A stretch of DNA of 37,677 nucleotides from a virus (taxonomy: Duplodnaviria; Heunggongvirae; Uroviricota; Caudoviricetes). The translations under genes were made by a program, and so were the position numbers. The DNA lies in IMG/VR virus record IMGVR_UViG_2579778866_000003. One strand, given 5' to 3'. The notes under the pieces were generated by a model. The model did not search any database. It saw only the letters and a program-made list of their open reading frames with translations, and was not told where the DNA came from. Of this stretch, positions 1-37,677 are shown in pieces (within the stretch, counting starts at the first letter, position 1; the number at the start of each line of letters is the position of its first letter).

Positions 1-1053
1 TTACGGGGTAATGCCAACCGCTGCCGCCACTTTGTCGCCACTTGGCAGCGTTGCCAGAGGATTGAAACGGAGCGCCGTTTCTAGATGATCCGGTGCCAGA
101 TGTGCGTAACGCATAGTCATTTTTATATCGTGGTGTCCGAGAATTTTTTGTAAGGCCAGAATGTTTCCACCCGACATCATGAAGTGCGCCGCAAACGTAT
201 GGCGCAGAACGTGTGTGAGTTGACCGCGAGGGAGCACGATAGACGTTTTTTCCATCACGGATAAAAATTGAAAATAGCAGTCTGTGAAGAAATTGAACCC
301 ATCAAGCGCCATGATCTCTTCGTAAAGCTCTTTACTGATAGGGATGCTTCTGTTTTTCTTCCCCTTCGTTCTGACAAAGGTAATTCGGTATTTGGTCACC
401 TGTGAGCGGGTAAGATTTACGGCTTCACGCCAGCGTGCGCCTGTGCTTAAGCATATCTTAACTACCAGTGCCAGAATTGGGTCCTGACGTTTGCAATCAG
501 CCAGCAATTCAACAATCTGCTCATGGGTAAGCCATGCCATCTCTTTTTCTGCGATGGTGAATTTTCGCATGTTCTCCAGTGGGTTCGGATACGACCATTC
601 GCCCAGACGGGATAGTTCGCTAAAAACACTACTTAGATAGCTTTGCTCCAGGTTAATGGTGACCGGGCTTGCTCCTTTCTTCCATTTCTCGCTGAAGTAG
701 ATCTCGCCTGTCAGGCGTTTATCTCGATAGTGGGCAAACATTTTAGAGGTGAGATCGGTTGCAAGAGGATTGCCCAGAGCGTCAACCATCAACAGCAATT
801 TGTCATAGACATGCTGCCCAGCTGTCAGAGATTTACCATGTAGTTTGAACCATAGCTCAACCACGTCTTTCAGTGTTCGACGATCCACTGATTCACCCAG
901 CCAGGGCTTTGCTTCGGTTTCTTCCATCGTGTGGCGCTCAAAAGCCAGTGCTTCGCCTTTGGTAGCGAATTGTTTACGCACACGACGCCCACTTCGTCCG
1001 GCGGGGTAACATTCGCAAAGCCATTTCCCTGTTGTTAGTTTTCGTACTGCCAT
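1..1053 (-). CDS. int: Tyrosine integrase (P2/186 Int family)
   Basis: 350 aa; C-terminal catalytic region with HVLRHTF (HxxR) and MRYAHL (catalytic Tyr) motifs; located at the prophage end next to the repressor region. Confidence 0.9.
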   Translation of the reverse strand: MAVRKLTTGKWLCECYPAGRSGRRVRKQFATKGEALAFERHTMEETEAKPWLGESVDRRTLKDVVELWFKLHGKSLTAGQHVYDKLLLMVDALGNPLATDLTSKMFAHYRDKRLTGEIYFSEKWKKGASPVTINLEQSYLSSVFSELSRLGEWSYPNPLENMRKFTIAEKEMAWLTHEQIVELLADCKRQDPILALVVKICLSTGARWREAVNLTRSQVTKYRITFVRTKGKKNRSIPISKELYEEIMALDGFNFFTDCYFQFLSVMEKTSIVLPRGQLTHVLRHTFAAHFMMSGGNILALQKILGHHDIKMTMRYAHLAPDHLETALRFNPLATLPSGDKVAAAVGITP

Positions 1054-1077
1054 AAAAAGCCCTCATATCAGAGGGCT
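1054..1077 (-). terminator. Hairpin (agccctc / gagggct) with T-run on the minus strand, immediately upstream of the int start codon
   Basis: Inverted repeat 1058-1064 / 1071-1077; on the minus strand the stem is followed by TTTTT and then the int ATG (1053-1051); the GAGGG arm could double as the int Shine-Dalgarno. Confidence 0.45.
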
Positions 1078-1135
1078 AAATTTAACTGTATATGTAACCA
1101 GTAATCAATGTGTGATTACTATGAAACATACATTG

Positions 1136-2812
1136 CTAAGCAACATGTAGTTCATCGTTGGCGGAAGTGGCTGCTTTGCGCTCCTGCTCAATAGATAGAG
1201 ACTCTCTATATTCTTTCGCCTCTGCAAACATTGTCCAGTGGGCGTTGATGTTCATGTCTTCAATAACTGATTTGATTTCTTTTAAATTTACGTTAAAAAA
1301 CTCTTTTCGTGAGTTAATTTTATTGACCTGCTTTTCGTTGAAAACTTTATGCAGATGGTTTTCTAATGATGGTGCATCATCACTATAAATCATCGCATGA
1401 ACATCGAACGAAAAAGGAACACTAGCATCTCCGAGTTCACGAACACGATCAAGTGGTTCAAGGCGGCGTGTCATTCCAATTTTATATACATCTTCGCCAA
1501 ATGAACCAATATTACTAATGATATAGACGTGGCCTGATCTGGTTTGTTGAGCCATAGAAATAGCTCGTTGATTTTTAGCTTCAGCTTCTTCATATTTTAA
1601 CTGTAGTTCAGCTATTTTTTGCTCTAAAGCTAAGCGTTGTTCTTCATTTGCAAGCATAAGTTCTTTCGTTGCTTTATTTATAGCTTGCTGAATAGCTTTT
1701 TCTTCTTTTTCAGCTTCTTTTATCGCTTTTTCATATTCTCTACGAGCTCTTTCCTCTTCACGAAGCTGTTCTTTAATCCTTCTTTGCTCTTCTTTTTCTT
1801 CGAGCATAATTTCATTAACTGCTACACCCCATTTTAGCTCGTTGAGTCTTGCCTGAAGATAGATGTCACTTATTTTTGCGGACCTAAAGGCAGAGCCATT
1901 GTAATTTACTAGTTGAAATGCATCTTTTATTTCTTGGGAAAGTTTTCCAAAATTGTTGTGTTTGACTTTTGATAAAATACTGTCAACTCTTCCATTGAAG
2001 GCATCCAAAACAAAGTTTATGGCAGTATTACGCCTGTTTTGCTCAACATAATCACACGAAGCAGCTTTATTAGTTTTTATTAATGATTTGGTTAACTCTC
2101 TGGCTTTTTGTAATTCCTTGCCTGCATCTGTAAATTCATAATTTTCTGCCAGCTCATCAAGTACACTACGGTTAGGGATGATCCATTCATCACCATAACC
2201 TTCAATTTTATTTTTCATTGATTTTGCAACTGCTTCATATTTTTCTGCAAACTCTTTAGCTTCATATGCTGAACCAGCAATCTCCTTTGCTCTTTCTTCT
2301 GCATCAGAAATAATTTTTACTGCATTGTCATTAGCATTTGAGATTAGCTCATTTGCTTTATTATTAGCATTATCAAGACGTTCTTTGGCTTTCAGGCGTG
2401 CATCGCGAGCGTCTTTGGTGATTGCTATAGCTTCGCTATTAGCGTTGCTTATTGTCATCTGAGCTTGATAATTTGCTTCGTTTACTGTTTTAGCCGCCTT
2501 AATTTGGGCTTCATCTATTTTTTGCTTGGCTATTGAGTCCGCATTTTTTATCTTATTCTCTGCATCCATTACTGCGCTGTGCAATTCTTCGTATTGCCAC
2601 AATGGTGCTGCTCGCCCTTCAAGCTCTGATAATTCTCGTACGGTCTGTGCTAGTTTTTCTTGATTTTCAATCAGTTGGTTAGAAAGGGCTATGTTGTTAG
2701 CTGTCAGGTTATCTATAGCCGCTTTGTGTTTTTTACTTTGTTTAAATAATATTACAGCTAGAACAGGGGCGAGAAATGCTAATAAGAGTATAACGATGGC
2801 AAATGAATTCAT
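1136..2812 (-). CDS. Accessory membrane-anchored coiled-coil protein with C-terminal T5orf172 (GIY-YIG-like) domain, DUF4041-type architecture
   Basis: 558 aa; N-terminal hydrophobic helix (FAIVILLLAFLAPVLAVILF); long Ala/Lys/Glu/Asn-rich coiled-coil; C-terminal GHVYIISNIGSFGEDVYKIGMTRRLEPLDRVRELG motif; AAGGA Shine-Dalgarno 7 nt before the ATG; visibly AT-rich. Confidence 0.75.
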   Translation of the reverse strand: MNSFAIVILLLAFLAPVLAVILFKQSKKHKAAIDNLTANNIALSNQLIENQEKLAQTVRELSELEGRAAPLWQYEELHSAVMDAENKIKNADSIAKQKIDEAQIKAAKTVNEANYQAQMTISNANSEAIAITKDARDARLKAKERLDNANNKANELISNANDNAVKIISDAEERAKEIAGSAYEAKEFAEKYEAVAKSMKNKIEGYGDEWIIPNRSVLDELAENYEFTDAGKELQKARELTKSLIKTNKAASCDYVEQNRRNTAINFVLDAFNGRVDSILSKVKHNNFGKLSQEIKDAFQLVNYNGSAFRSAKISDIYLQARLNELKWGVAVNEIMLEEKEEQRRIKEQLREEERARREYEKAIKEAEKEEKAIQQAINKATKELMLANEEQRLALEQKIAELQLKYEEAEAKNQRAISMAQQTRSGHVYIISNIGSFGEDVYKIGMTRRLEPLDRVRELGDASVPFSFDVHAMIYSDDAPSLENHLHKVFNEKQVNKINSRKEFFNVNLKEIKSVIEDMNINAHWTMFAEAKEYRESLSIEQERKAATSANDELHVA

Positions 2813-2832
2813 TTTAAAATCCTTTTACTATA

Positions 2833-3429
2833 TTAATTCGAGACTATTGTACTTCTTATACAAGCAACCACTTCAATATCAGAAAATGCACATTCAAAGC
2901 TATTCTCTGCTGTTGTAATTTTAATCATTCCTTTAGGAAGCCTTGTGATTTTTCGAATGGAATAGGTTCCGTCGATATTGATTAACCAGTTTCCATCAAG
3001 TACTTCAGAAAATTTTTGATCACAAATGTATGTGACGAGTCCATCCTGAACAACAATTGGTGATGAAAGGTTTGCAGGAAGAAATGATGAATCGAAGACA
3101 TATGAACCGTCTTCAATCATTTTGCCTGCGGCAAGGCGAAACTTAACAAGCTCTTCTGTAGCTGCTGTCAGCGAGCTTTGCTTAAGGCCTTGTCCGGTAG
3201 TTAACCATTTGAGGGAGGTTCCTGTTTCAAGAGCACATTGGATTATCCAGTCAGCAGGAAATGTATCCCGCAAATACCTGTTCGCTAGTGTGCTTTTTGA
3301 TACTTCCAAGTGATCAGCTAAAGCCTGTCGTGTCGTAAAGCCATAGGCTTCGACTAATCGCTCAATCGCAGCCTTACCACCTTTATTGGGATTTATTTTG
3401 ATCTCACTTGGGTACTTTGATGTTGGCAT
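2833..3429 (-). CDS. cI: CI-type immunity repressor (186 CI-like)
   Basis: 198 aa; N-terminal segment LADHLEVSKSTLANRYLRDTFPADWIIQCALETGTSLKWLTTGQG resembles the phage CI repressor HTH family; divergent from the apl/cII lytic operon. Confidence 0.7.
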   Translation of the reverse strand: MPTSKYPSEIKINPNKGGKAAIERLVEAYGFTTRQALADHLEVSKSTLANRYLRDTFPADWIIQCALETGTSLKWLTTGQGLKQSSLTAATEELVKFRLAAGKMIEDGSYVFDSSFLPANLSSPIVVQDGLVTYICDQKFSEVLDGNWLINIDGTYSIRKITRLPKGMIKITTAENSFECAFSDIEVVACIRSTIVSN

Positions 3430-3524
3430 ATCTCTTTTGCGATCCTAGTATCAGTTTTGTACCCAATTGGGTACTTGTCACGATTACTACAGGCTCACCA
3501 CAAGCCAATAGGAGATGTTGCATC
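3408..3524. promoter_or_regulatory. Lysis-lysogeny switch region with operator-like palindrome GTACCCAATTGGGTAC
   Basis: Perfect 16-bp palindrome at 3459-3474; additional TTGGGTAC half-site copy at 3408-3415; candidate rightward promoter TTGGCA (3423-3428) and TAGTAT (3445-3450). Confidence 0.4.
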
Positions 3525-3746
3525 ATGACCCCTAACATTTCAATAACTCTGAATACGCCACACGTCACAATCGAGCGTTATAGCGAACTTACTGGTCTTT
3601 CAATCGACACAATCAACGATATGTTGGCGGATGGTCGCATTCCTCGGCATCGTCTTCGTAAAGACAAGAAAAGAGAAAAGGTAATGATCAACCTTGCTGC
3701 TCTTACCGTTGATGCACTTACTGATTGCAATGTTGTATTCAACTAG
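3525..3746 (+). CDS. apl: Apl/Cox-like excisionase and transcriptional regulator
   Basis: 73 aa starting MTPNISITL; AGGAG Shine-Dalgarno at 3510-3514; first gene of the rightward operon opposite cI. The longer ORF beginning at 3408 is probably over-extended. Confidence 0.55.
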
Positions 3747-3778
3747 TTCCATTTTGGGATACATCAGAGGTGTCGACC

Positions 3779-4288
3779 ATGTTTGATTACCAAGTTTCCA
3801 AACATCCACATTTTGATGAAGCCTGTCGTGCATTCGCACTGCGCCACAATCTGGTGCAACTGGCAGAACGTGCGGGCATGAATGTGCAGATTCTGCGGAA
3901 CAAGCTGAACCCAGCTCAACCTCATTTATTAACCGCACCAGAAATCTGGCTGCTTACCGATCTGACTGAAGATTCAACGTTGGTAGATGGTTTTCTGGCA
4001 CAGATTCATTGTCTGCCATGTGTACCGATTAATGAGGTAGCAAAAGAGAAACTGCCGCATTACGTCATGAGCGCAACTGCAGAGATCGGGCGTGTTGCAG
4101 CAGGTGCGGTATCTGGTGATGTAAAAACTAGTGCCGGTCGTCGTGATGCTATCAGCAGCATTAACTCTGTAACACGACTGATGGCGCTGGCTGCTGTTTC
4201 ATTGCAAGCCCGTTTACAGGCTAATCCTGCGATGGCGAGTGCAGTTGATACCATGACTGGCCTTGGTGCTTCATTCGGTTTGCTGTGA
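3779..4288 (+). CDS. cII: CII-like lysogeny establishment regulator
   Basis: Start at [45 protein letters not shown] with AGAGG Shine-Dalgarno; HTH-like N-terminus; position after apl as in 186. Confidence 0.6.
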
Positions 4289-4295
4289 GGTGTTT

Positions 4296-4592
4296 ATGCT
4301 GACGAAAGAACCATCATTTGCATCGCTGCTGGTAAAACAAAGCCCGGCAATGCACTACGGTCACGGCTGGATCACGGGTGAGGATGGAAAACGCTGGCAT
4401 CCATGTCATTCACAAGATGAATTGCTGTCTGAATTGACCACGAGGAAACGGAGAAAGTCCAAATGTATGCGGCAGAAAGTGAAGTGGTTTATCAGTTTCG
4501 TTACAGAGGGGAGAGTTATTCAGTACCTGAAGATGATTTGCTCTGTTGCTATCCGTCATTGTCGGGCGATGGCAGTTACTTTTTCACGTTAA
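4296..4592 (+). CDS. Hypothetical early protein (start and extent uncertain)
   Basis: ORF with GAGGTG Shine-Dalgarno before ATG 4296; overlaps the next ORF by about 130 nt. Confidence 0.3.
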   Translation: MLTKEPSFASLLVKQSPAMHYGHGWITGEDGKRWHPCHSQDELLSELTTRKRRKSKCMRQKVKWFISFVTEGRVIQYLKMICSVAIRHCRAMAVTFSR

Positions 4593-4687
4593 AGGATGGG
4601 ACGTTTTTACGGGGAGAGCAGGTTAAAGAGACGATACGAAAAAATGTATCTCCTCTTGAGCGTTACCGTAAGAACAAAGAACGATAG
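4463..4687 (+). CDS. Hypothetical early protein
   Basis: 74-aa ORF with GGAGA Shine-Dalgarno before the ATG; protein-like composition; overlaps the 4296 ORF in another frame. Confidence 0.35.
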   Translation: MYAAESEVVYQFRYRGESYSVPEDDLLCCYPSLSGDGSYFFTLKDGTFLRGEQVKETIRKNVSPLERYRKNKER

Positions 4688-4709
4688 CTGCGTTTGGGGG
4701 ATATGAAGT

Positions 4710-5051
4710 ATGGCAATTAATGGCGCTGCAGCAACTGTTCCATTAAGCCCCGGTGAACGCCTGAATGGACTTAATCACATTGCGGAGTTAAGGGCGAAAG
4801 TTTTTGGCCTGAATATTGAGTCAGAGCTTGAGCGGTTTATTAAAGATATGCGTGATCCACGGGATATCAATAATGAACAAAATAAACGGGCACTGGCTGC
4901 CATATTCTTTATGGCAAAAATTCCAGCTGAACGTCATAGCATCAGCATTAATGAGCTGACCACTGACGAAAAGCGGGAGCTGATTAAAGCAATGAATCAT
5001 TTTCGTGCAGTGGTGAGCTTATTTCCCAGACGGCTAACCATGCCGAATTAA
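4710..5051 (+). CDS. Hypothetical early protein
   Basis: 113-aa ORF in the early operon, same strand, no overlap with neighbours. Confidence 0.5.
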   Translation: MAINGAAATVPLSPGERLNGLNHIAELRAKVFGLNIESELERFIKDMRDPRDINNEQNKRALAAIFFMAKIPAERHSISINELTTDEKRELIKAMNHFRAVVSLFPRRLTMPN

Positions 5052-5118
5052 CCAACTAATGAAATTAATGGCGTAAACCCGCCGGGCATCCCTTTATCTA
5101 AATTCAGGAGAATTGATT

Positions 5119-5352
5119 ATGCGTAATATTGAAACCCTCACGACTAAAACCGGACCGGATGACGCAGGGCTTAATATTTTACTGACAGAGGCTCGTCTGG
5201 AAGAACGCCGGGCAAGGGCTGAAGCAATGGCTGCTCGCCTTGATAGCCTGGCGTGTCATATCTCATCCCGCCAGCTAAACCACGTGGAAGCGGCAGAACT
5301 GCTGCGCGTGACTGCTGAAGCAATCCAGAACGAAGCGCAGGAGATCCACTAA
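5119..5352 (+). CDS. Hypothetical early protein
   Basis: ATG at 5119 preceded by AGGAG (5106-5110); 77 aa. Confidence 0.5.
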   Translation: MRNIETLTTKTGPDDAGLNILLTEARLEERRARAEAMAARLDSLACHISSRQLNHVEAAELLRVTAEAIQNEAQEIH

Positions 5353-5579
5353 TGGCTGATGCAATGGATCTCGTACAGCAGCGCGTTGAAGAAGAACGCC
5401 AGCGCCATATCCGTGCAGCCCGTGCCAAATCACCGGGCGTGTCACGCGTACTTTGCATTGAATGTGAAGCGCCAATTCCGCCAGCACGACGCCGCGCCAT
5501 TCCGGGAGTGCAGCTTTGCATTACCTGTCAGGAAATCGCAGAACTGAAAGGCAAACATTACAACGGAGGTGCTGTATGA
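5352..5579 (+). CDS. TraR/DksA-family C4 zinc-finger protein
   Basis: 75 aa with CIECEAPIP ... CITCQ (CxxC-N17-CxxC) pattern; AGGAG Shine-Dalgarno. Confidence 0.7.
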   Translation: MADAMDLVQQRVEEERQRHIRAARAKSPGVSRVLCIECEAPIPPARRRAIPGVQLCITCQEIAELKGKHYNGGAV

Positions 5580-6433
5580 GCACTATCCTGAAATGGGCGG
5601 GAAATAAAACCGCCATTATGCCAGAACTGAAAAAATACCTTCCTGCTGGCCCGCGACTGGTTGAACCTTTCGCGGGTTCCTGTGCTGTGATGATGGAAAC
5701 GGATTATCCCAGCTATCTGGTTGCGGATATTAATCCTGATTTAATCAACCTCTATAAAAAGGTTGCCGCTGATTGTGAATCGTTTATATCTCGCGCCAGA
5801 GTTTTATTTGAGATCGCAAACAGGGAGGTGGCTTATTACAACATAAGGCAGGAGTTTAACTGCTCAACTGAAATTACTGATTTCATGAAAGCGGTATATT
5901 TCCTGTATCTCAATCGTCACGGTTACCGTGGTTTATGTCGCTATAACAAGAGCGGGCATTTCAACATTCCCTACGGTAATTATAAAAATCCGTATTTCCC
6001 TGAAAAAGAACTTCGCACATTTGCAGAAAAAGCCCAGCGAGCAACGTTTATCTGCGCCAGCTTTGATGAAACGCTGGCGATGTTGAAGGCGGGAGATGTG
6101 GTGTATTGCGATCCGCCATATGACGGTACGTTTTCCGGCTATCACACTGATGGTTTCACTGAAGATGACCAGTATCACCTGGCATCCATTCTTGAACATC
6201 GGTCATCAGAAGGACATCCGGTCATTGTTTCTAACAGTGACACATCCCTGATCCGTTCGCTGTATCGCAATTTTACTCACCACTATATCAAGGTTAAACG
6301 CAGCATCGGTGTGGCAACTGGCGAGGGTAAATCAGCAACAGAAATCATTGCTGTTTCCGGGCCGCGCTGCTGGATGGGATTTGATTATTCGCGTGGCGTG
6401 GATAGTTCTGCCGTGTACGGAGTACGTGCATGA
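5576..6433 (+). CDS. dam: DNA adenine methyltransferase (Dam-like)
   Basis: [12 protein letters not shown]-terminus, FAGSCAV motif I and VYCDPPY (DPPY) motif; GGAGGT Shine-Dalgarno; start overlaps the TraR-like stop. Confidence 0.85.
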
Positions 6434-8844
6434 GTCATGCCGATATGAACAACTGCTGCGGCTTTAACGAGGCTGCCGCAGCATTCTCATGGAACAGCCC
6501 GAAAAAGGCCATTAACCCTTATCTGGACCCGGCGGAAGTTGCGCCGGTTTCTACGCTTTCAAACCTGATCACTCTGTACGCTGCCGATAACGAGCAGGAA
6601 CAGTTGCGCCGCGAGGCACTGAGTGATCAGGTCTGGGAGCGTTATTTCTTTAATGAATCACGTGATCCTGTCCAGCGCGAAATGGAGCAGGATAAGCTCA
6701 TTAGCCGGGCAAAGCTGGCGCATGAGCAGCAGCGTTTTAATTCAGACATGGTCATTCTGGCGGACGTCAACGCCCTGCCTTCCCATATCAGCAAGCCGCT
6801 GATGCAACGTATTGAATACTTCAGCAGCCTGGGCAGGCCAAAGGCTTATTCCCGCTATTTACGTGAGACGATTAAGCCATGTCTGGAACGACTGGAGCAT
6901 GTACGCGACAGTCAGCTATCTGCATCTTTTCGCTTTATGGCAAGCCATGAAGGGCTGGACGGCCTGCTGATCCTGCCTGAAATGAGTCAGGATCAGGTGA
7001 AACGCCTGTCCACCCTGGTAGCTGCGCATATGAGTATGTGCCTTGATGCAGCTTGTGGTGATTTGTATGCCACCGATGACGTTAAGCCAGAAGAAATCCG
7101 CAAGACATGGGAAAAGGTGGCAGCGGAAACCCTGCGTCTGGATGTCATCCCACCTGCGTTTGAGCAACTCCGTCGGAAAAGAAACCGCCGTAAACCCGTG
7201 CCCTATGAACTCATTCCGGGTTCGCTGGCGCGTATGTTGTGCGCCGACTGGTGGTATCGGAAATTATGGAAGATGCGTTGCGAATGGCGGGAAGAGCAGT
7301 TGCGCGCTGTTTGCCTGGTCAGCAAAAAAGCATCTCCTTATGTCAGCTATGAAGCCGTGATGCATAAACGTGAGCAGCGCCGTAAGTCGCTGGAGTTTTT
7401 CCGTTCTCATGAACTGGTGAACGAAGACGGCGACACGCTGGACATGGAGGATGTGGTAAACGCCAGCAGCAGCAACCCTGCGCATCGCCGCAATGAGATG
7501 ATGGCCTGTGTTAAAGGTCTGGAGCTTATTGCGGAAATGCGCGGTGACTGCGCCGTTTTCTACACTATCACCTGTCCGTCGCGTTTCCATTCCACGCTAA
7601 ATAACGGCAGACCAAACCCGACCTGGACAAACGCGACGGTAAGACAAAGCAGCGATTATCTGGTCGGCATGTTTGCTGCATTTCGTAAGGCGATGCACAA
7701 AGCCGGGTTGCGCTGGTATGGCGTGCGGGTGGCTGAGCCGCATCATGATGGCACAGTTCACTGGCACCTGTTGTGTTTCATGCGCAAAAAAGACCGCCGT
7801 GCCATCACTGCATTACTGCGTAAGTTTGCCATCCGTGAAGACCGCGAGGAGCTGGGCAATAACACTGGGCCGCGCTTTAAGTCTGAGTTGATTAACCCGC
7901 GCAAAGGAACGCCGACAAGCTACATCGCGAAATATATCAGTAAGAACATTGACGGTCGTGGTCTGGCTGGCGAGATCAGCAAGGAAACGGGTAAATCTCT
8001 GCGTGATAACGCTGAATACGTGAATGCCTGGGCGTCTCTGCATCGTGTTCAGCAATTCCGCTTCTTTGGTATTCCGGGGCGTCAGGCTTACCGTGAACTT
8101 CGCTTGCTGGCTGGTCAGGCGGCAAGGCAACAGGGTGACAAAAAAGCAGGTGCGCCGGTACTGGATAACCCGCGTCTTGATGCCATTCTGGCTGCTGCTG
8201 ATGCTGGTTGTTTTGCCACCTACATCATGAAGCAGGGCGGCGTACTGGTTCCCCGTAAATATCACCTCATCAGAACCGCTTATGAAATCAACGAAGAGCC
8301 GACCGCCTATGGCGATCACGGCATTCGTATTTATGGCATCTGGTCACCCATTGCAGAGGGCAAGATCTGCACCCATGCAGTGAAGTGGAAAATGGTTCGT
8401 AAAGCCGTTGACGTTCAGGAGGCGGCAGCCGACCAGGGCGCTTGCGCCCCTTGGACTCGTGGCAATAACTGTCCCCTTGCTGAAAATTTGAACCAACAGG
8501 AGAAAGATAAATCAGCTGATGGGGACATCAGAACGGACATTACCCGCATGGATGACAAGGAGTTGCACGATTACCTGCACAGTATGAGCAAAAAAGAGCG
8601 CCGGGAACTGGCTGCAAGGTTACGCCTGGTTAAACCGAAACGGCGTAAAGACTACAAACAGCGAATTACAGACCATCAGCGACTGCAGCTCGTCTATGAG
8701 CTGAAGTCCAGAGGATTTGATGGTAGCGAGAAAGAGGTCGATTTACTCCTTCGCGGCGGCAGTATTCCGTCAGGAGCAGGCCTGCGTATCTTCTATCGGA
8801 ACCAGCGTTTGCAGGAAGATGATAAGTGGCGGAACCTGTATTAA
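6430..8844 (+). CDS. A: Replication initiation endonuclease (P2 gpA-like)
   Basis: 804-aa protein at the P2 A position; start overlaps the dam stop. Confidence 0.8.
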
Positions 8845-8936
8845 TTACGCGGGTTAACAATTCGTGCTCTTAATAATACCAGGCATATCAGGCTGATGAA
8901 CGTAAAAAAACGTTTTACATCAGTAAGATTATTATA

Positions 8937-8956
8937 TACTGTAAATATAAACAGTG
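8937..8956 (+). promoter_or_regulatory. LexA (SOS) box TACTGTAAATATAAACAGTG
   Basis: CTGT-N8-ACAG with AT-rich spacer, matching the E. coli LexA consensus TACTGTATATATATACAGTA at most positions; lies 40 bp upstream of the small ORF / DinI-like pair. Confidence 0.6.
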
Positions 8957-8996
8957 GTTATGTATACAGTATTGCTTTGGTGTCATAGGAGGAAAG

Positions 8997-9185
8997 ATGC
9001 AGGACTATTTTTTGGAGTCTTTGAAGCTCCAGCGCATTGATTTTTTTCTTAAGCTTGTAGCGACTAGTGAGTGTAGTGATGAAGAGAAGGGGCTGGCTTT
9101 GCAGTGGGTTTCTGAACTAACAGATGAACTCATGGCAAAAATCAGAACCCACGAATACAACCGCTCAATGGATGTCATCAGTTGA
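8997..9185 (+). CDS. Small SOS-controlled protein, possible N-terminal part of a Tum-like antirepressor
   Basis: 62-aa ORF with strong GGAGGAAAG Shine-Dalgarno; directly downstream of the LexA box and upstream of the DinI-like ORF. Confidence 0.5.
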   Translation: MQDYFLESLKLQRIDFFLKLVATSECSDEEKGLALQWVSELTDELMAKIRTHEYNRSMDVIS

Positions 9186-9196
9186 GGTGACTTTTT

Positions 9197-9430
9197 ATGC
9201 GCATTGAAATAATGATCGATAAAGAGCAGAAGATTAGCCAGTCTACCCTGGACGCCCTTGAATCCGAGCTTTACCGCAATCTGCGCCCCCTGTATCCCAA
9301 AACGGTAATTCGTATCCGCAAAGGTAGCTCTAACGGTGTGGAACTTACCGGATTGCAACTGGACGAAGAAAGAAAACAAGTGATGAAAATTATGCAGAAG
9401 GTGTGGGAAGACGACAGCTGGCTGCATTAA
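9197..9430 (+). CDS. DinI-family protein (Tum/DinI-like)
   Basis: 77 aa, MRIEIMIDKEQKISQSTLDALESELYRNLRPLYP ... KVWEDDSWL matches the DinI family pattern; GAGGTG Shine-Dalgarno. Confidence 0.75.
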   Translation: MRIEIMIDKEQKISQSTLDALESELYRNLRPLYPKTVIRIRKGSSNGVELTGLQLDEERKQVMKIMQKVWEDDSWLH

Positions 9431-9438
9431 GAAACGTT

Positions 9439-9477
9439 GCCCCCAAGAGGATTCATTCTGATGGGGGCTAGTTTTGG
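9439..9477 (+). terminator. Hairpin GCCCCCA / TGGGGGC followed by T-rich tail
   Basis: 7-bp GC-rich stem 9439-9445 / 9462-9468 followed by TAGTTTTGG; just after the DinI-like stop. The loop is long. Confidence 0.4.
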
Positions 9478-9620
9478 CAACGAGTGAAACGAGGCGTAAG
9501 GTGGGTGGGCATTTTGATAAGTGCTCGTTCGCTTTGTGCCAGAGGCGGGCATTAATACAAATTTCACGTGATAAAACGGTACTCAGTTATTCTAATCTGA
9601 CATGCATAAACGTTGTTGGA

Positions 9621-10031
9621 TTACAAAACATCAACAACTTCAAACTCTTCCATAATCAGCTCCATATCATCAGAAAAGTAACCTTCACATGTAAAAAATC
9701 GTTGATGCTCTCTCTGCCAATATTCAAGACTCAAATCGCCTTCACCTTCCTTGCGAGCGAACTCGGCAGTAACATCACAAAAACGCACCAGTCGCATCGA
9801 CACCAGCCGGGTCACGCATACCGGTACATCTTGGCCGTTAAGGATGATGTTATAGCTCCCAATCCTTGGGGCAAACTCTTCCTTCTGGTAAGAGGCATAA
9901 GAGCCGCAGGAGGCCGTTTTAATTCCTTTTTTGATAAGCGCTGCAAGCTCGTTAGCCAGTTCAGGGCTGTCGCCCATTTGCCAGGCATTCGCGTCCGGAT
10001 ATTTCATCTTTAATTCATCAACCGTAACCAT
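9621..10031 (-). CDS. ASCH-domain protein (PUA-like fold)
   Basis: 136 aa; N-terminal WQMGDSPELANELAALIKKGIKTASCG resembles the ASCH domain signature; encoded antisense to flanking genes; AT-rich. Confidence 0.55.
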   Translation of the reverse strand: MVTVDELKMKYPDANAWQMGDSPELANELAALIKKGIKTASCGSYASYQKEEFAPRIGSYNIILNGQDVPVCVTRLVSMRLVRFCDVTAEFARKEGEGDLSLEYWQREHQRFFTCEGYFSDDMELIMEEFEVVDVL

Positions 10032-10313
10032 TACAAGTCCTTTCTAATTGTAAAAATAGATAAATAGCTGAGCATTAATTGTTCAAATATTAACAGTGAT
10101 GCTCTCTTGTTAGTATCATAGTCCGTTTCTCGTTCACAGTGGGCCTTCAGTTTTTTGTCTGCTTTGTGCCAAAAACAGACGTCTAAATATCCTATTGTCA
10201 GTTATAAAAAGTGATGAGTGTTCTACATATTAAATTTACAGAGGCAGAAACTCCGTGTTTAAATACGGTTCTTTCCACCCAATAAGCATTAACAACTTAA
10301 GGACCCCATAAAA

Positions 10314-11276
10314 ATGCCAGTATTAGACTTCAAAGAAATACCAGAGGCTCATAAAGCAACAGGGCTGCAAGACACATTTGAACTTTTTTCTCGCGACTTC
10401 TTAGCTTTTCTGGGATATAAAATTATATCTGACCCAGATAGAGGGGCTGACGGTGGGGTTGATATTATAGCCGAAGAAAAAAGGACTGGTGTCGGCGGGG
10501 AAACAATTATCCGTTGGTTGGTAAGCTGTAAGCATAAAGCTCATAGTGGAAATTCAGTTAATCCAGGAGATGATGCAAATATTACTGATCGAGTAATAGC
10601 GAATAACTGCCAAGGATTTATCGGGTTCTATTCAACTCTTGCTAGTGCAGGTCTGTCTGGAATACTTGACGGGTTGAAAGGACGAATTGAATTTCAGGTT
10701 TTCGATAAAGAGAAAATAGAGAGGGAACTTTTACACTCTTCCAGAGGATTGGAAATTGCCGAAAGGTACTTCCCAAAGTCGTTATCTGAGTGGAAAACAG
10801 AAAACCCCAAACCCGCAAGAATATTTTCCGATGAACCTAGCTTAAAATGCAAAGTTTGCAAGAAAGAGCTTCTGTCTCAAGACGACAAGGGAATTATCAC
10901 TATATGGCAAAGAATCCGCACCGACTACGAAAAAGAACCAGAGTATAATGAACATATTTTTTGGACGTGTCGAGGCAACTGCGACCAAGCACTCCGGCAG
11001 TATGTTAGAAAACAAACAAACAATGGCCTTATTGATGGCTGGGAAGATATAGCTGATGTAATGATGCCAACTGTGTTTATAAAATGGGTCATGACAATAA
11101 TGAATGAGTTAAGATCTGGGACCCTATATTCAGATGAGGCATTTGACGAACTCAAGACATTTTTGATCAATATTTACCCATTTGCATGTCGTCATCTCAC
11201 CGAAAAAGAAAAAGAAAGGGTTAAATCATTAATGATGATACCTTCGTATCTTGGCGGCATGAACTATGAAGGTTAA
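10314..11276 (+). CDS. Mrr-cat-like (PD-(D/E)xK) nuclease domain fused to a Cys-containing C-terminal domain of unknown function
   Basis: 320 aa; N-terminus FLAFLGYKIISDPDRGADGGVDIIAEEK ... RWLVSCKHK resembles the Mrr restriction-endonuclease catalytic domain; C-terminal half has CKVCKK and CRGNCD; AT-rich. Confidence 0.65.
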   Translation: MPVLDFKEIPEAHKATGLQDTFELFSRDFLAFLGYKIISDPDRGADGGVDIIAEEKRTGVGGETIIRWLVSCKHKAHSGNSVNPGDDANITDRVIANNCQGFIGFYSTLASAGLSGILDGLKGRIEFQVFDKEKIERELLHSSRGLEIAERYFPKSLSEWKTENPKPARIFSDEPSLKCKVCKKELLSQDDKGIITIWQRIRTDYEKEPEYNEHIFWTCRGNCDQALRQYVRKQTNNGLIDGWEDIADVMMPTVFIKWVMTIMNELRSGTLYSDEAFDELKTFLINIYPFACRHLTEKEKERVKSLMMIPSYLGGMNYEG

Positions 11277-11352
11277 GAGAGGGGGCGTTAGCCATCTTCG
11301 AGAGTATTCAGTAAGGATTTGAAGAGAGAATATATAAATAGACCATTTATAC

Positions 11353-11397
11353 CTGAACAGAAGTCATATTGAGCTAGACGTTTCTGTTCAGTTTTTT
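11353..11397 (+). terminator. Rho-independent terminator downstream of the Mrr-like gene
   Basis: Perfect 10-bp inverted repeat CTGAACAGAA (11353-11362) / TTCTGTTCAG (11382-11391) followed by TTTTTT. Confidence 0.5.
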
Positions 11398-11767
11398 AGT
11401 GTCTTCATTATCATATATCGCTCGAAAAGTCTCCCCGAAAACCAAGAGCATTTCCTTAATTGAAGTTGCTGTTGTCACCGCTGCGCATCCGTAACAGCTT
11501 ACATGCTGCTTCGCTCTGTTTCAGTGCCAAAAAGCAAGGAGTTAATGTCCGCTTTTCACTCACAGCGGACTTTCATCTTTGTAAACCCGTATGATTCGCT
11601 TTTCAGCGGTCATTCAGATACGGATTTACGCTTCCCTTGGCTGTGCATGACTATGCTGCATGAAATCGCATGATCGATTGAGGATCGTTTTTGCAGAGAC
11701 CTGCTAGAACTGGCGAGCTTTTACTCATGTCATGCAGGTGCATGAAAACCACTGCATAAAGCGGGCA

Positions 11768-11793
11768 GGCGTGGCGGGGATACGATTGCGCGC
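11768..11793 (+). other. Candidate cos site (cohesive-end region)
   Basis: GGCGTGGCGGGGATACGAT followed by TGCGCGC; the first 13 nt and the following TGCGCGC match my recollection of the P2/186 19-nt cohesive end and its flank; located before Q as in P2. Confidence 0.4.
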
Positions 11794-11867
11794 AGAAGAT
11801 TATTATTGGTACACTGTCGGTGACTCTCTACGCAGATCTTACACATTAATTTCTAATGGGGCATGCT

Positions 11868-12668
11868 ATGATCTTTCTAAGTCATAATCACCGTGACAAA
11901 AGGTTTGTAAGTGTTATAGCGGAAAAACTAGCAGATGTTTATGGGCGTGATAACGTATTCTACGATTCTTGGTCTATCCAACCCGGAGAGGGTATTATTG
12001 ACAAGATGAATTTAGGAATGGAGAATGTATCGTTCTTTTTCTTTTTTGTCACAGAAAATAGTTTGGCAAGTAACATGGTAAAAATGGAATGGCAAAATGC
12101 TTTAATTAAGGCATCGTCCGGGAAGTGTAAATTTATACCAATACGTTGCCAGAATATATCCTTGCCTGCTCTGCTTACTCAAACGCTATATATTGATCTT
12201 TATTCGTATGGGATCGATGTGGCAATAAGACAAATTATAGATGTCATTAATCAACAAAATACGTATATTCCTAATCCTGAGAAGTATTCAAACCTCTCCT
12301 ATGATATTAAGGATGGTGATGGGGGTAAGATAGTGAAATTATCAGCAATGGATTTTTTAGAACCAATTGCTGATTTTATGATGATTATGGATAATACAAT
12401 TAAGCATGATGATGTTGTTGTTATGGTCAATGGAGAAAGCACATTCACTCAGGGGTTTATTGAAAATGCATCTTTAGAAAATGGTATGAAAGTAAGTGGT
12501 GCCACTGTTGGCCTAAATCGGGGGTTAACACCAACGATGCCAATGTATGTTTCTCTTAGGTTAAAGGATGGTTCACCTTTGAATATATTTGCGGTGCTAC
12601 ATCGAGTAAGTACCGAGCGTTATGCTCCTATACCACATAAAGCCGATGATGCCTTTAGAGTAAAATAA
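11868..12668 (+). CDS. TIR-domain protein with C-terminal domain of unknown function
   Basis: N-terminus IFLSHNHRDKRFVSVIAEKL ... VFYDSWSIQPGEGIIDKM ... FFFFFVTENSLASNMVKMEWQNAL fits the bacterial TIR pattern; alternative ATG at 11856; AT-rich; sits between cos and Q. Confidence 0.7.
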   Translation: MIFLSHNHRDKRFVSVIAEKLADVYGRDNVFYDSWSIQPGEGIIDKMNLGMENVSFFFFFVTENSLASNMVKMEWQNALIKASSGKCKFIPIRCQNISLPALLTQTLYIDLYSYGIDVAIRQIIDVINQQNTYIPNPEKYSNLSYDIKDGDGGKIVKLSAMDFLEPIADFMMIMDNTIKHDDVVVMVNGESTFTQGFIENASLENGMKVSGATVGLNRGLTPTMPMYVSLRLKDGSPLNIFAVLHRVSTERYAPIPHKADDAFRVK

Positions 12669-12677
12669 AAAGCAATA

Positions 12678-12703
12678 TGGTGGCTATATAATTAAGGCCA
12701 CCA
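12678..12703. terminator. Bidirectional hairpin between the convergent TIR gene and Q
   Basis: TGGTGGC (12678-12684) / GCCACCA (12697-12703) stem with T-rich sequence on the minus strand downstream of the Q stop. Confidence 0.45.
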
Positions 12704-12712
12704 ATTTATATC

Positions 12713-13741
12713 TCATAAACAATAGGATGAAAATGCAATAACTTTCTCACCCAGCCAATGGTTTAACTCCTCCATGCGTTTCTGTAATGGCAAAAGTTCA
12801 TTGCGCACAAACACATTTGCGGCCTTCTCCACATCCCCAAACCCTCCAACATTATTAGGCATAATCCCCATCATTTGCGGCGGCACGCGGTGCGCAGCCA
12901 TCATGTCATCGCGGCTCACGTTCTTGATATTCAAAAACTCATCCTTCGCCGCCACCTCTGACAACGGGATAATCTGAAGCCCGTCCTTTTTGCCGTTAGG
13001 CGAGTACATAAACAGGTTGCGGAAGTTACCCGGACCTTTGGCACTTTTCATTGCATTGCGGAGGTTGTTCACGTCCTCCTGGTTCTGCGCAGCATCGGTC
13101 ATGTACATGATGAAGCCTGCATGACTACCGTTAATGTAATACTTGCGGCGGAACAGCGTGGCGGACTCATTGAGCAGGGCGGACGGAATGGCAGAAAGAT
13201 AGCCGGGCAGGCCGTAGATCTCCTGGTTAATGTCCGGTTCCATCAGATGAAAAATGCTGCCTTTCGTGAACTGATACGGCTGGGTTGTCATACCGTATTG
13301 CACAAACCAGTAGGTATCCAGGTCTAACCCGCGTCGGGTGTATTTTGCCAGAGCAGGCTCAAGGGCGATAACTTCACCGAAGCGGTTCGTGCGTTTCTCC
13401 AGGTAGGCGTTACCAAATACCAGATAGTCCTGCACAAAACGTGAAAAAGCCTGCTGGCTGAGCAGCGGGTGAGGGATGTAGGTACTGGTCAGAATGTTGC
13501 ATTTCACCGCAATTGGTGAACTGTGATGCACGGCGGCGCGGAAGGTGCGCGCCAGTCCGTCAAAGCTTACTGGCGGCTCATACCAGCGATCTGTCTGTAC
13601 GCATTCCACATAGTCCAGCAGTTCTCGGCGGTCCAGAACAGGAACGGGATCGCCGAAGCTGAATGCTTCGGCTGTAGTTTGACTTTTAAGCTGGATCTGT
13701 TTCGTCGCCGCAGCGCGGTTCTTCTTACTCTTTCCCATCAA
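12713..13741 (-). CDS. Q: Portal protein (P2 gpQ-like)
   Basis: 342 aa; first gene after cos on the minus strand; overlaps the P stop. Confidence 0.85.
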   Translation of the reverse strand: MMGKSKKNRAAATKQIQLKSQTTAEAFSFGDPVPVLDRRELLDYVECVQTDRWYEPPVSFDGLARTFRAAVHHSSPIAVKCNILTSTYIPHPLLSQQAFSRFVQDYLVFGNAYLEKRTNRFGEVIALEPALAKYTRRGLDLDTYWFVQYGMTTQPYQFTKGSIFHLMEPDINQEIYGLPGYLSAIPSALLNESATLFRRKYYINGSHAGFIMYMTDAAQNQEDVNNLRNAMKSAKGPGNFRNLFMYSPNGKKDGLQIIPLSEVAAKDEFLNIKNVSRDDMMAAHRVPPQMMGIMPNNVGGFGDVEKAANVFVRNELLPLQKRMEELNHWLGEKVIAFSSYCL

Positions 13742-15504
13742 AAAATCTCCACAATATTGCTGGTATTGGCGGACTCGCCTTGCAGCGGTTCGTTAAACAG
13801 TGCGTGCATCGTTGCCCAGGCCAGATCCGCATGGCTGGCTTCTTCGCTGCGGCTGGCTTCATAGGTCGGGCGGTTGCCACTGGCGGTGGTGGAGCGACGG
13901 ATTGCCATAAAGGACTGCGCTATGTCGGTGTGTCCGGCGTCAAACTCCAGACGGCGGTGGCTGATAATGTCGTAGGCCTTGAGTACCAGGGCGTTTTTAA
14001 CGTTGGGGTTGTAGACAAACTCCCGGACGGCAGGAAAGAATGCTTTCACGTTCTCGTAAACCCCGTGGCCGACGCCAGTTGAGTCGATGCCGATGTATGT
14101 CACGTTGTACTGTTCGGTCAGTTTTTTGATGGCGTCAGCCTGGGCGCGGAAGTCCATCCCGCGCCACTGGTGACGCTCAAGAATGCGGAACTTACCGCCC
14201 GGCACGGCTGGCGGTGCCACCACCACGCACCCGGCGCTGTCGCCGTTCTGCGTACCTTTTGCCGGGTCATAACCGATCCACACCTCGCGCCAGCCAAACG
14301 GGCGCAGCGCCAGTGCATGAAAGTCGGTCCAGACTTCCCAGCTGTCCACCATGCACGCCTGCAGCTCGCTGAGCGGGAACACGGACGCGAGATCGTCCAC
14401 AAACTCGCACATCAGCAGGTTCTGGTATTCGTCCGGGCTGTACTCCATGCGCAACTGGTCAAGGTCGAACAGGTTACAGCCGCCGCGCACCGCATCTTCC
14501 ACGGTGACTATCTGGCGGTACTGCCCGTCTGCGCACAGCAGGCCGGGGGCCAGATTGCGGTGGGACAGGTCGATGTCCACCTTATCGGCTTTGTTGCGCC
14601 CTCGGTTGAACAGCGCACCGGACCAGAACGGATAAGCACTGTGTGTCAGGCTGGATGGCGTGGAAAAATAGGTTTGTCGCCATTTTTTGTGAATAGCCAT
14701 ACCGGAAGCCACTTTGCGCAGCTCCTGGAATTTCGGTATCCAGAAATATTCATCCAGATACAGGTTGCCGTGGTAACTCTGGGCCGTGCGGGCATTGGTG
14801 CCGAGGAAGTAAAGCGTGGCCCCGTTAGGAAGCACCATCGGATCGCCTTTCAGCTCCACCTCCACTTCTTTGGCGAAGTCGATGATGTACTGCTTAAAGA
14901 CGTGGGCCTGTGCCTTACTGGCGGAAAGGAAAATCTGGTTACGCCCGGTAAGCAGGGCGTCAATCAGGGCTTCACGGGCAAAGTAAAAGGTCGCGCCGAT
15001 CTGGCGTGACTTCAGCAGATTGCGGATGCGGTTGGTTTTTCCGGCTTCCCACCAGTGGCGCTGGTAGTTGAACATGGAGGAATGGAAGATTTCTTCCAGC
15101 TTCTCAATCTGCTCATCGGTGAAAACATTCTTTTCCGGCTGACGGCGTGGGCCTTTGTTGCGGTTGGCGACGTTTGGGTTTAAGTCGGCTTCGTTGCCGC
15201 CATTGTTAAACTTGCCGATCCGCGCGTGGCGCTCCGACTGGCGCGCCAGCAGGTCAATCTCTTTGAAATCTTTCCCTTCTTTGTGCTCCTTCATGATGAG
15301 CTGGCAGTAGCGTGCGGCGGTGGTGAGCTGCATCTGATCCAGCGGCCCATAGTCACCCCACTTGTCGCGTTTTTTCCAGCTGTGAACGGTTGCAACTTTC
15401 TCGCCCAGCATTTCAGCTATGCGGGCTACGCGGTATCCCTGAAAGTACAGCAGCATGGCCTGCCGACGGGGATCGAGATCTGCGGGTGTCAGTGTGGTGT
15501 TCAT
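13738..15504 (-). CDS. P: Terminase large subunit (P2 gpP-like)
   Basis: 588 aa; divergent from O with a shared intergenic promoter region. Confidence 0.85.
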   Translation of the reverse strand: MNTTLTPADLDPRRQAMLLYFQGYRVARIAEMLGEKVATVHSWKKRDKWGDYGPLDQMQLTTAARYCQLIMKEHKEGKDFKEIDLLARQSERHARIGKFNNGGNEADLNPNVANRNKGPRRQPEKNVFTDEQIEKLEEIFHSSMFNYQRHWWEAGKTNRIRNLLKSRQIGATFYFAREALIDALLTGRNQIFLSASKAQAHVFKQYIIDFAKEVEVELKGDPMVLPNGATLYFLGTNARTAQSYHGNLYLDEYFWIPKFQELRKVASGMAIHKKWRQTYFSTPSSLTHSAYPFWSGALFNRGRNKADKVDIDLSHRNLAPGLLCADGQYRQIVTVEDAVRGGCNLFDLDQLRMEYSPDEYQNLLMCEFVDDLASVFPLSELQACMVDSWEVWTDFHALALRPFGWREVWIGYDPAKGTQNGDSAGCVVVAPPAVPGGKFRILERHQWRGMDFRAQADAIKKLTEQYNVTYIGIDSTGVGHGVYENVKAFFPAVREFVYNPNVKNALVLKAYDIISHRRLEFDAGHTDIAQSFMAIRRSTTASGNRPTYEASRSEEASHADLAWATMHALFNEPLQGESANTSNIVEIF

Positions 15505-15550
15505 GGCACAAACCTACAGCCTTGAATGAAGGCTTTCCCCGCCTGTGGTT

Positions 15551-15568
15551 TGTGTGGTTGTCGGTACA
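15551..15568. promoter_or_regulatory. Ogr-type late promoter element TGT-N12-ACA (P/O intergenic)
   Basis: TGTGTGGTTGTCGGTACA, about 80 bp upstream of the O start; P2 late promoters carry TGT-N12-ACA near -55. Confidence 0.45.
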
Positions 15569-15646
15569 AATACCGCGCATTGTTTCACTGCCCCCATCAC
15601 CGCAACCATAAGGCTCCAGTAAGTTTTTTCTAACGGAGCACGGCTC

Positions 15647-16480
15647 ATGACAGTGAAAGCAAAGCGTTTTCGCATCGGGGTGGAAGGTGCCACCACCGAC
15701 GGACGCGAAATCCAGCGTGAATGGCTGGAACAGATGGCAGCCAGCTACAACCCGGCGGTGTACACCGCGCTGATTAACCTTGAGCACATCAAGTCTTATC
15801 TGCCGGACAGCACCTTTAACCGCTACGGCAAGGTGACGGCGCTGTTTGCTGAAGAAATCACGGAAGGTCCGCTGGCGGGCAAGATGGCGCTGTATGCCGA
15901 CGTTGAGCCAACGGAATCCCTGGTGGAACTGGTGAAAAAAGGCCAGAAATTATTCACCTCTATGGAAGTCAGCCCGAAGTTCGCTGATACGGGCAAAGCC
16001 TACCTGGTCGGGCTGGCTGCCACTGATGATCCTGCCAGTCTGGGTACGGAAATGCTGACATTCAGCGCCAGTGCAGCCCATAACCCGCTGGCAAACCGCA
16101 AGCAGAATCCTGCCAATCTCTTTACCGCCGCAGAGGAAACGGTGATCGAACTGGAAGAAATCCAGGAGGACAAGCCGTCCCTGTTTGCCCGCGTCACGGC
16201 GCTGTTCACCAAAAAAGAGCAGTCCGACGATGCCCGGTTCTCTGATGTGCATAAGGCCGTGGAGCTGGTCGCCACTGAGCAGCAAAACCTGAGCGCACGC
16301 ACCGAAAAATCCCTGTCTGAGCAGGAAGAACGCCTGTCTGAGCTGGAGACAGCCCTGCAGTCACAGCTGACCGCCTTTAACGAACTGGTGGACAAGCTGA
16401 GCCATGAAGACAGCCGCCAGGACTACCGCCAGCGTGCAACGGGCGGTAACGCCCCCGCTGACACTCTGACCAATTGCTGA
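15647..16480 (+). CDS. O: Capsid scaffolding protein (P2 gpO-like)
   Basis: 277 aa; GGAG Shine-Dalgarno; position before the major capsid gene. Confidence 0.8.
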   Translation: MTVKAKRFRIGVEGATTDGREIQREWLEQMAASYNPAVYTALINLEHIKSYLPDSTFNRYGKVTALFAEEITEGPLAGKMALYADVEPTESLVELVKKGQKLFTSMEVSPKFADTGKAYLVGLAATDDPASLGTEMLTFSASAAHNPLANRKQNPANLFTAAEETVIELEEIQEDKPSLFARVTALFTKKEQSDDARFSDVHKAVELVATEQQNLSARTEKSLSEQEERLSELETALQSQLTAFNELVDKLSHEDSRQDYRQRATGGNAPADTLTNC

Positions 16481-16496
16481 TGGAGCACAAAACCTG

Positions 16497-17555
16497 ATGA
16501 AGAAGAATACCCGTTTTGCTTTTAACGCTTACCTGCAGCAGCTGGCGCGTCTGAACGGTGTGGCAGTTGAAGAACTGTCCAGCAAGTTCACCGTGGAGCC
16601 GTCTGTACAGCAGACGCTGGAAGACCAGATCCAGCAGTCCGCCGCTTTCCTGACGCTGATTAACGTCACGCCAGTGACTGAGCAGTCCGGTCAGCTGCTG
16701 GGGCTGGGTGTTGGCAGCACCATTGCCGGAACCACTGACACCACCGCGAAAGAGCGTGAACCTGTCGATCCGACGCTGATGGTCGATGTGGAATACAAAT
16801 GCGAACAGACCAACTTTGACACAGTGCTGACCTACGCGAAGCTGGACCTGTGGGCGAAGTTTCAGGATTTCCAGGTGCGTATCCGTAACGCCATCGTGAA
16901 ACGTCAGGCACTGGACCGCATCATGATCGGCTTTAACGGCGTGAAGCGTGCGAAAACCTCCAACCGCAGCGAAAACCCGCTGCTGCAGGATGTGAACAAA
17001 GGCTGGCTGCAGAAAATCCGTGAGGATGCACCGGATCACGTCATGGGCAGCACCACCACGGGCGGGGAAACCACTCCGGGCGCGGTGAAAGTCGGGAAAG
17101 GTGGCGAATATGCCAACCTGGACGCCGTAGTGATGGATGCCGTCAATGAGCTTATCGATGTGGTCTACCAGGACGATGACGATCTGGTGGTGATTTGCGG
17201 TCGTGAACTGCTGTCTGACAAGTATTTCCCGCTGGTCAACAAAGAGCAGGAAAACAGTGAAAAACTGGCTGCCGATATGATCATCAGTCAGAAACGCATG
17301 GGTGGCCTGCAGGCCGTACGTGCGCCGTTCTTCCCGCCGAATGCGCTGCTGATCACCCGTCTGGATAACCTGTCCATCTACTGGCAGGAAGACACCCGCC
17401 GCCGTTCGGTTATCGACAACCCGAAACGTGACCGGATTGAAAATTTTGAATCCGTTAACGAAGCCTACGTGGTTGAGGACTACCGCTGCGCCGCACTGGT
17501 GGAAAACATCCAGATTGGCGACTTCAGCGCCGCCGCAGCAGAAGCTGGAGCGTAA
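16497..17555 (+). CDS. N: Major capsid protein (P2 gpN-like)
   Basis: 352 aa; position and size as P2 N. Confidence 0.85.
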   Translation: MKKNTRFAFNAYLQQLARLNGVAVEELSSKFTVEPSVQQTLEDQIQQSAAFLTLINVTPVTEQSGQLLGLGVGSTIAGTTDTTAKEREPVDPTLMVDVEYKCEQTNFDTVLTYAKLDLWAKFQDFQVRIRNAIVKRQALDRIMIGFNGVKRAKTSNRSENPLLQDVNKGWLQKIREDAPDHVMGSTTTGGETTPGAVKVGKGGEYANLDAVVMDAVNELIDVVYQDDDDLVVICGRELLSDKYFPLVNKEQENSEKLAADMIISQKRMGGLQAVRAPFFPPNALLITRLDNLSIYWQEDTRRRSVIDNPKRDRIENFESVNEAYVVEDYRCAALVENIQIGDFSAAAAEAGA

Positions 17556-17558
17556 ACC

Positions 17559-18209
17559 ATGAGCCTGAGTCCCGCACGGCAGCATCGCCTGCGCGTTCAG
17601 GCTGAACAGGCCGCCCGCGAGGGCGGCAGCGTTCGCCACGCGTCGGGCTATGACCTGATGCTGCTGCAACTGGCGGAAGACCGCCGCCGTCTCAAGGGCG
17701 TTCAGTCCACGGTCAAAAAAGCGGAAATCAAGGTGGAGCTGCTGCCGAAGTACGCTGCCTGGGCGGAGGGTGTCCTGGCTGCCGGAGGCGCTCAACAGGA
17801 TGACGTGCTGATGTACGTGATGCTGTGGCGCATTGATGCCGGAGATTATGCCGGGGCGCTGGAGATCGGGCGTCATGCCCTGCGTCATGGCTGGGTGATG
17901 CCGCTGGGTAACCGCAACGTGCAGACCGTGCTGGCAGAGGAAATGGCAGACGCCGCGCAGAGCGCAATGCTTGCCGCCATCGGCTTTGATGCCGATCTGT
18001 TGCTGCAGACACTGGAGCTGACAGACGGTCTGGATATGCCGGACCAGTCACGGGCGCGTCTGCATAAAGCGATTGGCGCTGTCCTGAGTGAAAGCAATCC
18101 GGCTTCCGCCCTTAATCATCTCAACCATGCGTTACAGCTCGATCCCCGCTGTGGCGTGAAAAAAGACAAACAGCAGCTGGAGCGCAGACTGCGCAATGAC
18201 AGCCGCTGA
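17559..18209 (+). CDS. M: Terminase small/endonuclease subunit (P2 gpM-like)
   Basis: 216 aa following N. Confidence 0.75.
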   Translation: MSLSPARQHRLRVQAEQAAREGGSVRHASGYDLMLLQLAEDRRRLKGVQSTVKKAEIKVELLPKYAAWAEGVLAAGGAQQDDVLMYVMLWRIDAGDYAGALEIGRHALRHGWVMPLGNRNVQTVLAEEMADAAQSAMLAAIGFDADLLLQTLELTDGLDMPDQSRARLHKAIGAVLSESNPASALNHLNHALQLDPRCGVKKDKQQLERRLRNDSR

Positions 18210-18304
18210 CAGAACGTGCCCCCGCGCACGGGCGGCACGGGGTGGCGAAAGGCATAGCCACATCAAAACCCCGTCCACCGCCCTCTATTTCAGGAGGAAG
18301 CAGC

Positions 18305-18769
18305 ATGAAGTTTGTTGCGCCAGAACAGGCACCGGAACAGGCGGAAATCATCAGAAATACGCCGTTCTGGCCTGATGTGGACCTGTCGGAGTTTCGCAGC
18401 GTGATGCGCACTGACGGCACGGTGACGCAGCCGCGTTTAAAGCAGGTTGCGCTGTCGGCAATTTCGGAGGTCAACGCAGAGCTGTATGAGTTTCGCAGAC
18501 GCCAGCAGATGCTGGGATATGTCTCGCTGGCAGAGGTTCCTGCAGAACAGCTGGACGGGAAAAGTGAGCGCATTCAGCACTATTTCAACGCGGTTTACTG
18601 CTGGGCACGCGCCATGCTCAACGAACGTTACCAGGACTATGACGCCACGGCATCCGGTGTGAAGCGGGGCGAGGAACTGGCGGAAGCCAGCGGTGATTTA
18701 TGGCGTGACGCCCGCTGGGCCATCAGCCGGGTGCAGGACGCGCCGCACTGCACAGTGGAGCTTATCTGA
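18305..18769 (+). CDS. L: Head completion/stabilisation protein (P2 gpL-like)
   Basis: Strong AGGAGGAAG Shine-Dalgarno before ATG 18305; the track ORF extends upstream from a GTG at 18242. Confidence 0.75.
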   Translation: MKFVAPEQAPEQAEIIRNTPFWPDVDLSEFRSVMRTDGTVTQPRLKQVALSAISEVNAELYEFRRRQQMLGYVSLAEVPAEQLDGKSERIQHYFNAVYCWARAMLNERYQDYDATASGVKRGEELAEASGDLWRDARWAISRVQDAPHCTVELI

Positions 18770-18972
18770 TGAAAGTGCGTGCGCATCAGTATGACACGGT
18801 GGACGCGCTTTGCTGGCGTCATTACGGGCGCACGCAGGGTGTCACGGAGCAGGTACTGAAGGCAAATCCGGGGCTTGCCGAATACGGCCCCTTTTTACCT
18901 CACGGGCTGCAGGTGGAGCTGCCGGACATTCCGACCACCACCACCGTGCAGACCGTCCAGCTATGGGACTGA
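18769..18972 (+). CDS. X: Tail protein X
   Basis: 67 aa; ATG overlaps the L stop (ctgATGa). Confidence 0.7.
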   Translation: MKVRAHQYDTVDALCWRHYGRTQGVTEQVLKANPGLAEYGPFLPHGLQVELPDIPTTTTVQTVQLWD

Positions 18973-18975
18973 ATT

Positions 18976-19191
18976 ATGACGCTTGAGCGAATCAGCGCCT
19001 TTATCACGTATTGCATCGCCGTCGTGCTGGCCTGGCTGGGCGATTTGTCCATCAAGGATGCCTCAACGCTGGGCGGCCTGATGATCGGTGTGCTGATGCT
19101 GGCTATCAACTGGTACTACAAACACAAAGCCTACCAGCTTCTGCGCGACGGGCAGATCACGCGGGAGGACTATGAATCCATCAATCGTTAA
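18976..19191 (+). CDS. Holin (small, two hydrophobic helices; pinholin-like)
   Basis: 71 aa with hydrophobic segments ISAFITYCIAVVLAWLG and LGGLMIGVLMLAINWYY and a charged C-terminus. Confidence 0.6.
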   Translation: MTLERISAFITYCIAVVLAWLGDLSIKDASTLGGLMIGVLMLAINWYYKHKAYQLLRDGQITREDYESINR

Positions 19192-19684
19192 ACGCTGCCT
19201 TGTCGGGACCGTGCTGGCTATTGCTGCCACGCTGCCGGGTTTTCAGCAGCTTCACACCTCCGTGGAGGGGCTGAAACTGATTGCCGATTACGAAGGCTGT
19301 CGTCTGCAGCCGTATCAGTGCAGCGCGGGTGTCTGGACCGACGGCATTGGTAATACGTCGGGCGTCATTCCCGGCAAAACCATTACGGAGCGACAGGCAG
19401 CGGAAGGGCTGATCTCCAACGTGCTGCGTGTGGAGCGGGCGCTGGAAAGGTGTGTGAAGCAACAGCCGCCGCAGAAGGTGTATGACGCGGTGGTGTCGTT
19501 TGCCTTCAACGTGGGAACGGGCAATGCCTGCAGTTCCACGCTGGTGAAATTACTCAATCAGCGGCGCTGGGCGGATGCGTGCCGACAGTTGCCGCGCTGG
19601 GTTTATGTAAAAGGTGTGTTTAATCAGGGGCTGGATAACCGCCGTGCGCGGGAGATGGCCTGGTGTTTACAGGGAGCAAACTGA
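19172..19684 (+). CDS. K: Endolysin (T4-lysozyme-like, GH24), possibly signal-anchor-release type
   Basis: 170 aa; EGLKLIADYEGCRLQPYQCSAGVWTDGIGNT catalytic region; N-terminal weakly hydrophobic Gly/Ala-rich segment CLVGTVLAIAATLPG. Confidence 0.8.
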   Translation: MNPSIVKRCLVGTVLAIAATLPGFQQLHTSVEGLKLIADYEGCRLQPYQCSAGVWTDGIGNTSGVIPGKTITERQAAEGLISNVLRVERALERCVKQQPPQKVYDAVVSFAFNVGTGNACSSTLVKLLNQRRWADACRQLPRWVYVKGVFNQGLDNRRAREMAWCLQGAN

Positions 19685-19685
19685 A

Positions 19686-20063
19686 ATGAAAAAGAAATTA
19701 ATCAGCGGACTGTTTCTGATGTTATGGATGGCGCTGTTAATCGCAGCAATGGTGTATCCGCAGGGGATTTTTCCGGTACTGGCAGCATCTGGTGTCTGGG
19801 TAGCCTGTCTGCTGACATGGGTGGTAATTCCGGTAGCACTGGCTGCGTTAATTAAGAATGGCTCGCTCTGGCAGGAGTTGAGGGCATCTTTGCTGAAGAC
19901 AATTACCCGAAAAGAAAACGTATTTATCAGCTGGGTGATGCGATTGCTGATTGTCGTAAGTCTCGCCTGGACGGGGTGGGCTATTACCCTGGTCTTTTAT
20001 CTGCTGACCGTTATTGCCTTCTGGATCACCCGTAATCAGATGGCGCAACAGGTAGCAGCATGA
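19686..20063 (+). CDS. LysA-like membrane protein
   Basis: Start at MKKKLISG (ATG 19686); several predicted transmembrane helices; P2 lysA position. Confidence 0.5.
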   Translation: MKKKLISGLFLMLWMALLIAAMVYPQGIFPVLAASGVWVACLLTWVVIPVALAALIKNGSLWQELRASLLKTITRKENVFISWVMRLLIVVSLAWTGWAITLVFYLLTVIAFWITRNQMAQQVAA

Positions 20064-20488
20064 ACCGGTTGCTGCTGGTTGTGCTGGCGTTATTACTGGC
20101 GGCGCTGGGCTGGCAGACGTGGCGGCTGGCTGATGCCAGCCAGACCATCAGCACGCAGGCAGACGAGCTGCAGCGCCAAAGCCAGGCACTGGCAAAGAGC
20201 AACAGCCAGCTTATCAGCCTGTCCATTCTGACTGAAACCAATAACCGGGAGCAGGCGCGGCTCTATGCCGACGCAGAACAGACCAGCGCACTGCTGAGAC
20301 AACGACAACGCCGGATGGAGGAACTGAAACGTGAGAACGAGGATTTACGCCGCTGGGCTGATACTCCTTTGCCTGCTGACATTATCCGGCTGCGGGAACG
20401 TCCGGCACTCACCGGAGGTGCAGCTTACCGTCAGTGGTTGTCCGCGAGTGACGCCGTGTCGGCTGGATCAGGCAACGCCGCGCACTAA
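20060..20488 (+). CDS. LysB-like inner-membrane spanin (Rz-like)
   Basis: 142 aa; N-terminal TM (LLLVVLALLLAALGW) then coiled-coil. Confidence 0.6.
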   Translation: MNRLLLVVLALLLAALGWQTWRLADASQTISTQADELQRQSQALAKSNSQLISLSILTETNNREQARLYADAEQTSALLRQRQRRMEELKRENEDLRRWADTPLPADIIRLRERPALTGGAAYRQWLSASDAVSAGSGNAAH

Positions 20489-20621
20489 TGGTGATCTGAA
20501 CGCGTTGCTGGATGAAACGGAGGCCGCCTGGGCGGTCTGTGCAGACAAAGTGGACATGATTATTGCGTGTCAGGAGCGAAACAGTGAACAAACCACAATC
20601 CCTGCGCCACGCCCTCAATAA
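20331..20621 (+). CDS. LysC-like outer-membrane lipoprotein spanin (Rz1-like), overlapping lysB in another frame
   Basis: GTG start after GGAGGAA; lipobox LTLSGC; Pro-rich; begins inside lysB and runs into R. Confidence 0.5.
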   Translation: MRTRIYAAGLILLCLLTLSGCGNVRHSPEVQLTVSGCPRVTPCRLDQATPRTNGDLNALLDETEAAWAVCADKVDMIIACQERNSEQTTIPAPRPQ

Positions 20622-21015
20622 AGCGGTGCCTTATGTCCGCAATAACCCGGACAAACTGCATCTGTTTGTGGATAACGGTTCGCTGGTTGCCACGGGGGCC
20701 AGCTCTATGTCGTGGGAGTACCGTTACACCCTGAACGCGGTGATTGAGGATTTCAGCGGCGACCAGAATCTGCTGATGGCCCCGGTTTTGCTGTGGCTGA
20801 GGGATAACCAGCCCGATGCCATCAATAACCCGGCGTTACGGAAAAAACTATTCACCTTTGAGGTGGATATTCTGCGCAACGATGTCTGTGATATCAGCCT
20901 GAACCTGCAACTGACGGAGCGTGTGCTGGTCAGCACTGACGGTAGTGTGTCGAGCGTTGAAGCTATAGCGGAACCTGATGAACCTGAAGAAATGTGGACG
21001 GTGAAACGTGGCTGA
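20584..21015 (+). CDS. R: Tail completion protein (P2 gpR-like)
   Basis: GTG start after AGGAG (20572-20576); the track ORF starts earlier at a TTG. Confidence 0.7.
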   Translation: MNKPQSLRHALNKAVPYVRNNPDKLHLFVDNGSLVATGASSMSWEYRYTLNAVIEDFSGDQNLLMAPVLLWLRDNQPDAINNPALRKKLFTFEVDILRNDVCDISLNLQLTERVLVSTDGSVSSVEAIAEPDEPEEMWTVKRG

Positions 21016-21454
21016 ACTGCAGAAAGTGGACGACTGGCTGAGTGCCTTGCTGGCGAATCTGGAACCAGCCGCCAGAAGCCGCATGATGCGCCAGCTGGCG
21101 CAGGAACTGCGCCGGACACAGCAGCAGAACATCAGGATTCAACTCAATCCTGATGGCAGCAGCTATGAACCGAGGCGAGTAACAGCACGCAGTAAAAAAG
21201 GCCGTATCAAACGGCAGATGTTTACAAAACTTCGCACCACAAAATACCTGAAAACCGCCGCCAGCGAGGATTCTGCCAGCGTGCAGTTTGAAGGTAAGGT
21301 GCAGCGCATTGCCCGCGTTCACCATTATGGCCTGCGTGATCGCGTCAGCCGCAAAGGACCGGAGGTCCGTTACGCAGAGCGTCGCCTTCTGGGCGTAAAT
21401 GATGATGTTGAGGCAATGACCCGCGACATGATTCTGCAATGGTTGGCGGGGTGA
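21008..21454 (+). CDS. S: Tail completion protein (P2 gpS-like)
   Basis: 148 aa; GTG start overlapping the R stop. Confidence 0.7.
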   Translation: MAELQKVDDWLSALLANLEPAARSRMMRQLAQELRRTQQQNIRIQLNPDGSSYEPRRVTARSKKGRIKRQMFTKLRTTKYLKTAASEDSASVQFEGKVQRIARVHHYGLRDRVSRKGPEVRYAERRLLGVNDDVEAMTRDMILQWLAG

Positions 21455-21458
21455 TTTT

Positions 21459-21476
21459 TGTACCAGCACTGATACA
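21459..21476 (+). promoter_or_regulatory. Ogr-type late promoter element TGT-N12-ACA upstream of V
   Basis: TGTACCAGCACTGATACA in the S-V intergenic region. Confidence 0.4.
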
Positions 21477-21522
21477 AGTTGCAGCACTGCCGCCTTTCTT
21501 CCCCTGATGGCAACCTTTCCCT

Positions 21523-22101
21523 ATGAACGCACAATTAACCGAAATCATGCGCCTTATCACCAACCTGATCCGCACAGGTGTAGTCACCGAAGTGGACCGG
21601 GAAAACTGGCTTTGCCGGGTGAAAACAGGCGAGCTTGAAACCAACTGGATTAGCTGGCTGACGCTGCGTGCCGGGAATGCCCGGACATGGTGGCGACCAT
21701 CGGAAGGTGAGCAGGTGGTGCTGCTGAGTCTGGGCGGTAATCTGGAAACAGCTTTTGCGCTGCCCGCCATCTATTCGAATCAGTTCGCACCACCGTCGAC
21801 GTCGGCGGACGCCTGCGTGACAGAACATCCTGACGGTGGCTGGTTTGAATACGAACCCGCCACCGGGCGCTGGTATGTCAGGGGCATCAAATCCATGGTC
21901 ATTGAGGCTGTCGACAACATCACCATGAAAACCAGTGAGTTTGTACTGGAGGCTGACCGCACGCGCATTAACAGCGAAGTGGTGATCAATGGTGGCGTTA
22001 CCCAGGGCGGCGGAGCGATGAATTCTAACGGGATTGTGGTTGATGCGCATCAGCATACTGGCGTCCTGAAAGGCGGCGACACAACCGGAGGTCCGGTATG
22101 A
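21523..22101 (+). CDS. V: Baseplate spike/assembly protein (P2 gpV-like)
   Basis: 192 aa; position and size as P2 V. Confidence 0.8.
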   Translation: MNAQLTEIMRLITNLIRTGVVTEVDRENWLCRVKTGELETNWISWLTLRAGNARTWWRPSEGEQVVLLSLGGNLETAFALPAIYSNQFAPPSTSADACVTEHPDGGWFEYEPATGRWYVRGIKSMVIEAVDNITMKTSEFVLEADRTRINSEVVINGGVTQGGGAMNSNGIVVDAHQHTGVLKGGDTTGGPV

Positions 22102-22457
22102 CGCTTTATAGCGGGATGAACAATACCAGCGGCAAAGCCATTACTGATATTGACCATCTGCGCCAGTCGGTTCGGGACATTCTGCTGACACCGCAGGGTA
22201 GCCGTATTGCCCGTCGGGAATATGGTTCCCTGCTGTCGGCACTGATAGACCAGCCACAAAATCCGGCATTACGCCTGCAGGTCATGTCGGCAGTGTATGT
22301 GGCGCTGAGTCGCTGGGAGCCACGGCTGACGCTGGATTCCATCACCATTAACAGCAATTTTGACGGTTCAATGGTGGTGGAGCTGACCGGGCGGCGTAAT
22401 AACGGTGTGCCTGTTTCCCTTTCCGTATCAACAGGAGCAGAGAATGGCAGTGATTGA
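22098..22457 (+). CDS. W: Baseplate wedge protein (P2 gpW-like)
   Basis: 119 aa, overlapping start/stop with V and J. Confidence 0.8.
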   Translation: MTLYSGMNNTSGKAITDIDHLRQSVRDILLTPQGSRIARREYGSLLSALIDQPQNPALRLQVMSAVYVALSRWEPRLTLDSITINSNFDGSMVVELTGRRNNGVPVSLSVSTGAENGSD

Positions 22458-23352
22458 CCTTTCGCAGTTGCCTGCGCCGCAGATTGTGGATGTGCCGGAC
22501 TTTGAGACGCTGCTTGCCGAACGCAAGGCCGAATTTGTGGCGCTTCATCCGAAAGATGAGCAGGAAGCAGTGATCCGCACGCTGGAACTGGAATCTGAAC
22601 CCGTTACCAAATTGTTGCAGGAGAATGCTTACCGTGAGTTGCTTCTGCGCCAGCGCATTAACGAAGCCGCGCATGCTGTGATGGTGGCTTACGCGATGGG
22701 CGGCGATCTTGACCAGCTCGCTGCCAACTACAACGTGAAACGCCTGACGGTGACGCCTGCTGATAATGACGCTGTGCCACCCGTTGCGGCTGTGATGGAA
22801 AGCGATGAAGCGTTACGCCTGCGTGTGCCTGCGGCTTTTGAAGGGCTTTCGGTTGCGGGGCCAACCGCAGCTTATGAATTTCATGCCCGAAGCGCCGACG
22901 GTCGGGTGGCGGATGCCAGTGCAACCAGCCCGGCACCTGCAGAGGTGGTACTGACTGTCCTTAGCCGCGAAGGCGACGGAACAGCAGAAAAAGACCTGCT
23001 GGATGTGGTGGAGAACGCCCTGAACAGTGAGAACGTCCGCCCGGTGGCTGACCGTCTGACGGTTCGCAGCGCAGAAATCATACCGTACCGCGTGGAAGCC
23101 ACCATTTTTCTCTATCCGGGGCCGGAAGCAGAGCCGGTAATGGCAGCGGCAAAAGCCAGCCTGCAGAAGTACATCGCCAGTCAGACGCGGCTTGGTCGGG
23201 ATATTCGCCGTAGCGCCATCTTTGCCGCCCTGCATGTTGAGGGTGTGCAGCGTGTGGAGCTGGCTTCGCCGCTGGCGGATGTGGTTTTGGACAAAACGCA
23301 GGCGGCATCATGTACGGAGTGGAGCGTGACCAACGGGGGAACGGATGAATAG
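22444..23352 (+). CDS. J: Baseplate protein (P2 gpJ-like)
   Basis: Start at MAVIDLSQL (ATG 22444) after GGAG; 302 aa. Confidence 0.8.
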   Translation: MAVIDLSQLPAPQIVDVPDFETLLAERKAEFVALHPKDEQEAVIRTLELESEPVTKLLQENAYRELLLRQRINEAAHAVMVAYAMGGDLDQLAANYNVKRLTVTPADNDAVPPVAAVMESDEALRLRVPAAFEGLSVAGPTAAYEFHARSADGRVADASATSPAPAEVVLTVLSREGDGTAEKDLLDVVENALNSENVRPVADRLTVRSAEIIPYRVEATIFLYPGPEAEPVMAAAKASLQKYIASQTRLGRDIRRSAIFAALHVEGVQRVELASPLADVVLDKTQAASCTEWSVTNGGTDE

Positions 23353-23950
23353 TCTGCTGCCATCGGGGTCAACTTCACTGGAGCGCCGACTGGCGCAGAC
23401 CTGTAGCGGGATTTCTGATCTGCAGGTGCCGCTGCGTGACTTGTGGAATCCGGCTACCTGCCCGGTCAGCTTCCTGCCTTATCTCGCCTGGGCGTTCTCT
23501 GTGGATCGCTGGGACGAAGGCTGGACAGAAAGCGTCAAGCGCCAGGTGGTGAAGGATGCTTTTTATATTCATCAGCATAAAGGGACCACCAGTGCCGTGC
23601 GGCGGGTGGTGGAGCCGTTCGGCTTTCTAATCCGCATTATTGAGTGGTGGCAGACCGGAGAGGCACCGGGCACGTTTCGTCTGGATATCGGCGTGCAGGA
23701 CCAGGGCATCACTGAAGATACCTATCTGGAACTTGAGCGGCTGATAAGCGATGCCAAACCATGTAGCCGTCACATGATCGGCATGTCCATCAATCTGCAG
23801 ACCAGCGGTCCGCATTGGGTGGGGGCCGCCAGCTATCTTGGCGAAGAAATCACGATCTATCCGTATATCAACGAAACAATTATTTCTGGCGGCACCGCGC
23901 ATGAAGGCGGGGCGGTCCATGTTATTGACACAATGAGAGTGAATCCATGA
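23345..23950 (+). CDS. I: Baseplate protein (P2 gpI-like)
   Basis: 201 aa between J and the tail-fibre gene. Confidence 0.8.
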   Translation: MNSLLPSGSTSLERRLAQTCSGISDLQVPLRDLWNPATCPVSFLPYLAWAFSVDRWDEGWTESVKRQVVKDAFYIHQHKGTTSAVRRVVEPFGFLIRIIEWWQTGEAPGTFRLDIGVQDQGITEDTYLELERLISDAKPCSRHMIGMSINLQTSGPHWVGAASYLGEEITIYPYINETIISGGTAHEGGAVHVIDTMRVNP

Positions 23951-25368
23951 GCACAAAATTTTATACCCTGCTGACGGATATTGGCGCGGCGAAACTTGCC
24001 AGCGCCGCCGCGCTCGGTGTGCCGCTAAAAATTACCCATATGGCGGTCGGCGATGGCGGCGGAGTATTGCCAACGCCAGACTCAAAGCAGACTGCACTGG
24101 TAAATGAGAAACGCCGGGCTGCGCTGAATATGCTCTATATCGACCCGCAGAACAGCAGCCAGATTATTGCCGAACAGGTGATCCCTGAAAACGAGGGCGG
24201 TTGGTGGATACGTGAAGTGGGCTTGTTTGATGAGTCCGGGGCATTGATTGCCGTGGGCAACTGCCCGGAAAGCTATAAGCCGCAACTGGCTGAAGGTAGC
24301 GGGCGCACTCAGACCGTGCGCATGGTGCTGATTACCAGCAGCACGGACAATATCACCCTGAAAATCGACCCTGCCGTAGTGCTGGCAACCCGCAAGTATG
24401 TGGATGACAAGGCACTGGAGCTGAAGGTGTACGCGGATGATCAGATGGCAAAACATCTTGCCGCACCGGACCCGCATTCACAGTATGCACCCAAAGAAAG
24501 TCCGACGTTTACCGGGACACCCAAAGCGCCAACGCCAGCCGCAGGGAATAACACCACGCAGATTGCGACCACCGCGTTTGTTCAGGCGGCTCTGACGGCT
24601 CTTATTAATGGTGCGCCAGCCACGTTGGACACGCTGAAAGAAATAGCCGCAGCCATTAACAATGATCCGAAATTCAGTACCACCATTAACAATGCGCTGG
24701 CACTGAAAGCGCCGCTGTCGAGTCCGGCACTCACCGGAACGCCAACCGTACCTACTGCGGCACAGTCGGTCAACAATACACAGATTGCCACCACGGCATT
24801 TGTGAAATCGGCGATTGCGGCAATGGTGGGTTCTGCACCTGCGGCACTGGATACACTGAACGAACTGGCGGCAGCGCTGGGGAATGACCCGAACTTTGCC
24901 ACGACAATGCTTAATGCGCTGGCAGGTAAACAACCGCTGGACAATACGCTGACTAATTTGAGTGGAAAGGATGTAGCTGGTCTTCTCACATACCTTGGTT
25001 TGGGAGAAGCGGCAAAACGGGATGTGGGAACAGGGGAAAATCAGATACCGGATATGGCTTCTTTTGCCAGTGGTGATGGATGGATGAAATTACCCAACGG
25101 TAAAATCCTGCAATATGGTCGAGGTGCGGTTACGCCGACATTATCGACGCAAACAATGAGAATTACATTCAGCATCCCTTTTCCTAAAAAAGTGGACTGC
25201 GCCATGCTTACTCATTCTGGTGATGGTGGTGCACCTTTAGGTGCTGGACGGGGATTCGTGATGACCGCAGAAGGTCCAACATTAACCGGTTTTAATTCCG
25301 CTTACAGAACTGCATCAACCAGTTCCACAGTATCGATGAATTACAGTTGGTGGGCTGTTGGTGAGTAA
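23947..25368 (+). CDS. H: Tail fibre protein (P2 gpH-like); C-terminal part lies inside the invertible segment
   Basis: 473 aa; N-terminus MSTKFYTLLTDIGAAKLA ... MAVGDGGG typical of P2-type fibres; hix-like site inside the coding region at 24983-25008. Confidence 0.85.
   Translation: MSTKFYTLLTDIGAAKLASAAALGVPLKITHMAVGDGGGVLPTPDSKQTALVNEKRRAALNMLYIDPQNSSQIIAEQVIPENEGGWWIREVGLFDESGALIAVGNCPESYKPQLAEGSGRTQTVRMVLITSSTDNITLKIDPAVVLATRKYVDDKALELKVYADDQMAKHLAAPDPHSQYAPKESPTFTGTPKAPTPAAGNNTTQIATTAFVQAALTALINGAPATLDTLKEIAAAINNDPKFSTTINNALALKAPLSSPALTGTPTVPTAAQSVNNTQIATTAFVKSAIAAMVGSAPAALDTLNELAAALGNDPNFATTMLNALAGKQPLDNTLTNLSGKDVAGLLTYLGLGEAAKRDVGTGENQIPDMASFASGDGWMKLPNGKILQYGRGAVTPTLSTQTMRITFSIPFPKKVDCAMLTHSGDGGAPLGAGRGFVMTAEGPTLTGFNSAYRTASTSSTVSMNYSWWAVGE
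24983..25008. other. hix/gix-like recombination site (left) for the Hin/Gin-family invertase
   Basis: Reverse complement TTCTCCCAAACCAAGGTATGTGAGAA resembles hixL (as recalled) TTCTTGAAAACCAAGGTTTTTGATAA; inner half is identical to the right site. Confidence 0.5.
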
Positions 25369-25388
25369 TTTTATTAAGGGTGATTTAT

Positions 25389-25832
25389 ATGAACGAATAT
25401 GTTTATAGCGCAAGGCATAATGCTTTTTTCCCTGTGGATATGATTGATAAATATAAATCAGAGGGATGGGATTTATCAGATGCTAAAGAGGTGAATCAAA
25501 ATATTATCAGTGAATTTATGGCTGAACCGCCACAAGGAAAAATCCGTATTGCCGGAGGTGATGGGCAGCCCGCGTGGGCAGATATTCCTCCACCCACGCA
25601 TGAAGAACTTATTGAAATTACTGAATCAGAAAGACAGCTACTAATTAACCAGGCCAACGAATACATGAACAGTAAGCAATGGCCCGGCAAAGCCGCTATT
25701 GGTCGTCTGAAAGGTGATGAACTGGCGCAATATAATTTGTGGCTGGATTATCTGGACGCACTGGAGCTGATCGATACTTCCGGTGCGCCAGATATTGAAT
25801 GGCCTACGCCTCCGGCAGTTCAGGCCAGATGA
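25389..25832 (+). CDS. G: Tail fibre assembly protein (P2 gpG-like)
   Basis: ATG at 25389 after AAGGG; C-terminus overlaps the convergent tfa' gene. Confidence 0.75.
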   Translation: MNEYVYSARHNAFFPVDMIDKYKSEGWDLSDAKEVNQNIISEFMAEPPQGKIRIAGGDGQPAWADIPPPTHEELIEITESERQLLINQANEYMNSKQWPGKAAIGRLKGDELAQYNLWLDYLDALELIDTSGAPDIEWPTPPAVQAR

Positions 25833-26406
25833 CATCCGGCGCGGTGCTGGTATCTGTTGCCGTCACCGCGTCAATGTAATCCAGCACAGCGTTAAGTCTG
25901 GTTGTTTCTGCCTGCGTCAGTTTATGTCCGGCCTGCAATTTCAGTTGAATCAGACTGATGGAAGCCATTGCTGCATCAATCAGTGACTGGCGCTGTGCTT
26001 CTGCCGCGTCTACTGCGGCACCGTGTTGTGCCTCAGTATCTGTCACCCATTTTTCACCATCCCATTTATCGTATGGCGTTAACGGGGCGATAGTGGTTGT
26101 TTCTTCGGGGTAATCACCCGGAGTTGTGATTTCTTTTGCGTCTCCCGTTTCGGTGTTATAGACGATTTCACCGCGATGGTCTGGCACATATTCCCATGAG
26201 TTTAAATCCATCGAACGGCAGATAGCATAACCCGCCTTATGTGTGCCAGGGGCATCTAAACAGGAATATGCAGGGATACCGACGCCAACAGCAAGATATT
26301 CATTTGAAGTGGAAATATATTCTCGAGTTTCACCATCATAGTTATAGACGGTAATATTCCCTGCTTTGGTGGCGATAATCTCGCTATTTAATATGGCGTT
26401 ATCCAT
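25804..26406 (-). CDS. Alternative tail fibre assembly protein (tfa')
   Basis: 200 aa on the minus strand inside the invertible segment; ATG overlaps the stop of the alternative fibre segment. Confidence 0.7.
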   Translation of the reverse strand: MDNAILNSEIIATKAGNITVYNYDGETREYISTSNEYLAVGVGIPAYSCLDAPGTHKAGYAICRSMDLNSWEYVPDHRGEIVYNTETGDAKEITTPGDYPEETTTIAPLTPYDKWDGEKWVTDTEAQHGAAVDAAEAQRQSLIDAAMASISLIQLKLQAGHKLTQAETTRLNAVLDYIDAVTATDTSTAPDVIWPELPEA

Positions 26407-26939
26407 TATGCAGCCCTCACAATATAGTTAAATGCAATATTCCTTGGTCGAACCCTAAAACCAGCCCCTGCGCCTGCTCCAGTTGGTGGCAATTCGATAG
26501 AGGGGTATGCTGTTGCAGAGGAATATAAACCTTCACGGGAATCATAATCAGTCGTCATATAGTTAGACGTATTATCAGAAACAGTTTCTGTCGGTCTGGT
26601 AACCAGACGATAAGAGCCAGTGGTTGGTGACCTGACCAGACCAAAACTTTCAACCAGAGTGGCTTTTTGAAAGCTTAATAATCCCCGACCACTGTCAGCT
26701 CCACGCCCGTCATCCCAGCCACGAATAAACTCACCACGTAAATCAGGCAATTTATTTGTCGGATAAGCCTTTGCCAGTTCCGGGTATTCTTCAGCAGAAA
26801 AAGCTGCACCGTTGCATTTCAGCCAGCCTGTCGGCGGAATGGCTGAAGGCCATGGAACAGGTACACCAACAGGTAATGCCGAACCTTCTCCCAAACCAAC
26901 GTTTAAGAAAATGCAGCGATTACGGCTAACTGGCATCAT
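26406..26939 (-). CDS. Alternative tail-fibre C-terminal variable segment (Sv'-like), promoterless in this orientation
   Basis: Contains DLRGEFIRGWDDGRG-type fibre-tip motif; its 5' end reads through the right hix-like site with the same GLGE junction residues as H. Confidence 0.6.
   Translation of the reverse strand: MMPVSRNRCIFLNVGLGEGSALPVGVPVPWPSAIPPTGWLKCNGAAFSAEEYPELAKAYPTNKLPDLRGEFIRGWDDGRGADSGRGLLSFQKATLVESFGLVRSPTTGSYRLVTRPTETVSDNTSNYMTTDYDSREGLYSSATAYPSIELPPTGAGAGAGFRVRPRNIAFNYIVRAA
26886..26911. other. hix/gix-like recombination site (right)
   Basis: TTCTCCCAAACCAACGTTTAAGAAAA; first 13 nt identical to the reverse complement of the left site. Confidence 0.5.
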
Positions 26940-26960
26940 CCCCTATTTTTATTCAGGGAG

Positions 26961-27533
26961 ATGATCATGCTTATTGGCTATGTACGCGTGTCAACAAATG
27001 ACCAGAACACCGATTTGCAACGTAATGCGCTGAACTGCGCGGGATGTGAGCGGATTTTTGAGGACAAAATCAGTGGCACTAAGTCCGACAGACCGGGGCT
27101 TAAAAAACTGCTCAGGACACTATTGGCAGGAGACACGCTGGTTGTCTGGAAGCTGGACAGGTTGGGGCGCAGTATGCGGCATCTTGTTACGCTGATAGAA
27201 GAGTTGCGCCAGCGTGGTGTGAATTTCCGAAGCCTGACTGACAGTATTGATACCAGTACCCCAATGGGCCGTTTCTTTTTTCATGTCATGGGTGCCCTGG
27301 CTGAAATGGAACGCGAACTGATAGTTGAACGTACCCGGGCAGGGCTGGCTGCAGCTCGTGCTAAAGGCAGAGTAGGTGGACGCCGTCCTAAGTTGACCAC
27401 TGAACAGTGGGCACAGATTGGACGTTTACTCGAGGCCGGAGAATCAAGACAGCGTATTGCACTGATTTTTGATGTAGGCGTTTCTACCATTTATCGAAAA
27501 TTTCCGGCAAATAAGAGCAATAAATCTCCCTGA
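26961..27533 (+). CDS. Serine DNA invertase (Hin/Gin/Cin/Pin family)
   Basis: 190 aa; MLIGYVRVSTNDQNTDLQRNAL ... VVWKLDRLGRS ... GRFFFHVMGALAEMERELIVERT closely matches Hin/Gin; C-terminal HTH. Confidence 0.9.
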   Translation: MIMLIGYVRVSTNDQNTDLQRNALNCAGCERIFEDKISGTKSDRPGLKKLLRTLLAGDTLVVWKLDRLGRSMRHLVTLIEELRQRGVNFRSLTDSIDTSTPMGRFFFHVMGALAEMERELIVERTRAGLAAARAKGRVGGRRPKLTTEQWAQIGRLLEAGESRQRIALIFDVGVSTIYRKFPANKSNKSP

Positions 27534-27581
27534 ATCAGCTTTATTTTGATTATCCCTGAAAGCAGACAAATACCGTCATTT

Positions 27582-27599
27582 TGTGTGAATAACGGTACA
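27582..27599 (+). promoter_or_regulatory. Ogr-type late promoter element TGT-N12-ACA upstream of FI
   Basis: TGTGTGAATAACGGTACA about 80 bp upstream of the FI start; shares CGGTACA with the P/O site. Confidence 0.45.
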
Positions 27600-27675
27600 A
27601 CTGCGCTTAGCTGTTTGTCAGGCACAATCACTTCAACATAGGGCGAAGCCTAATCCAATCAGGAGGTTCGCCACT

Positions 27676-28848
27676 ATGGCTCAGGATTACCACCACGGGG
27701 TGCGCGTTGTTGAAGTCAACGAAGGCACCCGATCCATTACCACGGTGAGCACCGCCATCGTGGGTATGGTCTGCACGGGCGATGATGCCGATGCAAAAAT
27801 GTTTCCTCTTAATAAACCCGTGCTGATCACTGATGTGCTGACTGCCAGCGGTAAAGCGGGTGAGTCCGGCACGCTGGCCCGTTCGCTGGATGCCATCGCT
27901 GACCAGGCAAAACCCGTGACCGTTGTTGTGCGTGTGCCGCAGGGTGAAACGGAAGAAGAAACCACGACCAATATCATCGGCGCAGTGACTGCTGAAGGTA
28001 AAAAAACAGGCATGAAAGCTCTGTTATCTGCTCAGTCACAGCTCGGCGTTAAACCGCGCATTCTGGGTGTACCAGGTCACGACACCAAGGCGGTAGCTAC
28101 TGAGTTGCTGAGTGTGGCGCAAAGCCTGCGTGGGTTTGCTTACCTGTCAGCGTATGGCTGCAAGACTGTGCAGGAGGCAATCACTTACCGTGAAAACTTC
28201 AGCCAGCGCGAAGGGATGCTGATCTGGCCCGACTTTACTGGCTGGGACACGGTGCTGAATGCCGAAGCAACGGCATATGCCACCGCCCGTGCGCTTGGTC
28301 TGCGTGCCAAAATTGATGAGCAGACCGGGTGGCACAAAAGCCTGTCCAACGTGGGCGTGAACGGTGTCACCGGAATTTCTGCTGATGTGTTCTGGGATCT
28401 GCAGGACCCGGCAACCGATGCGGGACTGCTTAACCAGAACGACGTCACCACGCTTGTGCGCAAGGATGGTTTCCGCTTCTGGGGTTCCCGCTGTCTGAGC
28501 GATGATCCGCTTTTTGCCTTCGAAAACTACACCCGCACAGCGCAGGTACTGATGGACACAATGGCAGAAGCACATATGTGGGCGGTGGACAAACCGCTGA
28601 ACCCGTCGCTGGCCCGCGACATTATCGAAGGTATCCGCGCCAAAATGCGCAACCTGGTCAGTCAGGGCTATCTCATTGGTGGTGATTGCTGGCTGGATGA
28701 GTCGGTGAACGACAAAGACACGCTGAAAGCCGGAAAACTCACCATCGACTATGACTACACGCCAGTGCCGCCACTTGAAAATCTGATGCTGCGCCAGCGC
28801 ATCACCGATCAGTACCTGGTGAATTTCGCCAGCCAGGTCAGCGCGTAA
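27676..28848 (+). CDS. FI: Tail sheath protein (P2 gpFI-like)
   Basis: 390 aa; AGGAGG Shine-Dalgarno. Confidence 0.9.
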
Positions 28849-28857
28849 GGGGACAAC

Positions 28858-29373
28858 ATGGCTTTACCACGCAAATTAAAACATCTGAACTTGTTTAACG
28901 ACGGGAACAACTGGCAGGGGATCGTTGAGTCGCTGACGCTGCCGAAATTCACCCGCAAATATGAGAAGTATCGCGGCGGCGGTATGCCGGGGGCGGTGGA
29001 TGTGGATTTGGGACTGGATGACAGTGCACTGGATACAGAATTTTCCATTGGTGGTACTGAGCTGCTGCTGTTTAAGCAGATGGGCAAAGCCACGGTGGAT
29101 GGTATCCAGTTGCGCTTTACCGGCTCTATCCAGCGTGATGATACCGGAGAAGTGCAGGCCGTGGAGCTTGTGGTGCGTGGGCGTCACAAAGAAGTGGATT
29201 CCGGCGAGTGGAAGACGGGCGAAAGCAACACCACCAAAGTGACCAGTACCAACAGCTACGCGAAGCTGACCATCAATGGTGAGGTGCTCTATGAAGTGGA
29301 CCTTATCAACATGGTGGAAATTGTGGACGGTGTGGACCTGATGGAAGCGCACCGCAACGCCCTCGGCCTCTGA
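28858..29373 (+). CDS. FII: Tail tube protein (P2 gpFII-like)
   Basis: 171 aa following the sheath gene. Confidence 0.9.
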   Translation: MALPRKLKHLNLFNDGNNWQGIVESLTLPKFTRKYEKYRGGGMPGAVDVDLGLDDSALDTEFSIGGTELLLFKQMGKATVDGIQLRFTGSIQRDDTGEVQAVELVVRGRHKEVDSGEWKTGESNTTKVTSTNSYAKLTINGEVLYEVDLINMVEIVDGVDLMEAHRNALGL

Positions 29374-29427
29374 TGTATCTGAACGGCGCGGAATGCCGCG
29401 CCAGAACCTAATTTACAGGACAACAAA

Positions 29428-29730
29428 ATGAGCGATAAACAGACTGAAAAGACCATTCAACTGGATACCCCCATCATGCGCGGTAAAACAGAAATTACCG
29501 AAATTGTGCTGCGTAAACCGCAGTCCGGTGCGCTGCGCGGTACACGCCTGCAGGCCATTATGGATATGGATGTAAACGCGATGATGACCGTGATCCCCCG
29601 CATCTCCAGTCCGGCACTGACTGCGCAGGAAATTGCAGAGATGGACCCGGCAGATCTCACTGCCATGTCGGTTGAGGTTGTCACTTTTTTGTTGAAGAAG
29701 TCGGTGCTTGCCGGTTTACCGACAGCCTGA
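29428..29730 (+). CDS. E: Tail assembly chaperone (P2 gpE-like)
   Basis: 100 aa; contains the T6G slippery site near its 3' end. Confidence 0.75.
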   Translation: MSDKQTEKTIQLDTPIMRGKTEITEIVLRKPQSGALRGTRLQAIMDMDVNAMMTVIPRISSPALTAQEIAEMDPADLTAMSVEVVTFLLKKSVLAGLPTA

Positions 29731-29864
29731 CGGTTGACGATCTGGTGGCTGATATCGCCACCATCTTTCACTGGCCGCCATCCGTTACTGACGTTATGCC
29801 GCTGACCGAAGTGCTGGAATGGCGGTATAAAGCGATTCAGAGAAGCGGGGCCAACGATGAGTGA
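29428..29864 (+). CDS. E+E' product via programmed -1 frameshift at TTTTTTG (29685-29691)
   Basis: From 29691 the -1 frame is open to the TGA at 29862-29864, extending about 58 codons past the slip site and overlapping the T start; same arrangement as P2 E/E'. Confidence 0.55.
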
Positions 29865-32800
29865 TAATAACCTGCGCCTGCAGGTCATTCTTAATGCGGT
29901 TGACAAACTCACCCGCCCATTCCGTGCTGCACAGGCCAGTTCGAAAGAGCTGGCTGGCGCAATCAGAAACTCCCGTGACGCATTAAAGCAACTCAATCAG
30001 GCGGGTAACAGCCTGGAAAAATTTCGCAAGCTGCAGGCCGATAACAAAAAGTTAGGCGACAGGCTGAACTATGCCAGACAGAAGGCAAATTTGCTTAGTT
30101 CTGAGCTGGAAGCGATGGAACAACCATCACAACGGCACCTTGTGGCTTTAGGTCGGCAAACGCTGGCAGTCCAACGCCTGGAAGAACAACAAAAATATTT
30201 GCAGAAGCAAACGGCGCTTGTGCGTGCAGAACTGTACCGGGCGGGAATTTCTGCGAAAGATGATGCGGGAGCAACTGCCCGTTTAGCCCGTGAAACATCA
30301 CGTTATAACCAGGAACTGTCGAAACAGGAGGCGCGGCTGAAGCGACTGGGGGAAGCTCAGCGCAGGATGAATGCAGCGCGTGCCAGTTATGCCCGTTCGC
30401 TGGAGGTGCGCGATCGCATCGCAGGAACCGGAGCCACCACCACGGCGGCAGGGCTGGCAATGGGGACGCCAGTGATGGCGGCAGTAAAAAGCTATACCAG
30501 CATGGAAGATGCCATGAAAGGTGTGGCAAAGCAGGTCAATGGTCTGCGTGACGATAATGGCAACCGCACTGCACGTTTTTATGAAATGCAGGATGCCATC
30601 AAAGCTGCCAGCGAACAGTTGCCGATGGAAAACGGTGCGGTGGACTTCGCTGCACTGGTTGAAGGTGGTGCGCGTATGAACGTTGCAAACCCTGACGACA
30701 GCTGGGAGGACCAGAAACGTGACCTGCTGGCCTTCGCCAGTACGGCGGCAAAGGCGGCAACAGCCTTTGAGCTGCCAGCGGATGAACTGTCAGAAAGTCT
30801 GGGGAAAATCGCCCAGCTCTACAAAATCCCTACCCGCAATATTGAACAGCTCGGTGATGCGCTGAACTATCTGGATGATAACGCCATGTCGAAAGGGGCA
30901 GACATCATTGATGTCATGCAACGCCTGGGCGGTGTGGCTGATCGTCTGGATTATCGTAAAGCGGCGGCGCTGGGTTCCACCTTCCTGACACTGGGCGCTG
31001 CGCCAGAGGTTGCAGCCAGTGCAGCAAACGCGATGGTGCGTGAATTGTCCATTGCCACCATGCAGAGCAAGAGTTTCTTTGAAGGGATGAATCTGCTGAA
31101 ACTCAATCCTGAAGTGATTGAAAAGCAGATGACGAAGGATGCGATGGGAACCATCCAGCGCGTGCTGGAGAAGGTGAACGCGCTGCCGCAGGATAAGCGC
31201 CTGTCTGCCATGACCATGTTGTTTGGTAAAGAGTTTGGCGATGACGCGGCGAAACTGGCAAACAACCTGCCGGAACTGCAGCGCCAGCTAAAACTGACAG
31301 CGGGCAATGATGCGCTCGGTTCCATGCAGAAAGAATCCGACATCAACAAAGACTCACTTTCTGCTCAGTGGTTGCTGGTCAAAACCGGAGCGCAGAACAC
31401 CTTCAGCAGCCTGGGCGAAACGCTGCGCCAGCCGCTGATGGATATTCTGTTCACGGTGAAAAGCGTCACGGGGGCGTTGCGTCGCTGGGTGGAAGCTAAC
31501 CCGGAACTGACGGGCACACTGATGAAAGCGGCGGCTGTTGTGGCTGCGGTTACCGTGGGCCTCGGCACCTTAGCGGTGGTGTTAGCTGCAGTGCTGGGGC
31601 CGCTGGCAGTGATCCGTCTGGGGTTCTCTGTGCTGGGTATCAAAACGTTACCTTCCGTTACGGCAGCAGTAACTCGAACCAGCAGCGCGTTGTCCTGGCT
31701 GGCTGGCGCACCACTGGCACTGCTGCGACGCGGGCTTGCTTCATCGGGCCACGCTGCGGGTTTACTTACTGCGCCGTTGTCGTCTTTGCGCCGCACGGCA
31801 TCACTGACGGGAAATGTCCTGAAAACTGTAGCAGGTGCGCCGGTTGCACTTTTGCGGTCTGGATTATCCGGTTTACGTGCTGTTGCTGTGATGTTTATGA
31901 ATCCTCTGGCGGTACTGCGTGGTGGACTGGCCGCCGCAGGCACGGTGCTGCGAGTACTGGCATCTGGTCCACTGGCGATGCTGCGCGTTGCCCTGTATGC
32001 CGTATCTGGTCTGTTAGGTGCTCTGCTCAGTCCGATAGGTCTTGTGGTTACTGCACTGGCGGGCGTGGCGCTGGTTGTCTGGAAATACTGGCAACCCATC
32101 ACCGCATTTCTTGGTGGCGTGGTGGAAGGATTCAAAGCGGCGGCAGGTCCCGTCAGTGCAGCATTCGAACCGCTTAAGCCCGTGTTCCAGTGGATTGGCG
32201 ACAAAGTACAGGCGCTGTGGGGCTGGTTTACTGATCTGCTGACGCCCGTTAAGTCAACCTCTGCCGAACTGCAGAGTGCAGCGGCAATGGGGCGGCGATT
32301 CGGGGAGGCACTGGCGGAAGGGCTGAATATGGTCATGCATCCGCTGGACTCCCTGAAATCCGGCGTTTCCTGGTTGCTGGAGAAACTCGGCGTTGTCAGT
32401 AAAGAGGCCGCAAAGGCGAAACTACCGGAAAGTGTGACGCGTCAGCAACCTGCGACGGTGAATACAAACGGTAAAGTGATGATGCCATCGGGTGGTTTTC
32501 CGTCATGGGGATATGGCATTGCGGGGATGTATGACAGCGGCGGCTATATCCCGCGCGGGCAGTTTGGCATCGTCGGTGAAAACGGGCCGGAAATTGTTAA
32601 CGGCCCGGCAAATGTGACCAGCCGGAGAAATACAGCTGCACTGGCTGCCGTTGTTGCCGGAATGATGGGCGTTGCTGCCGCGCCTGCAGAGCTTCCACCG
32701 TTGCATCCTTTGGCACTTCCCGCGAAAGGCGGCGAAGCGATGGTGAGTCGTGCAGCCACTGTGCCGCCCGTTTACAGGATTGAGGCACCGACGCAGATCA

Positions 32801-32934
32801 TCATTCAGATGCAGCCAGGACAAAGTGCGCAGGATATTGCGCGGGAGGTGGCACGCCAGCTTGATGAACGTGAACGCAGGCTGAAGGCAAAAGCCAGGAG
32901 TAACTACAGCGATCAGGGGGGATACGACGCATGA
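29857..32934 (+). CDS. T: Tail tape measure protein (P2 gpT-like)
   Basis: 1025 aa; coiled-coil N-terminal half, hydrophobic central repeats, position before U and D. Confidence 0.9.
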   Translation: MSDNNLRLQVILNAVDKLTRPFRAAQASSKELAGAIRNSRDALKQLNQAGNSLEKFRKLQADNKKLGDRLNYARQKANLLSSELEAMEQPSQRHLVALGRQTLAVQRLEEQQKYLQKQTALVRAELYRAGISAKDDAGATARLARETSRYNQELSKQEARLKRLGEAQRRMNAARASYARSLEVRDRIAGTGATTTAAGLAMGTPVMAAVKSYTSMEDAMKGVAKQVNGLRDDNGNRTARFYEMQDAIKAASEQLPMENGAVDFAALVEGGARMNVANPDDSWEDQKRDLLAFASTAAKAATAFELPADELSESLGKIAQLYKIPTRNIEQLGDALNYLDDNAMSKGADIIDVMQRLGGVADRLDYRKAAALGSTFLTLGAAPEVAASAANAMVRELSIATMQSKSFFEGMNLLKLNPEVIEKQMTKDAMGTIQRVLEKVNALPQDKRLSAMTMLFGKEFGDDAAKLANNLPELQRQLKLTAGNDALGSMQKESDINKDSLSAQWLLVKTGAQNTFSSLGETLRQPLMDILFTVKSVTGALRRWVEANPELTGTLMKAAAVVAAVTVGLGTLAVVLAAVLGPLAVIRLGFSVLGIKTLPSVTAAVTRTSSALSWLAGAPLALLRRGLASSGHAAGLLTAPLSSLRRTASLTGNVLKTVAGAPVALLRSGLSGLRAVAVMFMNPLAVLRGGLAAAGTVLRVLASGPLAMLRVALYAVSGLLGALLSPIGLVVTALAGVALVVWKYWQPITAFLGGVVEGFKAAAGPVSAAFEPLKPVFQWIGDKVQALWGWFTDLLTPVKSTSAELQSAAAMGRRFGEALAEGLNMVMHPLDSLKSGVSWLLEKLGVVSKEAAKAKLPESVTRQQPATVNTNGKVMMPSGGFPSWGYGIAGMYDSGGYIPRGQFGIVGENGPEIVNGPANVTSRRNTAALAAVVAGMMGVAAAPAELPPLHPLALPAKGGEAMVSRAATVPPVYRIEAPTQIIIQMQPGQSAQDIAREVARQLDERERRLKAKARSNYSDQGGYDA
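31700..32030 (+). repeat. Degenerate tandem repeats of about 63 bp (21 aa) inside the tape measure gene
   Basis: About five consecutive units of the type AGAPLALLRRGLASSGHAAGLL / TAPLSSLRRTASLTGNVLKTV / AGAPVALLRSGLSGLRAVAVMF. Confidence 0.5.
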
Positions 32935-33416
32935 TGATGGTGCTGGGATTGTACGTGTTTATGCTGCGCACCGTTCCGTATCAGGAACTGCAGTATCAAC
33001 GCAGTTGGCGACATGCGGCAAACAGCCGGGTAAACCGTCGTCCGTCCACGCAGTTTCTGGGACCGGACAACGACATGCTGACGCTTTCTGGTGTTCTTAT
33101 GCCGGAGATAACGGGCGGCAGGCTGTCGTTGCTGGCTCTGGAGCAGATGGCAGAACAGGGAAAAGCATGGCCCCTGATTGAAGGCAGCGGCACGATTTAC
33201 GGCATGTATGTGATTGAGGGACTGAATCTGACTAAAACGGAGTTTTTCCGCGACGGTATGCCGCGGCGGATTGAGTTCACCCTGTCGCTCAAACGGGTGG
33301 ATGAATCCCTGTCCGATATGTTCGGTGATCTCAGTACGCAACTGAATAATCTGCAGGACACGGCAACATCTGCCTTAAGTGATATCAGTAAAACGGTGGG
33401 AGGGCTGCTGTCGTGA
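32931..33416 (+). CDS. U: Tail protein (P2 gpU-like)
   Basis: 161 aa; overlapping start/stop with T and D. Confidence 0.8.
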   Translation: MMMVLGLYVFMLRTVPYQELQYQRSWRHAANSRVNRRPSTQFLGPDNDMLTLSGVLMPEITGGRLSLLALEQMAEQGKAWPLIEGSGTIYGMYVIEGLNLTKTEFFRDGMPRRIEFTLSLKRVDESLSDMFGDLSTQLNNLQDTATSALSDISKTVGGLLS

Positions 33417-34513
33417 ATTTCAGCTCTGAACTGCTTAACAAAGGCAACAAAACTCCCGCATTCAGCATCAGTATTGAGGGCAGGGATATCACCACTGTGC
33501 TGGATAACCGCCTGATGAGGCTGACGCTGACGGATAACCGGGGCTTTGAAGCGGACCAGCTTGATCTGGAGCTGGACGACGCCGATGGAAAAATAGCGCT
33601 GCCGCGCCGTGGTGCGGTCATTACGCTGGCGCTGGGCTGGAAGGGGCAGCCGCTTTTCCCGAAAGGGGCATTCACGGTGGACGAGATTGAACACACTGGC
33701 GCACCGGACCGCCTGACTATCCGGGCGCGAAGTGCTGATTTTCGTGAAACGCTGAATACCCGCCGTGAAAAGTCGTGGCACAAGACCACTGTCGGGGAAG
33801 TGGTCAAGGAAATAGCCGCGCGTCACAAGCTGAAGATGGCACTGGGTAATGACCTGTCGGATAAGCCCGTGGAACATATAGACCAGACTAATGAGAGTGA
33901 CGGCAGTTTTCTGATGCGGCTGGCGCGCCAGTACGGTGCTATCGCGTCAGTGAAAAATGGCAATCTGTTATTCATCCGACAGGGACAGGGTAAAAGTGCC
34001 AGCGGTAAACCACTGCCGGTGATCACTATCACACGTAAGGACGGCGACAGTCACCGCTTTACCCTGGCAGATCGCGGAGCTTACACGGGCGTAATTGCCA
34101 GCTGGTTGCATACTCGCGAACCCTCGAAGAAAGAAAGCACCACGGTGAAGCGTAAGCGCAGGACTAAGAAGCAGAAGAAAGAGCCGGAAGCGAAGCAGGG
34201 CGATTACCTGGTGGGTACGGATGAAAACGTGCTGGTACTTAATCGCACTTATGCCAACCGGAGCAACGCCGAACGAGCGGCGAAAATGCAGTGGGAACGC
34301 CTGCAACGCGGCGTTGCGTCATTCTCGCTACAACTGGCGGAAGGTCGGGCAGATCTCTACACGGAAATGCCAGTGAAAGTCAGTGGCTTTAAACAGCCGA
34401 TAGATGATGCGGAATGGACCATTACGACTCTGACGCATACCGTCAGCCCGGATAACGGTTTTACGACCAGTCTGGAGCTTGAAGTGAGGATTGATGATTT
34501 CGAAATGGAATGA
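33413..34513 (+). CDS. D: Tail protein / late control protein D (P2 gpD-like)
   Basis: 366 aa; last tail gene before ogr. Confidence 0.8.
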   Translation: MNFSSELLNKGNKTPAFSISIEGRDITTVLDNRLMRLTLTDNRGFEADQLDLELDDADGKIALPRRGAVITLALGWKGQPLFPKGAFTVDEIEHTGAPDRLTIRARSADFRETLNTRREKSWHKTTVGEVVKEIAARHKLKMALGNDLSDKPVEHIDQTNESDGSFLMRLARQYGAIASVKNGNLLFIRQGQGKSASGKPLPVITITRKDGDSHRFTLADRGAYTGVIASWLHTREPSKKESTTVKRKRRTKKQKKEPEAKQGDYLVGTDENVLVLNRTYANRSNAERAAKMQWERLQRGVASFSLQLAEGRADLYTEMPVKVSGFKQPIDDAEWTITTLTHTVSPDNGFTTSLELEVRIDDFEME

Positions 34514-34603
34514 TTCTTCGCAATGGAGAACTTTTAAGTTTGCAAAATGGAATAATGCGGTATCATTATTGTGAATTTAGCAAAAATGGGGAGAACTCGA
34601 AAA

Positions 34604-34822
34604 ATGATGATTTGCCCACTGTGTGGAAGTGCCGCCCATACTCGCAGCAGTTTTCAGGTATCTTCATTGACCAAAGAGCGTTACAACCAGTGCCAGAATA
34701 TTAACTGCAGCCATACTTTTGTTACCCATGAAACTTTTGTTCGTTCGATTGCAACGCCAAAAGAGTCAAATCCGGTTCAGCCGCATCCAATGAAATCAGG
34801 ACAGGTGGCGCTCTCTCTTTGA
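34604..34822 (+). CDS. ogr: Late gene transcription activator (Ogr/Delta zinc-finger family)
   Basis: 72 aa from MMICPLCGSAAHTRSS ... CQNINCSHTF (Cys4 zinc finger); the track ORF starts at an upstream GTG. Confidence 0.8.
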   Translation: MMICPLCGSAAHTRSSFQVSSLTKERYNQCQNINCSHTFVTHETFVRSIATPKESNPVQPHPMKSGQVALSL

Positions 34823-34892
34823 CGCTGCCGCCATTTTGTCGCCATCGTTAAAAAACAGTGCTTCTAACCTCATGATTTTAAATAGAATAAAT

Positions 34893-34935
34893 TTTAGGCA
34901 ACAAAAAACCCATCAACCTTGAACCGAAATGGCGG
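34893..34935 (-). terminator. Hairpin with minus-strand T-run, probable ybjL terminator
   Basis: CCCATCAACC (34899-34908) / GGTTGATGGG (34926-34935) preceded on the plus strand by AAAAAA; the loop is long at 17 nt. Confidence 0.4.
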
Positions 34936-35057
34936 GGTTGATGGGCTCCACAAAATGGGGACATCAAAGAAAAGCAGTGGCACTAATTAAGACTGATGCC
35001 CTGCGGAAAAGTTCTGCGGTTGTGCAAAAAAATTTCATTTTCAGGGCAACTTCAGTT

Positions 35058-36743
35058 TTATCCTAATCCTGGCCATACCATGACGATGATTGTCCCTGCC
35101 AGCGTCAGCAGGACGTTGGCGATTGCATAGGTGCCCGCATAGCCCAGCGCCGGGATGTTACTGCGAGCTGTATCACTGATGATCTCCATTGCCGGCGCGC
35201 AGGTGCGTGCGCCCATCATTGCGCCGAACAACAGTGCGCGGTTCATTCGCAATACATAAGCACCGAACAAGAAACAGATAACCACTGGCACAAGACTGAC
35301 AATCAATCCGGCAATCAACATCTGACCGCCAATCGCGCCCAGGCCGTTATTAATACCGCTACCGGCGCTCAGACCAACGCCTGCCATAAACACCATTAAG
35401 CCGAACTCTTTCACCATGCTTAATGCACCCTGCGGAATGTAACCGAAGGTCGGGTGGTTAGCGCGCATAAAGCCCAGCATAATTCCGGCGAATAACAACC
35501 CGGCAGCGTTCCCCATGCCGAAACTGAATGTGCTGAACTGGAAGGTGATCATCCCGATCATCAGCCCAATAACAAAGAAGGCGCAGAATGCCAGCAAGTC
35601 AGTGACCTGGCTGTGAATCGAGATAAAGCCGATGCGATCGGCGATGGTTTTTACGCGACGGGCATCGCCGCTGACTTGTAAAACGTCACCTTTGTTAAGC
35701 ACGACGTTGTCATCTATCGGCATCTCAATCTGGCTACGAATGACGCGGTTAAGGAAGCAACCGTGATCGGTCAACTTCAGTTGTGCGAGACGTTTGCCCA
35801 CGGCGTTATGGTTTTTAACGACCACTTCTTCAGTGACGATACGCATGTCGAGAAGGTCACGATCGAAAACTTCTTTGCCGTTACGGAAGCTGGGATCGAG
35901 TCGTGCGTGGGCGTCGGGATAGCCTACCAACGCTATTTCATCGCCCATTTGTAGCACAGCATCACCGTCTGGATTCGCCAGAATCCCGTTACGTCGAATA
36001 CGTTCAATGTAGCAGCCAGTTTGTCGATAAATACCCAGTTCACGCAGATTTTTGCCGTCGGTCCAGGCCACCAGCTCCGGGCCGACGCGGTAGGCGCGGA
36101 TCACCGGTAAATAAACCTTACGGTTGGCATCAGTGTCCAGGCCACGTTCGCGGGCGATTTGCTGGGCGCTGGTCTGTAAGTCCTGATGCTGCAATTTCGG
36201 CAAGTAACGCGCACCAACAATCAAACTCACCAGACCGATTAAATAGGTTAAGGCATACCCGAGGCTCAGATTATCCAGTGCCAGTGAGAGCTGCCTGCTT
36301 TCCATGCCGGAATGACGCAGTGTATCGCCAGCACCGACCAGAACCGGTGTCGACGTCATAGAGCCAGCTAACATACCGGCCGTCAGGCCAATATCCCAGC
36401 CAAACAGCTTACCTAACCCTAAGGCGATCACCAGCGCACTGCCAACCATCACCAGTGCTAACATTAGGTAATTTTTCCCATCGCGAAAAAAAATGGAAAA
36501 AAAGTTCGGTCCGGCTTCGACCCCGACGCAGAAAATAAACAGCATAAAGCCAAGATTAAGCGCGTCGGTGTTAATGCTGAAATGTTGTTGGCCTAATAAC
36601 AGCGATACGACTAAAACGCCAATGGAATTACCCAGTTGGATCGAACCAAGTCGTAATTTCCCGAGACATAGCCCAAGCGCGAGGACCACAAATAATAACA
36701 GAATGTAATTCCCATTTAACAATTCGGCGACGTTTATATTCAC
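35058..36743 (-). CDS. ybjL: Putative transport protein YbjL (host)
   Basis: 561-aa polytopic membrane protein matching E. coli YbjL in size and in the ybjL-ybjM-grxA neighbourhood. Confidence 0.9.
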
Positions 36744-37012
36744 GGAGGCTAACTTCTTGTTTACTAGTAAGCTGTTGAAAGAAATGGTAATTTACGATAA
36801 TGTTTTTTACCAGAATTCAGGGCGCAGATTCATTCAGCGCACCTAAAAGATAGTAAAGTAACAATATATTTTACTAGTGTAATCACATTAGGTATCAACG
36901 GCTATATGAATTGCGTTGGCCTATATTAGCATGGAATGCGAAGCGGCTTTATCTTACTGAACGCCACACTGGCGAAAAATGTGTTCGATAGACGCAGTGT
37001 CAGGAGGAACGA

Positions 37013-37390
37013 GTGAAACATAAACAACGTTGGGCGGGGGCAATCTGCTGTTTTGTCCTCTTCATTGTGGTGTGTCTTTTTCTGGCGACGCACATGAAAG
37101 GCGCTTTTCGGGCTGCCGGGCATCCTGAAATCGGTTTGCTATTTTTCATTCTTCCTGGTGCAGTTGCCAGCTTCTTTTCACATCGTAGAGAAGTCCTGAA
37201 ACCTCTGTTTGGCGCAATGCTGGCGGCACCCTGTTCGATGCTCATTATGCGGCTGTTTTTTTCACCGACGCGCTCATTCTGGCAAGAGTTGGCATGGTTA
37301 TTAAGTGCGGTGTTCTGGTGTGCGCTGGGGGCATTGTGTTTCTTATTTATCAGTAGTTTGTTTAAACCACAGCACAGAAAAAATCAATAA
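37013..37390 (+). CDS. ybjM: Inner membrane protein YbjM (host)
   Basis: 125-aa hydrophobic protein between ybjL and grxA. Confidence 0.8.
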   Translation: MKHKQRWAGAICCFVLFIVVCLFLATHMKGAFRAAGHPEIGLLFFILPGAVASFFSHRREVLKPLFGAMLAAPCSMLIMRLFFSPTRSFWQELAWLLSAVFWCALGALCFLFISSLFKPQHRKNQ

Positions 37391-37410
37391 AGCCCTCAAC
37401 GCGAGGGCTT
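37377..37410 (-). terminator. Rho-independent terminator of grxA
   Basis: AAGCCCTC / GAGGGCTT stem (37390-37397 / 37403-37410) with T-run on the minus strand. Confidence 0.55.
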
Positions 37411-37419
37411 GTCAGACGA

Positions 37420-37677
37420 TCAGGCGTCCAGATTCTCTTTCGCCCATGCAGCAAAATCGGTATAGCCGCCGATATGTTGCTGATCGACAAAAATCTGCGG
37501 CACGGTTTCTACGGGTTTACCTGCCTTTTGTTGTAGATCTTCTTTAGTGATCCCTTCCGCACGAATATCTACATACTGATACTGGAAATCATCGCGTTCA
37601 TTGCTCAATTTCTCAGCCAGATCTTTTGCACGCACACAGTAAGGGCAACCCGGACGACCAAAAATAACGGTTTGCAT
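37420..37677 (-). CDS. grxA: Glutaredoxin 1 (host)
   Basis: 85 aa, MQTVIFGRPGCPYCVRAKDLAEKL with CPYC active site; complete at the window edge. Confidence 0.9.
   Translation of the reverse strand: MQTVIFGRPGCPYCVRAKDLAEKLSNERDDFQYQYVDIRAEGITKEDLQQKAGKPVETVPQIFVDQQHIGGYTDFAAWAKENLDA

Follow-up and report, generated by a model that had tools for sequence, protein, structure and literature searches.

A SNIPE (PD-λ-1) family gene between the cI repressor and integrase genes of a 186-like prophage

The window analysed here is a stretch of 37,677 nucleotides of a tailed virus (Caudoviricetes; IMG/VR record IMGVR_UViG_2579778866_000003), which opens with an integrase gene (int), an accessory gene and a cI repressor gene, all lying on the minus strand (Table 1). 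The CI protein is 29% identical to CI of phage 186, and CII, encoded on the opposite strand, is 70% identical to its 186 counterpart. The first 9.4 kb of the window match phage vB_EcoM-813R9 at 99.6–100%; identity with this phage throughout was rejected because the accessory regions beyond 9.4 kb differ.

Table 1. Features of the cI–int region, with positions in the window, strand and the basis of each assignment.
Feature	Position	Strand	Basis
Tyrosine integrase, 350 aa, downstream of the SNIPE-like gene; right-hand boundary of the cargo slot	1..1053	(-)	Pfam Int_N + Phage_integrase
int leader spacer, 82 nt, two hairpins	1054..1135	(-)	Terminator scan; fold -32.1 kcal/mol, z=-5.0
SNIPE / PD-λ-1 family gene	1136..2812	(-)	558-aa ORF, ATG start, stop TAG at 1136-1138
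C-terminal T5orf172 / GIY-YIG nuclease domain, aa 426-520, putative catalytic Glu E484	1253..1537	(-)	Pfam
Linker helix, aa 331-425	1538..1822	(-)	AlphaFold2 helices 316-387 + 390-425
DUF4041 / "SNIPE-associated" domain region, aa 206-330 (Pfam core 267-322)	1823..2197	(-)	Pfam PF13250
Long N-terminal helix (aa 26-205) of variable sequence and heptad periodicity, a putative adaptor or stalk	2198..2737	(-)	AlphaFold2 + heptad contrast
Predicted N-terminal transmembrane helix, aa 4-23, then basic KQSKKHK	2744..2803	(-)	Kyte-Doolittle
cI-to-gene spacer, 20 nt, RBS AAAGGA	2813..2832	(-)	Sequence
186-type CI repressor, 198 aa, upstream of the SNIPE-like gene	2833..3429	(-)	Pfam Phage_CI_repr + Phage_CI_C
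Candidate lysogenic promoter TTGAAA-17-CAACAT, overlaps apl/cox start	3515..3543	(-)	By eye; positional analogue of annotated 186 pL
CII/CP76	3725..4288	(+)	Neighbour gene
Candidate CII-activated establishment promoter, 186 pE analogue	3740..3800	(-)	Resemblance + position at apl-cII junction

An earlier note on this DNA had described an AT-rich gene of 558 aa inserted between int and cI, at a site where 186 has none, and both statements are correct: the list of ORFs agrees, the GC content is 36.9% in the gene, 40.4% in cI, 48.7% in int and 50.9% in the whole window, and in 186 the cI and int genes overlap by 1 nt. Judged by sequence comparison, the ORF is a real gene and not a chance one, since dN relative to homologues is ~0.10 with dS saturated and the homologues of its product number in the thousands. 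Strong purifying selection acts on it across genera, and the length of 558 aa is kept in more than 100 cluster representatives.

The predicted protein starts with its sole segment exceeding 1.6 in the Kyte–Doolittle profile (19-residue mean 3.16), in agreement with the N-terminal transmembrane helix proposed before. By the positive-inside rule, the basic stretch after this helix points to a cytoplasmic C-terminus, and the protein is probably anchored in the inner membrane in this orientation. The long coiled-coil, also proposed before, is supported in two regions, the N-terminal helix (heptad contrast z=5.9) and the linker region at aa 330–425 (z=3.3); AlphaFold2 predicts long helices for both, the first of them unbroken over residues 2–203. 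The N-terminal helical region gives weak matches to DivIVA/Wag31, V-ATPase subunit E and ATP synthase subunit b, and members of the 558-aa subfamily differ most in the first ~125 aa, which comprise the transmembrane helix and the start of the long helix. DUF4041 (PF13250, named “SNIPE” in newer Pfam) matches at E=3.1e-12, scoring 46.6 bits where the cut-off is 27, and residues 231–330 of this region carry a net charge of +7. The AlphaFold2 model as a whole is elongated (mean pLDDT 79), passing from the transmembrane and long helix through DUF4041 and a second helix to an alpha/beta domain.

The C-terminal domain was assigned in the earlier note to the T5orf172 (GIY-YIG-like) type, and the Pfam search upholds this with two matches above the cut-offs, to T5orf172 (aa 427–520, E=3e-17) and MUG113 (aa 443–520, E=4e-20). 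Seven residues (Y430, G446, T448, R449, R450, E484 and N497) are invariant across 55–56 diverse homologues. The model of this domain has a pLDDT of 91, and its fold search against the PDB ranked the GIY-YIG nucleases Slx1, BH0048 and HIGLE at the top with weak scores (E=0.18–1.0), which is consistent with the nuclease assignment and does not prove it. The fold search with the whole protein returned nothing from the PDB at E<=0.001, long-helix proteins dominating the ranking and Slx1 standing at ranks 39 and 47. A profile search of PDB sequences found no solved relative and gave weak helix matches, such as ATP synthase subunit b (E~0.006–0.009). In NCBIfam, the matches were sub-threshold coiled-coil ones alone (DivIVA/Wag31, SMC and V-ATPase subunit E). 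Sub-threshold matches of this kind explain the labels “chromosome segregation ATPase” and “vacuolar-type H+-ATPase subunit H”, both of which we rejected.

The family to which the protein belongs is indicated by two PADLOC models of PD-Lambda-1, PDLC03976 (E=3.1e-120, aa 106–550 against model positions 36–481 of 491) and PDLC03977 (E=4.9e-116), which together cover aa 105–551, and by PHROG 1847 (E=1e-132). The DUF4041 and PADLOC searches, suggested as checks in the earlier note, were thus both positive. In RefSeq, identical copies bear the names “DUF4041 domain-containing protein” or “SNIPE associated domain-containing protein”. The architecture, for which the earlier note gave no system name, was described as PD-λ-1 by Vassallo et al. 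in 2022 (PMC9519451) and renamed SNIPE by Saxton et al. (Nature 2026; PMC13190303). By these profile matches, the window protein is a clear relative of SNIPE; the finding is real and already known.

SNIPE is a membrane-anchored nuclease that cuts phage DNA during injection (PMC13190303). Its membrane localisation and the cytoplasmic position of its C-terminus were shown experimentally, and defence is lost both in the E414A mutant and on deletion of DUF4041, a domain with a positively charged DNA-binding face (PMC13190303). It was found in association with the tape-measure protein of the phage and with ManYZ, and acts on siphoviruses only (PMC13190303). The N-terminal region, which varies most in the family, and DUF4041 were proposed as determinants of phage specificity; one transmembrane helix is present in 59% of the homologues (PMC13190303). 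The first ~105 aa of the window protein lie outside the PD-Lambda-1 profile match, in agreement with this variability.

For a direct comparison we used a 500-aa E. coli protein as a proxy for SNIPE, since it has, at the stated positions, every one of the nine residues that the SNIPE paper names. The order of domains is the same in both (transmembrane helix, helical stalk, DUF4041, linker helix and GIY-YIG/T5orf172 domain, encoded by a single gene), and the published structural description of SNIPE agrees with the elongated model of the window protein (PMC13190303). The overall identity is 38% over 460 aa, but it is distributed very unevenly: 74% in the nuclease domain, where SNIPE E414 aligns with E484, 48% in the linker helix, 25% in the DUF4041 Pfam core, where K327 stands in place of SNIPE W257, and 8% in the N-terminal ~205 aa, which are unrelated to those of the proxy and ~70 aa longer. 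Because identity is just 8% and 25% in the regions proposed to determine specificity, the phage range and any host partner may differ from those of SNIPE. Both genes are prophage-borne, but their settings are dissimilar: the proxy gene is located between ren and the nin region of a lambdoid prophage, on the strand opposite to its neighbours, whereas in the 186-like myovirus prophage studied here the window gene is apparently a second cistron that follows cI. SNIPE itself was cloned with its native promoter (PMC13190303).

Two other groups of proteins invite comparison. Free-standing T5orf172/GIY-YIG nucleases (PADLOC PDC-S57, E. coli genes named “GIY-YIG nuclease family protein”, and proteins of phiP27 and ES18) share the nuclease domain, at 55–60% amino acid or ~71% nucleotide identity, but match the linker helix and the nuclease part alone (from about aa 380–400) and are not of the full-length SNIPE type. 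Zorya, Kiwa and prophage Sie proteins also work at the inner membrane while the genome is being injected, and many of them are prophage-encoded and expressed in lysogens (PMC13190303); they have no sequence or domain kinship to the window protein, which has a nuclease of its own and lacks components of Zorya or Kiwa, and PADLOC gave no match to these systems.

The earlier note had proposed a role in superinfection exclusion or abortive infection. A role in defence is supported by the family match, and of the two modes the published SNIPE data favour exclusion at DNA entry. The abortive mode would mean a toxic effector, a nuclease freed or activated at the membrane that degrades the host chromosome as well, so that the infected cell dies. 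It agrees with the high toxicity of SNIPE deprived of its transmembrane helix, which cuts host DNA (PMC13190303), and the divergent N-terminus of the window protein could act unlike that of SNIPE; besides, it is one of the modes that the earlier note listed. However, SNIPE is a direct defence in which infected cells grow on at high MOI, unlike those with the abortive-infection control PD-λ-3 (PMC13190303), and the window protein retains the predicted transmembrane anchor and the SNIPE order of domains. We regard the abortive mode as very improbable.

The position of the gene suggests how it may be expressed. It was said before to start 20 bp after the cI stop, on the same strand and with no terminator between, and this is accurate: the gap between the cI stop and the ATG is TATAGTAAAAGGATTTTAAA, a terminator scan found nothing in it, and it folds no better than shuffled sequences (-1.8 kcal/mol, z=0.54). 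The length of the spacer and its AAAGGA motif are conserved in Klebsiella and Citrobacter loci, where the flanking genes are ~76–78% identical at the DNA level, and the lack of a terminator at this point is likewise shared across genera. From this geometry and the operon map of 186, we infer that the gene is co-transcribed with cI. Upstream of cI, the candidate analogue of 186 pL scores below the threshold of the consensus scan, and at the apl–cII junction the window sequence TGGAAAC..AATCAAACATG resembles 186 pE, TTTGGAAACCTGAAAATCAAACATG. The consensus promoter scan gave 3 sites against 7.6 expected by chance, none of them upstream of cI on the minus strand, and both promoters are assigned by positional analogy with 186, a phage whose CI is just 29% identical to that of the window.

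On the other side of the gene, the second hairpin of the int leader (1058–1077) consists of AGCCCTC-N6-GAGGGCT followed by a T-run; it is terminator-like, abuts the int ATG and contains a Shine–Dalgarno-like GAGG. Its stem is invariant in loci whose genes are ~76% identical. An arrival of this hairpin together with the cargo was considered and rejected: related prophages whose cargo differs also have one at this site, formed by different, compensating stems, and it therefore belongs to the int leader.

The interval delimited in this manner, from the cI stop to the conserved int leader hairpin, behaves as a cargo slot. The order cI–gene–int recurs in Klebsiella and Citrobacter; in about 30 related loci different cargo lies between cI and int, and close relatives with the same int have unrelated cargo or none. 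The alternative cargoes are interchangeable, AT-rich and co-oriented; they include PADLOC PDC-S20, PDC-M11, PDC-M18 and HEC-01, while many cargo families of this slot are uncharacterised, for example proteins of 350+201, 309, 493, 468 and 395 aa, which had no PADLOC match. Among 5426 complete E. coli genomes, 1135 have the int type of the window; the SNIPE-like gene was found in 163 complete E. coli genomes and the cI allele of the window likewise in 163 (at least 80% coverage). These equal counts suggest that the cI allele and the SNIPE-like gene are linked and travel together. The gene is present in one copy per genome; in one E. coli genome an IS element interrupts it. Rousset et al. (2022; PMC9122126) described a cI–integrase defence hotspot in the P2-related K139-like phages of Vibrionaceae, and a minor “integrase-to-primase” hotspot is known in P2-like prophages (PMC13586616). 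These published hotspots refer to Vibrio phages or to a coarser interval, whereas the slot reported here is resolved in enterobacterial 186-like prophages.

The distribution data bear on the question of whether the gene serves defence at all. It could be a selfish nuclease, either a T5orf172-type homing endonuclease or a nuclease of recombination boundaries, which spreads itself: T5orf172 domains are present in phage homing endonucleases and nuclease genes mark the boundaries of phage exchange (PMC10448857), and the window gene sits between two breakpoints of homology with Klebsiella phages (1064 and 3479). Against this possibility, which we consider extremely unlikely, are the SNIPE architecture given by the transmembrane anchor together with DUF4041, the single copy per genome, and the apparent nature of the mobile unit, which is cI plus the gene and not the gene alone, since in the examined loci the two have diverged about equally from their counterparts in the window (80–85% amino acid identity for cI, ~84% for the SNIPE-like gene) at a fixed spacing.

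A second possibility is that the gene belongs to the prophage's own life cycle, for example to the processing of prophage or host DNA during induction or injection, or to anchoring of DNA at the membrane, defence being incidental. The tight link to one cI allele (163 genomes each) and the position within the lysogeny module are in line with such a role. Still, the gene appears dispensable for the phage, as relatives with the same int have other cargo or none; several other cargoes of the slot have matches among known or candidate defence families; and SNIPE does not affect the induction of a resident prophage. This makes a role in the prophage's own cycle very improbable.

It may also be asked whether the gene is active in this particular prophage. 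A PD-Lambda-1 homologue is active in Streptococcus thermophilus, and two homologues from this species show entirely different activity despite 98.5% identity, so that membership of the family is no guarantee of activity. The existence of nearly identical inactive homologues, as well as the IS-split copy in one E. coli genome, would fit an inactive or decaying remnant in the window prophage. The full-length frame with all catalytic residues present, the strong purifying selection across genera and the preserved length of the protein argue for the contrary, and decay is hence a very unlikely explanation.

We think it probable that the whole set of observations is explained by a SNIPE-family single-protein defence which acts at DNA entry and is encoded by the second cistron of a lysogenic operon. 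[quoted passage not shown] The N-terminal stalk and DUF4041 would place the protein at the injection conduit, which would include the tape-measure protein of the phage and perhaps an inner-membrane protein of the host; DUF4041 would bind the DNA and the C-terminal GIY-YIG domain would cut it on entry, halting the infection with survival of the cell, and the membrane tether would keep the nuclease off the chromosome. According to the geometry and the 186 map, transcription from pL and pE would pass through cI into the gene, whose product would always accompany the repressor and thus protect every lysogen, and the hairpin just before int would separate the gene from integrase expression.

A broader reading can be offered tentatively. 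In enterobacterial 186-like prophages, cI and the gene next to it may form an exchangeable immunity/defence cassette, each cI allele having its own cargo. With a membrane-proximal stalk and a DUF4041 surface unrelated to those of SNIPE, the 558-aa variant would then recognise a conduit or phage group other than λ/ManYZ, and the unmatched slot cargoes could be new defence systems driven by the lysogenic promoter. We consider this joint reading possible and rather doubtful.

The analysis adds little new biology of its own: the family is named and detected by standard defence finders, its mechanism is published, and the cI–integrase hotspot is known for P2-related phages. Its practical gains are a correction to the label “chromosome segregation ATPase” that phage records carry in GenBank, and a natural variant with a divergent N-terminus and DUF4041, which can be used for testing the phage specificity of SNIPE. 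The compact slot between the cI stop and the int leader hairpin is a place to seek further cargo genes. For the bacterial host, a myovirus prophage probably gives its lysogens an entry-stage nuclease, which is expected to act against siphoviruses and would complement the immunity provided by the repressor.

The gene between cI and int of this prophage encodes a member of the SNIPE family, an assignment about as secure as can be reached from sequence. The PD-Lambda-1 models of PADLOC match it at E=3e-120 and E=5e-116 (aa 105-551), PHROG 1847 matches at E=1e-132, RefSeq calls identical copies "DUF4041 domain-containing protein" or "SNIPE associated domain-containing protein", and PF13250 is named "SNIPE" in current Pfam. 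PD-λ-1 was discovered by functional selection in E. coli (PMC9519451), its source being the 500-aa ECOR26 protein RCP76574.1, and was renamed SNIPE by Saxton et al. in Nature 2026 (PMC13190303). The earlier note had proposed a defence effector and could not say whether its architecture had been named; the PADLOC match gives it both a name and a probable defensive role.

This family is already characterised mechanistically. [quoted passage not shown] It cuts λ DNA during injection without affecting induction of a resident prophage, is found in association with ManYZ and the tape-measure protein, and acts against siphoviruses, not against myoviruses or podoviruses (PMC13190303). Since infected cells survive, SNIPE represents direct defence (PMC13190303), and abortive infection, the other role that the earlier note had considered, is improbable here. 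By analogy, the membrane-tethered nuclease of our prophage would cut phage DNA at the site of injection as it enters.

The protein anatomy agrees with this assignment and with the membrane helix, coiled coil and C-terminal T5orf172 domain described previously. The only strongly hydrophobic segment (aa 4-23, mean Kyte-Doolittle value 3.16) is followed by KQSKKHK, and the membrane topology is predicted from it. Heptad periodicity well exceeds that of shuffled controls in aa 26-205 (z=5.9) and aa 330-425 (z=3.3), and an AlphaFold2 model built with 55 diverse homologues (mean pLDDT 79) places long helices there; the Pfam domains all score above their curated cut-offs. The nuclease domain modelled separately reached pLDDT 91, and in a PDB fold search its best matches were the GIY-YIG nucleases Slx1, BH0048 and HIGLE, yet at just E=0.18-1.0. 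Y430, G446, T448, R449, R450, E484 and N497 are invariant in 55-56 homologues. That such a nuclease serves as a selfish homing enzyme appears unlikely.

Coordinates of the features in the window and in the SNIPE-like protein
Feature	Position	Strand	Remarks
int	1..1053	-	tyrosine integrase, downstream of the SNIPE-like gene
Spacer to int	1054-1135		GC-rich hairpin 1058-1077 directly before the int ATG
SNIPE-like gene	1136..2812	-	ATG start, 558 aa
cI	2833..3429	-	upstream of the SNIPE-like gene; Phage_CI_repr and Phage_CI_C domains
CII/CP76 regulator	3725..4288	+	domain match
gpA	6430-8844		replication gene
gpA–portal hotspot	8844-12713		three ORFs
Mrr_cat protein	10314-11276		320 aa, restriction-endonuclease-like domain
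TIR-domain protein	11856-12668		270 aa, Pfam TIR_2 E=1e-22
Hin-type serine invertase	26961-27533		190 aa, Resolvase and HTH_7 domains
Host DNA	35058-37390		right end of the window
DUF4041	aa 267-322		Pfam
T5orf172	aa 427-520		Pfam
MUG113	aa 443-520		Pfam
Helix	aa 2-203		AlphaFold2 model
Mainly helical domain	about aa 217-330		AlphaFold2 model
Long helices	aa 316-425		AlphaFold2 model
Alpha/beta domain	aa 427-520		AlphaFold2 model

For comparison with SNIPE itself, we used the 500-aa E. coli protein WP_109866709.1 (locus L004, 5805..7307) in place of RCP76574.1. It is encoded in a lambdoid prophage, flanked by ren and the nin genes, and was treated as a SNIPE proxy because each of the nine residues that the paper singles out (E223, N250, L253, W257, E264, K305, I308, T319 and E414) is in place at the stated position. 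Our protein is 38% identical to it over 460 aa: 74% in the nuclease domain, 48% in the linker helix, 25% in the DUF4041 core, 18% in the C-terminal tail, 13% in aa 206-266, and 8% in both the transmembrane helix and the N-terminal helix. At the N-terminus it has about 70 aa more than SNIPE, E414 aligns with E484, and the W257 column holds K327; of 56 aligned homologues, 46 have a Lys or Arg there, and W257R strengthens SNIPE defence against Bas14 (PMC13190303). The divergence follows the published family pattern, in which the nuclease is conserved, DUF4041 less so, and the N-terminus varies strongly (PMC13190303). It is greatest in the parts that the paper proposes to determine specificity, and the phage range may therefore differ from that of SNIPE; within the 558-aa subfamily, variation sits mainly in the first ~125 aa and the C-terminal tail. 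Homologues with 52-55% amino acid identity (73-89% coverage) occur in the phage records PP438427.1, OM868080.1 (Synechococcus), KP836356.2 and OZ018341.1 (Marinitoga), whose assigned hosts are very distant; these homologues are nearer to our protein than is E. coli SNIPE.

The lysogeny module of the window is 186-like (Peduoviridae). As reported before, the gene is AT-rich (36.9% GC; cI 40.4%, int 48.7%, window 50.9%) and fills an interval that is empty in 186, where cI and int overlap by one base. Exactly 20 nt, including AAAGGA, separate the cI stop from its ATG; the terminator scan found no terminator in this stretch, and its folding is no better than that of shuffled sequence. In 186, cI and int both belong to the lysogenic operon under pL and pE, and from this positional analogy we infer that lysogens would produce the SNIPE-like nuclease from the repressor operon; compared with 186, CI is just 29% identical and CII 70%. 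Because this prophage is a myovirus, a group that SNIPE does not act on, and resident prophages are spared as well, no harm to the phage itself would be expected from the gene. A role in the life cycle of the prophage is improbable.

The hairpin preceding int carries a Shine-Dalgarno-like GAGG in its 3' arm. In related prophages (loci L015-L086, 45 nt upstream of int), a hairpin occupies the same place with different but compensating stems (AGCCCTC/GAGGGCT, ATGCTCTCY/GGAGGGCAT, AAACTCTCCTAA/TTAGGAGAGTTT, ACCCCCTT/AAGGGGGT and GTAGCCC/GGGCTAC), preceded by a conserved ATACAGTTAAAT motif and followed in most cases, not all, by a T-run. It is missing where cI abuts int, including 186. The hairpin may act as terminator of the cI–cargo transcript, cover the ribosome-binding site of int, or do both.

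The family comprises 3366 clusters at 50% identity (E<=0.001), and its 558-aa form (82-100% identity) is found in Escherichia, Citrobacter, Salmonella, Klebsiella, Enterobacter and related genera. The first 4300 bases of the window are 100% identical to Escherichia phage vB_EcoM-813R9, in which the gene is labelled "chromosome segregation ATPase"; 99.6% homology continues to 9440, past which the accessory regions differ. Klebsiella and Citrobacter loci have exactly this layout, with a 198-aa cI, 20 nt, the gene, 82 nt and int, and keep the ribosome-binding site and hairpin; their genes are just ~76-80% identical to the window in DNA sequence. For the SNIPE-like gene, dN is about 0.10 and dS is saturated; we consider it unlikely that the gene is an inactive remnant. 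One copy is disrupted: in E. coli DETEC-S560 (match H31), ISVsa5 splits the gene. At L005 (E. coli 2014C-3061, 5001-7252), cI is an annotated pseudogene with an internal stop and the adjoining SNIPE-like gene is intact.

Among 5426 complete E. coli genomes (match at >=80% coverage), the SNIPE-like gene and this cI allele each occur in 163, compared as totals, versus 1118 for this int type (1135 counting any match). Some Klebsiella phages share int with the window as far as position 1064 and apl/cII from position 3479 onwards and have another cI and other cargo in between, so that both appear to move together. These data suggest that cI and cargo are exchanged as one cassette. Downstream of int, L020 (8235-10212) has a second, partial cI with a full SNIPE-type gene, which suggests that prophages of one type lie there in tandem or as remnants.

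We surveyed the slot in 77 int-related loci from species-representative genomes, in 48 of which int is preceded by a 186-type cI. About 17 of these resemble 186 in that cI directly adjoins int or comes close to it, and in ~30 the slot holds 0.4-3.3 kb of AT-rich cargo (29-41% GC), mostly co-oriented with cI. The cargo comprises about 30 protein families, the SNIPE type being the commonest (7 loci; L020 and L021 have an additional 309-aa ORF). The others include the PADLOC families PDC-S20 (PifA-like), PDC-M11A/B, PDC-M18A/B and HEC-01A/B, and many have no PADLOC match, for example those of L018 (350 and 201 aa), L020 (309 aa), L028 (493 aa), L052 (468 aa) and L058 (395 aa); a Pfam search of three of them (L018 350 aa, L020 and L028) matched none. 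In Klebsiella phage 4LV2017 (L002), the same slot, between gp02 and int, contains an unannotated ~200-aa ORF (~1245-1850, minus strand), apparently hydrophobic by eye. The location is not new, since a cI–integrase hotspot is known from Vibrio K139-like P2-related phages (PMC9122126) and a minor "integrase-to-primase" hotspot from P2-like prophages (PMC13586616).

Elsewhere in the window, the classical P2 hotspot between gpA and the portal gene is probably a second defence locus. Besides the Mrr_cat protein and the TIR-domain protein, which has weak PADLOC matches to TIR-NLR, PDC-S66 and ThsB, it encodes a 179-aa ORF for which searches gave no match; vB_EcoM-813R9 carries different cargo there. 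The invertase adjoins tail-fibre genes, which suggests an invertible tail-fibre segment. Host genes for an Asp-Al_Ex/TrkA_C permease (minus strand) and a YbjM family membrane protein lie at the right end, so the prophage ends before ~35 kb.

Both the defence family and this kind of hotspot have been described already, and what is still of interest is the naturally occurring N-terminal and DUF4041 variant, the apparent coupling of cI to its cargo, and the as yet untested genes found in this slot of related prophages.

Follow-up and report, generated by a model that had tools for sequence, protein, structure and literature searches.

Among the closest known relatives of the locus studied here is the tum gene (CP95) of phage 186, which belongs to the p95 operon. 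As in our locus, tum is located directly downstream of replication gene A, its LexA box begins at the -10 hexamer TACTGT, and the phage encodes a 186-type CI repressor. According to Shearwin et al. (1998), as cited in PMC3121763, Tum binds CI and reversibly blocks its operator binding. Tum is made as one polypeptide of 146 aa, and internal starts also give the DinI-like part alone (Tum95.5). The 186 record annotates such truncated products starting inside tum, the DinI-only Tum95.5 included, as modulating SOS induction. A single LexA box precedes tum in 186, and orf97 follows it after a partial terminator.

Split forms of tum have been described as well. Lemire et al. (2011; PMC3121763), on a basis that includes a personal communication from G. 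Christie, stated that tum is split in two in Fels-2 and PSP3 and that the upstream gene of PSP3 has antirepressor activity. The PSP3 record (NC_005340) annotates tumA as "similar to 5' end 186 tum; UV induction of prophage" and tumB as "similar to dinI and 3' end of 186 tum", the same split as in our locus. In the Phollow study (PMC12055606), a markerless deletion of "tum" and a lexA(Ind-) allele each abolished mitomycin C induction of DuoHS, a P2-like prophage of E. coli HS. Judged by its title, which appears among the references of PMC3121763, the work of Bunny et al. (2002) attributed the lethality of a lexA null mutation in Salmonella to the Fels-2 prophage. The Gifsy prophages also combine a LexA-controlled DinI homologue with a small antirepressor, but there dinI comes first, and GfoA/GftA and the repressors belong to other families (PMC3121763). 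Our own literature search for tumA/tumB found nothing.

By its sequence-level features, all of which are present, the module described below belongs to the tum / tumA-tumB SOS-induction system already known from 186-like and Fels-2-like Peduoviridae. The split-tum module is thus not new: very close relatives have provided both its description and a genetic test.

Layout of the SOS module

The window, by which we mean the whole stretch of DNA that was analysed (37,677 nt or 37.7 kb, one strand read), is a P2-family prophage of E. coli (Fels-2-type, Peduoviridae). Its features that bear on SOS induction are as follows.

2833-3429, minus strand: 186-type CI immunity repressor (Pfam domains Phage_CI_repr and Phage_CI_C) and inferred target of TumA
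6430-8844: replication gene A (gpA), directly 5' of the SOS module
8914-8919, plus strand: probable -35 hexamer TTTACA of the SOS promoter, which by analogy corresponds to 186 p95; an alignment of 30 loci shows it conserved as tTTtAC
8937-8971, plus strand: predicted LexA operator, with box 1 at 8937-8956 and an overlapping box 2 (core 8954-8969)
8997-9185, plus strand: tumA-like gene (ORF62, 62 aa), ATG start, AGGAGG at 8987-8992
9197-9430, plus strand: tumB-like gene (ORF77, 77 aa, DinI family), ATG start, GAGGTG at 9184-9189
9439-9475, plus strand: probable intrinsic terminator of the two-gene SOS operon, a GCCCCCA...UGGGGGC stem followed by UAGUUUU

The sequence-only reading of the window had placed a LexA box just 5' of a 62-aa and a 77-aa ORF with an 11-nt gap between them, and each of these elements was recovered at its proposed position. 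The 11-nt spacer contains the GAGGTG motif. Downstream of tumB, the terminator-like hairpin at 9439-9475 folded as RNA at -21 kcal/mol (z -3.3), and none of 200 shuffled sequences was as stable; a simple terminator scan made no call for it. A search of positions 8800-9700 against Rfam found no RNA family.

Two other candidate features of the module were rejected. The 140-aa antisense ORF that spans both genes (9005-9427, minus strand) was judged a spurious chance ORF, its equivalent in relatives being only 42-82 aa long. A stem-loop at 9174-9191 takes in the stop codon of tumA together with the Shine-Dalgarno sequence of tumB, and a T5 run follows it; it was flagged as terminator-like by the scan and was considered as a coupling or attenuation device. 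It was dropped because only the closest relatives share the stem, which other genera lack.

Among the known systems, those of Fels-2 (STM2728 / STM2726.1) and DuoHS are effectively the module of the window: the nucleotide identity is ∼98%, TumA is 97% and TumB 100% identical, and the same double operator is present. They differ from the window in a spacer of 10 rather than 11 nt, in the genes downstream of tumB, and in a CI that is 41-54% identical. The similarity of Fels-2 and DuoHS to the window stops precisely at the tumB stop codon. PSP3 is more distant. Its TumA belongs to a different subfamily (phrog_1993, vs. phrog_698 in the window) and is related at the profile level only, and it has a 3-nt in-frame spacer and a single LexA box where the window has 11 nt and a double operator. 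With respect to 186, the N-terminal 44 residues of Tum are homologous to ORF62 and its DinI-like C-terminal half is 41% identical to ORF77, but the window carries two separate genes in place of one polypeptide, a double operator in place of a single box, and no homologue of orf97. A 243-aa gene downstream of tumB in Fels-2 was considered as an orf97 homologue, since it has the same length, and was rejected because the two show no similarity.

LexA operator and promoter

Box 1 (TACTGTAAATATAAACAGTG, 8937-8956) was the sole match to the 20-mer LexA consensus with three or fewer mismatches in the 37.7-kb window, where shuffled sequences gave an expectation of 0.00. It was also the single occurrence in the window of the exact pattern CTGT-N8-ACAG. 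Its first six bases (TACTGT) are the presumed -10 hexamer, and the operator is located 93 nt past the gpA stop codon and 41 nt upstream of the tumA ATG. Among 30 other loci with enough upstream sequence, 29 had an SOS box at the same place 5' of tumA (25 exact and four with one core mismatch).

Alignment of the upstream regions of 30 loci revealed a second conserved element immediately 3' of the first box. In the window, this box 2 (core GTGGTTATGTATACAG, 8954-8969) overlaps box 1. The resulting double operator, CTGTAAATATAAACAGTGGTTATGTATACAG at 8939-8969, follows the pattern CTG-N10-CAGTG-N10-CAG, i.e., two 16-bp boxes sharing one base. This dual pattern occurs once in the window and was also found in Fels-2, DuoHS and Cartapus; 19 of 30 species-level loci carry it, and two more do so in a looser form. 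A single box is present in phages 186 and PSP3 and in loci from Pantoea, Tatumella and Erwinia.

When plasmids were searched with the 44-nt operator stretch, small Col-type plasmids and Yersinia pestis pPCP1 gave matches over 37-39 nt, with identities of 87-92%. The matching sequences lie directly 5' of the genes for colicin R (cra), pesticin (pst) and a Klebsiella colicin-like bacteriocin. Box 2 of the window starts with GTG, not CTG, and the same is true of the colicin R, pesticin and Klebsiella bacteriocin operators. In colicin operons, as PMC2994835 relates with reference to Lu and Chak (1996), a double box is bound by two LexA dimers and guards against untimely expression of the lethal product. 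On this sequence comparison, the window operator is a colicin-type double overlapping SOS box, for which occupancy by two LexA dimers is predicted. The architecture is the same in the two settings, although it controls a toxin in the colicin and pesticin operons and a prophage antirepressor gene here. The colicin logic of preventing untimely lethal expression would suit the decision of a prophage to lyse its host too. The similarity of the operators may reflect a shared constraint rather than common descent. In the searchable literature we found no description of a double operator at a tum promoter, which is not proof of novelty.

The hexamer TTTACA is located 17 nt upstream of TACTGT in the window, compared with the TTCACA-18-TACTGT arrangement annotated for 186 p95. 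A generic sigma-70 scan called no promoter at the operon because the -10 hexamer matches the consensus at only three of six positions. By analogy with 186 p95, and given its conservation, this is probably the SOS promoter of the operon.

The tumA and tumB products and prophage induction

ORF62 matched phrog_698 in the PHROG collection (E 7.5e-38), as well as phrog_8554 and phrog_1993, and residues 1-70 of 186 Tum matched the same three families (phrog_698 at E 5.9e-6). When a profile of 28 ORF62-family sequences was compared with 186 Tum by hhalign, Tum residues 3-44 were aligned with a probability of 94.9% (E 4.5e-8). The common motif is roughly QR[IV]xLxxRLxAxxxCxxxD[KR]E[LI]ALxW/LxxE[LI]. 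At the profile level, PSP3 TumA was matched weakly (E 0.0038). In pairwise BLASTP, ORF62 showed no similarity to 186 Tum or PSP3 TumA; it had no match in Pfam, and a sequence search of the PDB was empty. On the profile evidence, ORF62 is homologous to the N-terminal part of 186 Tum, the relationship being remote but significant. Its AlphaFold model is a two-helix hairpin (helices 2-23 and 28-61, pLDDT 89), and a Foldseek search of the model against the PDB returned generic helical hairpins only, none of them at E 0.001 or below. Across a library comprising 1.84 billion representative proteins, members of the ORF62 family are stand-alone proteins of ∼50-100 aa. ORF62 is 97% identical to ECHS_RS04495, the "tum" product of DuoHS in E. 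coli HS.

ORF77 matched the Pfam DinI family (PF06183) over all 63 model positions (1-63) at E 6.6e-23 and 81.3 bits (cut-off 24.2), and phrog_189 at E 1.5e-29. It was aligned over its full length with the E. coli DinI structures 1GHH and 7YWA (E 2.7e-6; residues 1-75 for 1GHH). It is 41% identical to residues 71-145 of 186 Tum (E 3e-24), 78% identical to PSP3 TumB and 100% identical to the DinI proteins of Fels-2 and DuoHS. Judged from its DinI family membership, TumB presumably binds RecA filaments, modulates their co-protease activity and tunes the SOS signal. Neither ORF matched a defence system in PADLOC. The proposal that the information of Tum (146 aa) appears here as two ORFs (62 and 77 aa) under predicted LexA control is borne out as a two-gene arrangement by these homologies and by the p95-like layout: ORF77 aligned with the C-terminal half of Tum and with DinI, and ORF62 with the N-terminal part of Tum at the profile level.

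Public records, among them those of RefSeq E. coli, Fels-2 and Cartapus, nearly always call the functional antirepressor gene a "hypothetical protein", and in one case a "levan regulatory protein". They give a name to the DinI-like gene alone, which in some of them is "tum". The comparison made here corrects this routine annotation, in which the antirepressor gene of close relatives is left as "hypothetical protein" and the accessory DinI-like gene receives the name.

We consider it very probable that the module is the SOS-induction operon of a Fels-2-type E. coli prophage, working in the following way. In the undamaged lysogen, LexA bound to the double SOS operator would cover the -10/start region and keep the operon off. 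Upon DNA damage, activated RecA would promote the self-cleavage of LexA, and a short bicistronic tumA-tumB mRNA would be made. TumA, the two-helix hairpin, would then act as an antirepressor which, by analogy with 186 Tum, sequesters the 186-type CI without cleavage and stops its DNA binding. With CI inactivated, the early lytic promoter would be derepressed and the prophage induced. TumB would bind RecA filaments and tune the SOS signal as an optional accessory, not as the inducer. For the window element itself, we infer the LexA-operator, TumA-CI and TumB-RecA contacts. Since two LexA-controlled genes carry the information of 186 Tum, the prophage would be SOS-inducible, unlike P2. Such an operon would explain how this prophage, and those in the approximately one in five complete E. 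coli genomes that have the module, respond to DNA damage and to SOS-inducing antibiotics, which is of relevance to phage-mediated gene transfer in the gut.

The most direct functional evidence comes from DuoHS. The "tum" deleted in the Phollow study is a 189-bp ORF (locus tag ECHS_RS04495; primers NHR24 and NHR28; PMC12055606) located immediately 5' of the DinI-like gene. The deletion joins the ATG of the 62-aa ORF to its TGA, and the Shine-Dalgarno sequence of the DinI gene and the start of that gene (GGTGACTTTTATGCGCATTG) are retained. Because the 62-aa ORF was removed, the DinI gene was kept and induction was abolished, the 62-aa protein is the inducer in DuoHS and the DinI-like protein alone is insufficient. 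These genetics are carried over to the window by analogy, across a CI that is 54% identical.

The CI of the window (2833-3429, minus strand) matched Pfam Phage_CI_repr at E 8e-32 and Phage_CI_C at E 3.5e-27; its identity to 186 CI is 32%. When the window was compared with five other Fels-2-type phages (L005, L006, L008, L009 and L013), TumA was 97-98% and gpA 89-99% identical, whereas CI was only 41-54% identical. By domain, the identity of CI was 67-76% in the N-terminal DNA-binding part and 32-43% in the C-terminal part. This pattern suggests one of two things: free recombination between the tum-A block and the immunity block, with TumA recognizing a conserved surface of CI, or a TumA that is not equally effective on all CIs. 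If the surface is conserved, the N-terminal DNA-binding domain is the obvious candidate and may be what TumA contacts. Co-resident heteroimmune prophages would then cross-induce each other, as the Gifsy antirepressors do (PMC3121763).

A diverged CI that TumA fails to recognize would leave the module without a role in induction here, e.g., as an SOS-induced accessory (moron) operon serving the host DNA-damage response. The low identity of the window CI to repressors that are paired with a nearly identical TumA is what such a reading can draw on. However, near-identical TumA proteins pair with many CI alleles in complete phages that are inducible where tested, the CI N-terminal domain is much better conserved than the protein as a whole, and tumA is under purifying selection (see below). 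We regard the accessory-operon reading as improbable, and we continue to favour the SOS-induction operon.

One could also assign the trigger to the DinI-like protein (e.g., via RecA or CI) and make ORF62 a leader or accessory peptide only. In the Gifsy prophages, DinI-like genes do stand first in the LexA-controlled operons that encode antirepressors, and databases name the DinI gene alone and leave ORF62 hypothetical. Such an assignment is contradicted by the in-frame DuoHS deletion, which spared the DinI gene with its Shine-Dalgarno sequence and abolished induction, by the antirepressor activity reported for the upstream gene of PSP3 (PMC3121763), and by the 186 record, which lists the DinI-only Tum95.5 as a modulator of SOS induction. 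It is contradicted as well by the 12 of 32 loci (31 species-level loci of our comparison set plus the window) that have tumA without a DinI gene (L019, L021, L031, L032, L036-L042 and L044). In four more loci (L018, L026, L030 and L043) the DinI gene is truncated. We therefore conclude that tumA is autonomous and that the DinI gene is an optional companion that has repeatedly been lost; a DinI-like trigger appears highly improbable. In L042, tumA is also degraded.

With TumA retained as the probable inducer, the operator and the CI comparison can be joined into a further proposal of two parts. The first is that the double operator drives tumA in Fels-2-type prophages so as to give a high-threshold, late and probably bistable SOS output, not an early one. 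The second is that the near-invariant TumA may target the conserved N-terminal domain of CI and bring about cross-induction between heteroimmune P2-like prophages that share a cell. We put this forward tentatively, and hold the two parts together to be somewhat less probable than their being wrong in one or the other. The module otherwise opens no new question; its double operator is mildly interesting, as is the pairing of a conserved TumA with a diverged CI.

Two-gene form in relatives and neighbouring genes

The module was present in 1125 of 5426 complete E. coli genomes, in up to three copies per genome, and it is ∼98% identical in Fels-2 and in many Klebsiella and E. coli phages. Among the species-level loci, the spacer between the two ORFs was 8-12 nt long and the relative frames 0, 1 and 2 were all represented: the window has +2, DuoHS and Fels-2 have +1, and others have 0. 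The frame of Fels-2 and E. coli HS differs from that of the window because the spacer contains T5 in the window and T4 in these closest relatives. Codon differences were predominantly synonymous in both genes (510 synonymous vs. 290 non-synonymous in tumA; 269 vs. 167 in tumB). By this comparison, tumA and tumB are both under purifying selection.

These data bear on whether a TumA-TumB fusion, produced by programmed frameshifting or stop-codon readthrough, could be the active antirepressor as in 186. The PSP3 ORFs share one frame with a stop codon and 3 nt between them, and the T5 run in the window spacer could be taken as a slippery site for the same end. The variable spacer and the presence of all three frames exclude a conserved frameshift or readthrough, as no single recoding event could be conserved across all of them; the T run is only T4 in the closest relatives, and the DinI part is missing or truncated in the 16 loci listed above. 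An active fusion is thus very improbable indeed, and separate TumA and TumB proteins remain the preferred reading.

The sequence-only reading also entertained a frameshifted tum. This alternative, taken broadly as a pseudogene in which a frameshift, a nonsense mutation or a sequencing error interrupts a single 186-like tum, has in its favour that 62 + 77 aa come near to the 146 aa of Tum with only 11 nt between the ORFs, but it can be dismissed, given that the two-ORF form occurs in Fels-2, DuoHS, Cartapus, many Klebsiella phages, more than 1000 E. coli genomes and 31 species-level loci across genera with variable spacer and frame, that each ORF has its own Shine-Dalgarno sequence and ATG, that synonymous changes exceed non-synonymous ones in both, and that the TumA family consists of stand-alone proteins in the library of 1.84 billion.

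Several genes around the module were noted in passing. The interval between the tumB terminator and the portal gene (9621-12668) is a variable cargo region, and Fels-2 and DuoHS have unrelated genes here. In the window it contains the following genes.

9621-10031, minus strand: ASCH-domain protein
10314-11276, plus strand: Mrr_cat-like nuclease
11856-12668, plus strand: TIR-domain protein, with weak matches to TIR entries in PADLOC

A further cargo gene is located in the integrase/cI interval (1136-2812, minus strand). Its 558-aa product matched the anti-phage defence protein PD-Lambda-1 (PADLOC E 3e-120; Pfam DUF4041 and T5orf172/MUG113). At the right prophage end, a RybB small RNA gene (34900-34978, minus strand; Rfam 105 bits) marks the host flank. 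DuoHS is located between rcdA and ybjL in E. coli HS, which may be the same chromosomal region as that of the window prophage.

Follow-up and report, generated by a model that had tools for sequence, protein, structure and literature searches.

A mobile single-gene Mrr-type nuclease with a Cys4 C-terminal domain at a cargo site of a P2-like prophage: a candidate anti-phage protein

Introduction

In nucleases of the Mrr/MspJI type a PD-(D/E)xK catalytic domain is coupled to a partner domain, and it is with these enzymes that the protein described here is best compared. In MspJI and AspBHI, an SRA-like reader of modified cytosine is N-terminal and the nuclease C-terminal, and the catalytic motif contains Gln. 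Mrr of Escherichia coli K-12 (EcoKMrr) has a winged helix (Mrr_N) ahead of its catalytic domain (Pfam Mrr_cat) with the motif residues Q-A-K, and in FokI, too, the nuclease comes last. The reverse, nuclease-first order is found in the Avs-type effector–sensor proteins; in Avs4 an N-terminal Mrr nuclease is combined with a STAND ATPase and a repeat sensor, the matched chain having 1540 residues. CapRelSJ46 joins an enzymatic N-terminal domain, a RelA/SpoT-like pyrophosphokinase, to a small, zinc-finger-like regulatory C-terminal domain within one prophage-borne polypeptide. Defence proteins typically combine a conserved effector with partner domains that are swapped. Finally, Epona and Divona, two single-gene Mrr_cat fusions from integrons of Vibrio cholerae, have been reported to be anti-phage (Darracq et al., bioRxiv 2024.07.02.601686); the partner of the first is a holin-like domain with two transmembrane segments and that of the second is DUF4365/crr6.

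Here we describe a gene in the 37,677-nt stretch IMGVR_UViG_2579778866_000003 ("the window", to which all positions refer). Its product of 320 residues resembles the Avs-type proteins in having the nuclease first, the opposite of the order in MspJI, AspBHI, EcoKMrr and FokI, and lacks the STAND ATPase and repeat sensor of Avs4. The partner is a Cys4 module with a helical sub-domain in place of the SRA-like reader or the winged helix, and the catalytic motif reads S-C-K, with Ser where MspJI and AspBHI have Gln and EcoKMrr has Q-A-K. The likeness to CapRelSJ46 is one of possible logic only, its enzymatic domain being unrelated to a PD-(D/E)xK nuclease. Like Epona and Divona, a relative of the protein with Mrr_cat is encoded by a V. 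cholerae integron cassette, but the partners of those two differ from the Cys4 domain, and the combination of Mrr_cat with such a domain is not described in the text of Darracq et al. (bioRxiv 2024.07.02.601686). A true homologue is ORF1 of the Z region of P2-EC67 (CAD54909, "putative lysogenic conversion protein"), which is 38% identical over 92% of the length, shares all four cysteines and the catalytic motif and is likewise P2 cargo; it is located in the other variable region of P2 (Z/fun), with annotated inverted repeats on its flanks.

We propose, at roughly even odds (about 0.5), that the gene encodes a DNA endonuclease that needs no partner gene, spreads horizontally as a single-gene unit and serves a P2/186-like prophage as anti-phage cargo, with the C-terminal zinc domain giving target recognition or licensing. 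The defence role is inferred from context and architecture, which make the gene a candidate.

Results

The prophage and the cargo region between gene A and cos

The window is a complete P2/186-like prophage (Table 1). An open reading frame proposed in the initial annotation was recovered with precisely the same ends, and the protein is identical to WP_016248371, "MULTISPECIES: restriction endonuclease [Escherichia]", which in RefSeq is labelled just "restriction endonuclease". The gene was also said to be AT-rich, and its GC content of 39.9% lies well below the 50.9% of the window and the 52–57% of the flanking core genes. The terminator attributed to it is found downstream as an inverted repeat followed by six T residues. 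The hairpin has a predicted folding energy of −15.2 kcal/mol with a z-score of about −2.5 (−2.49), and it escaped a simple scan because its loop is long.

Table 1 Features of the window
Feature	Position	Strand	Remarks
Integrase	1–1053	-
PD-Lambda-1 homologue	1136–2812	-	558 aa; DUF4041 + T5orf172/MUG113; PADLOC model E = 3e-120
CI repressor	2833–3429	-
D12-class N6-adenine DNA methyltransferase (Dam-like)	5516–6433	+	overlaps start of gene A
Replication gene A	6430–8844
62-aa ORF and DinI-like gene	8997–9430
ASCH-domain protein	9621–10031	-	136 aa; divergent from nuclease gene
Minimal mobile cassette	10165–11578	+	upstream region, gene and terminator
Solitary nuclease gene	10314–11276	+	320 aa; ATG start; AAGGA 10 nt upstream
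N-terminal Mrr/MspJI-type PD-(D/E)xK nuclease domain	10314–10802	+	residues 1–163
C-terminal domain	10806–11273	+	residues 165–320; Cys4 zinc-site-like module, then helical sub-domain
(AAAC)3 tetranucleotide repeat	11009–11021	+	within nuclease gene
Probable intrinsic terminator	11353–11397	+	hairpin 11353–11391 with 10-bp stem and long loop, then T6
cos site	11768–11786	+	GGCGTGGCGGGGATACGAT; within conserved 152-bp block (11643–11795)
TIR gene	11856–12668	+	270 aa; TIR_2, E = 1e-22
Portal gene Q and terminase P	12713–15504	-	Q, 12713–13741
Hin-like serine invertase	26961–27533		adjoins tail-fibre C-terminus and assembly ORFs on the opposite strand, 25804–26939

Since gene A, cos and Q flank it as mapped, the nuclease gene lies in the variable region between A and cos, the tin/old region, as had been supposed. 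A search for the exact 19-nt cos of P2 with up to three mismatches found no site in the window, and cos was placed by alignment with the left end of P2, with five mismatches: 14 of the 19 bases match the annotated P2 cosL, and the TGCGCGC that follows is identical. The 152-bp block around it is common to P2-like phages of Yersinia, Salmonella, Klebsiella and E. coli. The content of the A-to-cos region varies among related prophages. The divergent ASCH gene recurs with the nuclease gene in E. coli P2 hotspots and is absent at the STEC island described below and in all contexts outside E. coli. Among the paper texts searched, the accession WP_016248371 appears in none; its only occurrence is in Table S5A of Rousset et al. 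(2022), where it is listed as "Mrr_cat" at the P2 hotspot together with ASCH, DinI and a HIRAN protein, with no assay.

The PD-Lambda-1 homologue between the integrase and the CI repressor occupies a third defence-cargo site. The segment 25804–27533, with the Hin-like invertase and the tail-fibre ORFs, looks like an invertible host-range segment. Past the end of the prophage, host genes for an Asp-Al_Ex/TrkA_C transporter and YbjM (35058–37390) form the chromosomal flank.

The TIR gene sits between cos and Q, where P2 itself has only about 170 bp, and the C-terminal half of its product matches no assigned family. Because cos lies between them, packaging places the nuclease and TIR genes at opposite genome ends. 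P2-like prophages elsewhere in E. coli have the TIR cassette without the nuclease and with different cargo on the A side, either DUF4145 or hypothetical proteins; the TIR gene is probably a single-gene defence candidate in its own right that occupies a second insertion site, between cos and Q. The 580 bp that separate the two genes, which are on the same strand, would also fit a Thoeris-like pair, in which the TIR protein makes a signal that the zinc domain of the nuclease senses, as would the DUF4062 gene, presumably for a TIR-like protein, that stands just upstream of a homologue in Acinetobacter baumannii. The context data, that is, independent cassettes and rare co-occurrence, effectively exclude such a pair, however. 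Cos separates the two cassettes; the nuclease gene is found alone, beside HIRAN, or in P2 prophages that have retron Ec67 instead of the TIR gene; the TIR cassette has other companions; and a single one of 5426 complete E. coli genomes shows the pairing, with a broken nuclease gene. A TIR neighbour is missing from most homologues, and we consider the pairing highly improbable.

A self-contained mobile cassette

BLAST comparison of related loci, from which the cassette borders were drawn, showed that the upstream region, gene and terminator form one block of 1414 bp, which is 98.8% identical in an unrelated STEC genomic island (NZ_CP027312). The initial annotation had taken the protein to act from a single gene, and the contexts agree with this: the gene stands alone in the STEC island, in an integron and on a plasmid, with no conserved partner among its neighbours. 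The V. cholerae homologue (65% identical) is, besides an inserted IS, the sole gene between two VCR repeats, and an Acinetobacter homologue is cargo of a 4.9-kb plasmid. Homologues in A. baumannii are found at a prophage end and also just downstream of the DUF4062 gene mentioned above. In Sinorhizobium meliloti the homologue is on a plasmid and adjoins a TrlF ATPase gene, with a caspase-family gene nearby. The Providencia homologue follows the tail-fibre genes of a P2-like prophage, a site that we read as the Z/fun hotspot of P2. Neighbours of about 221–222 residues in three taxa were considered as a conserved partner and rejected, as they are not homologous; comparison of the neighbours of homologues in different taxa gave no homology between them.

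These contexts bear on whether the protein could be the endonuclease of a type II restriction-modification system, with the host protected by the prophage-borne Dam-type methyltransferase. The gene for that enzyme, of the D12 class, lies some 4 kb upstream; it belongs to the prophage early region and is left out by the cassette boundaries. There is no methyltransferase in the cassette, or beside the homologues in the integron, plasmid and island contexts. Without a methyltransferase in the integron cassette or on the 4.9-kb plasmid, a type II enzyme encoded there would be lethal. No methyltransferase is near the STEC-island copy either, but its allele is frameshifted. Context thus effectively excludes a type II system with the Dam methylase of the prophage as its partner, and we give this explanation next to no weight.

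More distant loci give a mixed picture. When 132 neighbours at 26 distant loci were compared with PADLOC and Pfam models, some matched mad3/mad8, AriA, PtuA, HEC-01A, DrmA/D, PDC-S14 and nSTAND3; the counts are per family rather than per protein and have no control set, and are used qualitatively only. Many of the other neighbours are housekeeping genes, and since many distant homologues lie among such genes, enrichment in defence islands appears only moderate.

The protein itself has no significant match to any model in PADLOC-DB v2.0.0; the best, PDC-S02 (E = 0.004), covers about 36 residues of the Mrr motif only, and the same holds for 36 family members. Neither NCBIfam nor PHROGs has a family for it. 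It was not found in the available part of the DefensePredictor supplements, and Mrr is not mentioned in a 2026 NAR paper on P2/P4 hotspots.

A nuclease without a defence role that hitch-hikes in variable regions, either as a selfish, homing-type element or as an enzyme of DNA repair or recombination, would account for the absence of a defence database model, for the many distant homologues that stand alone among housekeeping genes and for the annotated inverted repeats that flank the P2-EC67 copy. It accounts less well for the recurrence of the gene in defence-cargo sites, namely the two P2 hotspots, the integron cassette and a prophage end by tail and lysis genes. With unrelated insertion sites, the gene has no single homing target, and a housekeeping repair enzyme would not be expected to be patchy, rare within a species and often inactivated. 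We therefore hold a non-defence role to be unlikely.

The N-terminal nuclease domain

The initial annotation assigned an Mrr-type nuclease to the N-terminal 100 residues. The assignment stands, on both the fold and the Pfam match, while the domain is longer, at about 163 residues. Mrr_cat (PF04471) matches residues 20–82 with 27.1 bits against a gathering cut-off of 21, and is matched by all 36 aligned family members. Structure prediction and HMM comparison, which had been suggested as checks, agree on a nuclease fold. An AlphaFold2 model built with 54 homologues (mean pLDDT 87.6) has a restriction-endonuclease-like α/β fold in this domain, of which 138 residues align with AspBHI. In hhalign against E. 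coli K-12 Mrr, E23 pairs with E172 and D50 with D203, that is, the helix Glu and the Asp of the GDGG(I/V)D motif, and the alignment is weak past this first motif (E = 0.16). Sequence searches of the PDB chains with the protein and with the family profile gave no match.

The catalytic-like motif is D50-X20-S71-x-K73, which we take to be the MspJI spacing D-X20-(Q/S)xK with Ser replacing Gln. This serine is the middle triad position throughout the family, and nuclease activity is plausible though not guaranteed, because it sits where Mrr and MspJI have Gln and classical enzymes have D or E. From the sequence, E23 and E55 could stand in for the missing acidic or Gln residue. Cfr10I and NgoMIV are active with an S-x-K variant in which the acidic residue is relocated.

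The same serine, which departs from the (D/E/Q)xK pattern of the triad, raises the question of whether the fold is catalytically dead and only binds nucleic acid, as a regulator or as the adaptor of some other effector. One distant relative of the N-terminal domain weakly matches NA-iREase1 ("NACHT-associated inactive REase") with E = 9e-4, below the cut-off of that model. Conservation argues otherwise: E23, D46, D50, E55 and the S71-C72-K73-H74 stretch are kept in at least 95% of 154 full-length sequences. With the active S-x-K precedents, and no conserved partner to act as the true effector, we judge a dead nuclease to be very unlikely.

The C-terminal domain

Since the nuclease domain extends to about residue 163, the C-terminal part comprises about 155 residues rather than the 200 first assigned to it. 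It indeed belongs to no known family. Residues 165–320 taken alone fold confidently, with a pLDDT of 90.9 and a pTM of 0.83. In the model, a loop with C179-x2-C182 is followed by a β-hairpin ending at C219, a helix that starts from C223, a strand and four helices. The CxxC and CxxxC pairs that had been pointed out are thus C179-x2-C182 and C219-x3-C223, and both are kept across the family. Eleven positions are conserved in at least 95% of the 154 full-length sequences, C179, C182, C219, C223 and D224 in the zinc-site-like module and W243, D245, D248, P252, N264 and R293 in the helical sub-domain.

The four cysteines of the model have a zinc-site-like layout that resembles a treble clef or TRASH domain, and we regard them as a predicted zinc site. 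Profile comparisons give weak hints in the same direction, with Arc_trans_TRASH and DUF7576 for a stand-alone copy of the domain (P0222, see below) and NosL, MerB and L24e in the comparison of the domain itself. No Pfam family, PDB structure or viral structure in BFVD matches it. It has no similarity to known readers of modified bases; no SRA-like modified-cytosine-binding domain was found in the protein, and by Pfam the Mrr_N winged helix is absent, the catalytic domain being N-terminal and its partner unrelated. The domain is acidic overall (pI about 5.8), and its parts differ, the zinc sub-domain being mildly basic (pI 8.8) and the helical part acidic (pI 4.7).

A widespread family with exchanged and stand-alone domains

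At 90% identity, the homologues of the full protein fall into at least 1200 clusters, nearly all of about 320 residues. A genome scan placed full-length relatives in Proteobacteria, Nitrospirota, Cyanobacteria, Bacteroidota, Verrucomicrobiota, Firmicutes, Chloroflexi, Acidobacteriota, Planctomycetota, Rokubacteria and Paceibacterota. In distant members the nuclease domain is 48% identical and the C-terminal domain 30–37%. A search of all representative proteins with the C-terminal domain returned 329 clusters; among the listed matches of full-length size, nearly all carry the same nuclease domain, an exception being P0256 (311 aa). The nuclease domain is less exclusive. The same Mrr-type N-terminal domain, with the "WLVSCKH" motif, is joined to at least three other C-termini of 150–320 residues that have no Pfam match (loci L046, L052 and L054–L059). 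One recurring alternative C-terminus has the motif "WAANYKDYF...RPRA.YFD.KH".

The Cys4-plus-helical domain also exists by itself, in proteins of about 140 residues (L017, L021, L060 and L063). One of these genes, P0222 (L017, 2298–2714), belongs to a phage and is flanked by a rinA-like activator gene and terS; the others are in bacterial variable regions or beside an integrase. The copy at L063 is a deletion derivative, because a nuclease-domain remnant lies directly upstream; no such remnant was found at the phage locus or at two bacterial loci. The stand-alone domains may serve as decoys or inhibitors; alternatively, they may have a role of their own.

Intact and frameshifted alleles in E. 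coli

The gene is rare in E. coli, being present in 23 of 5426 complete genomes. Contraction of its (AAAC)3 repeat to (AAAC)2, seen in alignments with two related loci (L002 and L064), causes a frameshift and yields a 244-residue allele without the helical sub-domain. The window carries the intact allele. In a large protein collection, the intact protein was found on 619 contigs and the 244-residue form on at least 1000; most E. coli copies are frameshifted at the repeat. The STEC-island copy has the (AAAC)2 frameshift and W217S, and the sole complete genome with the P2-plus-TIR arrangement of the window has (AAAC)2 and a stop at R93. The occurrence of the (AAAC)2 allele in two genomic contexts reflects either recurrent slippage or a shared ancestral lesion. 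Contraction of the repeat could be a form of on/off switching of a costly gene.

Discussion

We have described a solitary mobile gene at a defence-cargo site that encodes a domain of the Mrr/MspJI fold joined to a new Cys4 domain. In the function that we propose, the C-terminal zinc domain would be a specificity or licensing module. It would recognise a feature of invading nucleic acid, with modified DNA or DNA marked as non-self in another way the most likely target, and recognition would bring together two nuclease domains, each with a single active site, to cut the DNA as in FokI and MspJI. The protein would then be like a type IV enzyme in its logic, with the DNA of the host spared through the missing cue and not through methylation.

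The main competitor is a fused toxin–antitoxin or abortive-infection sensor with the logic of CapRelSJ46, in which the zinc domain restrains the nuclease until a phage protein frees it, host and phage DNA are degraded and the infected cell is killed. The initial annotation had named both abortive infection and modification-dependent restriction without choosing between them. We see the toxin–antitoxin or sensor model as a serious alternative, though a doubtful one. Direct recognition of non-self DNA is favoured over pure autoinhibition because the closest catalytic domains are those of modification-dependent enzymes, because the core of the C-terminal domain is invariant across very distant hosts and because alleles truncated so that the C-terminal helices are lost but not the nuclease are tolerated and decay afterwards. 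Such truncations, the common frameshift alleles, would be unexpected if the C-terminal domain were the sole brake on the nuclease, and a core shared unchanged by Proteobacteria, Firmicutes, Chloroflexi and CPR bacteria is easier to reconcile with a universal chemical cue than with a phage protein that evolves fast. Nor does the protein contain an ATPase or a module for oligomerisation. The reversed domain order, the acidic C-terminal domain and the swappable C-termini point the other way and count against direct recognition.

For the anti-phage nuclease as a whole, we count in favour the fold and motif, the new Cys4 domain, the autonomy of the cassette, the joining of the nuclease domain to other C-termini, the PD-Lambda-1 homologue and the TIR gene of the same prophage, the match of some distant neighbours to defence models, the TrlF and caspase-family genes near the S. 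meliloti homologue and the persistence of loss-of-function alleles. The rarity of the gene in E. coli and its mostly inactivated copies count against it, as do the serine of the catalytic motif, the sub-threshold NA-iREase1 match of a relative, the domain order, a C-terminal domain that is not basic and does not resemble modified-base readers, and the housekeeping surroundings of many distant homologues.

A wider reading, which we offer tentatively and with much less assurance than the proposal itself, is that the C-terminal domain represents a new class of non-self sensor for a cue that is not read by SRA, PUA-like or winged-helix domains. The proteins would then form a widespread, unnamed family of single-gene defence systems that extends from Proteobacteria to Firmicutes, Chloroflexi, Cyanobacteria and CPR, and the stand-alone copies of the domain, in phages and on mobile elements, would act in counter-defence, as decoys poisoning the nuclease.

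In kind the finding is familiar, one more candidate with a nuclease and an uncharacterised domain in a hotspot already full of such genes. The intact allele of the window is an object for testing it, with the frameshift alleles, the swapped C-termini and the stand-alone C-terminal domains as natural controls. If the protein is protective, it would stand for a compact (320 aa) and phylogenetically very broad defence family that current detection tools have overlooked, with a sensor domain unrelated to any solved structure. The target of the zinc domain could then reveal a new way of discriminating foreign from host DNA, or provide a modification-specific nuclease reagent.

Follow-up and report, generated by a model that had tools for sequence, protein, structure and literature searches.

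Two probably independent single-gene cargo modules on either side of cos in the gpA-gpQ hotspot of a P2-like prophage

The gpA-gpQ locus of P2-like phages, corresponding to the old/tin locus, is a published hotspot of defence genes (Rousset et al. 2022, PMC9122126), and Table S5A of that study lists an 'ASCH + DinI + hyp + Mrr_cat + hyp + HIRAN' arrangement that includes the exact accession (WP_016248371) of the nuclease discussed below. Several defence systems are stacked across P2 hotspots in 10% of the defence-carrying P2 elements, and cryptic islands contain near-identical P2 defence genes (PMC13586616). Among bacterial TIR systems, Thoeris couples the TIR protein ThsB to an effector, ThsA SIR2-SLOG or Macro-TM, and E. 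coli is also described as having single-protein TIR systems that defend alone (PMC11350192). The described nucleases that are closest to the present one are the Mrr and type IV restriction endonucleases and proteins with Mrr_cat effector domains (MspJI, AspBHI, Avs4).

In our analysis, the window is the whole stretch of viral DNA that was analysed (37,677 nt), in which a nuclease gene and a TIR gene lie on either side of a cos site. The initial annotation had considered a functional partnership between them conceivable, the TIR protein being a signal generator and the nuclease its effector, and had regarded independent single-gene systems as at least as likely.

Layout of the interval between gpA and Q

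Both genes are present where the initial annotation had placed them, between the gpA replication gene (6430-8844) and portal gene Q (12713-13741, minus strand; Pfam Phage_portal): an Mrr-type PD-(D/E)xK nuclease gene (10314-11276, plus strand, with a product of 320 aa) and a TIR gene (11856-12668, plus strand, 270 aa as an open reading frame, or 266 aa if translation begins at 11868, the likely start). Their description as AT-rich cargo is borne out by a GC content of 0.399 for the nuclease gene and 0.365 for the TIR gene against 0.552 for the prophage core. The terminator and the approximately 0.6 kb of non-coding DNA said to separate them correspond to an intergenic region of 579 nt (11277-11855), in which an intrinsic-terminator-like element on the plus strand (11353-11397) follows the nuclease gene and consists of a hairpin (11353-11391; dG -14.4 kcal/mol, z -3.0 by RNA folding) and the tract UUUUUU (11392-11397). 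An Rfam search of these 579 nt returned no ncRNA match.

The cos-like sequence noted in this region is a genuine cos site of the P2/186 type, as positions 11768-11786 (GGCGTGGCGGGGATACGAT) align with the annotated 19-nt cohesive ends of P2 at 14 of 19 positions and with those of phage 186 at 16 of 19. It lies in a conserved core of ≈150 nt (about 11642-11795) with 80-90% identity to 85 records, mostly P2-like phages, and those phage records match the intergenic query solely across this core. The boundaries of the cargo blocks converge on the same core, at 11793-11802 and at 11540-11652, and the cos core is thus the junction between the right-arm and the left-arm cargo blocks. The right arm is the end of the linear genome, and the left arm, from cosL to portal gene Q, its start; the nuclease and TIR genes are adjacent only because cos connects these ends once the genome is circular or a prophage.

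The cargo described here shares with the hotspot of Rousset et al. its position (from replication gene A to portal gene Q, by cos) and its nature, being AT-rich, swappable and variable between otherwise near-identical prophages, but differs in that two arms are exchanged separately with cos as their junction. At least four alternative right-arm contents and at least four alternative left-arm contents were found, with the A, P and Q genes being 95-100% identical. In the prototypes P2 and 186 the cosL-Q interval is without a gene, whereas in this prophage the TIR gene is inserted there, between cosL and the portal gene. The TIR and portal genes converge on a GC-rich hairpin (12678-12703; dG -13.8 kcal/mol and z -3.6 on the plus strand, -12.9 kcal/mol and z -2.8 on the minus strand, by RNA folding) that occupies the place of tQ in P2 and looks like a terminator for both directions, and in both P2 and 186 a terminator is annotated at the equivalent place.

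Portal gene Q is divergent in its last ≈35 codons (about 12713-12820), a block that segregates together with the cargo between cos and Q, and 14 of the 18-22 amino-acid differences from the portal proteins of non-TIR prophages fall at residues 308-341. Since these differences are packed into the last 35 codons, directly beside the cargo, they fit a recombination boundary, and the idea of a TIR-linked Q allele acting as a co-adapted 'self-portal' was dropped as unnecessary. Between the cohesive end and the TIR gene there are ≈70-80 nt; a speculative addition would be that this position confines transcription of the gene to molecules in which cos is sealed, as in the circular genome or the prophage. 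Within the module of the TIR gene, a sigma-70 scan of the plus strand returned no upstream site of at least 9/12; a TTGCGC-18-TACACT picked out by hand (11786-11815) overlaps the cos end, reaches just 8/12 and is speculative as a TIR promoter.

Domain architecture of the nuclease and the TIR protein

The two domain assignments of the initial annotation were correct. The nuclease matches the Mrr_cat profile above its curated cut-off, and its fold also matches. Its nuclease domain is N-terminal (residues about 1-160) and is followed by a helical C-terminal domain, an order that is the reverse of that in the Mrr and type IV enzymes and in MspJI, AspBHI and Avs4. No modified-DNA reader domain (SRA-like or winged helix) was detected, and the nuclease has no NTPase; it has instead a four-Cys motif and a helical domain without known relatives, the C-terminal 156 aa matching only fragments of its own family. 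The four cysteines (C179, C182, C219 and C223) are invariant, which suggests a zinc site. As the initial annotation had noted, no SLOG, Macro or SAVED domain is detectable in the protein, and neither is a CARF or STING domain. Epona and Divona, which are Vibrio superintegron defence systems with Mrr domains, were set aside as relatives, their architectures being different.

Mrr-type enzymes carry E or Q in the (E/Q)xK motif. The present family keeps E23, D50 and K73 without exception, but an equally invariant Ser fills the middle position of the motif (S71-C72-K73), and nuclease activity is not certain because this Ser stands in place of E/Q.

The TIR protein matches Pfam TIR_2 with 81 bits, its TIR domain being N-terminal, and in a profile alignment its invariant E78 coincides with the Glu of AbTIR, PdTIR and Cat1, from which NADase activity can be inferred. 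A conserved Glu of this catalytic type is likewise a property of the bacterial TIR of Thoeris. In a comparison with PDB sequences, the N-terminal TIR of Cat1, a protein of 263 aa, ranked first (E 1.8e-9). In a structure model the C-terminal domain (residues about 147-258) is all-beta; it has no Pfam match and no PDB match, is not a CARF domain, and occurs solely in proteins that share the same architecture of ≈260 aa. In pairwise comparisons, members of the family share on average 63% identity across the TIR domain, against 34% across the C-terminal domain. This combination of a TIR of the NADase type with a second domain, and with no obligate partner, is comparable to that of E. coli TIR-V/VI/IX (Wang et al. 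2024), of the TIR-CARF protein Cat1 and of SpbK, although the second domain of Cat1 is a CARF domain and its counterpart here is all-beta; with TIR-V/VI/IX, the comparison is one of architecture.

PADLOC 2.0.0 gave no more than weak, partial matches at the domain level for the two families (TIR-NLR, PDC-S66 and ThsB, the latter with E 6.8e-4, for the TIR protein; PDC-S02 with E 0.004 for the nuclease), NCBIfam does not recognise them, and PHROGs gave nothing useful. In the main text of PMC9122126 neither gene appears to be among the systems described as tested, and none of the papers searched for the RefSeq accessions mentions them, apart from the Table S5A entry cited above. Each family has at least 1,000 matches (clusters at 90% identity), distributed over several phyla.

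Separate distribution of the two families

Co-occurrence was analysed at 111 loci of the TIR family (1.78 Mb) and 97 loci of the nuclease family (0.81 Mb), with up to 10 kb of the available flank. By tblastn, a nuclease homologue was found within 10 kb of none of the 111 TIR loci, and a TIR homologue within 10 kb of none of the 97 nuclease loci. Domain HMMs for TIR and Mrr, applied to the same loci, also failed to find the other family, the positive controls being recovered at 111/111 and 97/97 loci. When all open reading frames within 4 kb of these loci were clustered, no conserved partner emerged for either family. Recurrent neighbours were limited to integrases, the terminase, portal and antiterminator genes of the host phage and a few HsdR genes, the biggest clusters being formed by integrases (10 of 111 loci) or by the host phage's own terminase genes; an HsdR gene adjoins the nuclease homologue at five loci.

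Among complete E. coli genomes, 23 carry the nuclease, nine the TIR gene and one both, and in this single double carrier the nuclease is frameshifted and annotated as a 92-aa fragment. One co-occurrence exceeds the naive expectation of ≈0.03, calculated as 4 x 9 / 1234, in which 1234 counts all genomes that match some part of the interval, in most cases its cos core. Among the longest contigs with the exact alleles, both genes are present in 9 of 25 selected for the TIR gene and in 10 of 26 selected for the nuclease gene; these paired copies have the same neighbouring proteins and therefore represent one lineage. The co-occurrence analysis that the initial annotation had proposed thus found the two families near each other nowhere outside one E. 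coli prophage lineage, an outcome of the kind that the annotation had named as speaking against a partnership.

The same alleles also occur with other cargo. A near-identical nuclease allele (99.9-100% nucleotide identity) lies across cos from a hypothetical protein with a HIRAN protein, or from retron Ec67, and in wider assemblies the exact nuclease protein has as its partners across cos the hypothetical and HIRAN proteins, a retron reverse transcriptase or a SLFN_AlbA_2/HATPase_c_4 protein, a Schlafen-like ATPase. Conversely, TIR alleles at 99.6-100% nucleotide identity lie across cos from a 386-aa hypothetical protein, a DUF4145 protein or a 111-aa DUF8087 protein.

The nuclease gene further behaves as a mobile unit of one gene (10165-11578, plus strand), which comprises ≈150 nt upstream, the coding sequence, the terminator hairpin and, in total, ≈300 nt downstream. 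This cassette is found alone in non-P2 chromosomal islands at 98-99% identity, with boundaries at 10121, 10157 or 10165 and at 11570 or 11578, and in wider assemblies the exact protein is also solitary in non-phage islands near hsdMS or an adh/LysR locus. In Vibrio cholerae a homologue lies within the superintegron cassette array, and in the Z-region of P2-EC67 a homologue of 38% identity is the sole open reading frame, has a promoter of its own and is flanked by inverted repeats. An ASCH-domain gene (9621-10031, minus strand; Pfam ASCH, E 1.3e-22) accompanies the nuclease in the right-arm block, from gpA to cos, of P2-like prophages, but it is missing beside the island copies and in other genera, and is therefore not a conserved partner elsewhere.

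Two independent modules and the alternative explanations

The arrangement is very probably one of two independent single-gene cargo modules, one in each arm of the gpA-gpQ hotspot of a P2-like prophage. The right-arm module is a self-contained cassette of ≈1.4 kb with its own terminator, encoding a putative stand-alone enzyme of restriction type, either type IV-like or activated by a trigger, which would cut foreign DNA. The left-arm module encodes a single polypeptide in which an N-terminal TIR domain, a putative NADase, is joined to a private, rapidly diverging all-beta C-terminal domain, and this protein looks like a sensor-effector fusion: the C-terminal domain may detect an infection cue, upon which the TIR domains would assemble and NAD+ would be destroyed, resulting in abortive infection without a partner protein. 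The present pairing of nuclease and TIR genes belongs to one prophage lineage and very probably arose by recombination within the shared ≈150-nt cos core.

A Thoeris-like two-component system spanning cos, in which the TIR protein would make an ADPR-derived signal and the Mrr-like nuclease would be the effector that it activates, is highly improbable. It is largely refuted by the co-occurrence data (0/111 and 0/97 loci) and by the occurrence of identical alleles unpaired; in contrast to Thoeris, there is no conserved effector neighbour, the adjacent nuclease is never found with TIR homologues at the loci elsewhere and has no ligand-sensing domain, and the cargo genes of the window yielded no SLOG, Macro or SIR2 domain. 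The possibility that independent systems have been co-selected in this lineage to give layered or synergistic defence, with NAD+ depletion backing restriction as one example and with no molecular interaction, can draw on the frequency of the pair among the longest contigs, on the presence of a third defence gene in the prophage (PD-Lambda-1, 1136-2812) and on the stacking known from other P2 elements, and is judged to be very unlikely.

It is very unlikely that one or both genes serve purposes other than defence, the TIR protein acting in lysogenic conversion or virulence by interfering with host TLR signalling as TcpB or TcpC do, or as a counter-defence NADase of the phage, and the nuclease acting in phage DNA metabolism. 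Such roles would accord with the weak match of the TIR profile to Brucella TcpB structures (E 6.5e-5 to 6.5e-4) and with the annotation of the P2-EC67 nuclease homologue as a 'putative lysogenic conversion protein', but both families extend across environmental, non-pathogenic phyla and many phages, neither gene belongs to the conserved P2 core, and the slots they occupy are classical ones for defence genes or morons, namely the gpA-gpQ hotspot, sites beside type I R-M genes, the superintegron and sites beside terminase or antiterminator Q genes.

The reading as two independent single-gene modules, which the initial annotation had left at least as likely as a partnership, is therefore favoured by the separate assortment and the varied contexts of the two genes. 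Somewhat short of an even chance is given to a broader proposal, in which both genes would represent uncatalogued and widespread single-gene immune families and the C-terminal domain of the TIR protein a new type of phage sensor. Under this proposal temperate phages would repeatedly place the TIR gene beside the packaging module or the late-gene switch, and a highly conserved protein composed of an Mrr nuclease, a zinc site and a helical domain would hop as a one-gene cassette of 1.4 kb between two P2 hotspots, chromosomal islands and the Vibrio superintegron.

Considering that the DNA on one side of cos and that on the other form the two termini of the packaged genome and are swapped separately, adjacency across cos in a prophage is not evidence for an operon, and a tempting false lead is thereby removed. 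The published P2 hotspot is refined into two arms that are joined at a recombination-prone cos core of ≈150 nt, and two abundant single-gene families are flagged as cheap candidates for defence assays.

Layout of the prophage and of its cos region

The window represents a P2-like prophage that encompasses an integrase gene (1-1053), a CI repressor gene (2833-3429), a Dam-type methylase gene (5516-6433), replication gene A (6430-8844), DinI (9197-9430), the portal gene Q (12713-13741, minus strand), the terminase gene P (13738-15504, minus strand) and head and tail genes up to approximately 34.5 kb, past which host genes are found. The gene for the Mrr-type nuclease (10314-11276, GC 0.399) and that for the TIR protein (11856-12668, GC 0.365) are both AT-rich with respect to the phage core (0.552), and are separated by a 579 nt spacer. 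This spacer includes a terminator-like hairpin (11353-11391; dG -14.4 kcal/mol, z -3.0) followed by U6, and a cohesive end (11768-11786, GGCGTGGCGGGGATACGAT) whose ungapped alignment with the annotated 19-nt ends that open the P2 and 186 records (position 1) matches 14/19 and 16/19 bases, respectively. Only the part from approximately 11642 to 11795 is conserved (85 records, mostly of P2-like phages), and no Rfam family matched the spacer region. The description given in the initial annotation of the genes, terminator, cos-like spacer and AT-rich cargo was confirmed in every respect.

In P2 and 186, the distance from cosL to the end of the portal gene is approximately 190 nt, occupied by a terminator alone; in the window it is 945 nt and is occupied by the TIR gene. 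This placement makes the TIR gene the leftmost gene of the packaged linear DNA and the nuclease gene the rightmost, and the two are adjacent in the circular or prophage form only. A weak sigma-70-like pair (TTGCGC-18 nt-TACACT, 11786-11815, 8/12), spotted by eye and scoring under the scanner threshold, has a -35 element overlapping the last cohesive-end base; were it the TIR promoter, this promoter would be present only when cos is sealed.

Two further genes were observed. Between the integrase and CI repressor genes, a gene encoding 558 aa (1136-2812, minus strand, GC 0.369) strongly matches the known single-gene defence system PD-Lambda-1 (PADLOC E 3e-120; Pfam DUF4041 and T5orf172/MUG113); with the nuclease and TIR genes, the prophage thus has three candidates for defence cargo, each in a hotspot of its own. 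An ASCH-domain gene (9621-10031, minus strand) is the constant companion of the nuclease in the right-arm (gpA-to-cos) blocks of P2 elements and is missing beside island copies of the nuclease and in other genera; it may be a separate cargo or a regulator.

Exchange of partners across cos and co-occurrence among relatives

The initial annotation had called it conceivable that the nuclease and TIR genes form a Thoeris-like two-component module across cos, and had judged independent single-gene systems no less likely. Among close relatives, the nuclease allele (99.9-100% nucleotide identity) and its ASCH neighbour face a hypothetical plus a HIRAN protein, retron Ec67 or a SLFN_AlbA_2/HATPase_c_4 protein across cos, and the TIR allele in turn faces a 386-aa hypothetical protein, a DUF4145 protein or a 111-aa DUF8087 protein. 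Mapping of blastn boundaries placed the ends of the right-arm blocks at 11793-11802 and the starts of the TIR-bearing left-arm (cosL-to-portal) blocks at 11540-11652, their overlap being the cos core. A segment holding the nuclease only (10121/10165 to 11570/11578) recurs at 98-99% identity in three or more chromosomal settings that are not phage. In approximately 19 Shiga-toxin-producing E. coli (STEC) and related genomes the nuclease resides in a non-P2 island, where a 4-nt deletion truncates the protein to 244 aa (e.g. 5001-5735 of locus L003, from STEC strain 2013C-3181), and in the sole complete RefSeq genome with both genes it is annotated as 92 aa (6001-6279 of locus L006); the nuclease thus decays in several lineages.

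In the wider assemblies the pair is not uncommon, occurring in 9/25 (TIR) and 10/26 (nuclease) of the longest contigs examined that carry the exact alleles. When copies from the wider assemblies were grouped by common neighbouring proteins, the group representative matched the window at 100% identity across 5 kb, and, given the same neighbours and this identity, we take the pairing to reflect a single successful prophage lineage rather than repeated assembly. Both families are large and full-length (at least 1,000 matches each), and no nuclease homologue was detected by tblastn around the TIR genes (111 loci, 80 genomic and 31 viral; 1.78 Mb), nor any TIR homologue around the nuclease genes (97 loci, 11 viral, 80 metagenomic and 6 genomic; 0.81 Mb). 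TIR-only and Mrr-only domain HMMs, run with filters off on all six-frame ORFs, likewise found the partner family absent, while recovering their own loci in 111/111 and 97/97 cases. Clustering of all neighbouring ORFs of these loci retrieved no partner that recurs in either family; integrases (10/111 loci) and genes belonging to the resident phage formed the biggest clusters. Homologues of the two genes were accordingly never found together outside the single lineage, which is the outcome that the initial annotation had named as refuting a partnership, and the two-component reading is unsupported, since the alleles swap partners across cos and the fetched loci hold no partner homologue; separate pairing of alleles and the lack of recurrent neighbours support the single-gene alternative, and it is highly probable that the nuclease and TIR protein are independent.

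As a separate observation, the 3' end of portal Q (12713-12820, minus strand; last ~35 codons) is a divergent block co-segregating with the cos-Q cargo. Relative to prophages with other cargo there are 18-22 amino-acid differences, 14 of them within residues 308-341, and TIR-carrying prophages show none there, their few differences being N-terminal; swaps therefore seem to bring the portal C-terminal tail along.

The nuclease and TIR protein families

The nuclease family is unusually conserved, 29 aligned homologues (including Gammaproteobacteria, Thermodesulfovibrionales, Nitrospiraceae, Desulfuromonadaceae and Alphaproteobacteria) being 60-90% identical to the window protein, with invariant E23, D46, D50, E55, S71, C72 and K73 and four invariant cysteines (C179, C182, C219, C223). 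The serine occupies a motif position that is usually E/Q, and the activity is hence putative. No nucleotide-sensor domain is detectable, in agreement with the initial annotation. By its behaviour the nuclease is a one-gene unit; it is probably a stand-alone restriction-type enzyme, and the strong purifying selection would fit recognition of a chemical feature, e.g. a DNA modification. Type I restriction genes adjoin it in several places, and the family also occurs in Acinetobacter prophage and island contexts. A 65%-identical homologue lies in the chromosome-2 superintegron cassette array of V. cholerae (L213, 8001-8960; L214, 2555-3514), flanked by DUF645 and DUF3709 cassettes, with a DUF4365 gene and an IS (rve) element alongside. 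The Z-region of P2-EC67 (L233, AJ512685.1), which belongs to the other classical hotspot of P2 (Z/fun), contains a 38%-identical homologue (210-1121) as the sole ORF of a cassette with its own promoter and ~100-nt inverted repeats on both flanks; the annotation of this homologue as a putative lysogenic conversion protein dates from the early 2000s.

In the TIR protein, profile alignment places the invariant E78 on the glutamate that is catalytic in AbTIR, PdTIR and Cat1. Cat1 (263 aa), whose C-terminal domain is a CARF sensor, is the best PDB sequence match, the TIR profile covering its N-terminal residues 5-96. Mean pairwise identity within the family is 63% for the TIR domain and 34% for the C-terminal domain, which is confined to proteins of the same ~260-aa layout and has no relatives in Pfam, PDB or BFVD; a conserved TIR domain joined to a diverging private domain is what marks a sensor-effector fusion whose sensor evolves fast. 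These features make partner-free, phage-triggered TIR assembly and NAD+ depletion a fairly likely mode of action. Single-protein TIR systems have been shown to be defensive in E. coli (PMC11350192). In other, unrelated phages, TIR homologues directly precede either a group made up of a small ORF, the genes for both terminase subunits (small and large) and the portal gene (7 loci) or the gene for antiterminator Q (5 loci), as in L020, L111, L119, L120 and related loci (TIR ~10001-10780) and in L101, L102 and related loci. They thus recur as phage cargo at moron sites of the classical kind (genome-end or late-switch); none was found in 50,697 GenBank phage records.

Relation to known defence systems

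The TIR protein resembles Thoeris in its catalytic-type glutamate. Tests for the effector partnership and for the sensor domain that define Thoeris found neither, and the nuclease and TIR protein are outside this system. Neither full-length family is recognised in PADLOC 2.0.0, NCBIfam or PHROGs. The gpA-gpQ locus is a published P2 defence hotspot (PMC9122126), and the nuclease does not appear among the systems that main-text sections of that study describe as tested. The cargo pattern of the window agrees with a 2026 study (PMC13586616), according to which P2 defence loci swap rapidly, 10% of the P2 elements that carry defence genes stack several systems, and cryptic islands hold near-identical defence genes. 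The nuclease and TIR genes are two independent single-gene defence candidates, each mobile on its own, which happen to lie on opposite sides of cos in a single prophage lineage, an arrangement that is ordinary for this hotspot; the interest that remains lies in two abundant candidate families, and in a clean two-arm hotspot whose cos core is the recombination junction.

Follow-up and report, generated by a model that had tools for sequence, protein, structure and literature searches.

The stretch of DNA analysed here, referred to throughout as the window, comprises the 37,677 nucleotides of IMG/VR record IMGVR_UViG_2579778866_000003. It carries a nearly complete, and apparently complete, P2-like prophage of the 186/Fels-2 type (Peduoviridae), the features of which are collected in Table 1. 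The prophage has full-length open reading frames, with strong matches to their families, for Q, P, O, N, M, D, A, int and CI, and a cognate pair of terminase subunits, gpM (small) and gpP (large), is encoded on the same element. The presence of a DinI-family gene in the position of tum/tumB suggests that the prophage is SOS-inducible like 186, and unlike the non-inducible P2. The DUF4041/T5orf172 gene probably represents another accessory or defence cargo slot, in addition to the two that are described below.

The region of interest is the gap between an Mrr-like gene and a TIR-domain gene, with the portal gene Q lying beyond the latter. The sequence-only reading described it as a non-coding stretch of about 0.5 kb. 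Non-coding it is, but its extent was underestimated: the gap opens at 11277, directly after the stop codon of the 320-aa gene, and closes where the TIR gene starts, so that it runs to 11855 or 11867 and measures about 0.58 kb. RefSeq annotates no gene within the gap in near-identical E. coli prophages, and an Rfam search of 11200-11950 at permissive thresholds gave no match. Small open reading frames at 11460-11594, 11503-11673 and 11732-11887 were rejected as genes, as they cross similarity breakpoints or the conserved block and are unannotated in the RefSeq relatives. The hairpin at 11353-11397 looks like a terminator behind the Mrr-like cargo gene, lying outside the conserved block; a simple terminator scan missed it because its loop exceeds 8 nt. 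Besides the two hairpins listed in Table 1, a further one is found in the gap at 11580-11630. A scan for σ70 promoters revealed no convincing plus-strand promoter for the TIR gene, the number of sites being no higher than in shuffled sequence.

Comparison with other prophages resolves the gap into three parts. In around 20 E. coli prophages that share the Mrr-like gene, the match ends at 11575-11578. Where only the TIR side is shared, the match begins at 11540 or 11642, and where only the Mrr-like side is shared it ends at 11794. These breakpoints divide the gap into the tail of the first cargo module (11277 to about 11578, and variable to 11641), a central block that we refer to as cos for the reasons set out below (11642-11793), and the leader of the second cargo module (11794-11867). 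A BLAST search of 50,697 phage records with the entire gap as query gave the same picture from a wider sample. Only 11642-11793 of the interval 11277-11870 is conserved (the match extending to 11796), at 83-90% in 85-91 Peduoviridae records and with E-values down to 1e-50. Breakpoints among the E. coli prophages fall at 11642 and 11794, the edges of this block of about 152 bp, and none falls inside it.

Table 1. Positions of genes and sequence elements in the window, in order along the plus strand
Feature	Position	Strand	Basis or remark
Integrase	1-1053		Left part of window; integrase region cut by the window's left end
DUF4041 + T5orf172/MUG113 gene, 558 aa	1136-2812	-	Between integrase and CI repressor
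186-type CI repressor	2833-3429
D12 Dam methylase	5516-6433
gpA	6430-8844
DinI/Tum-like gene	9197-9430	+	Position of 186 tum and PSP3 tumB
ASCH gene			Left part; listed after DinI/Tum-like gene
Mrr-like cargo gene, 320 aa	10314-11276	+	Pfam Mrr_cat 4.7e-6; RefSeq 'restriction endonuclease'
Hairpin CTGAACAGAA / TTCTGTTCAG, 10-bp stem, 19-nt loop, then TTTTTT	11353-11397	+	Fold -17.1 kcal/mol, z = -3.1
Hairpin GTCCGCT / AGCGGAC, T-rich tail	11547-11578	+	Fold; end of upstream cargo module
Complete conserved cos block, about 152 bp	11642-11793	+	BLAST, breakpoints, column profile
Distal array, three direct repeats	11644-11673	+	TGCATGA 11644-11650, TGCATGA 11657-11663, CGCATGA 11667-11673; spaced 13 and 10 bp
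GATC (Dam) pair	11672-11675 and 11683-11686	.	11 bp apart, directly after third distal repeat
Degraded mid-cos palindrome CTGCTAGAACTGGCGAG	11701-11717	.	Family consensus CGCCAG-nn-CTGGCG
Proximal inverted pair TCATGCA / TGCATGA, then AAAACC	11730-11750	.	Conservation scores 7-9
Left flank half-site GCGGGCA	11761-11767	+	Nearly invariant columns; adjoins predicted top-strand nick
Predicted 19-nt 5' cohesive end GGCGTGGCGGGGATACGAT	11768-11786	+	Alignment to P2, 186 and P4 ends
Right flank half-site TGCGCGC	11787-11793	+	Invariant columns; final conserved bases of cos
cos-to-Q cargo module	11794-12712	+	TIR gene + hairpin 12678-12703
TIR-domain gene, 266 aa	11868-12668 (RefSeq); alternative ATG 11856	+	Pfam TIR_2 1.2e-22
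Portal gene, P2 Q homologue	12713-13741	-	Pfam Phage_portal; RefSeq annotation
Large terminase, P2 P homologue, N-terminal helix-turn-helix	13738-15504	-	Pfam Terminase_5 + Terminase_6N + Terminase_6C (PF06056 + PF03237 + PF17289)
Small terminase, P2 M homologue	17559-18209	+	Pfam Phage_term_smal PF05944 8.5e-40
O, N, M, then tail genes up to gpD	gpD 33413-34513	+ (O, N, M)	O, N, M follow P
Host gene ybjL	35058-36743	-	Beyond gpD; prophage ends shortly after gpD
Host gene ybjM	37013-37390		Beyond gpD

The predicted cut site and its closest relatives

The annotated ends of P2, 186 and P4 were joined end to end for comparison with the window. All three junctions take the form TGCAT(T)AAAACC-N10-AAAG(C/T)GGGC(A/G), then a 19-mer, then (T/C)GCGCGC, and the window has the same elements in the same register. 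A 19-mer resembling the P2/186 cohesive end and followed by TGCGCGC had been reported at 11768-11793 from the sequence alone; sequence and positions are exact, and the cos call is supported by an alignment that keeps the register of the cohesive ends annotated in P2 (cosL 1-19 and cosR), 186 (cos 1-19) and P4. The similarity takes in the flanks, AAGCGGGC(A/G) on the left and (T/C)GCGCGC on the right. In the window, the two flanks are imperfectly symmetric: GCGGGCA on the left stands against GCGCGCA, the reverse complement of TGCGCGC on the right.

The predicted overhang is identical to that of 186 at 16 of 19 positions and to those of P2 and P4 at 14 each. Its first 13 bases are of the form GGCG(A/T)GGCGGGGA common to all three, with six further nucleotides completing the 19. 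The three positions at which it departs from 186, and the five at which it departs from P2, all lie in columns that vary within the family. Over the 55 bp from -29 to +26 relative to the cut, identity is 43/55 to P2, 46/55 to 186 and 42/55 to P4. A conserved core of 55 bp is attributed to Ziermann and Calendar (1990) by later papers that cite it (PMC5694545, PMC9594776, PMC2231350), and we equate our interval with theirs on the strength of its equal length.

A wider family was assembled by scanning IMG/VR with the pattern GGCGNGGCGGGGA-N7-GCGCGC, which returned 120 loci; after exclusion of one spurious locus (L121) and addition of reference phages, the set held 121 cos regions, 118 of them distinct. 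Twelve variants of the 19-mer occur in this set. That of the window is present in five of the 121 (the window counted), and a form ending in ATACGAG in 36. The window departs from no column of the family that is at least 85% conserved. Compared with 119 members of the family, it has a median identity of 0.85 in the core, which falls to 0.30, the random level, from +27 on. This abrupt loss implies that the 7-bp flank is all that cos needs on the portal side, and that genes can therefore adjoin it directly on the Q side.

The closest lineage is that of the Felsduovirus phages Fels-2, SopEPhi, RE2010 and SEN8, which match the window at 51-52 of the 55 core positions (Fels-2 52, SopEPhi 51) and at 18 of the 19 overhang positions. 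The record of Salmonella phage SEN8 (NC_047753) begins with GGCGTGGCGGGGATACGAG, annotated 'putative cos site', and its last base is the homologue of window position 11767. SopEPhi, Fels-2 and SEN8 have the same gene order as the window (gpA, cos, Q, P), and the lineage shares with it GCATGA repeats, a GATC pair and cargo genes between cos and Q. The differences lie in the last base of the overhang and the base that follows it, which are T and T in the window but G and C in the Felsduovirus sequences, and in both cargos.

Repeats, Dam sites and a palindrome within the block

Conservation within the 152 bp is confined to islands. In a MAFFT profile of 119 sequences, three of these (11643-11650, 11656-11663 and 11666-11673) coincide with the distal repeats. 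They are followed by a weaker one around the palindrome at 11701-11717, one at 11730-11750 that corresponds to the proximal pair and one at 11757-11793 made up of the flanks and the cohesive end, and the spacers between the islands are variable. The TGCATGA arm at 11739 is also the start of the 55-bp core, and the third distal repeat, CGCATGA, deviates from the TGCATGA of the other two.

Five copies of GCATGA or its complement had been listed upstream of the cut site. The four plus-strand copies stand as given, at 11645, 11658, 11668 and 11740, but the inverted copy, TCATGC, lies at 11730-11735 and not at 11731-11736. The near-palindrome reported alongside them is present too, and is in fact a perfect 7-nt inverted repeat, TCATGCA (11730-11736) and TGCATGA (11739-11745), separated by 2 nt. 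Counts of TGCAT/ATGCA in the window by itself show nothing unusual, and the case for the repeats consequently rests on comparison with relatives. In the 121 cos regions TGCAT occurs 3.8 times per sequence, nearly always at -130 to -100 (three copies) and at -30 (one copy); it is found at -30 in 117 of the 121, with TGCA at -40 in 99, and is absent from -80 to -50 and from -10 to +30. About half of the family has GCATGA itself at both the distal and the proximal sites, this being the variant of the Fels-2-like lineage. Given that it is TGCAT that is locked in position across the family, the conserved unit is TGCAT, of which GCATGA is the local form.

The same array is found in 11 P4-like satellites, recognizable by their psu/sid/delta homologues and otherwise unrelated to the phages. 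In all of this, the TGCAT array is a phylogenetic footprint, read from aligned sequences, of a protein-binding array that belongs to cos and not to the neighbouring genes. The proposal that the repeats are recognition elements for terminase gains support from their fixed positions in the 121 cos regions, satellites included, and we infer that terminase is what they would bind. The most likely reader, by default, would be the small subunit gpM, the alternative being the N-terminal helix-turn-helix of gpP. Replacement of the short P4 signal by a longer cos-flanking one has been reported to raise P2/P4 cosmid transduction more than 10,000-fold (PMC9594776), a gain in keeping with a requirement for more than the 55-bp core.

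Set against P2, 186 and P4, the window thus shares a proximal ATGCA-nn-TGCAT-AAAACC element, a distal triple TGCAT array, a location beside the Q-P packaging genes and a terminase of the gpM/gpP type. The distal spacing is 13 and 10 bp in the window, 186 and P4, and 12 and 10 bp in P2. Where the window differs is in its repeat unit, which is GCATGA as opposed to GCATT or GCATGC, and in the GATC pair inside its block.

That pair recurs as GATC-N7-GATC in 40 members of the set of 121, always at -96/-85 although its spacer takes at least 13 different forms, and is confined to the Fels-2-like lineage that carries a Dam gene. Its association with the dam gene (13/6/1/25) is confounded by shared ancestry and does not count as independent evidence. 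Cleavage of pac in phage P1 is regulated by Dam methylation. By analogy, the GATC pair could make packaging methylation-sensitive in a manner comparable to P1 pac, which is a lead and not a finding. That terminase recognition or cleavage in this lineage depends on adenine methylation of the pair strikes us as unlikely.

Two further features of the block were noted. The closest relatives, 186 and the P4-like satellites all have an intact mid-cos palindrome; it is absent in P2, and in the window it carries three transitions relative to the closest relatives. In addition, the window is the same as a lineage with the Mrr-like cargo (L005) up to 11785, and identical to a lineage with the TIR cargo (L141) from 11755 on. 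The limits of identity place a joint between two phage arms inside cos, within a 31-bp interval (11755-11785) that spans the cut site. A crossover in the most conserved part of the core and the annealing of cohesive ends would fit this joint equally well.

Cargo genes on both sides of the probable cos site

As the earlier reading had it on condition of the cos call, the TIR gene is placed between cos and Q. It appears to form a single-gene module with a hairpin at its end (-13.8 kcal/mol, z = -3.7) that is shared with the end of Q. Residues 2-113 of the protein match TIR_2, the C-terminal half of about 150 aa matches no family, and the PADLOC matches of the protein are weak (TIR-NLR 6e-8, PDC-S66 1e-7, ThsB 2e-3). 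In the Mrr-like protein, only residues 20-82 match an Mrr-type domain, and the other 240 or so residues have no assignment. From these domain matches, both are predicted to be defence-type genes.

The TIR module is found in 9 of 5426 complete E. coli genomes, and together with the Mrr-like gene in just one of them. Three different cargos are found upstream of the TIR module, and other cargos downstream of the Mrr-like gene; the two cargo slots flanking cos reassort independently. The notion that the Mrr-like and TIR genes are one two-gene system split by cos was rejected on account of this independent assortment and the single co-occurrence. In the sole genome with the same pair, NZ_CP148423, the Mrr-like gene is annotated at only 279 bp and is probably disrupted. 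A separate observation concerns a TIR-carrying relative, L142 (NZ_CP010237), in which the terminase gene (6442-7125) is truncated and fused to a remnant beside the tape-measure gene. This prophage is defective, with a deletion that reaches into the tail genes, and its cos and TIR module are intact.

The length of the interval between cos and Q varies widely in the family. Of 89 loci that have cos together with a portal homologue, 40 have an interval of 160-240 bp, 7 one of 250-600 bp and 42 one of more than 600 bp. The interval is 927 bp in the window, where it is filled by a cargo gene of 0.9 kb, as against about 170 bp in P2 and 186. SopEPhi, Fels-2, SEN8 and E. coli MB06022 have other genes in this slot. 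Gene content is thus variable between the gpA-side genes and the portal, immediately adjoining cos, with breakpoints at 11575-11578, 11642 and 11794. The gpA-cos-gpQ region is an established hotspot for accessory and anti-phage genes in P2-like phages (Rousset et al. 2022, PMC9122126; PMC13586616), and a slot between cos and the portal gene was noted by Dodd and Egan (1996) and Nakayama (1999), according to the account of their work in PMC5694545. The window conforms to this hotspot in carrying accessory genes of defence type, for an Mrr-like nuclease and a TIR protein, beside cos, and differs from it only in the rarity of the pairing.

Alternative readings, packaging and uses of the cos map

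Three other explanations of the locus deserve consideration. The least probable is that the resemblance to cos and the cluster of repeats are both coincidental. GCATGA shows no enrichment over the window as a whole (29 copies, 33 expected), and a form of the pattern scan that is one position too short, with six unspecified positions before GCGCGC, yields 11 loci that are nearly all GC-rich spurious matches. Yet five or more copies within 101 bp arose in only one of 2000 dinucleotide-preserving shuffles of the window, the block as a whole recurs in the Peduoviridae records at the E-values given above, and it sits in the correct position, between the gpA region and Q/P. Chance is refuted by the BLAST conservation, the family survey of TGCAT and the shuffles, and is excluded. 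It is also highly improbable that the repeats are not packaging signals at all but operators or promoter elements, whether of the Mrr-like gene, of the TIR gene or of a leftward promoter of the old type. The old-tin transcript of P2 starts at 33424-33426 and, by our own reading of the sequence, its promoter should lie near or over the first distal repeat; moreover, as the TIR gene has no clear σ70 promoter, it might be transcribed from across cos. Against this, the distance of the repeats from the cut is constant among loci with entirely different neighbours on both sides, and also in P4-like satellites, where psu is the upstream gene. In the window, the upstream gene is oriented towards cos and would not call for a leftward promoter, and prophages cease to match one another at the edges of the block and not within it.

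The remaining explanation accepts descent from a cos site but takes the present one for an inactive relic in a defective prophage, its repeats inherited without current function. The three transitions in the mid-cos palindrome would be in keeping with decay, many P2-like prophages of E. coli are defective, and the truncated terminase and tail-gene deletion of the TIR-carrying relative provide an example close at hand. We nevertheless think this quite unlikely, although less so than a regulatory role: the window matches every column of the family that is conserved at 85% or more, the nine genes listed at the outset, from Q to CI, are full length with strong family matches, and the palindrome is also lacking in P2, which packages normally. 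We conclude that 11642-11793 is very probably the cos site of a 186/Fels-2-like prophage of the Peduoviridae. It lies, as expected for the family, between gpA-side accessory genes and the divergent Q-P and O-N-M-L genes for packaging and head.

The way in which such a site would operate can be outlined from this comparison. The excised and replicated circular genome would be recognized at cos by the gpM and gpP terminase, probably through the TGCAT(G/T)A elements, of which three are direct repeats at -124 to -95 and two form the inverted pair at -38 to -23. The large subunit would then make nicks 19 bp apart, between 11767 and 11768 on the top strand and between 11786 and 11787 on the bottom strand, within the imperfectly symmetric flanks GCGGGCA ... 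TGCGCGC. The product would be linear virion DNA with GGCGTGGCGGGGATACGAT as its 5' cohesive ends. Homology, register, position in the genome, the cognate enzymes and the conservation of each sub-element across the family form the basis of this model; cleavage, the protein that binds the repeats and the direction of packaging are what we infer from it.

In phage lambda, cos is organized as cosQ-cosN-cosB, with repeated R sites that are bound by the small terminase gpNu1, and the overhang is 12 nt long. The cos of the window may be compared with it by functional analogy only, in that both would combine a partly two-fold symmetric nicking site with a one-sided array of short repeats thought to be read by terminase. 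The comparison implies no sequence relationship between the two, and the overhang predicted here is 19 nt. The small terminase of the window is of the gpM type (PF05944) and not the gpNu1 type and, in contrast to lambda, the right end of the genome would form on the side of cos that holds the repeats. The substrates that P2-type phages package are monomeric circles (PMC2231350).

A packaging site of this kind has been described before, and the sequence is another variant of a well-known element. Its value for annotation is that it assigns the prophage a packaging site and predicted virion ends. For the biology of these phages, an unlikely reading, with which the location of the joint between arms would agree, is that the two defence-cargo slots reassort through arms of different phages joining at cos, by end annealing or by crossover in the core. 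For the family more broadly, conservation of the P2/P4-type cos spans about 150 bp, more than the 55-bp core, with none beyond +26 on the portal side. A map of cos at this level of detail could aid the design of P2/P4 cosmids and the prediction of which satellites can be packaged by a given helper.

Follow-up and report, generated by a model that had tools for sequence, protein, structure and literature searches.

The tail-fibre gene H of an apparently complete P2-like (Peduoviridae) prophage, which adjoins ybjL in E. coli, very probably carries a site-specific inversion switch of the Pin/Gin type. Both orientations of the same prophage occur naturally, with their breakpoints in the recombination sites. 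The whole stretch of 37,677 nucleotides that was analysed is referred to as the window, and the features that make up the switch are listed in Table 1.

In the proposed mechanism, dimers of the invertase would occupy both 26-bp sites, which would then be paired, probably via an enhancer that is bound by Fis and lies within the 5′ end of the invertase gene, and all four strands would be cleaved at the central TT/AA dinucleotide. The late V-operon transcript would cover the 350 constant codons of H and then one of two cassettes, continuing into either (i) C-terminus A and tfa; or (ii) after inversion, C-terminus B and tfa′, with the cassette in the wrong direction left out of the transcript. A lysogen population would shed virions with two kinds of fibre tip, whose receptors are presumably different.

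Organization of the invertible segment

Table 1. Coordinates of the inversion switch and its fibre genes in the window
Feature	Position	Strand	Evidence or remarks
H, whole ORF as found	23947-25368	+	Phage_tail_fib N-terminal domain and Gp53-like_C; 473 aa
H constant N-terminal part, up to the crossover core	23947..24996	+	Pfam Phage_tail_fib, E 6.5e-65
Left site, hix/gix/pix type	24983-25008	+	Inside H; TTCTCACATACC TT GGTTTGGGAGAA; core TT 24995-24996
Invertible segment, 1905 bp core to core	24995..26899		Alignment of OZ038883.1 on the opposite strand
Variable C-terminus A of H, 123 aa, Gp53-like_C	24997..25368	+	PF21882, E 6.6e-12
tfa, assembly chaperone paired with C-terminus A, 147 aa	25389..25832	+	Caudo_TAP, E 3.7e-30
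tfa′, assembly chaperone paired with C-terminus B, 200 aa	25804..26406	-	Caudo_TAP, E 5.6e-32
Variable C-terminus B, 163 aa, Collar	26406..26897	-	Pfam Collar, E 2.2e-15
Right site, hix/gix/pix type	26886-26911	+	TTCTCCCAAACC AA CGTTTAAGAAAA; core AA 26898-26899
Serine DNA invertase, Pin/Gin/Hin family, 188 aa, outside the segment	26967..27533	+	Pfam Resolvase (E 1.1e-52) and HTH_7 (E 1.4e-15)
Candidate Fis-dependent recombinational enhancer, 5′ end of the invertase gene	26988..27075		Approximate extent; inferred

The initial annotation had described the enclosed 1.9 kb as holding a fibre C-terminus and a tfa gene on each strand, and the ORF and Pfam domain calls agree with this convergent arrangement. 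The 3′ ends of tfa and tfa′ overlap by 29 nt, and their proteins share 34% identity over 85 aa. The G+C content of the segment is 46.8%, versus 55-56% in the flanking constant part of H and the sheath gene. In the window orientation C-terminus A is expressed, and C-terminus B is silent until inversion joins it to H. The open frame of C-terminus B extends beyond the segment to an ATG at 26939. Both C-termini fuse at the GLGE codons, and the proposal that these form their common junction was borne out by flipping the segment in silico, which stays in frame and gives an H′ product of 513 aa, compared with 473 aa in the window orientation. The two tips fall into separate Pfam families (Gp53-like_C and Collar) and are therefore likely to recognize different receptors, so that the two states may differ in host range.

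The + strand core dinucleotides are TT at the left site and AA at the right site, and the sites are therefore inverted. Direct comparison with Mu gix and the e14 site shows two 26-bp sites of 12-2-12 architecture, imperfectly palindromic and inverted, whose non-palindromic cores match. A degenerate hix-type pattern (three mismatches or fewer) matched only these two places in 37.7 kb, with 0.00 matches expected from 100 shuffles. A half-site consensus scan gave 17/18 at each of them, and the maxima of 200 shuffled sequences were 12-15. Both searches fall on the coordinates at which two inverted 26-bp hix-like sites had been claimed. The inner half GGTTTGGGAGAA, which had been described as common to the two sites, has exact copies in the window at these sites only. 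They are also contained in an inverted repeat (24983-25009 and 26885-26911) of 27 nt with arms that are 81% complementary and 1875 nt apart. In 11 related loci the left site is unchanged (26/26), and relatives carry both 26-bp sites intact and without differences. No third recombination site of the shufflon type appeared in the scan of the window, where the next best position scored 13/18, within the shuffle range.

The adjacent invertase and its candidate enhancer

The invertase gene starts 55 bp past the right site, and its product is 86% identical to e14 PinE and 75% identical to Mu Gin (E 1.6e-92 to the Mu Gin structure 3UJ3), in line with the proposal of a Hin/Gin-type serine invertase directly outside the segment. 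The catalytic Ser9 lies within the motif VRVSTNDQ and is aligned with Gin. The Fis-contact residues are kept as K46, K47, R50, Q150, R153 and L154, which correspond to Hin numbering minus 1. This offset comes from an alignment to the Hin DNA-binding domain 1HCR, the chain of which we take to start at Hin residue 139. The residues of Hin that touch Fis and the enhancer (K47, R48, K51, Q151, R154 and L155) are reported to be uniquely conserved in invertases (PMC3798978). By its size (188 aa, where the family spans about 185-195 aa), domains, Ser9, sites and Fis-contact residues, the protein fits the Din family of Fis-dependent serine invertases (Hin/Gin/Cin/Pin). An identical protein is present in 1182 indexed blocks of the assembly collection.

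This invertase may well catalyse inversion between the two sites, to which the occurrence of both orientations with breakpoints in the sites points indirectly. Alternatively, the segment could be inverted in trans by another Pin of the host (PinQ, PinR, PinE or the invertase of another prophage), with the adjacent gene dispensable. Din-family invertases cross-complement, and in e14 the P segment, whose crossover repeat is as in the window, is inverted by the Qin-prophage enzyme PinQ (PMC12529663). Other trans-acting Pin-type invertases are frequent in E. coli; the region has matches in 3040 of 5426 complete E. coli genomes, and the median genome has two matching places. Nevertheless, the invertase gene is highly conserved and lies about 55 bp from the right site in 37/37 distinct versions, which argues that it encodes the cognate enzyme; moreover, inversion in trans would supplement the main explanation rather than replace it. 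A dispensable adjacent gene is improbable, and inversion is probably catalysed by the adjacent invertase and not by some other Pin that the cell contains.

Fis sites were searched for with the rule G-N13-C with an AT-rich centre. A Fis-like 15-mer, GTGTCAACAAATGAC, has its centre 97 bp away from the right-site core, and the same element lies 96 bp from gixR in Mu. In Salmonella, the enhancer to which Fis binds occupies the 5′ end of the hin gene, at about 99 bp from the closest site (native Hin enhancer spacing, 99 bp). The G-N13-C search of the window gave no convincing candidate for a second Fis site and no pair spaced near 48 bp. Among 21 non-redundant genes, the synonymous divergence of the invertase is lowest in codons 1-15 (0.14-0.19 versus 0.37 overall), which is suggestive but not specific, for this 5′ dip could reflect a constraint on translation initiation instead of an enhancer. 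Inversion would probably depend on Fis.

A conserved minus-strand ATG beyond the segment

The minus-strand ORF that begins at ATG 26939 and crosses the right site allows a reading in which the switch would chiefly serve the lysogen rather than the phage, the ORF giving rise to a free tip fragment that toggles with orientation and blocks the receptors of other phages, as has been reported for StfE2 of e14. An in-frame ATG-ATG leader (MMP...IF[LI]NVGLGE) is present in 37/37 distinct intergenic versions, an ATG-CCA start is found in Mu and e14 too, and the equivalent e14 chimera, StfE2, reportedly inhibits T2 adsorption (Kirigo et al.). However, the leader has only about 10 codons and overlaps the region upstream of the invertase, whose conservation could itself explain the ATG, and no promoter-like site was seen on the minus strand in a simple scan. 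The consensus scan returned nothing for the silent cassette either, but it says little here, since late promoters of P2 depart from the sigma-70 consensus. In addition, the prophage looks complete, and the classical role in virion host range suffices. A benefit of this kind is unlikely, and it is likewise unlikely that the ORF with its conserved ATG-ATG is translated in the lysogen into an orientation-dependent tip fragment that would mask outer-membrane receptors. If this were true, the switch of an intact P2-like prophage would also act as a phase-variable device for superinfection exclusion.

Both orientations in public genomes

Near-identical prophages (99.95-100%) are public in both orientations, so that the single orientation which would have spoken against a switch is not what the genomes hold. 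CP165282.1 has the orientation of the window at 99.96% identity over 12.6 kb. OZ038883.1 has flanks that are 100% and 99.975% identical and a segment that is inverted at 99.95% identity, aligning to 24995-26902 of the window on the opposite strand with one mismatch in 1.9 kb. Its flanks are collinear up to 25009 and from 26885, which places the breakpoints within 24995-25009 and 26885-26902, i.e., inside the common half-sites. The constant part of H is collinear and 99.975% identical in both accessions regardless of the orientation of the segment, and the annotated intact 513-aa fibre of OZ038883.1 differs from the predicted H′ by 1 residue. The same flip distinguishes GPEC1366 from GPEC1040, two chicken E. 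coli isolates with flanks that are 99.97-100% identical. At a coverage of at least 80%, the orientation of the window is matched by 34 complete E. coli genomes and the flipped construct by 50; each state is thus carried by dozens of complete genomes, with intact fibre genes. Among 80 IMG/VR loci with this invertase, 36 have pieces of the segment exclusively on the + strand and 28 exclusively on the - strand. No record of the 'phages' collection covers at least 80% of the region.

These data bear on whether the switch is a fossil, that is, a set of inherited parts that no longer flips, with the orientations in the databases representing old fixed states. The orientation data do come from assembled genomes rather than from one culture of a strain, and a simple consensus scan gave no promoter for the invertase, although such a scan is uninformative for weak invertase promoters, which deviate from the sigma-70 consensus. 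Nevertheless, the backgrounds that carry the two orientations share 99.95-100% identity over 12.6 kb and the segments differ by one mismatch, so the flip must be very recent; the GPEC1366/GPEC1040 pair likewise appears recently flipped. The invertase ORF, Ser9 and both 26-bp sites are intact and the same among relatives, which makes a fossil switch very unlikely. Short inverted repeats can confuse assemblers, yet an origin of the inversions in chance or RecA-dependent repeats, through homologous recombination or assembly artefacts, is negligible in probability, because the identical stretch, at 15 bp, falls well below the length that RecA needs to recombine efficiently, the sites follow the 12-2-12 hix/gix architecture at 17/18 positions, and each state recurs in dozens of complete genomes with intact fibre genes.

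Implications for annotation and practical work

Switches of this kind are well known and very common, with an established mechanism, family and occurrence in P2-like prophages, and this one opens no new biological question; its value lies in annotation and practical work. In pipeline annotations, the silent cassette turns up as short independent genes named 'phage tail protein', or else the fibre gene is marked as partial or frameshifted, and recognizing the switch leads to a correct annotation of one fibre gene with two isoforms. Both fibre tips need to be considered in host-range prediction, lysogen typing and phage engineering, and the orientation seen in an assembly records a momentary state, not a property of the strain.

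Comparison with related inversion systems

The P segment of e14 has the same order, namely the constant part of the fibre, [C-terminus and tfa / tfa′ and C-terminus′] and the invertase (stfP-tfaP / tfaE-stfE-pinE). At the protein level, tfa′ is 90% identical to TfaE, tfa is 53% identical to TfaP and C-terminus B is 59% identical to StfE, and the right site matches the site adjoining pinE at 25/26 positions. The 16-nt crossover repeat of e14 is an experimentally verified inversion site (PMC12529663); positions 26884-26899 of the window match CCTTCTCCCAAACCAA at 16/16 and positions 24995-25009 match TTGGTTTGGGAGAAGG at 15/16. On the other hand, e14 is lambdoid and defective, and its fibre gene is truncated, whereas the window holds an apparently complete P2-type myovirus with a P2-type N-terminus of H. 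C-terminus A is Gp53-like and has no detectable similarity to StfP, and the segment is 1905 bp long here and 1797 bp in e14.

The layout had been compared to the G segment of Mu, and the order Sc-[Sv U / U′ S′v]-gin was indeed matched, with both orientations found. The architecture is the same, and the 26-bp sites are of the form TTnTCnnAAACC-NN-GGTTTnnGAnAA in both. The invertase is 75% identical to Gin, and the Fis-like element lies at nearly the same distance from the site. The gin gene is 67 bp from the right site in Mu, compared with 55 bp for the invertase here. In Mu, however, the segment is about 3 kb long, the core dinucleotide is TC and the phage is transposable and not P2-like. Sequence comparison detected no similarity of the tips and chaperones in the window to S, S′, U and U′ of Mu.

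The P2-like fibre loci of EPEC E2348/69 belong to the same family and occupy the same position, between fibre and sheath genes, with an invertase homologous to Hin. Goldberg et al. 2014 (PMC4272514) demonstrated inversion of P2-like prophage fibre segments in EPEC cultures and quantified the orientations that coexist there. Going by the published descriptions, one EPEC locus has three repeats and four variants, against two sites in the window. Tail and baseplate genes of the window are of the P2 type, and the Pfam families of the P2 proteins R, S, V, W, J, I, H, FI, FII, E, T, U and D were called on near-identical loci. In the stretch of NC_001895 read from the V-operon terminator to D, fun(Z) lies between that terminator and the F operon, with neither an invertase nor a second fibre cassette between the V and F operons, which fits the earlier statement that the switch is absent from canonical P2. 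A DNA invertase is often found in the Z/fun hotspot of P2 (bioRxiv 10.1101/2024.10.15.618418). The module is common in P2-like prophages, and its absence from P2 itself does not make it unusual.

Salmonella Hin/hix shares with the window the recombinase family, the 26-bp site type and the AA/TT core. It differs in that Hin is encoded inside its segment and flips a promoter, whereas here the invertase is encoded outside the segment and coding C-termini are exchanged.

Organization of the fibre inversion switch

The window represents a prophage of P2 type (Peduoviridae); past the end of tail gene D, its sequence matches E. coli ybjL-ybjM-grxA at 100% identity. The nearest phage records are Escherichia phage vB_EcoM-813R9, with 97.6% identity across 86% of the first 24.9 kb, and the Klebsiella phages KP12 and 4LV2017 (~96%). 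The initial annotation had proposed a Mu G-segment-like fibre inversion switch, an interpretation supported by the layout of the region and by the presence of both orientations in public genomes; a change of host range would be the expected outcome. The two opposed cassettes that it described, each a fibre C-terminus with a tail-fibre assembly chaperone gene (tfa or tfa'), were recovered from the ORFs, Pfam domains and an in-silico flip. Both C-termini (tip A in the window orientation, tip B silent) start at GLGE codons that lie in the shared inner half-site, and in-silico inversion of 24995-26899 produces an unbroken 513-aa fibre, H'. The convergent tfa and tfa' share 29 nt of 3'-terminal sequence (25804-25832), so that one stretch encodes the C-termini of both chaperones on opposite strands; annotations of E. 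coli relatives and of e14 (tfaP/tfaE) show this overlap too. The G+C content of the segment (25009-26885) is 46.8%, versus 55.3% for the constant part of H and 56.2% for the sheath gene, which would fit horizontal exchange of the cassettes as modules.

Features of the prophage and its inversion module
Feature	Coordinates	Strand	Size	Pfam domains
Integrase	1-1053	-		
Protein between integrase and repressor	1136-2812	-	558 aa	T5orf172, MUG113, DUF4041
Hotspot protein	10314-11276	+	320 aa	Mrr_cat-like
Hotspot protein	11856-12668	+	270 aa	TIR_2
H (tail fibre)	23947-25368	+	473 aa	Phage_tail_fib N-terminal domain, Gp53-like_C
Left site	24983-25008		26 bp	
tfa	25389-25832	+	147 aa	Caudo_TAP
tfa'	25804-26406	-	200 aa	Caudo_TAP
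Tip B (alternative C-terminus)	26406 to right site	-	163 aa	Collar
Right site	26886-26911		26 bp	
Invertase	26967-27533	+	188 aa	Resolvase, HTH_7
Tail gene D	ends 34513			

Recombination sites, invertase and enhancer

The two inverted hix-like sites were confirmed by repeat search, pattern scan and consensus scoring. The top inverted repeat within 24000-28500 has 27-nt arms (24983-25009 and 26885-26911; 81% complementary) separated by 1875 nt, and in a common sense the left and right sites read TTCTCACATACC-TT-GGTTTGGGAGAA and TTTTCTTAAACG-TT-GGTTTGGGAGAA. A degenerate hix-type pattern (up to 3 mismatches) found only these two sites in the whole window and none in 100 shuffles. Against the half-site consensus (TTNTCNNAAACC, a 2-bp spacer and an inverted copy), both scored 17/18, while the runner-up position scored 13 and the maxima of 200 shuffles were 12-15, so the window contains exactly two sites. 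Both 26-bp sites are identical in every close relative compared, in either orientation. Mu gix reads TTATCCAAAACC-TC-GGTTTACAGGAA in the Mu record. The e14 site beside pinE differs from the right site of the window at 1 of 26 positions. The e14 repeats TTGGTTTGGGAGAAGG and CCTTCTCCCAAACCAA, the experimentally proven bounds of its inverting P segment (PMC12529663), match 15/16 at 24995-25009 and 16/16 at 26884-26899.

The gene just outside the segment encodes a Hin/Gin-family serine invertase, as first proposed, with 75% identity to Mu Gin (E 1.6e-92 to PDB 3UJ3) and 86% to e14 PinE, and its Ser9 aligns with the catalytic serine. The Fis/enhancer contacts of Hin reported as DNA-invertase-specific (K47, R48, K51, Q151, R154 and L155; McLean et al., PMC3798978) have the counterparts K46, K47, R50, Q150, R153 and L154. 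A recombinational enhancer is only partly supported: the centre of the Fis-like 15-mer GTGTCAACAAATGAC lies 97 bp away from the core of the right site, compared with 96 bp from gixR for the same element in Mu and a native spacing of 99 bp in Hin. Across 21 non-redundant invertase genes, codons 1-15 show a synonymous divergence of 0.14-0.19 versus 0.37 overall. No convincing second Fis site was found, so that Fis dependence would be expected from family membership.

Invertase dimers at the two sites would undergo synapsis, cleavage at the TT/AA core, rotation and religation, inverting a unit of 1905 bp. The late transcript V-W-J-I-H would read on into the cassette facing it, so that the virion would carry either tip A with Tfa or tip B with Tfa'. 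The tips likely recognise different receptors, judging from their different Pfam families and the 59% identity of tip B to e14 StfE.

The only less conventional reading of the switch is that a leader ORF on the minus strand, conserved and spanning the right site, has a role like that of StfE2, the e14 chimera, which we consider very improbable. The silent tip frame stays uninterrupted past the right site as far as an ATG-ATG start (MMPVSRNRCIFLNVGLGE...; ATG at 26937-26939). An in-frame ATG leader is present in 37/37 distinct versions of the intergenic region (window 26912-26966) among related loci, and e14 and Mu also have an ATG-CCA start. Alternatively, the 10-nt motif common to the window, e14 and Mu, ATGGCAT(C/G)AT, in which only the C/G position varies, could serve the invertase gene, on the plus strand, as an extended -10 element.

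Both orientations in public genomes

An essentially identical prophage is already present in public genomes. The assembly collection has the exact invertase protein in 1182 blocks, and CP165282.1 and OZ038883.1 are among nine listed places carrying it. CP165282.1 shows the window orientation and aligns to 20967-33533 with 99.96% identity. In OZ038883.1, the flanks match at 99.975% and 100% and 24995-26902 lies on the opposite strand (99.95%); the overlaps between these alignments (24995-25009 and 26885-26902) place the breakpoints in the shared half-site and core, and its 513-aa fibre differs from predicted H' by one residue. A 95%-related prophage is shared by two isolates from chicken, GPEC1366 and GPEC1040, with flanks 99.97-100% identical and the segment inverted (99.95%). 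Among complete E. coli genomes with at least 80% coverage, 34 matched the region as found and 50 the flipped construct, and in 80 IMG/VR loci with the invertase, homologous segment pieces were on the plus strand only in 36 and on the minus strand only in 28.

RefSeq gives H as partial or frameshifted in both GPEC genomes (L001 2446-2835, L002 2446-3992) and lists the silent cassette as short stand-alone genes named 'phage tail protein' or 'gp53-like'. Such misannotation is a consequence of the switch, to which assembly errors possibly add. Three hix-like sites, not two, are present in related IMG/VR loci L016, L036 and L046, which suggests multi-inversion variants comparable to the four-state P2-like EPEC locus. 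CP006830.1 and JBSJYO010000001.1 have a shorter module (loci L007 and L009, about 4820-5973) with an identical invertase, in which both alternative C-termini are Gp53-like_C and there is a single tail-fibre assembly gene; the strict site pattern located no right-hand site in them.

Relation to known systems and other cargo genes

Switches of this kind are already known, and the window fits the established picture throughout: the Mu G segment and e14 P segment share its layout, and by sequence comparison e14 Pin is the closest characterised system. The switch was rightly regarded as foreign to canonical P2, since the P2 reference genome lacks an invertase here and carries fun(Z) instead. Among P2-like prophages, however, the module is common. 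The P2 Z/fun hotspot has been noted to contain a DNA invertase, with neighbouring genes inverted (2024 preprint, bioRxiv 10.1101/2024.10.15.618418), and coexisting tail-fibre segment orientations were measured in two P2-like EPEC prophages (Goldberg et al. 2014, PMC4272514).

PADLOC assigns the 558-aa product of the gene lying between integrase and repressor to the PD-Lambda-1 family of anti-phage defence (E 3e-120). Two proteins, one with a nuclease domain and one with a TIR_2 domain (Pfam E 1.3e-22; PADLOC matches weak), are encoded in the variable hotspot that separates replication gene A from portal gene Q. As a pair they may form a defence cargo that is so far uncharacterised; in the related phage 813R9, another gene occupies this position.
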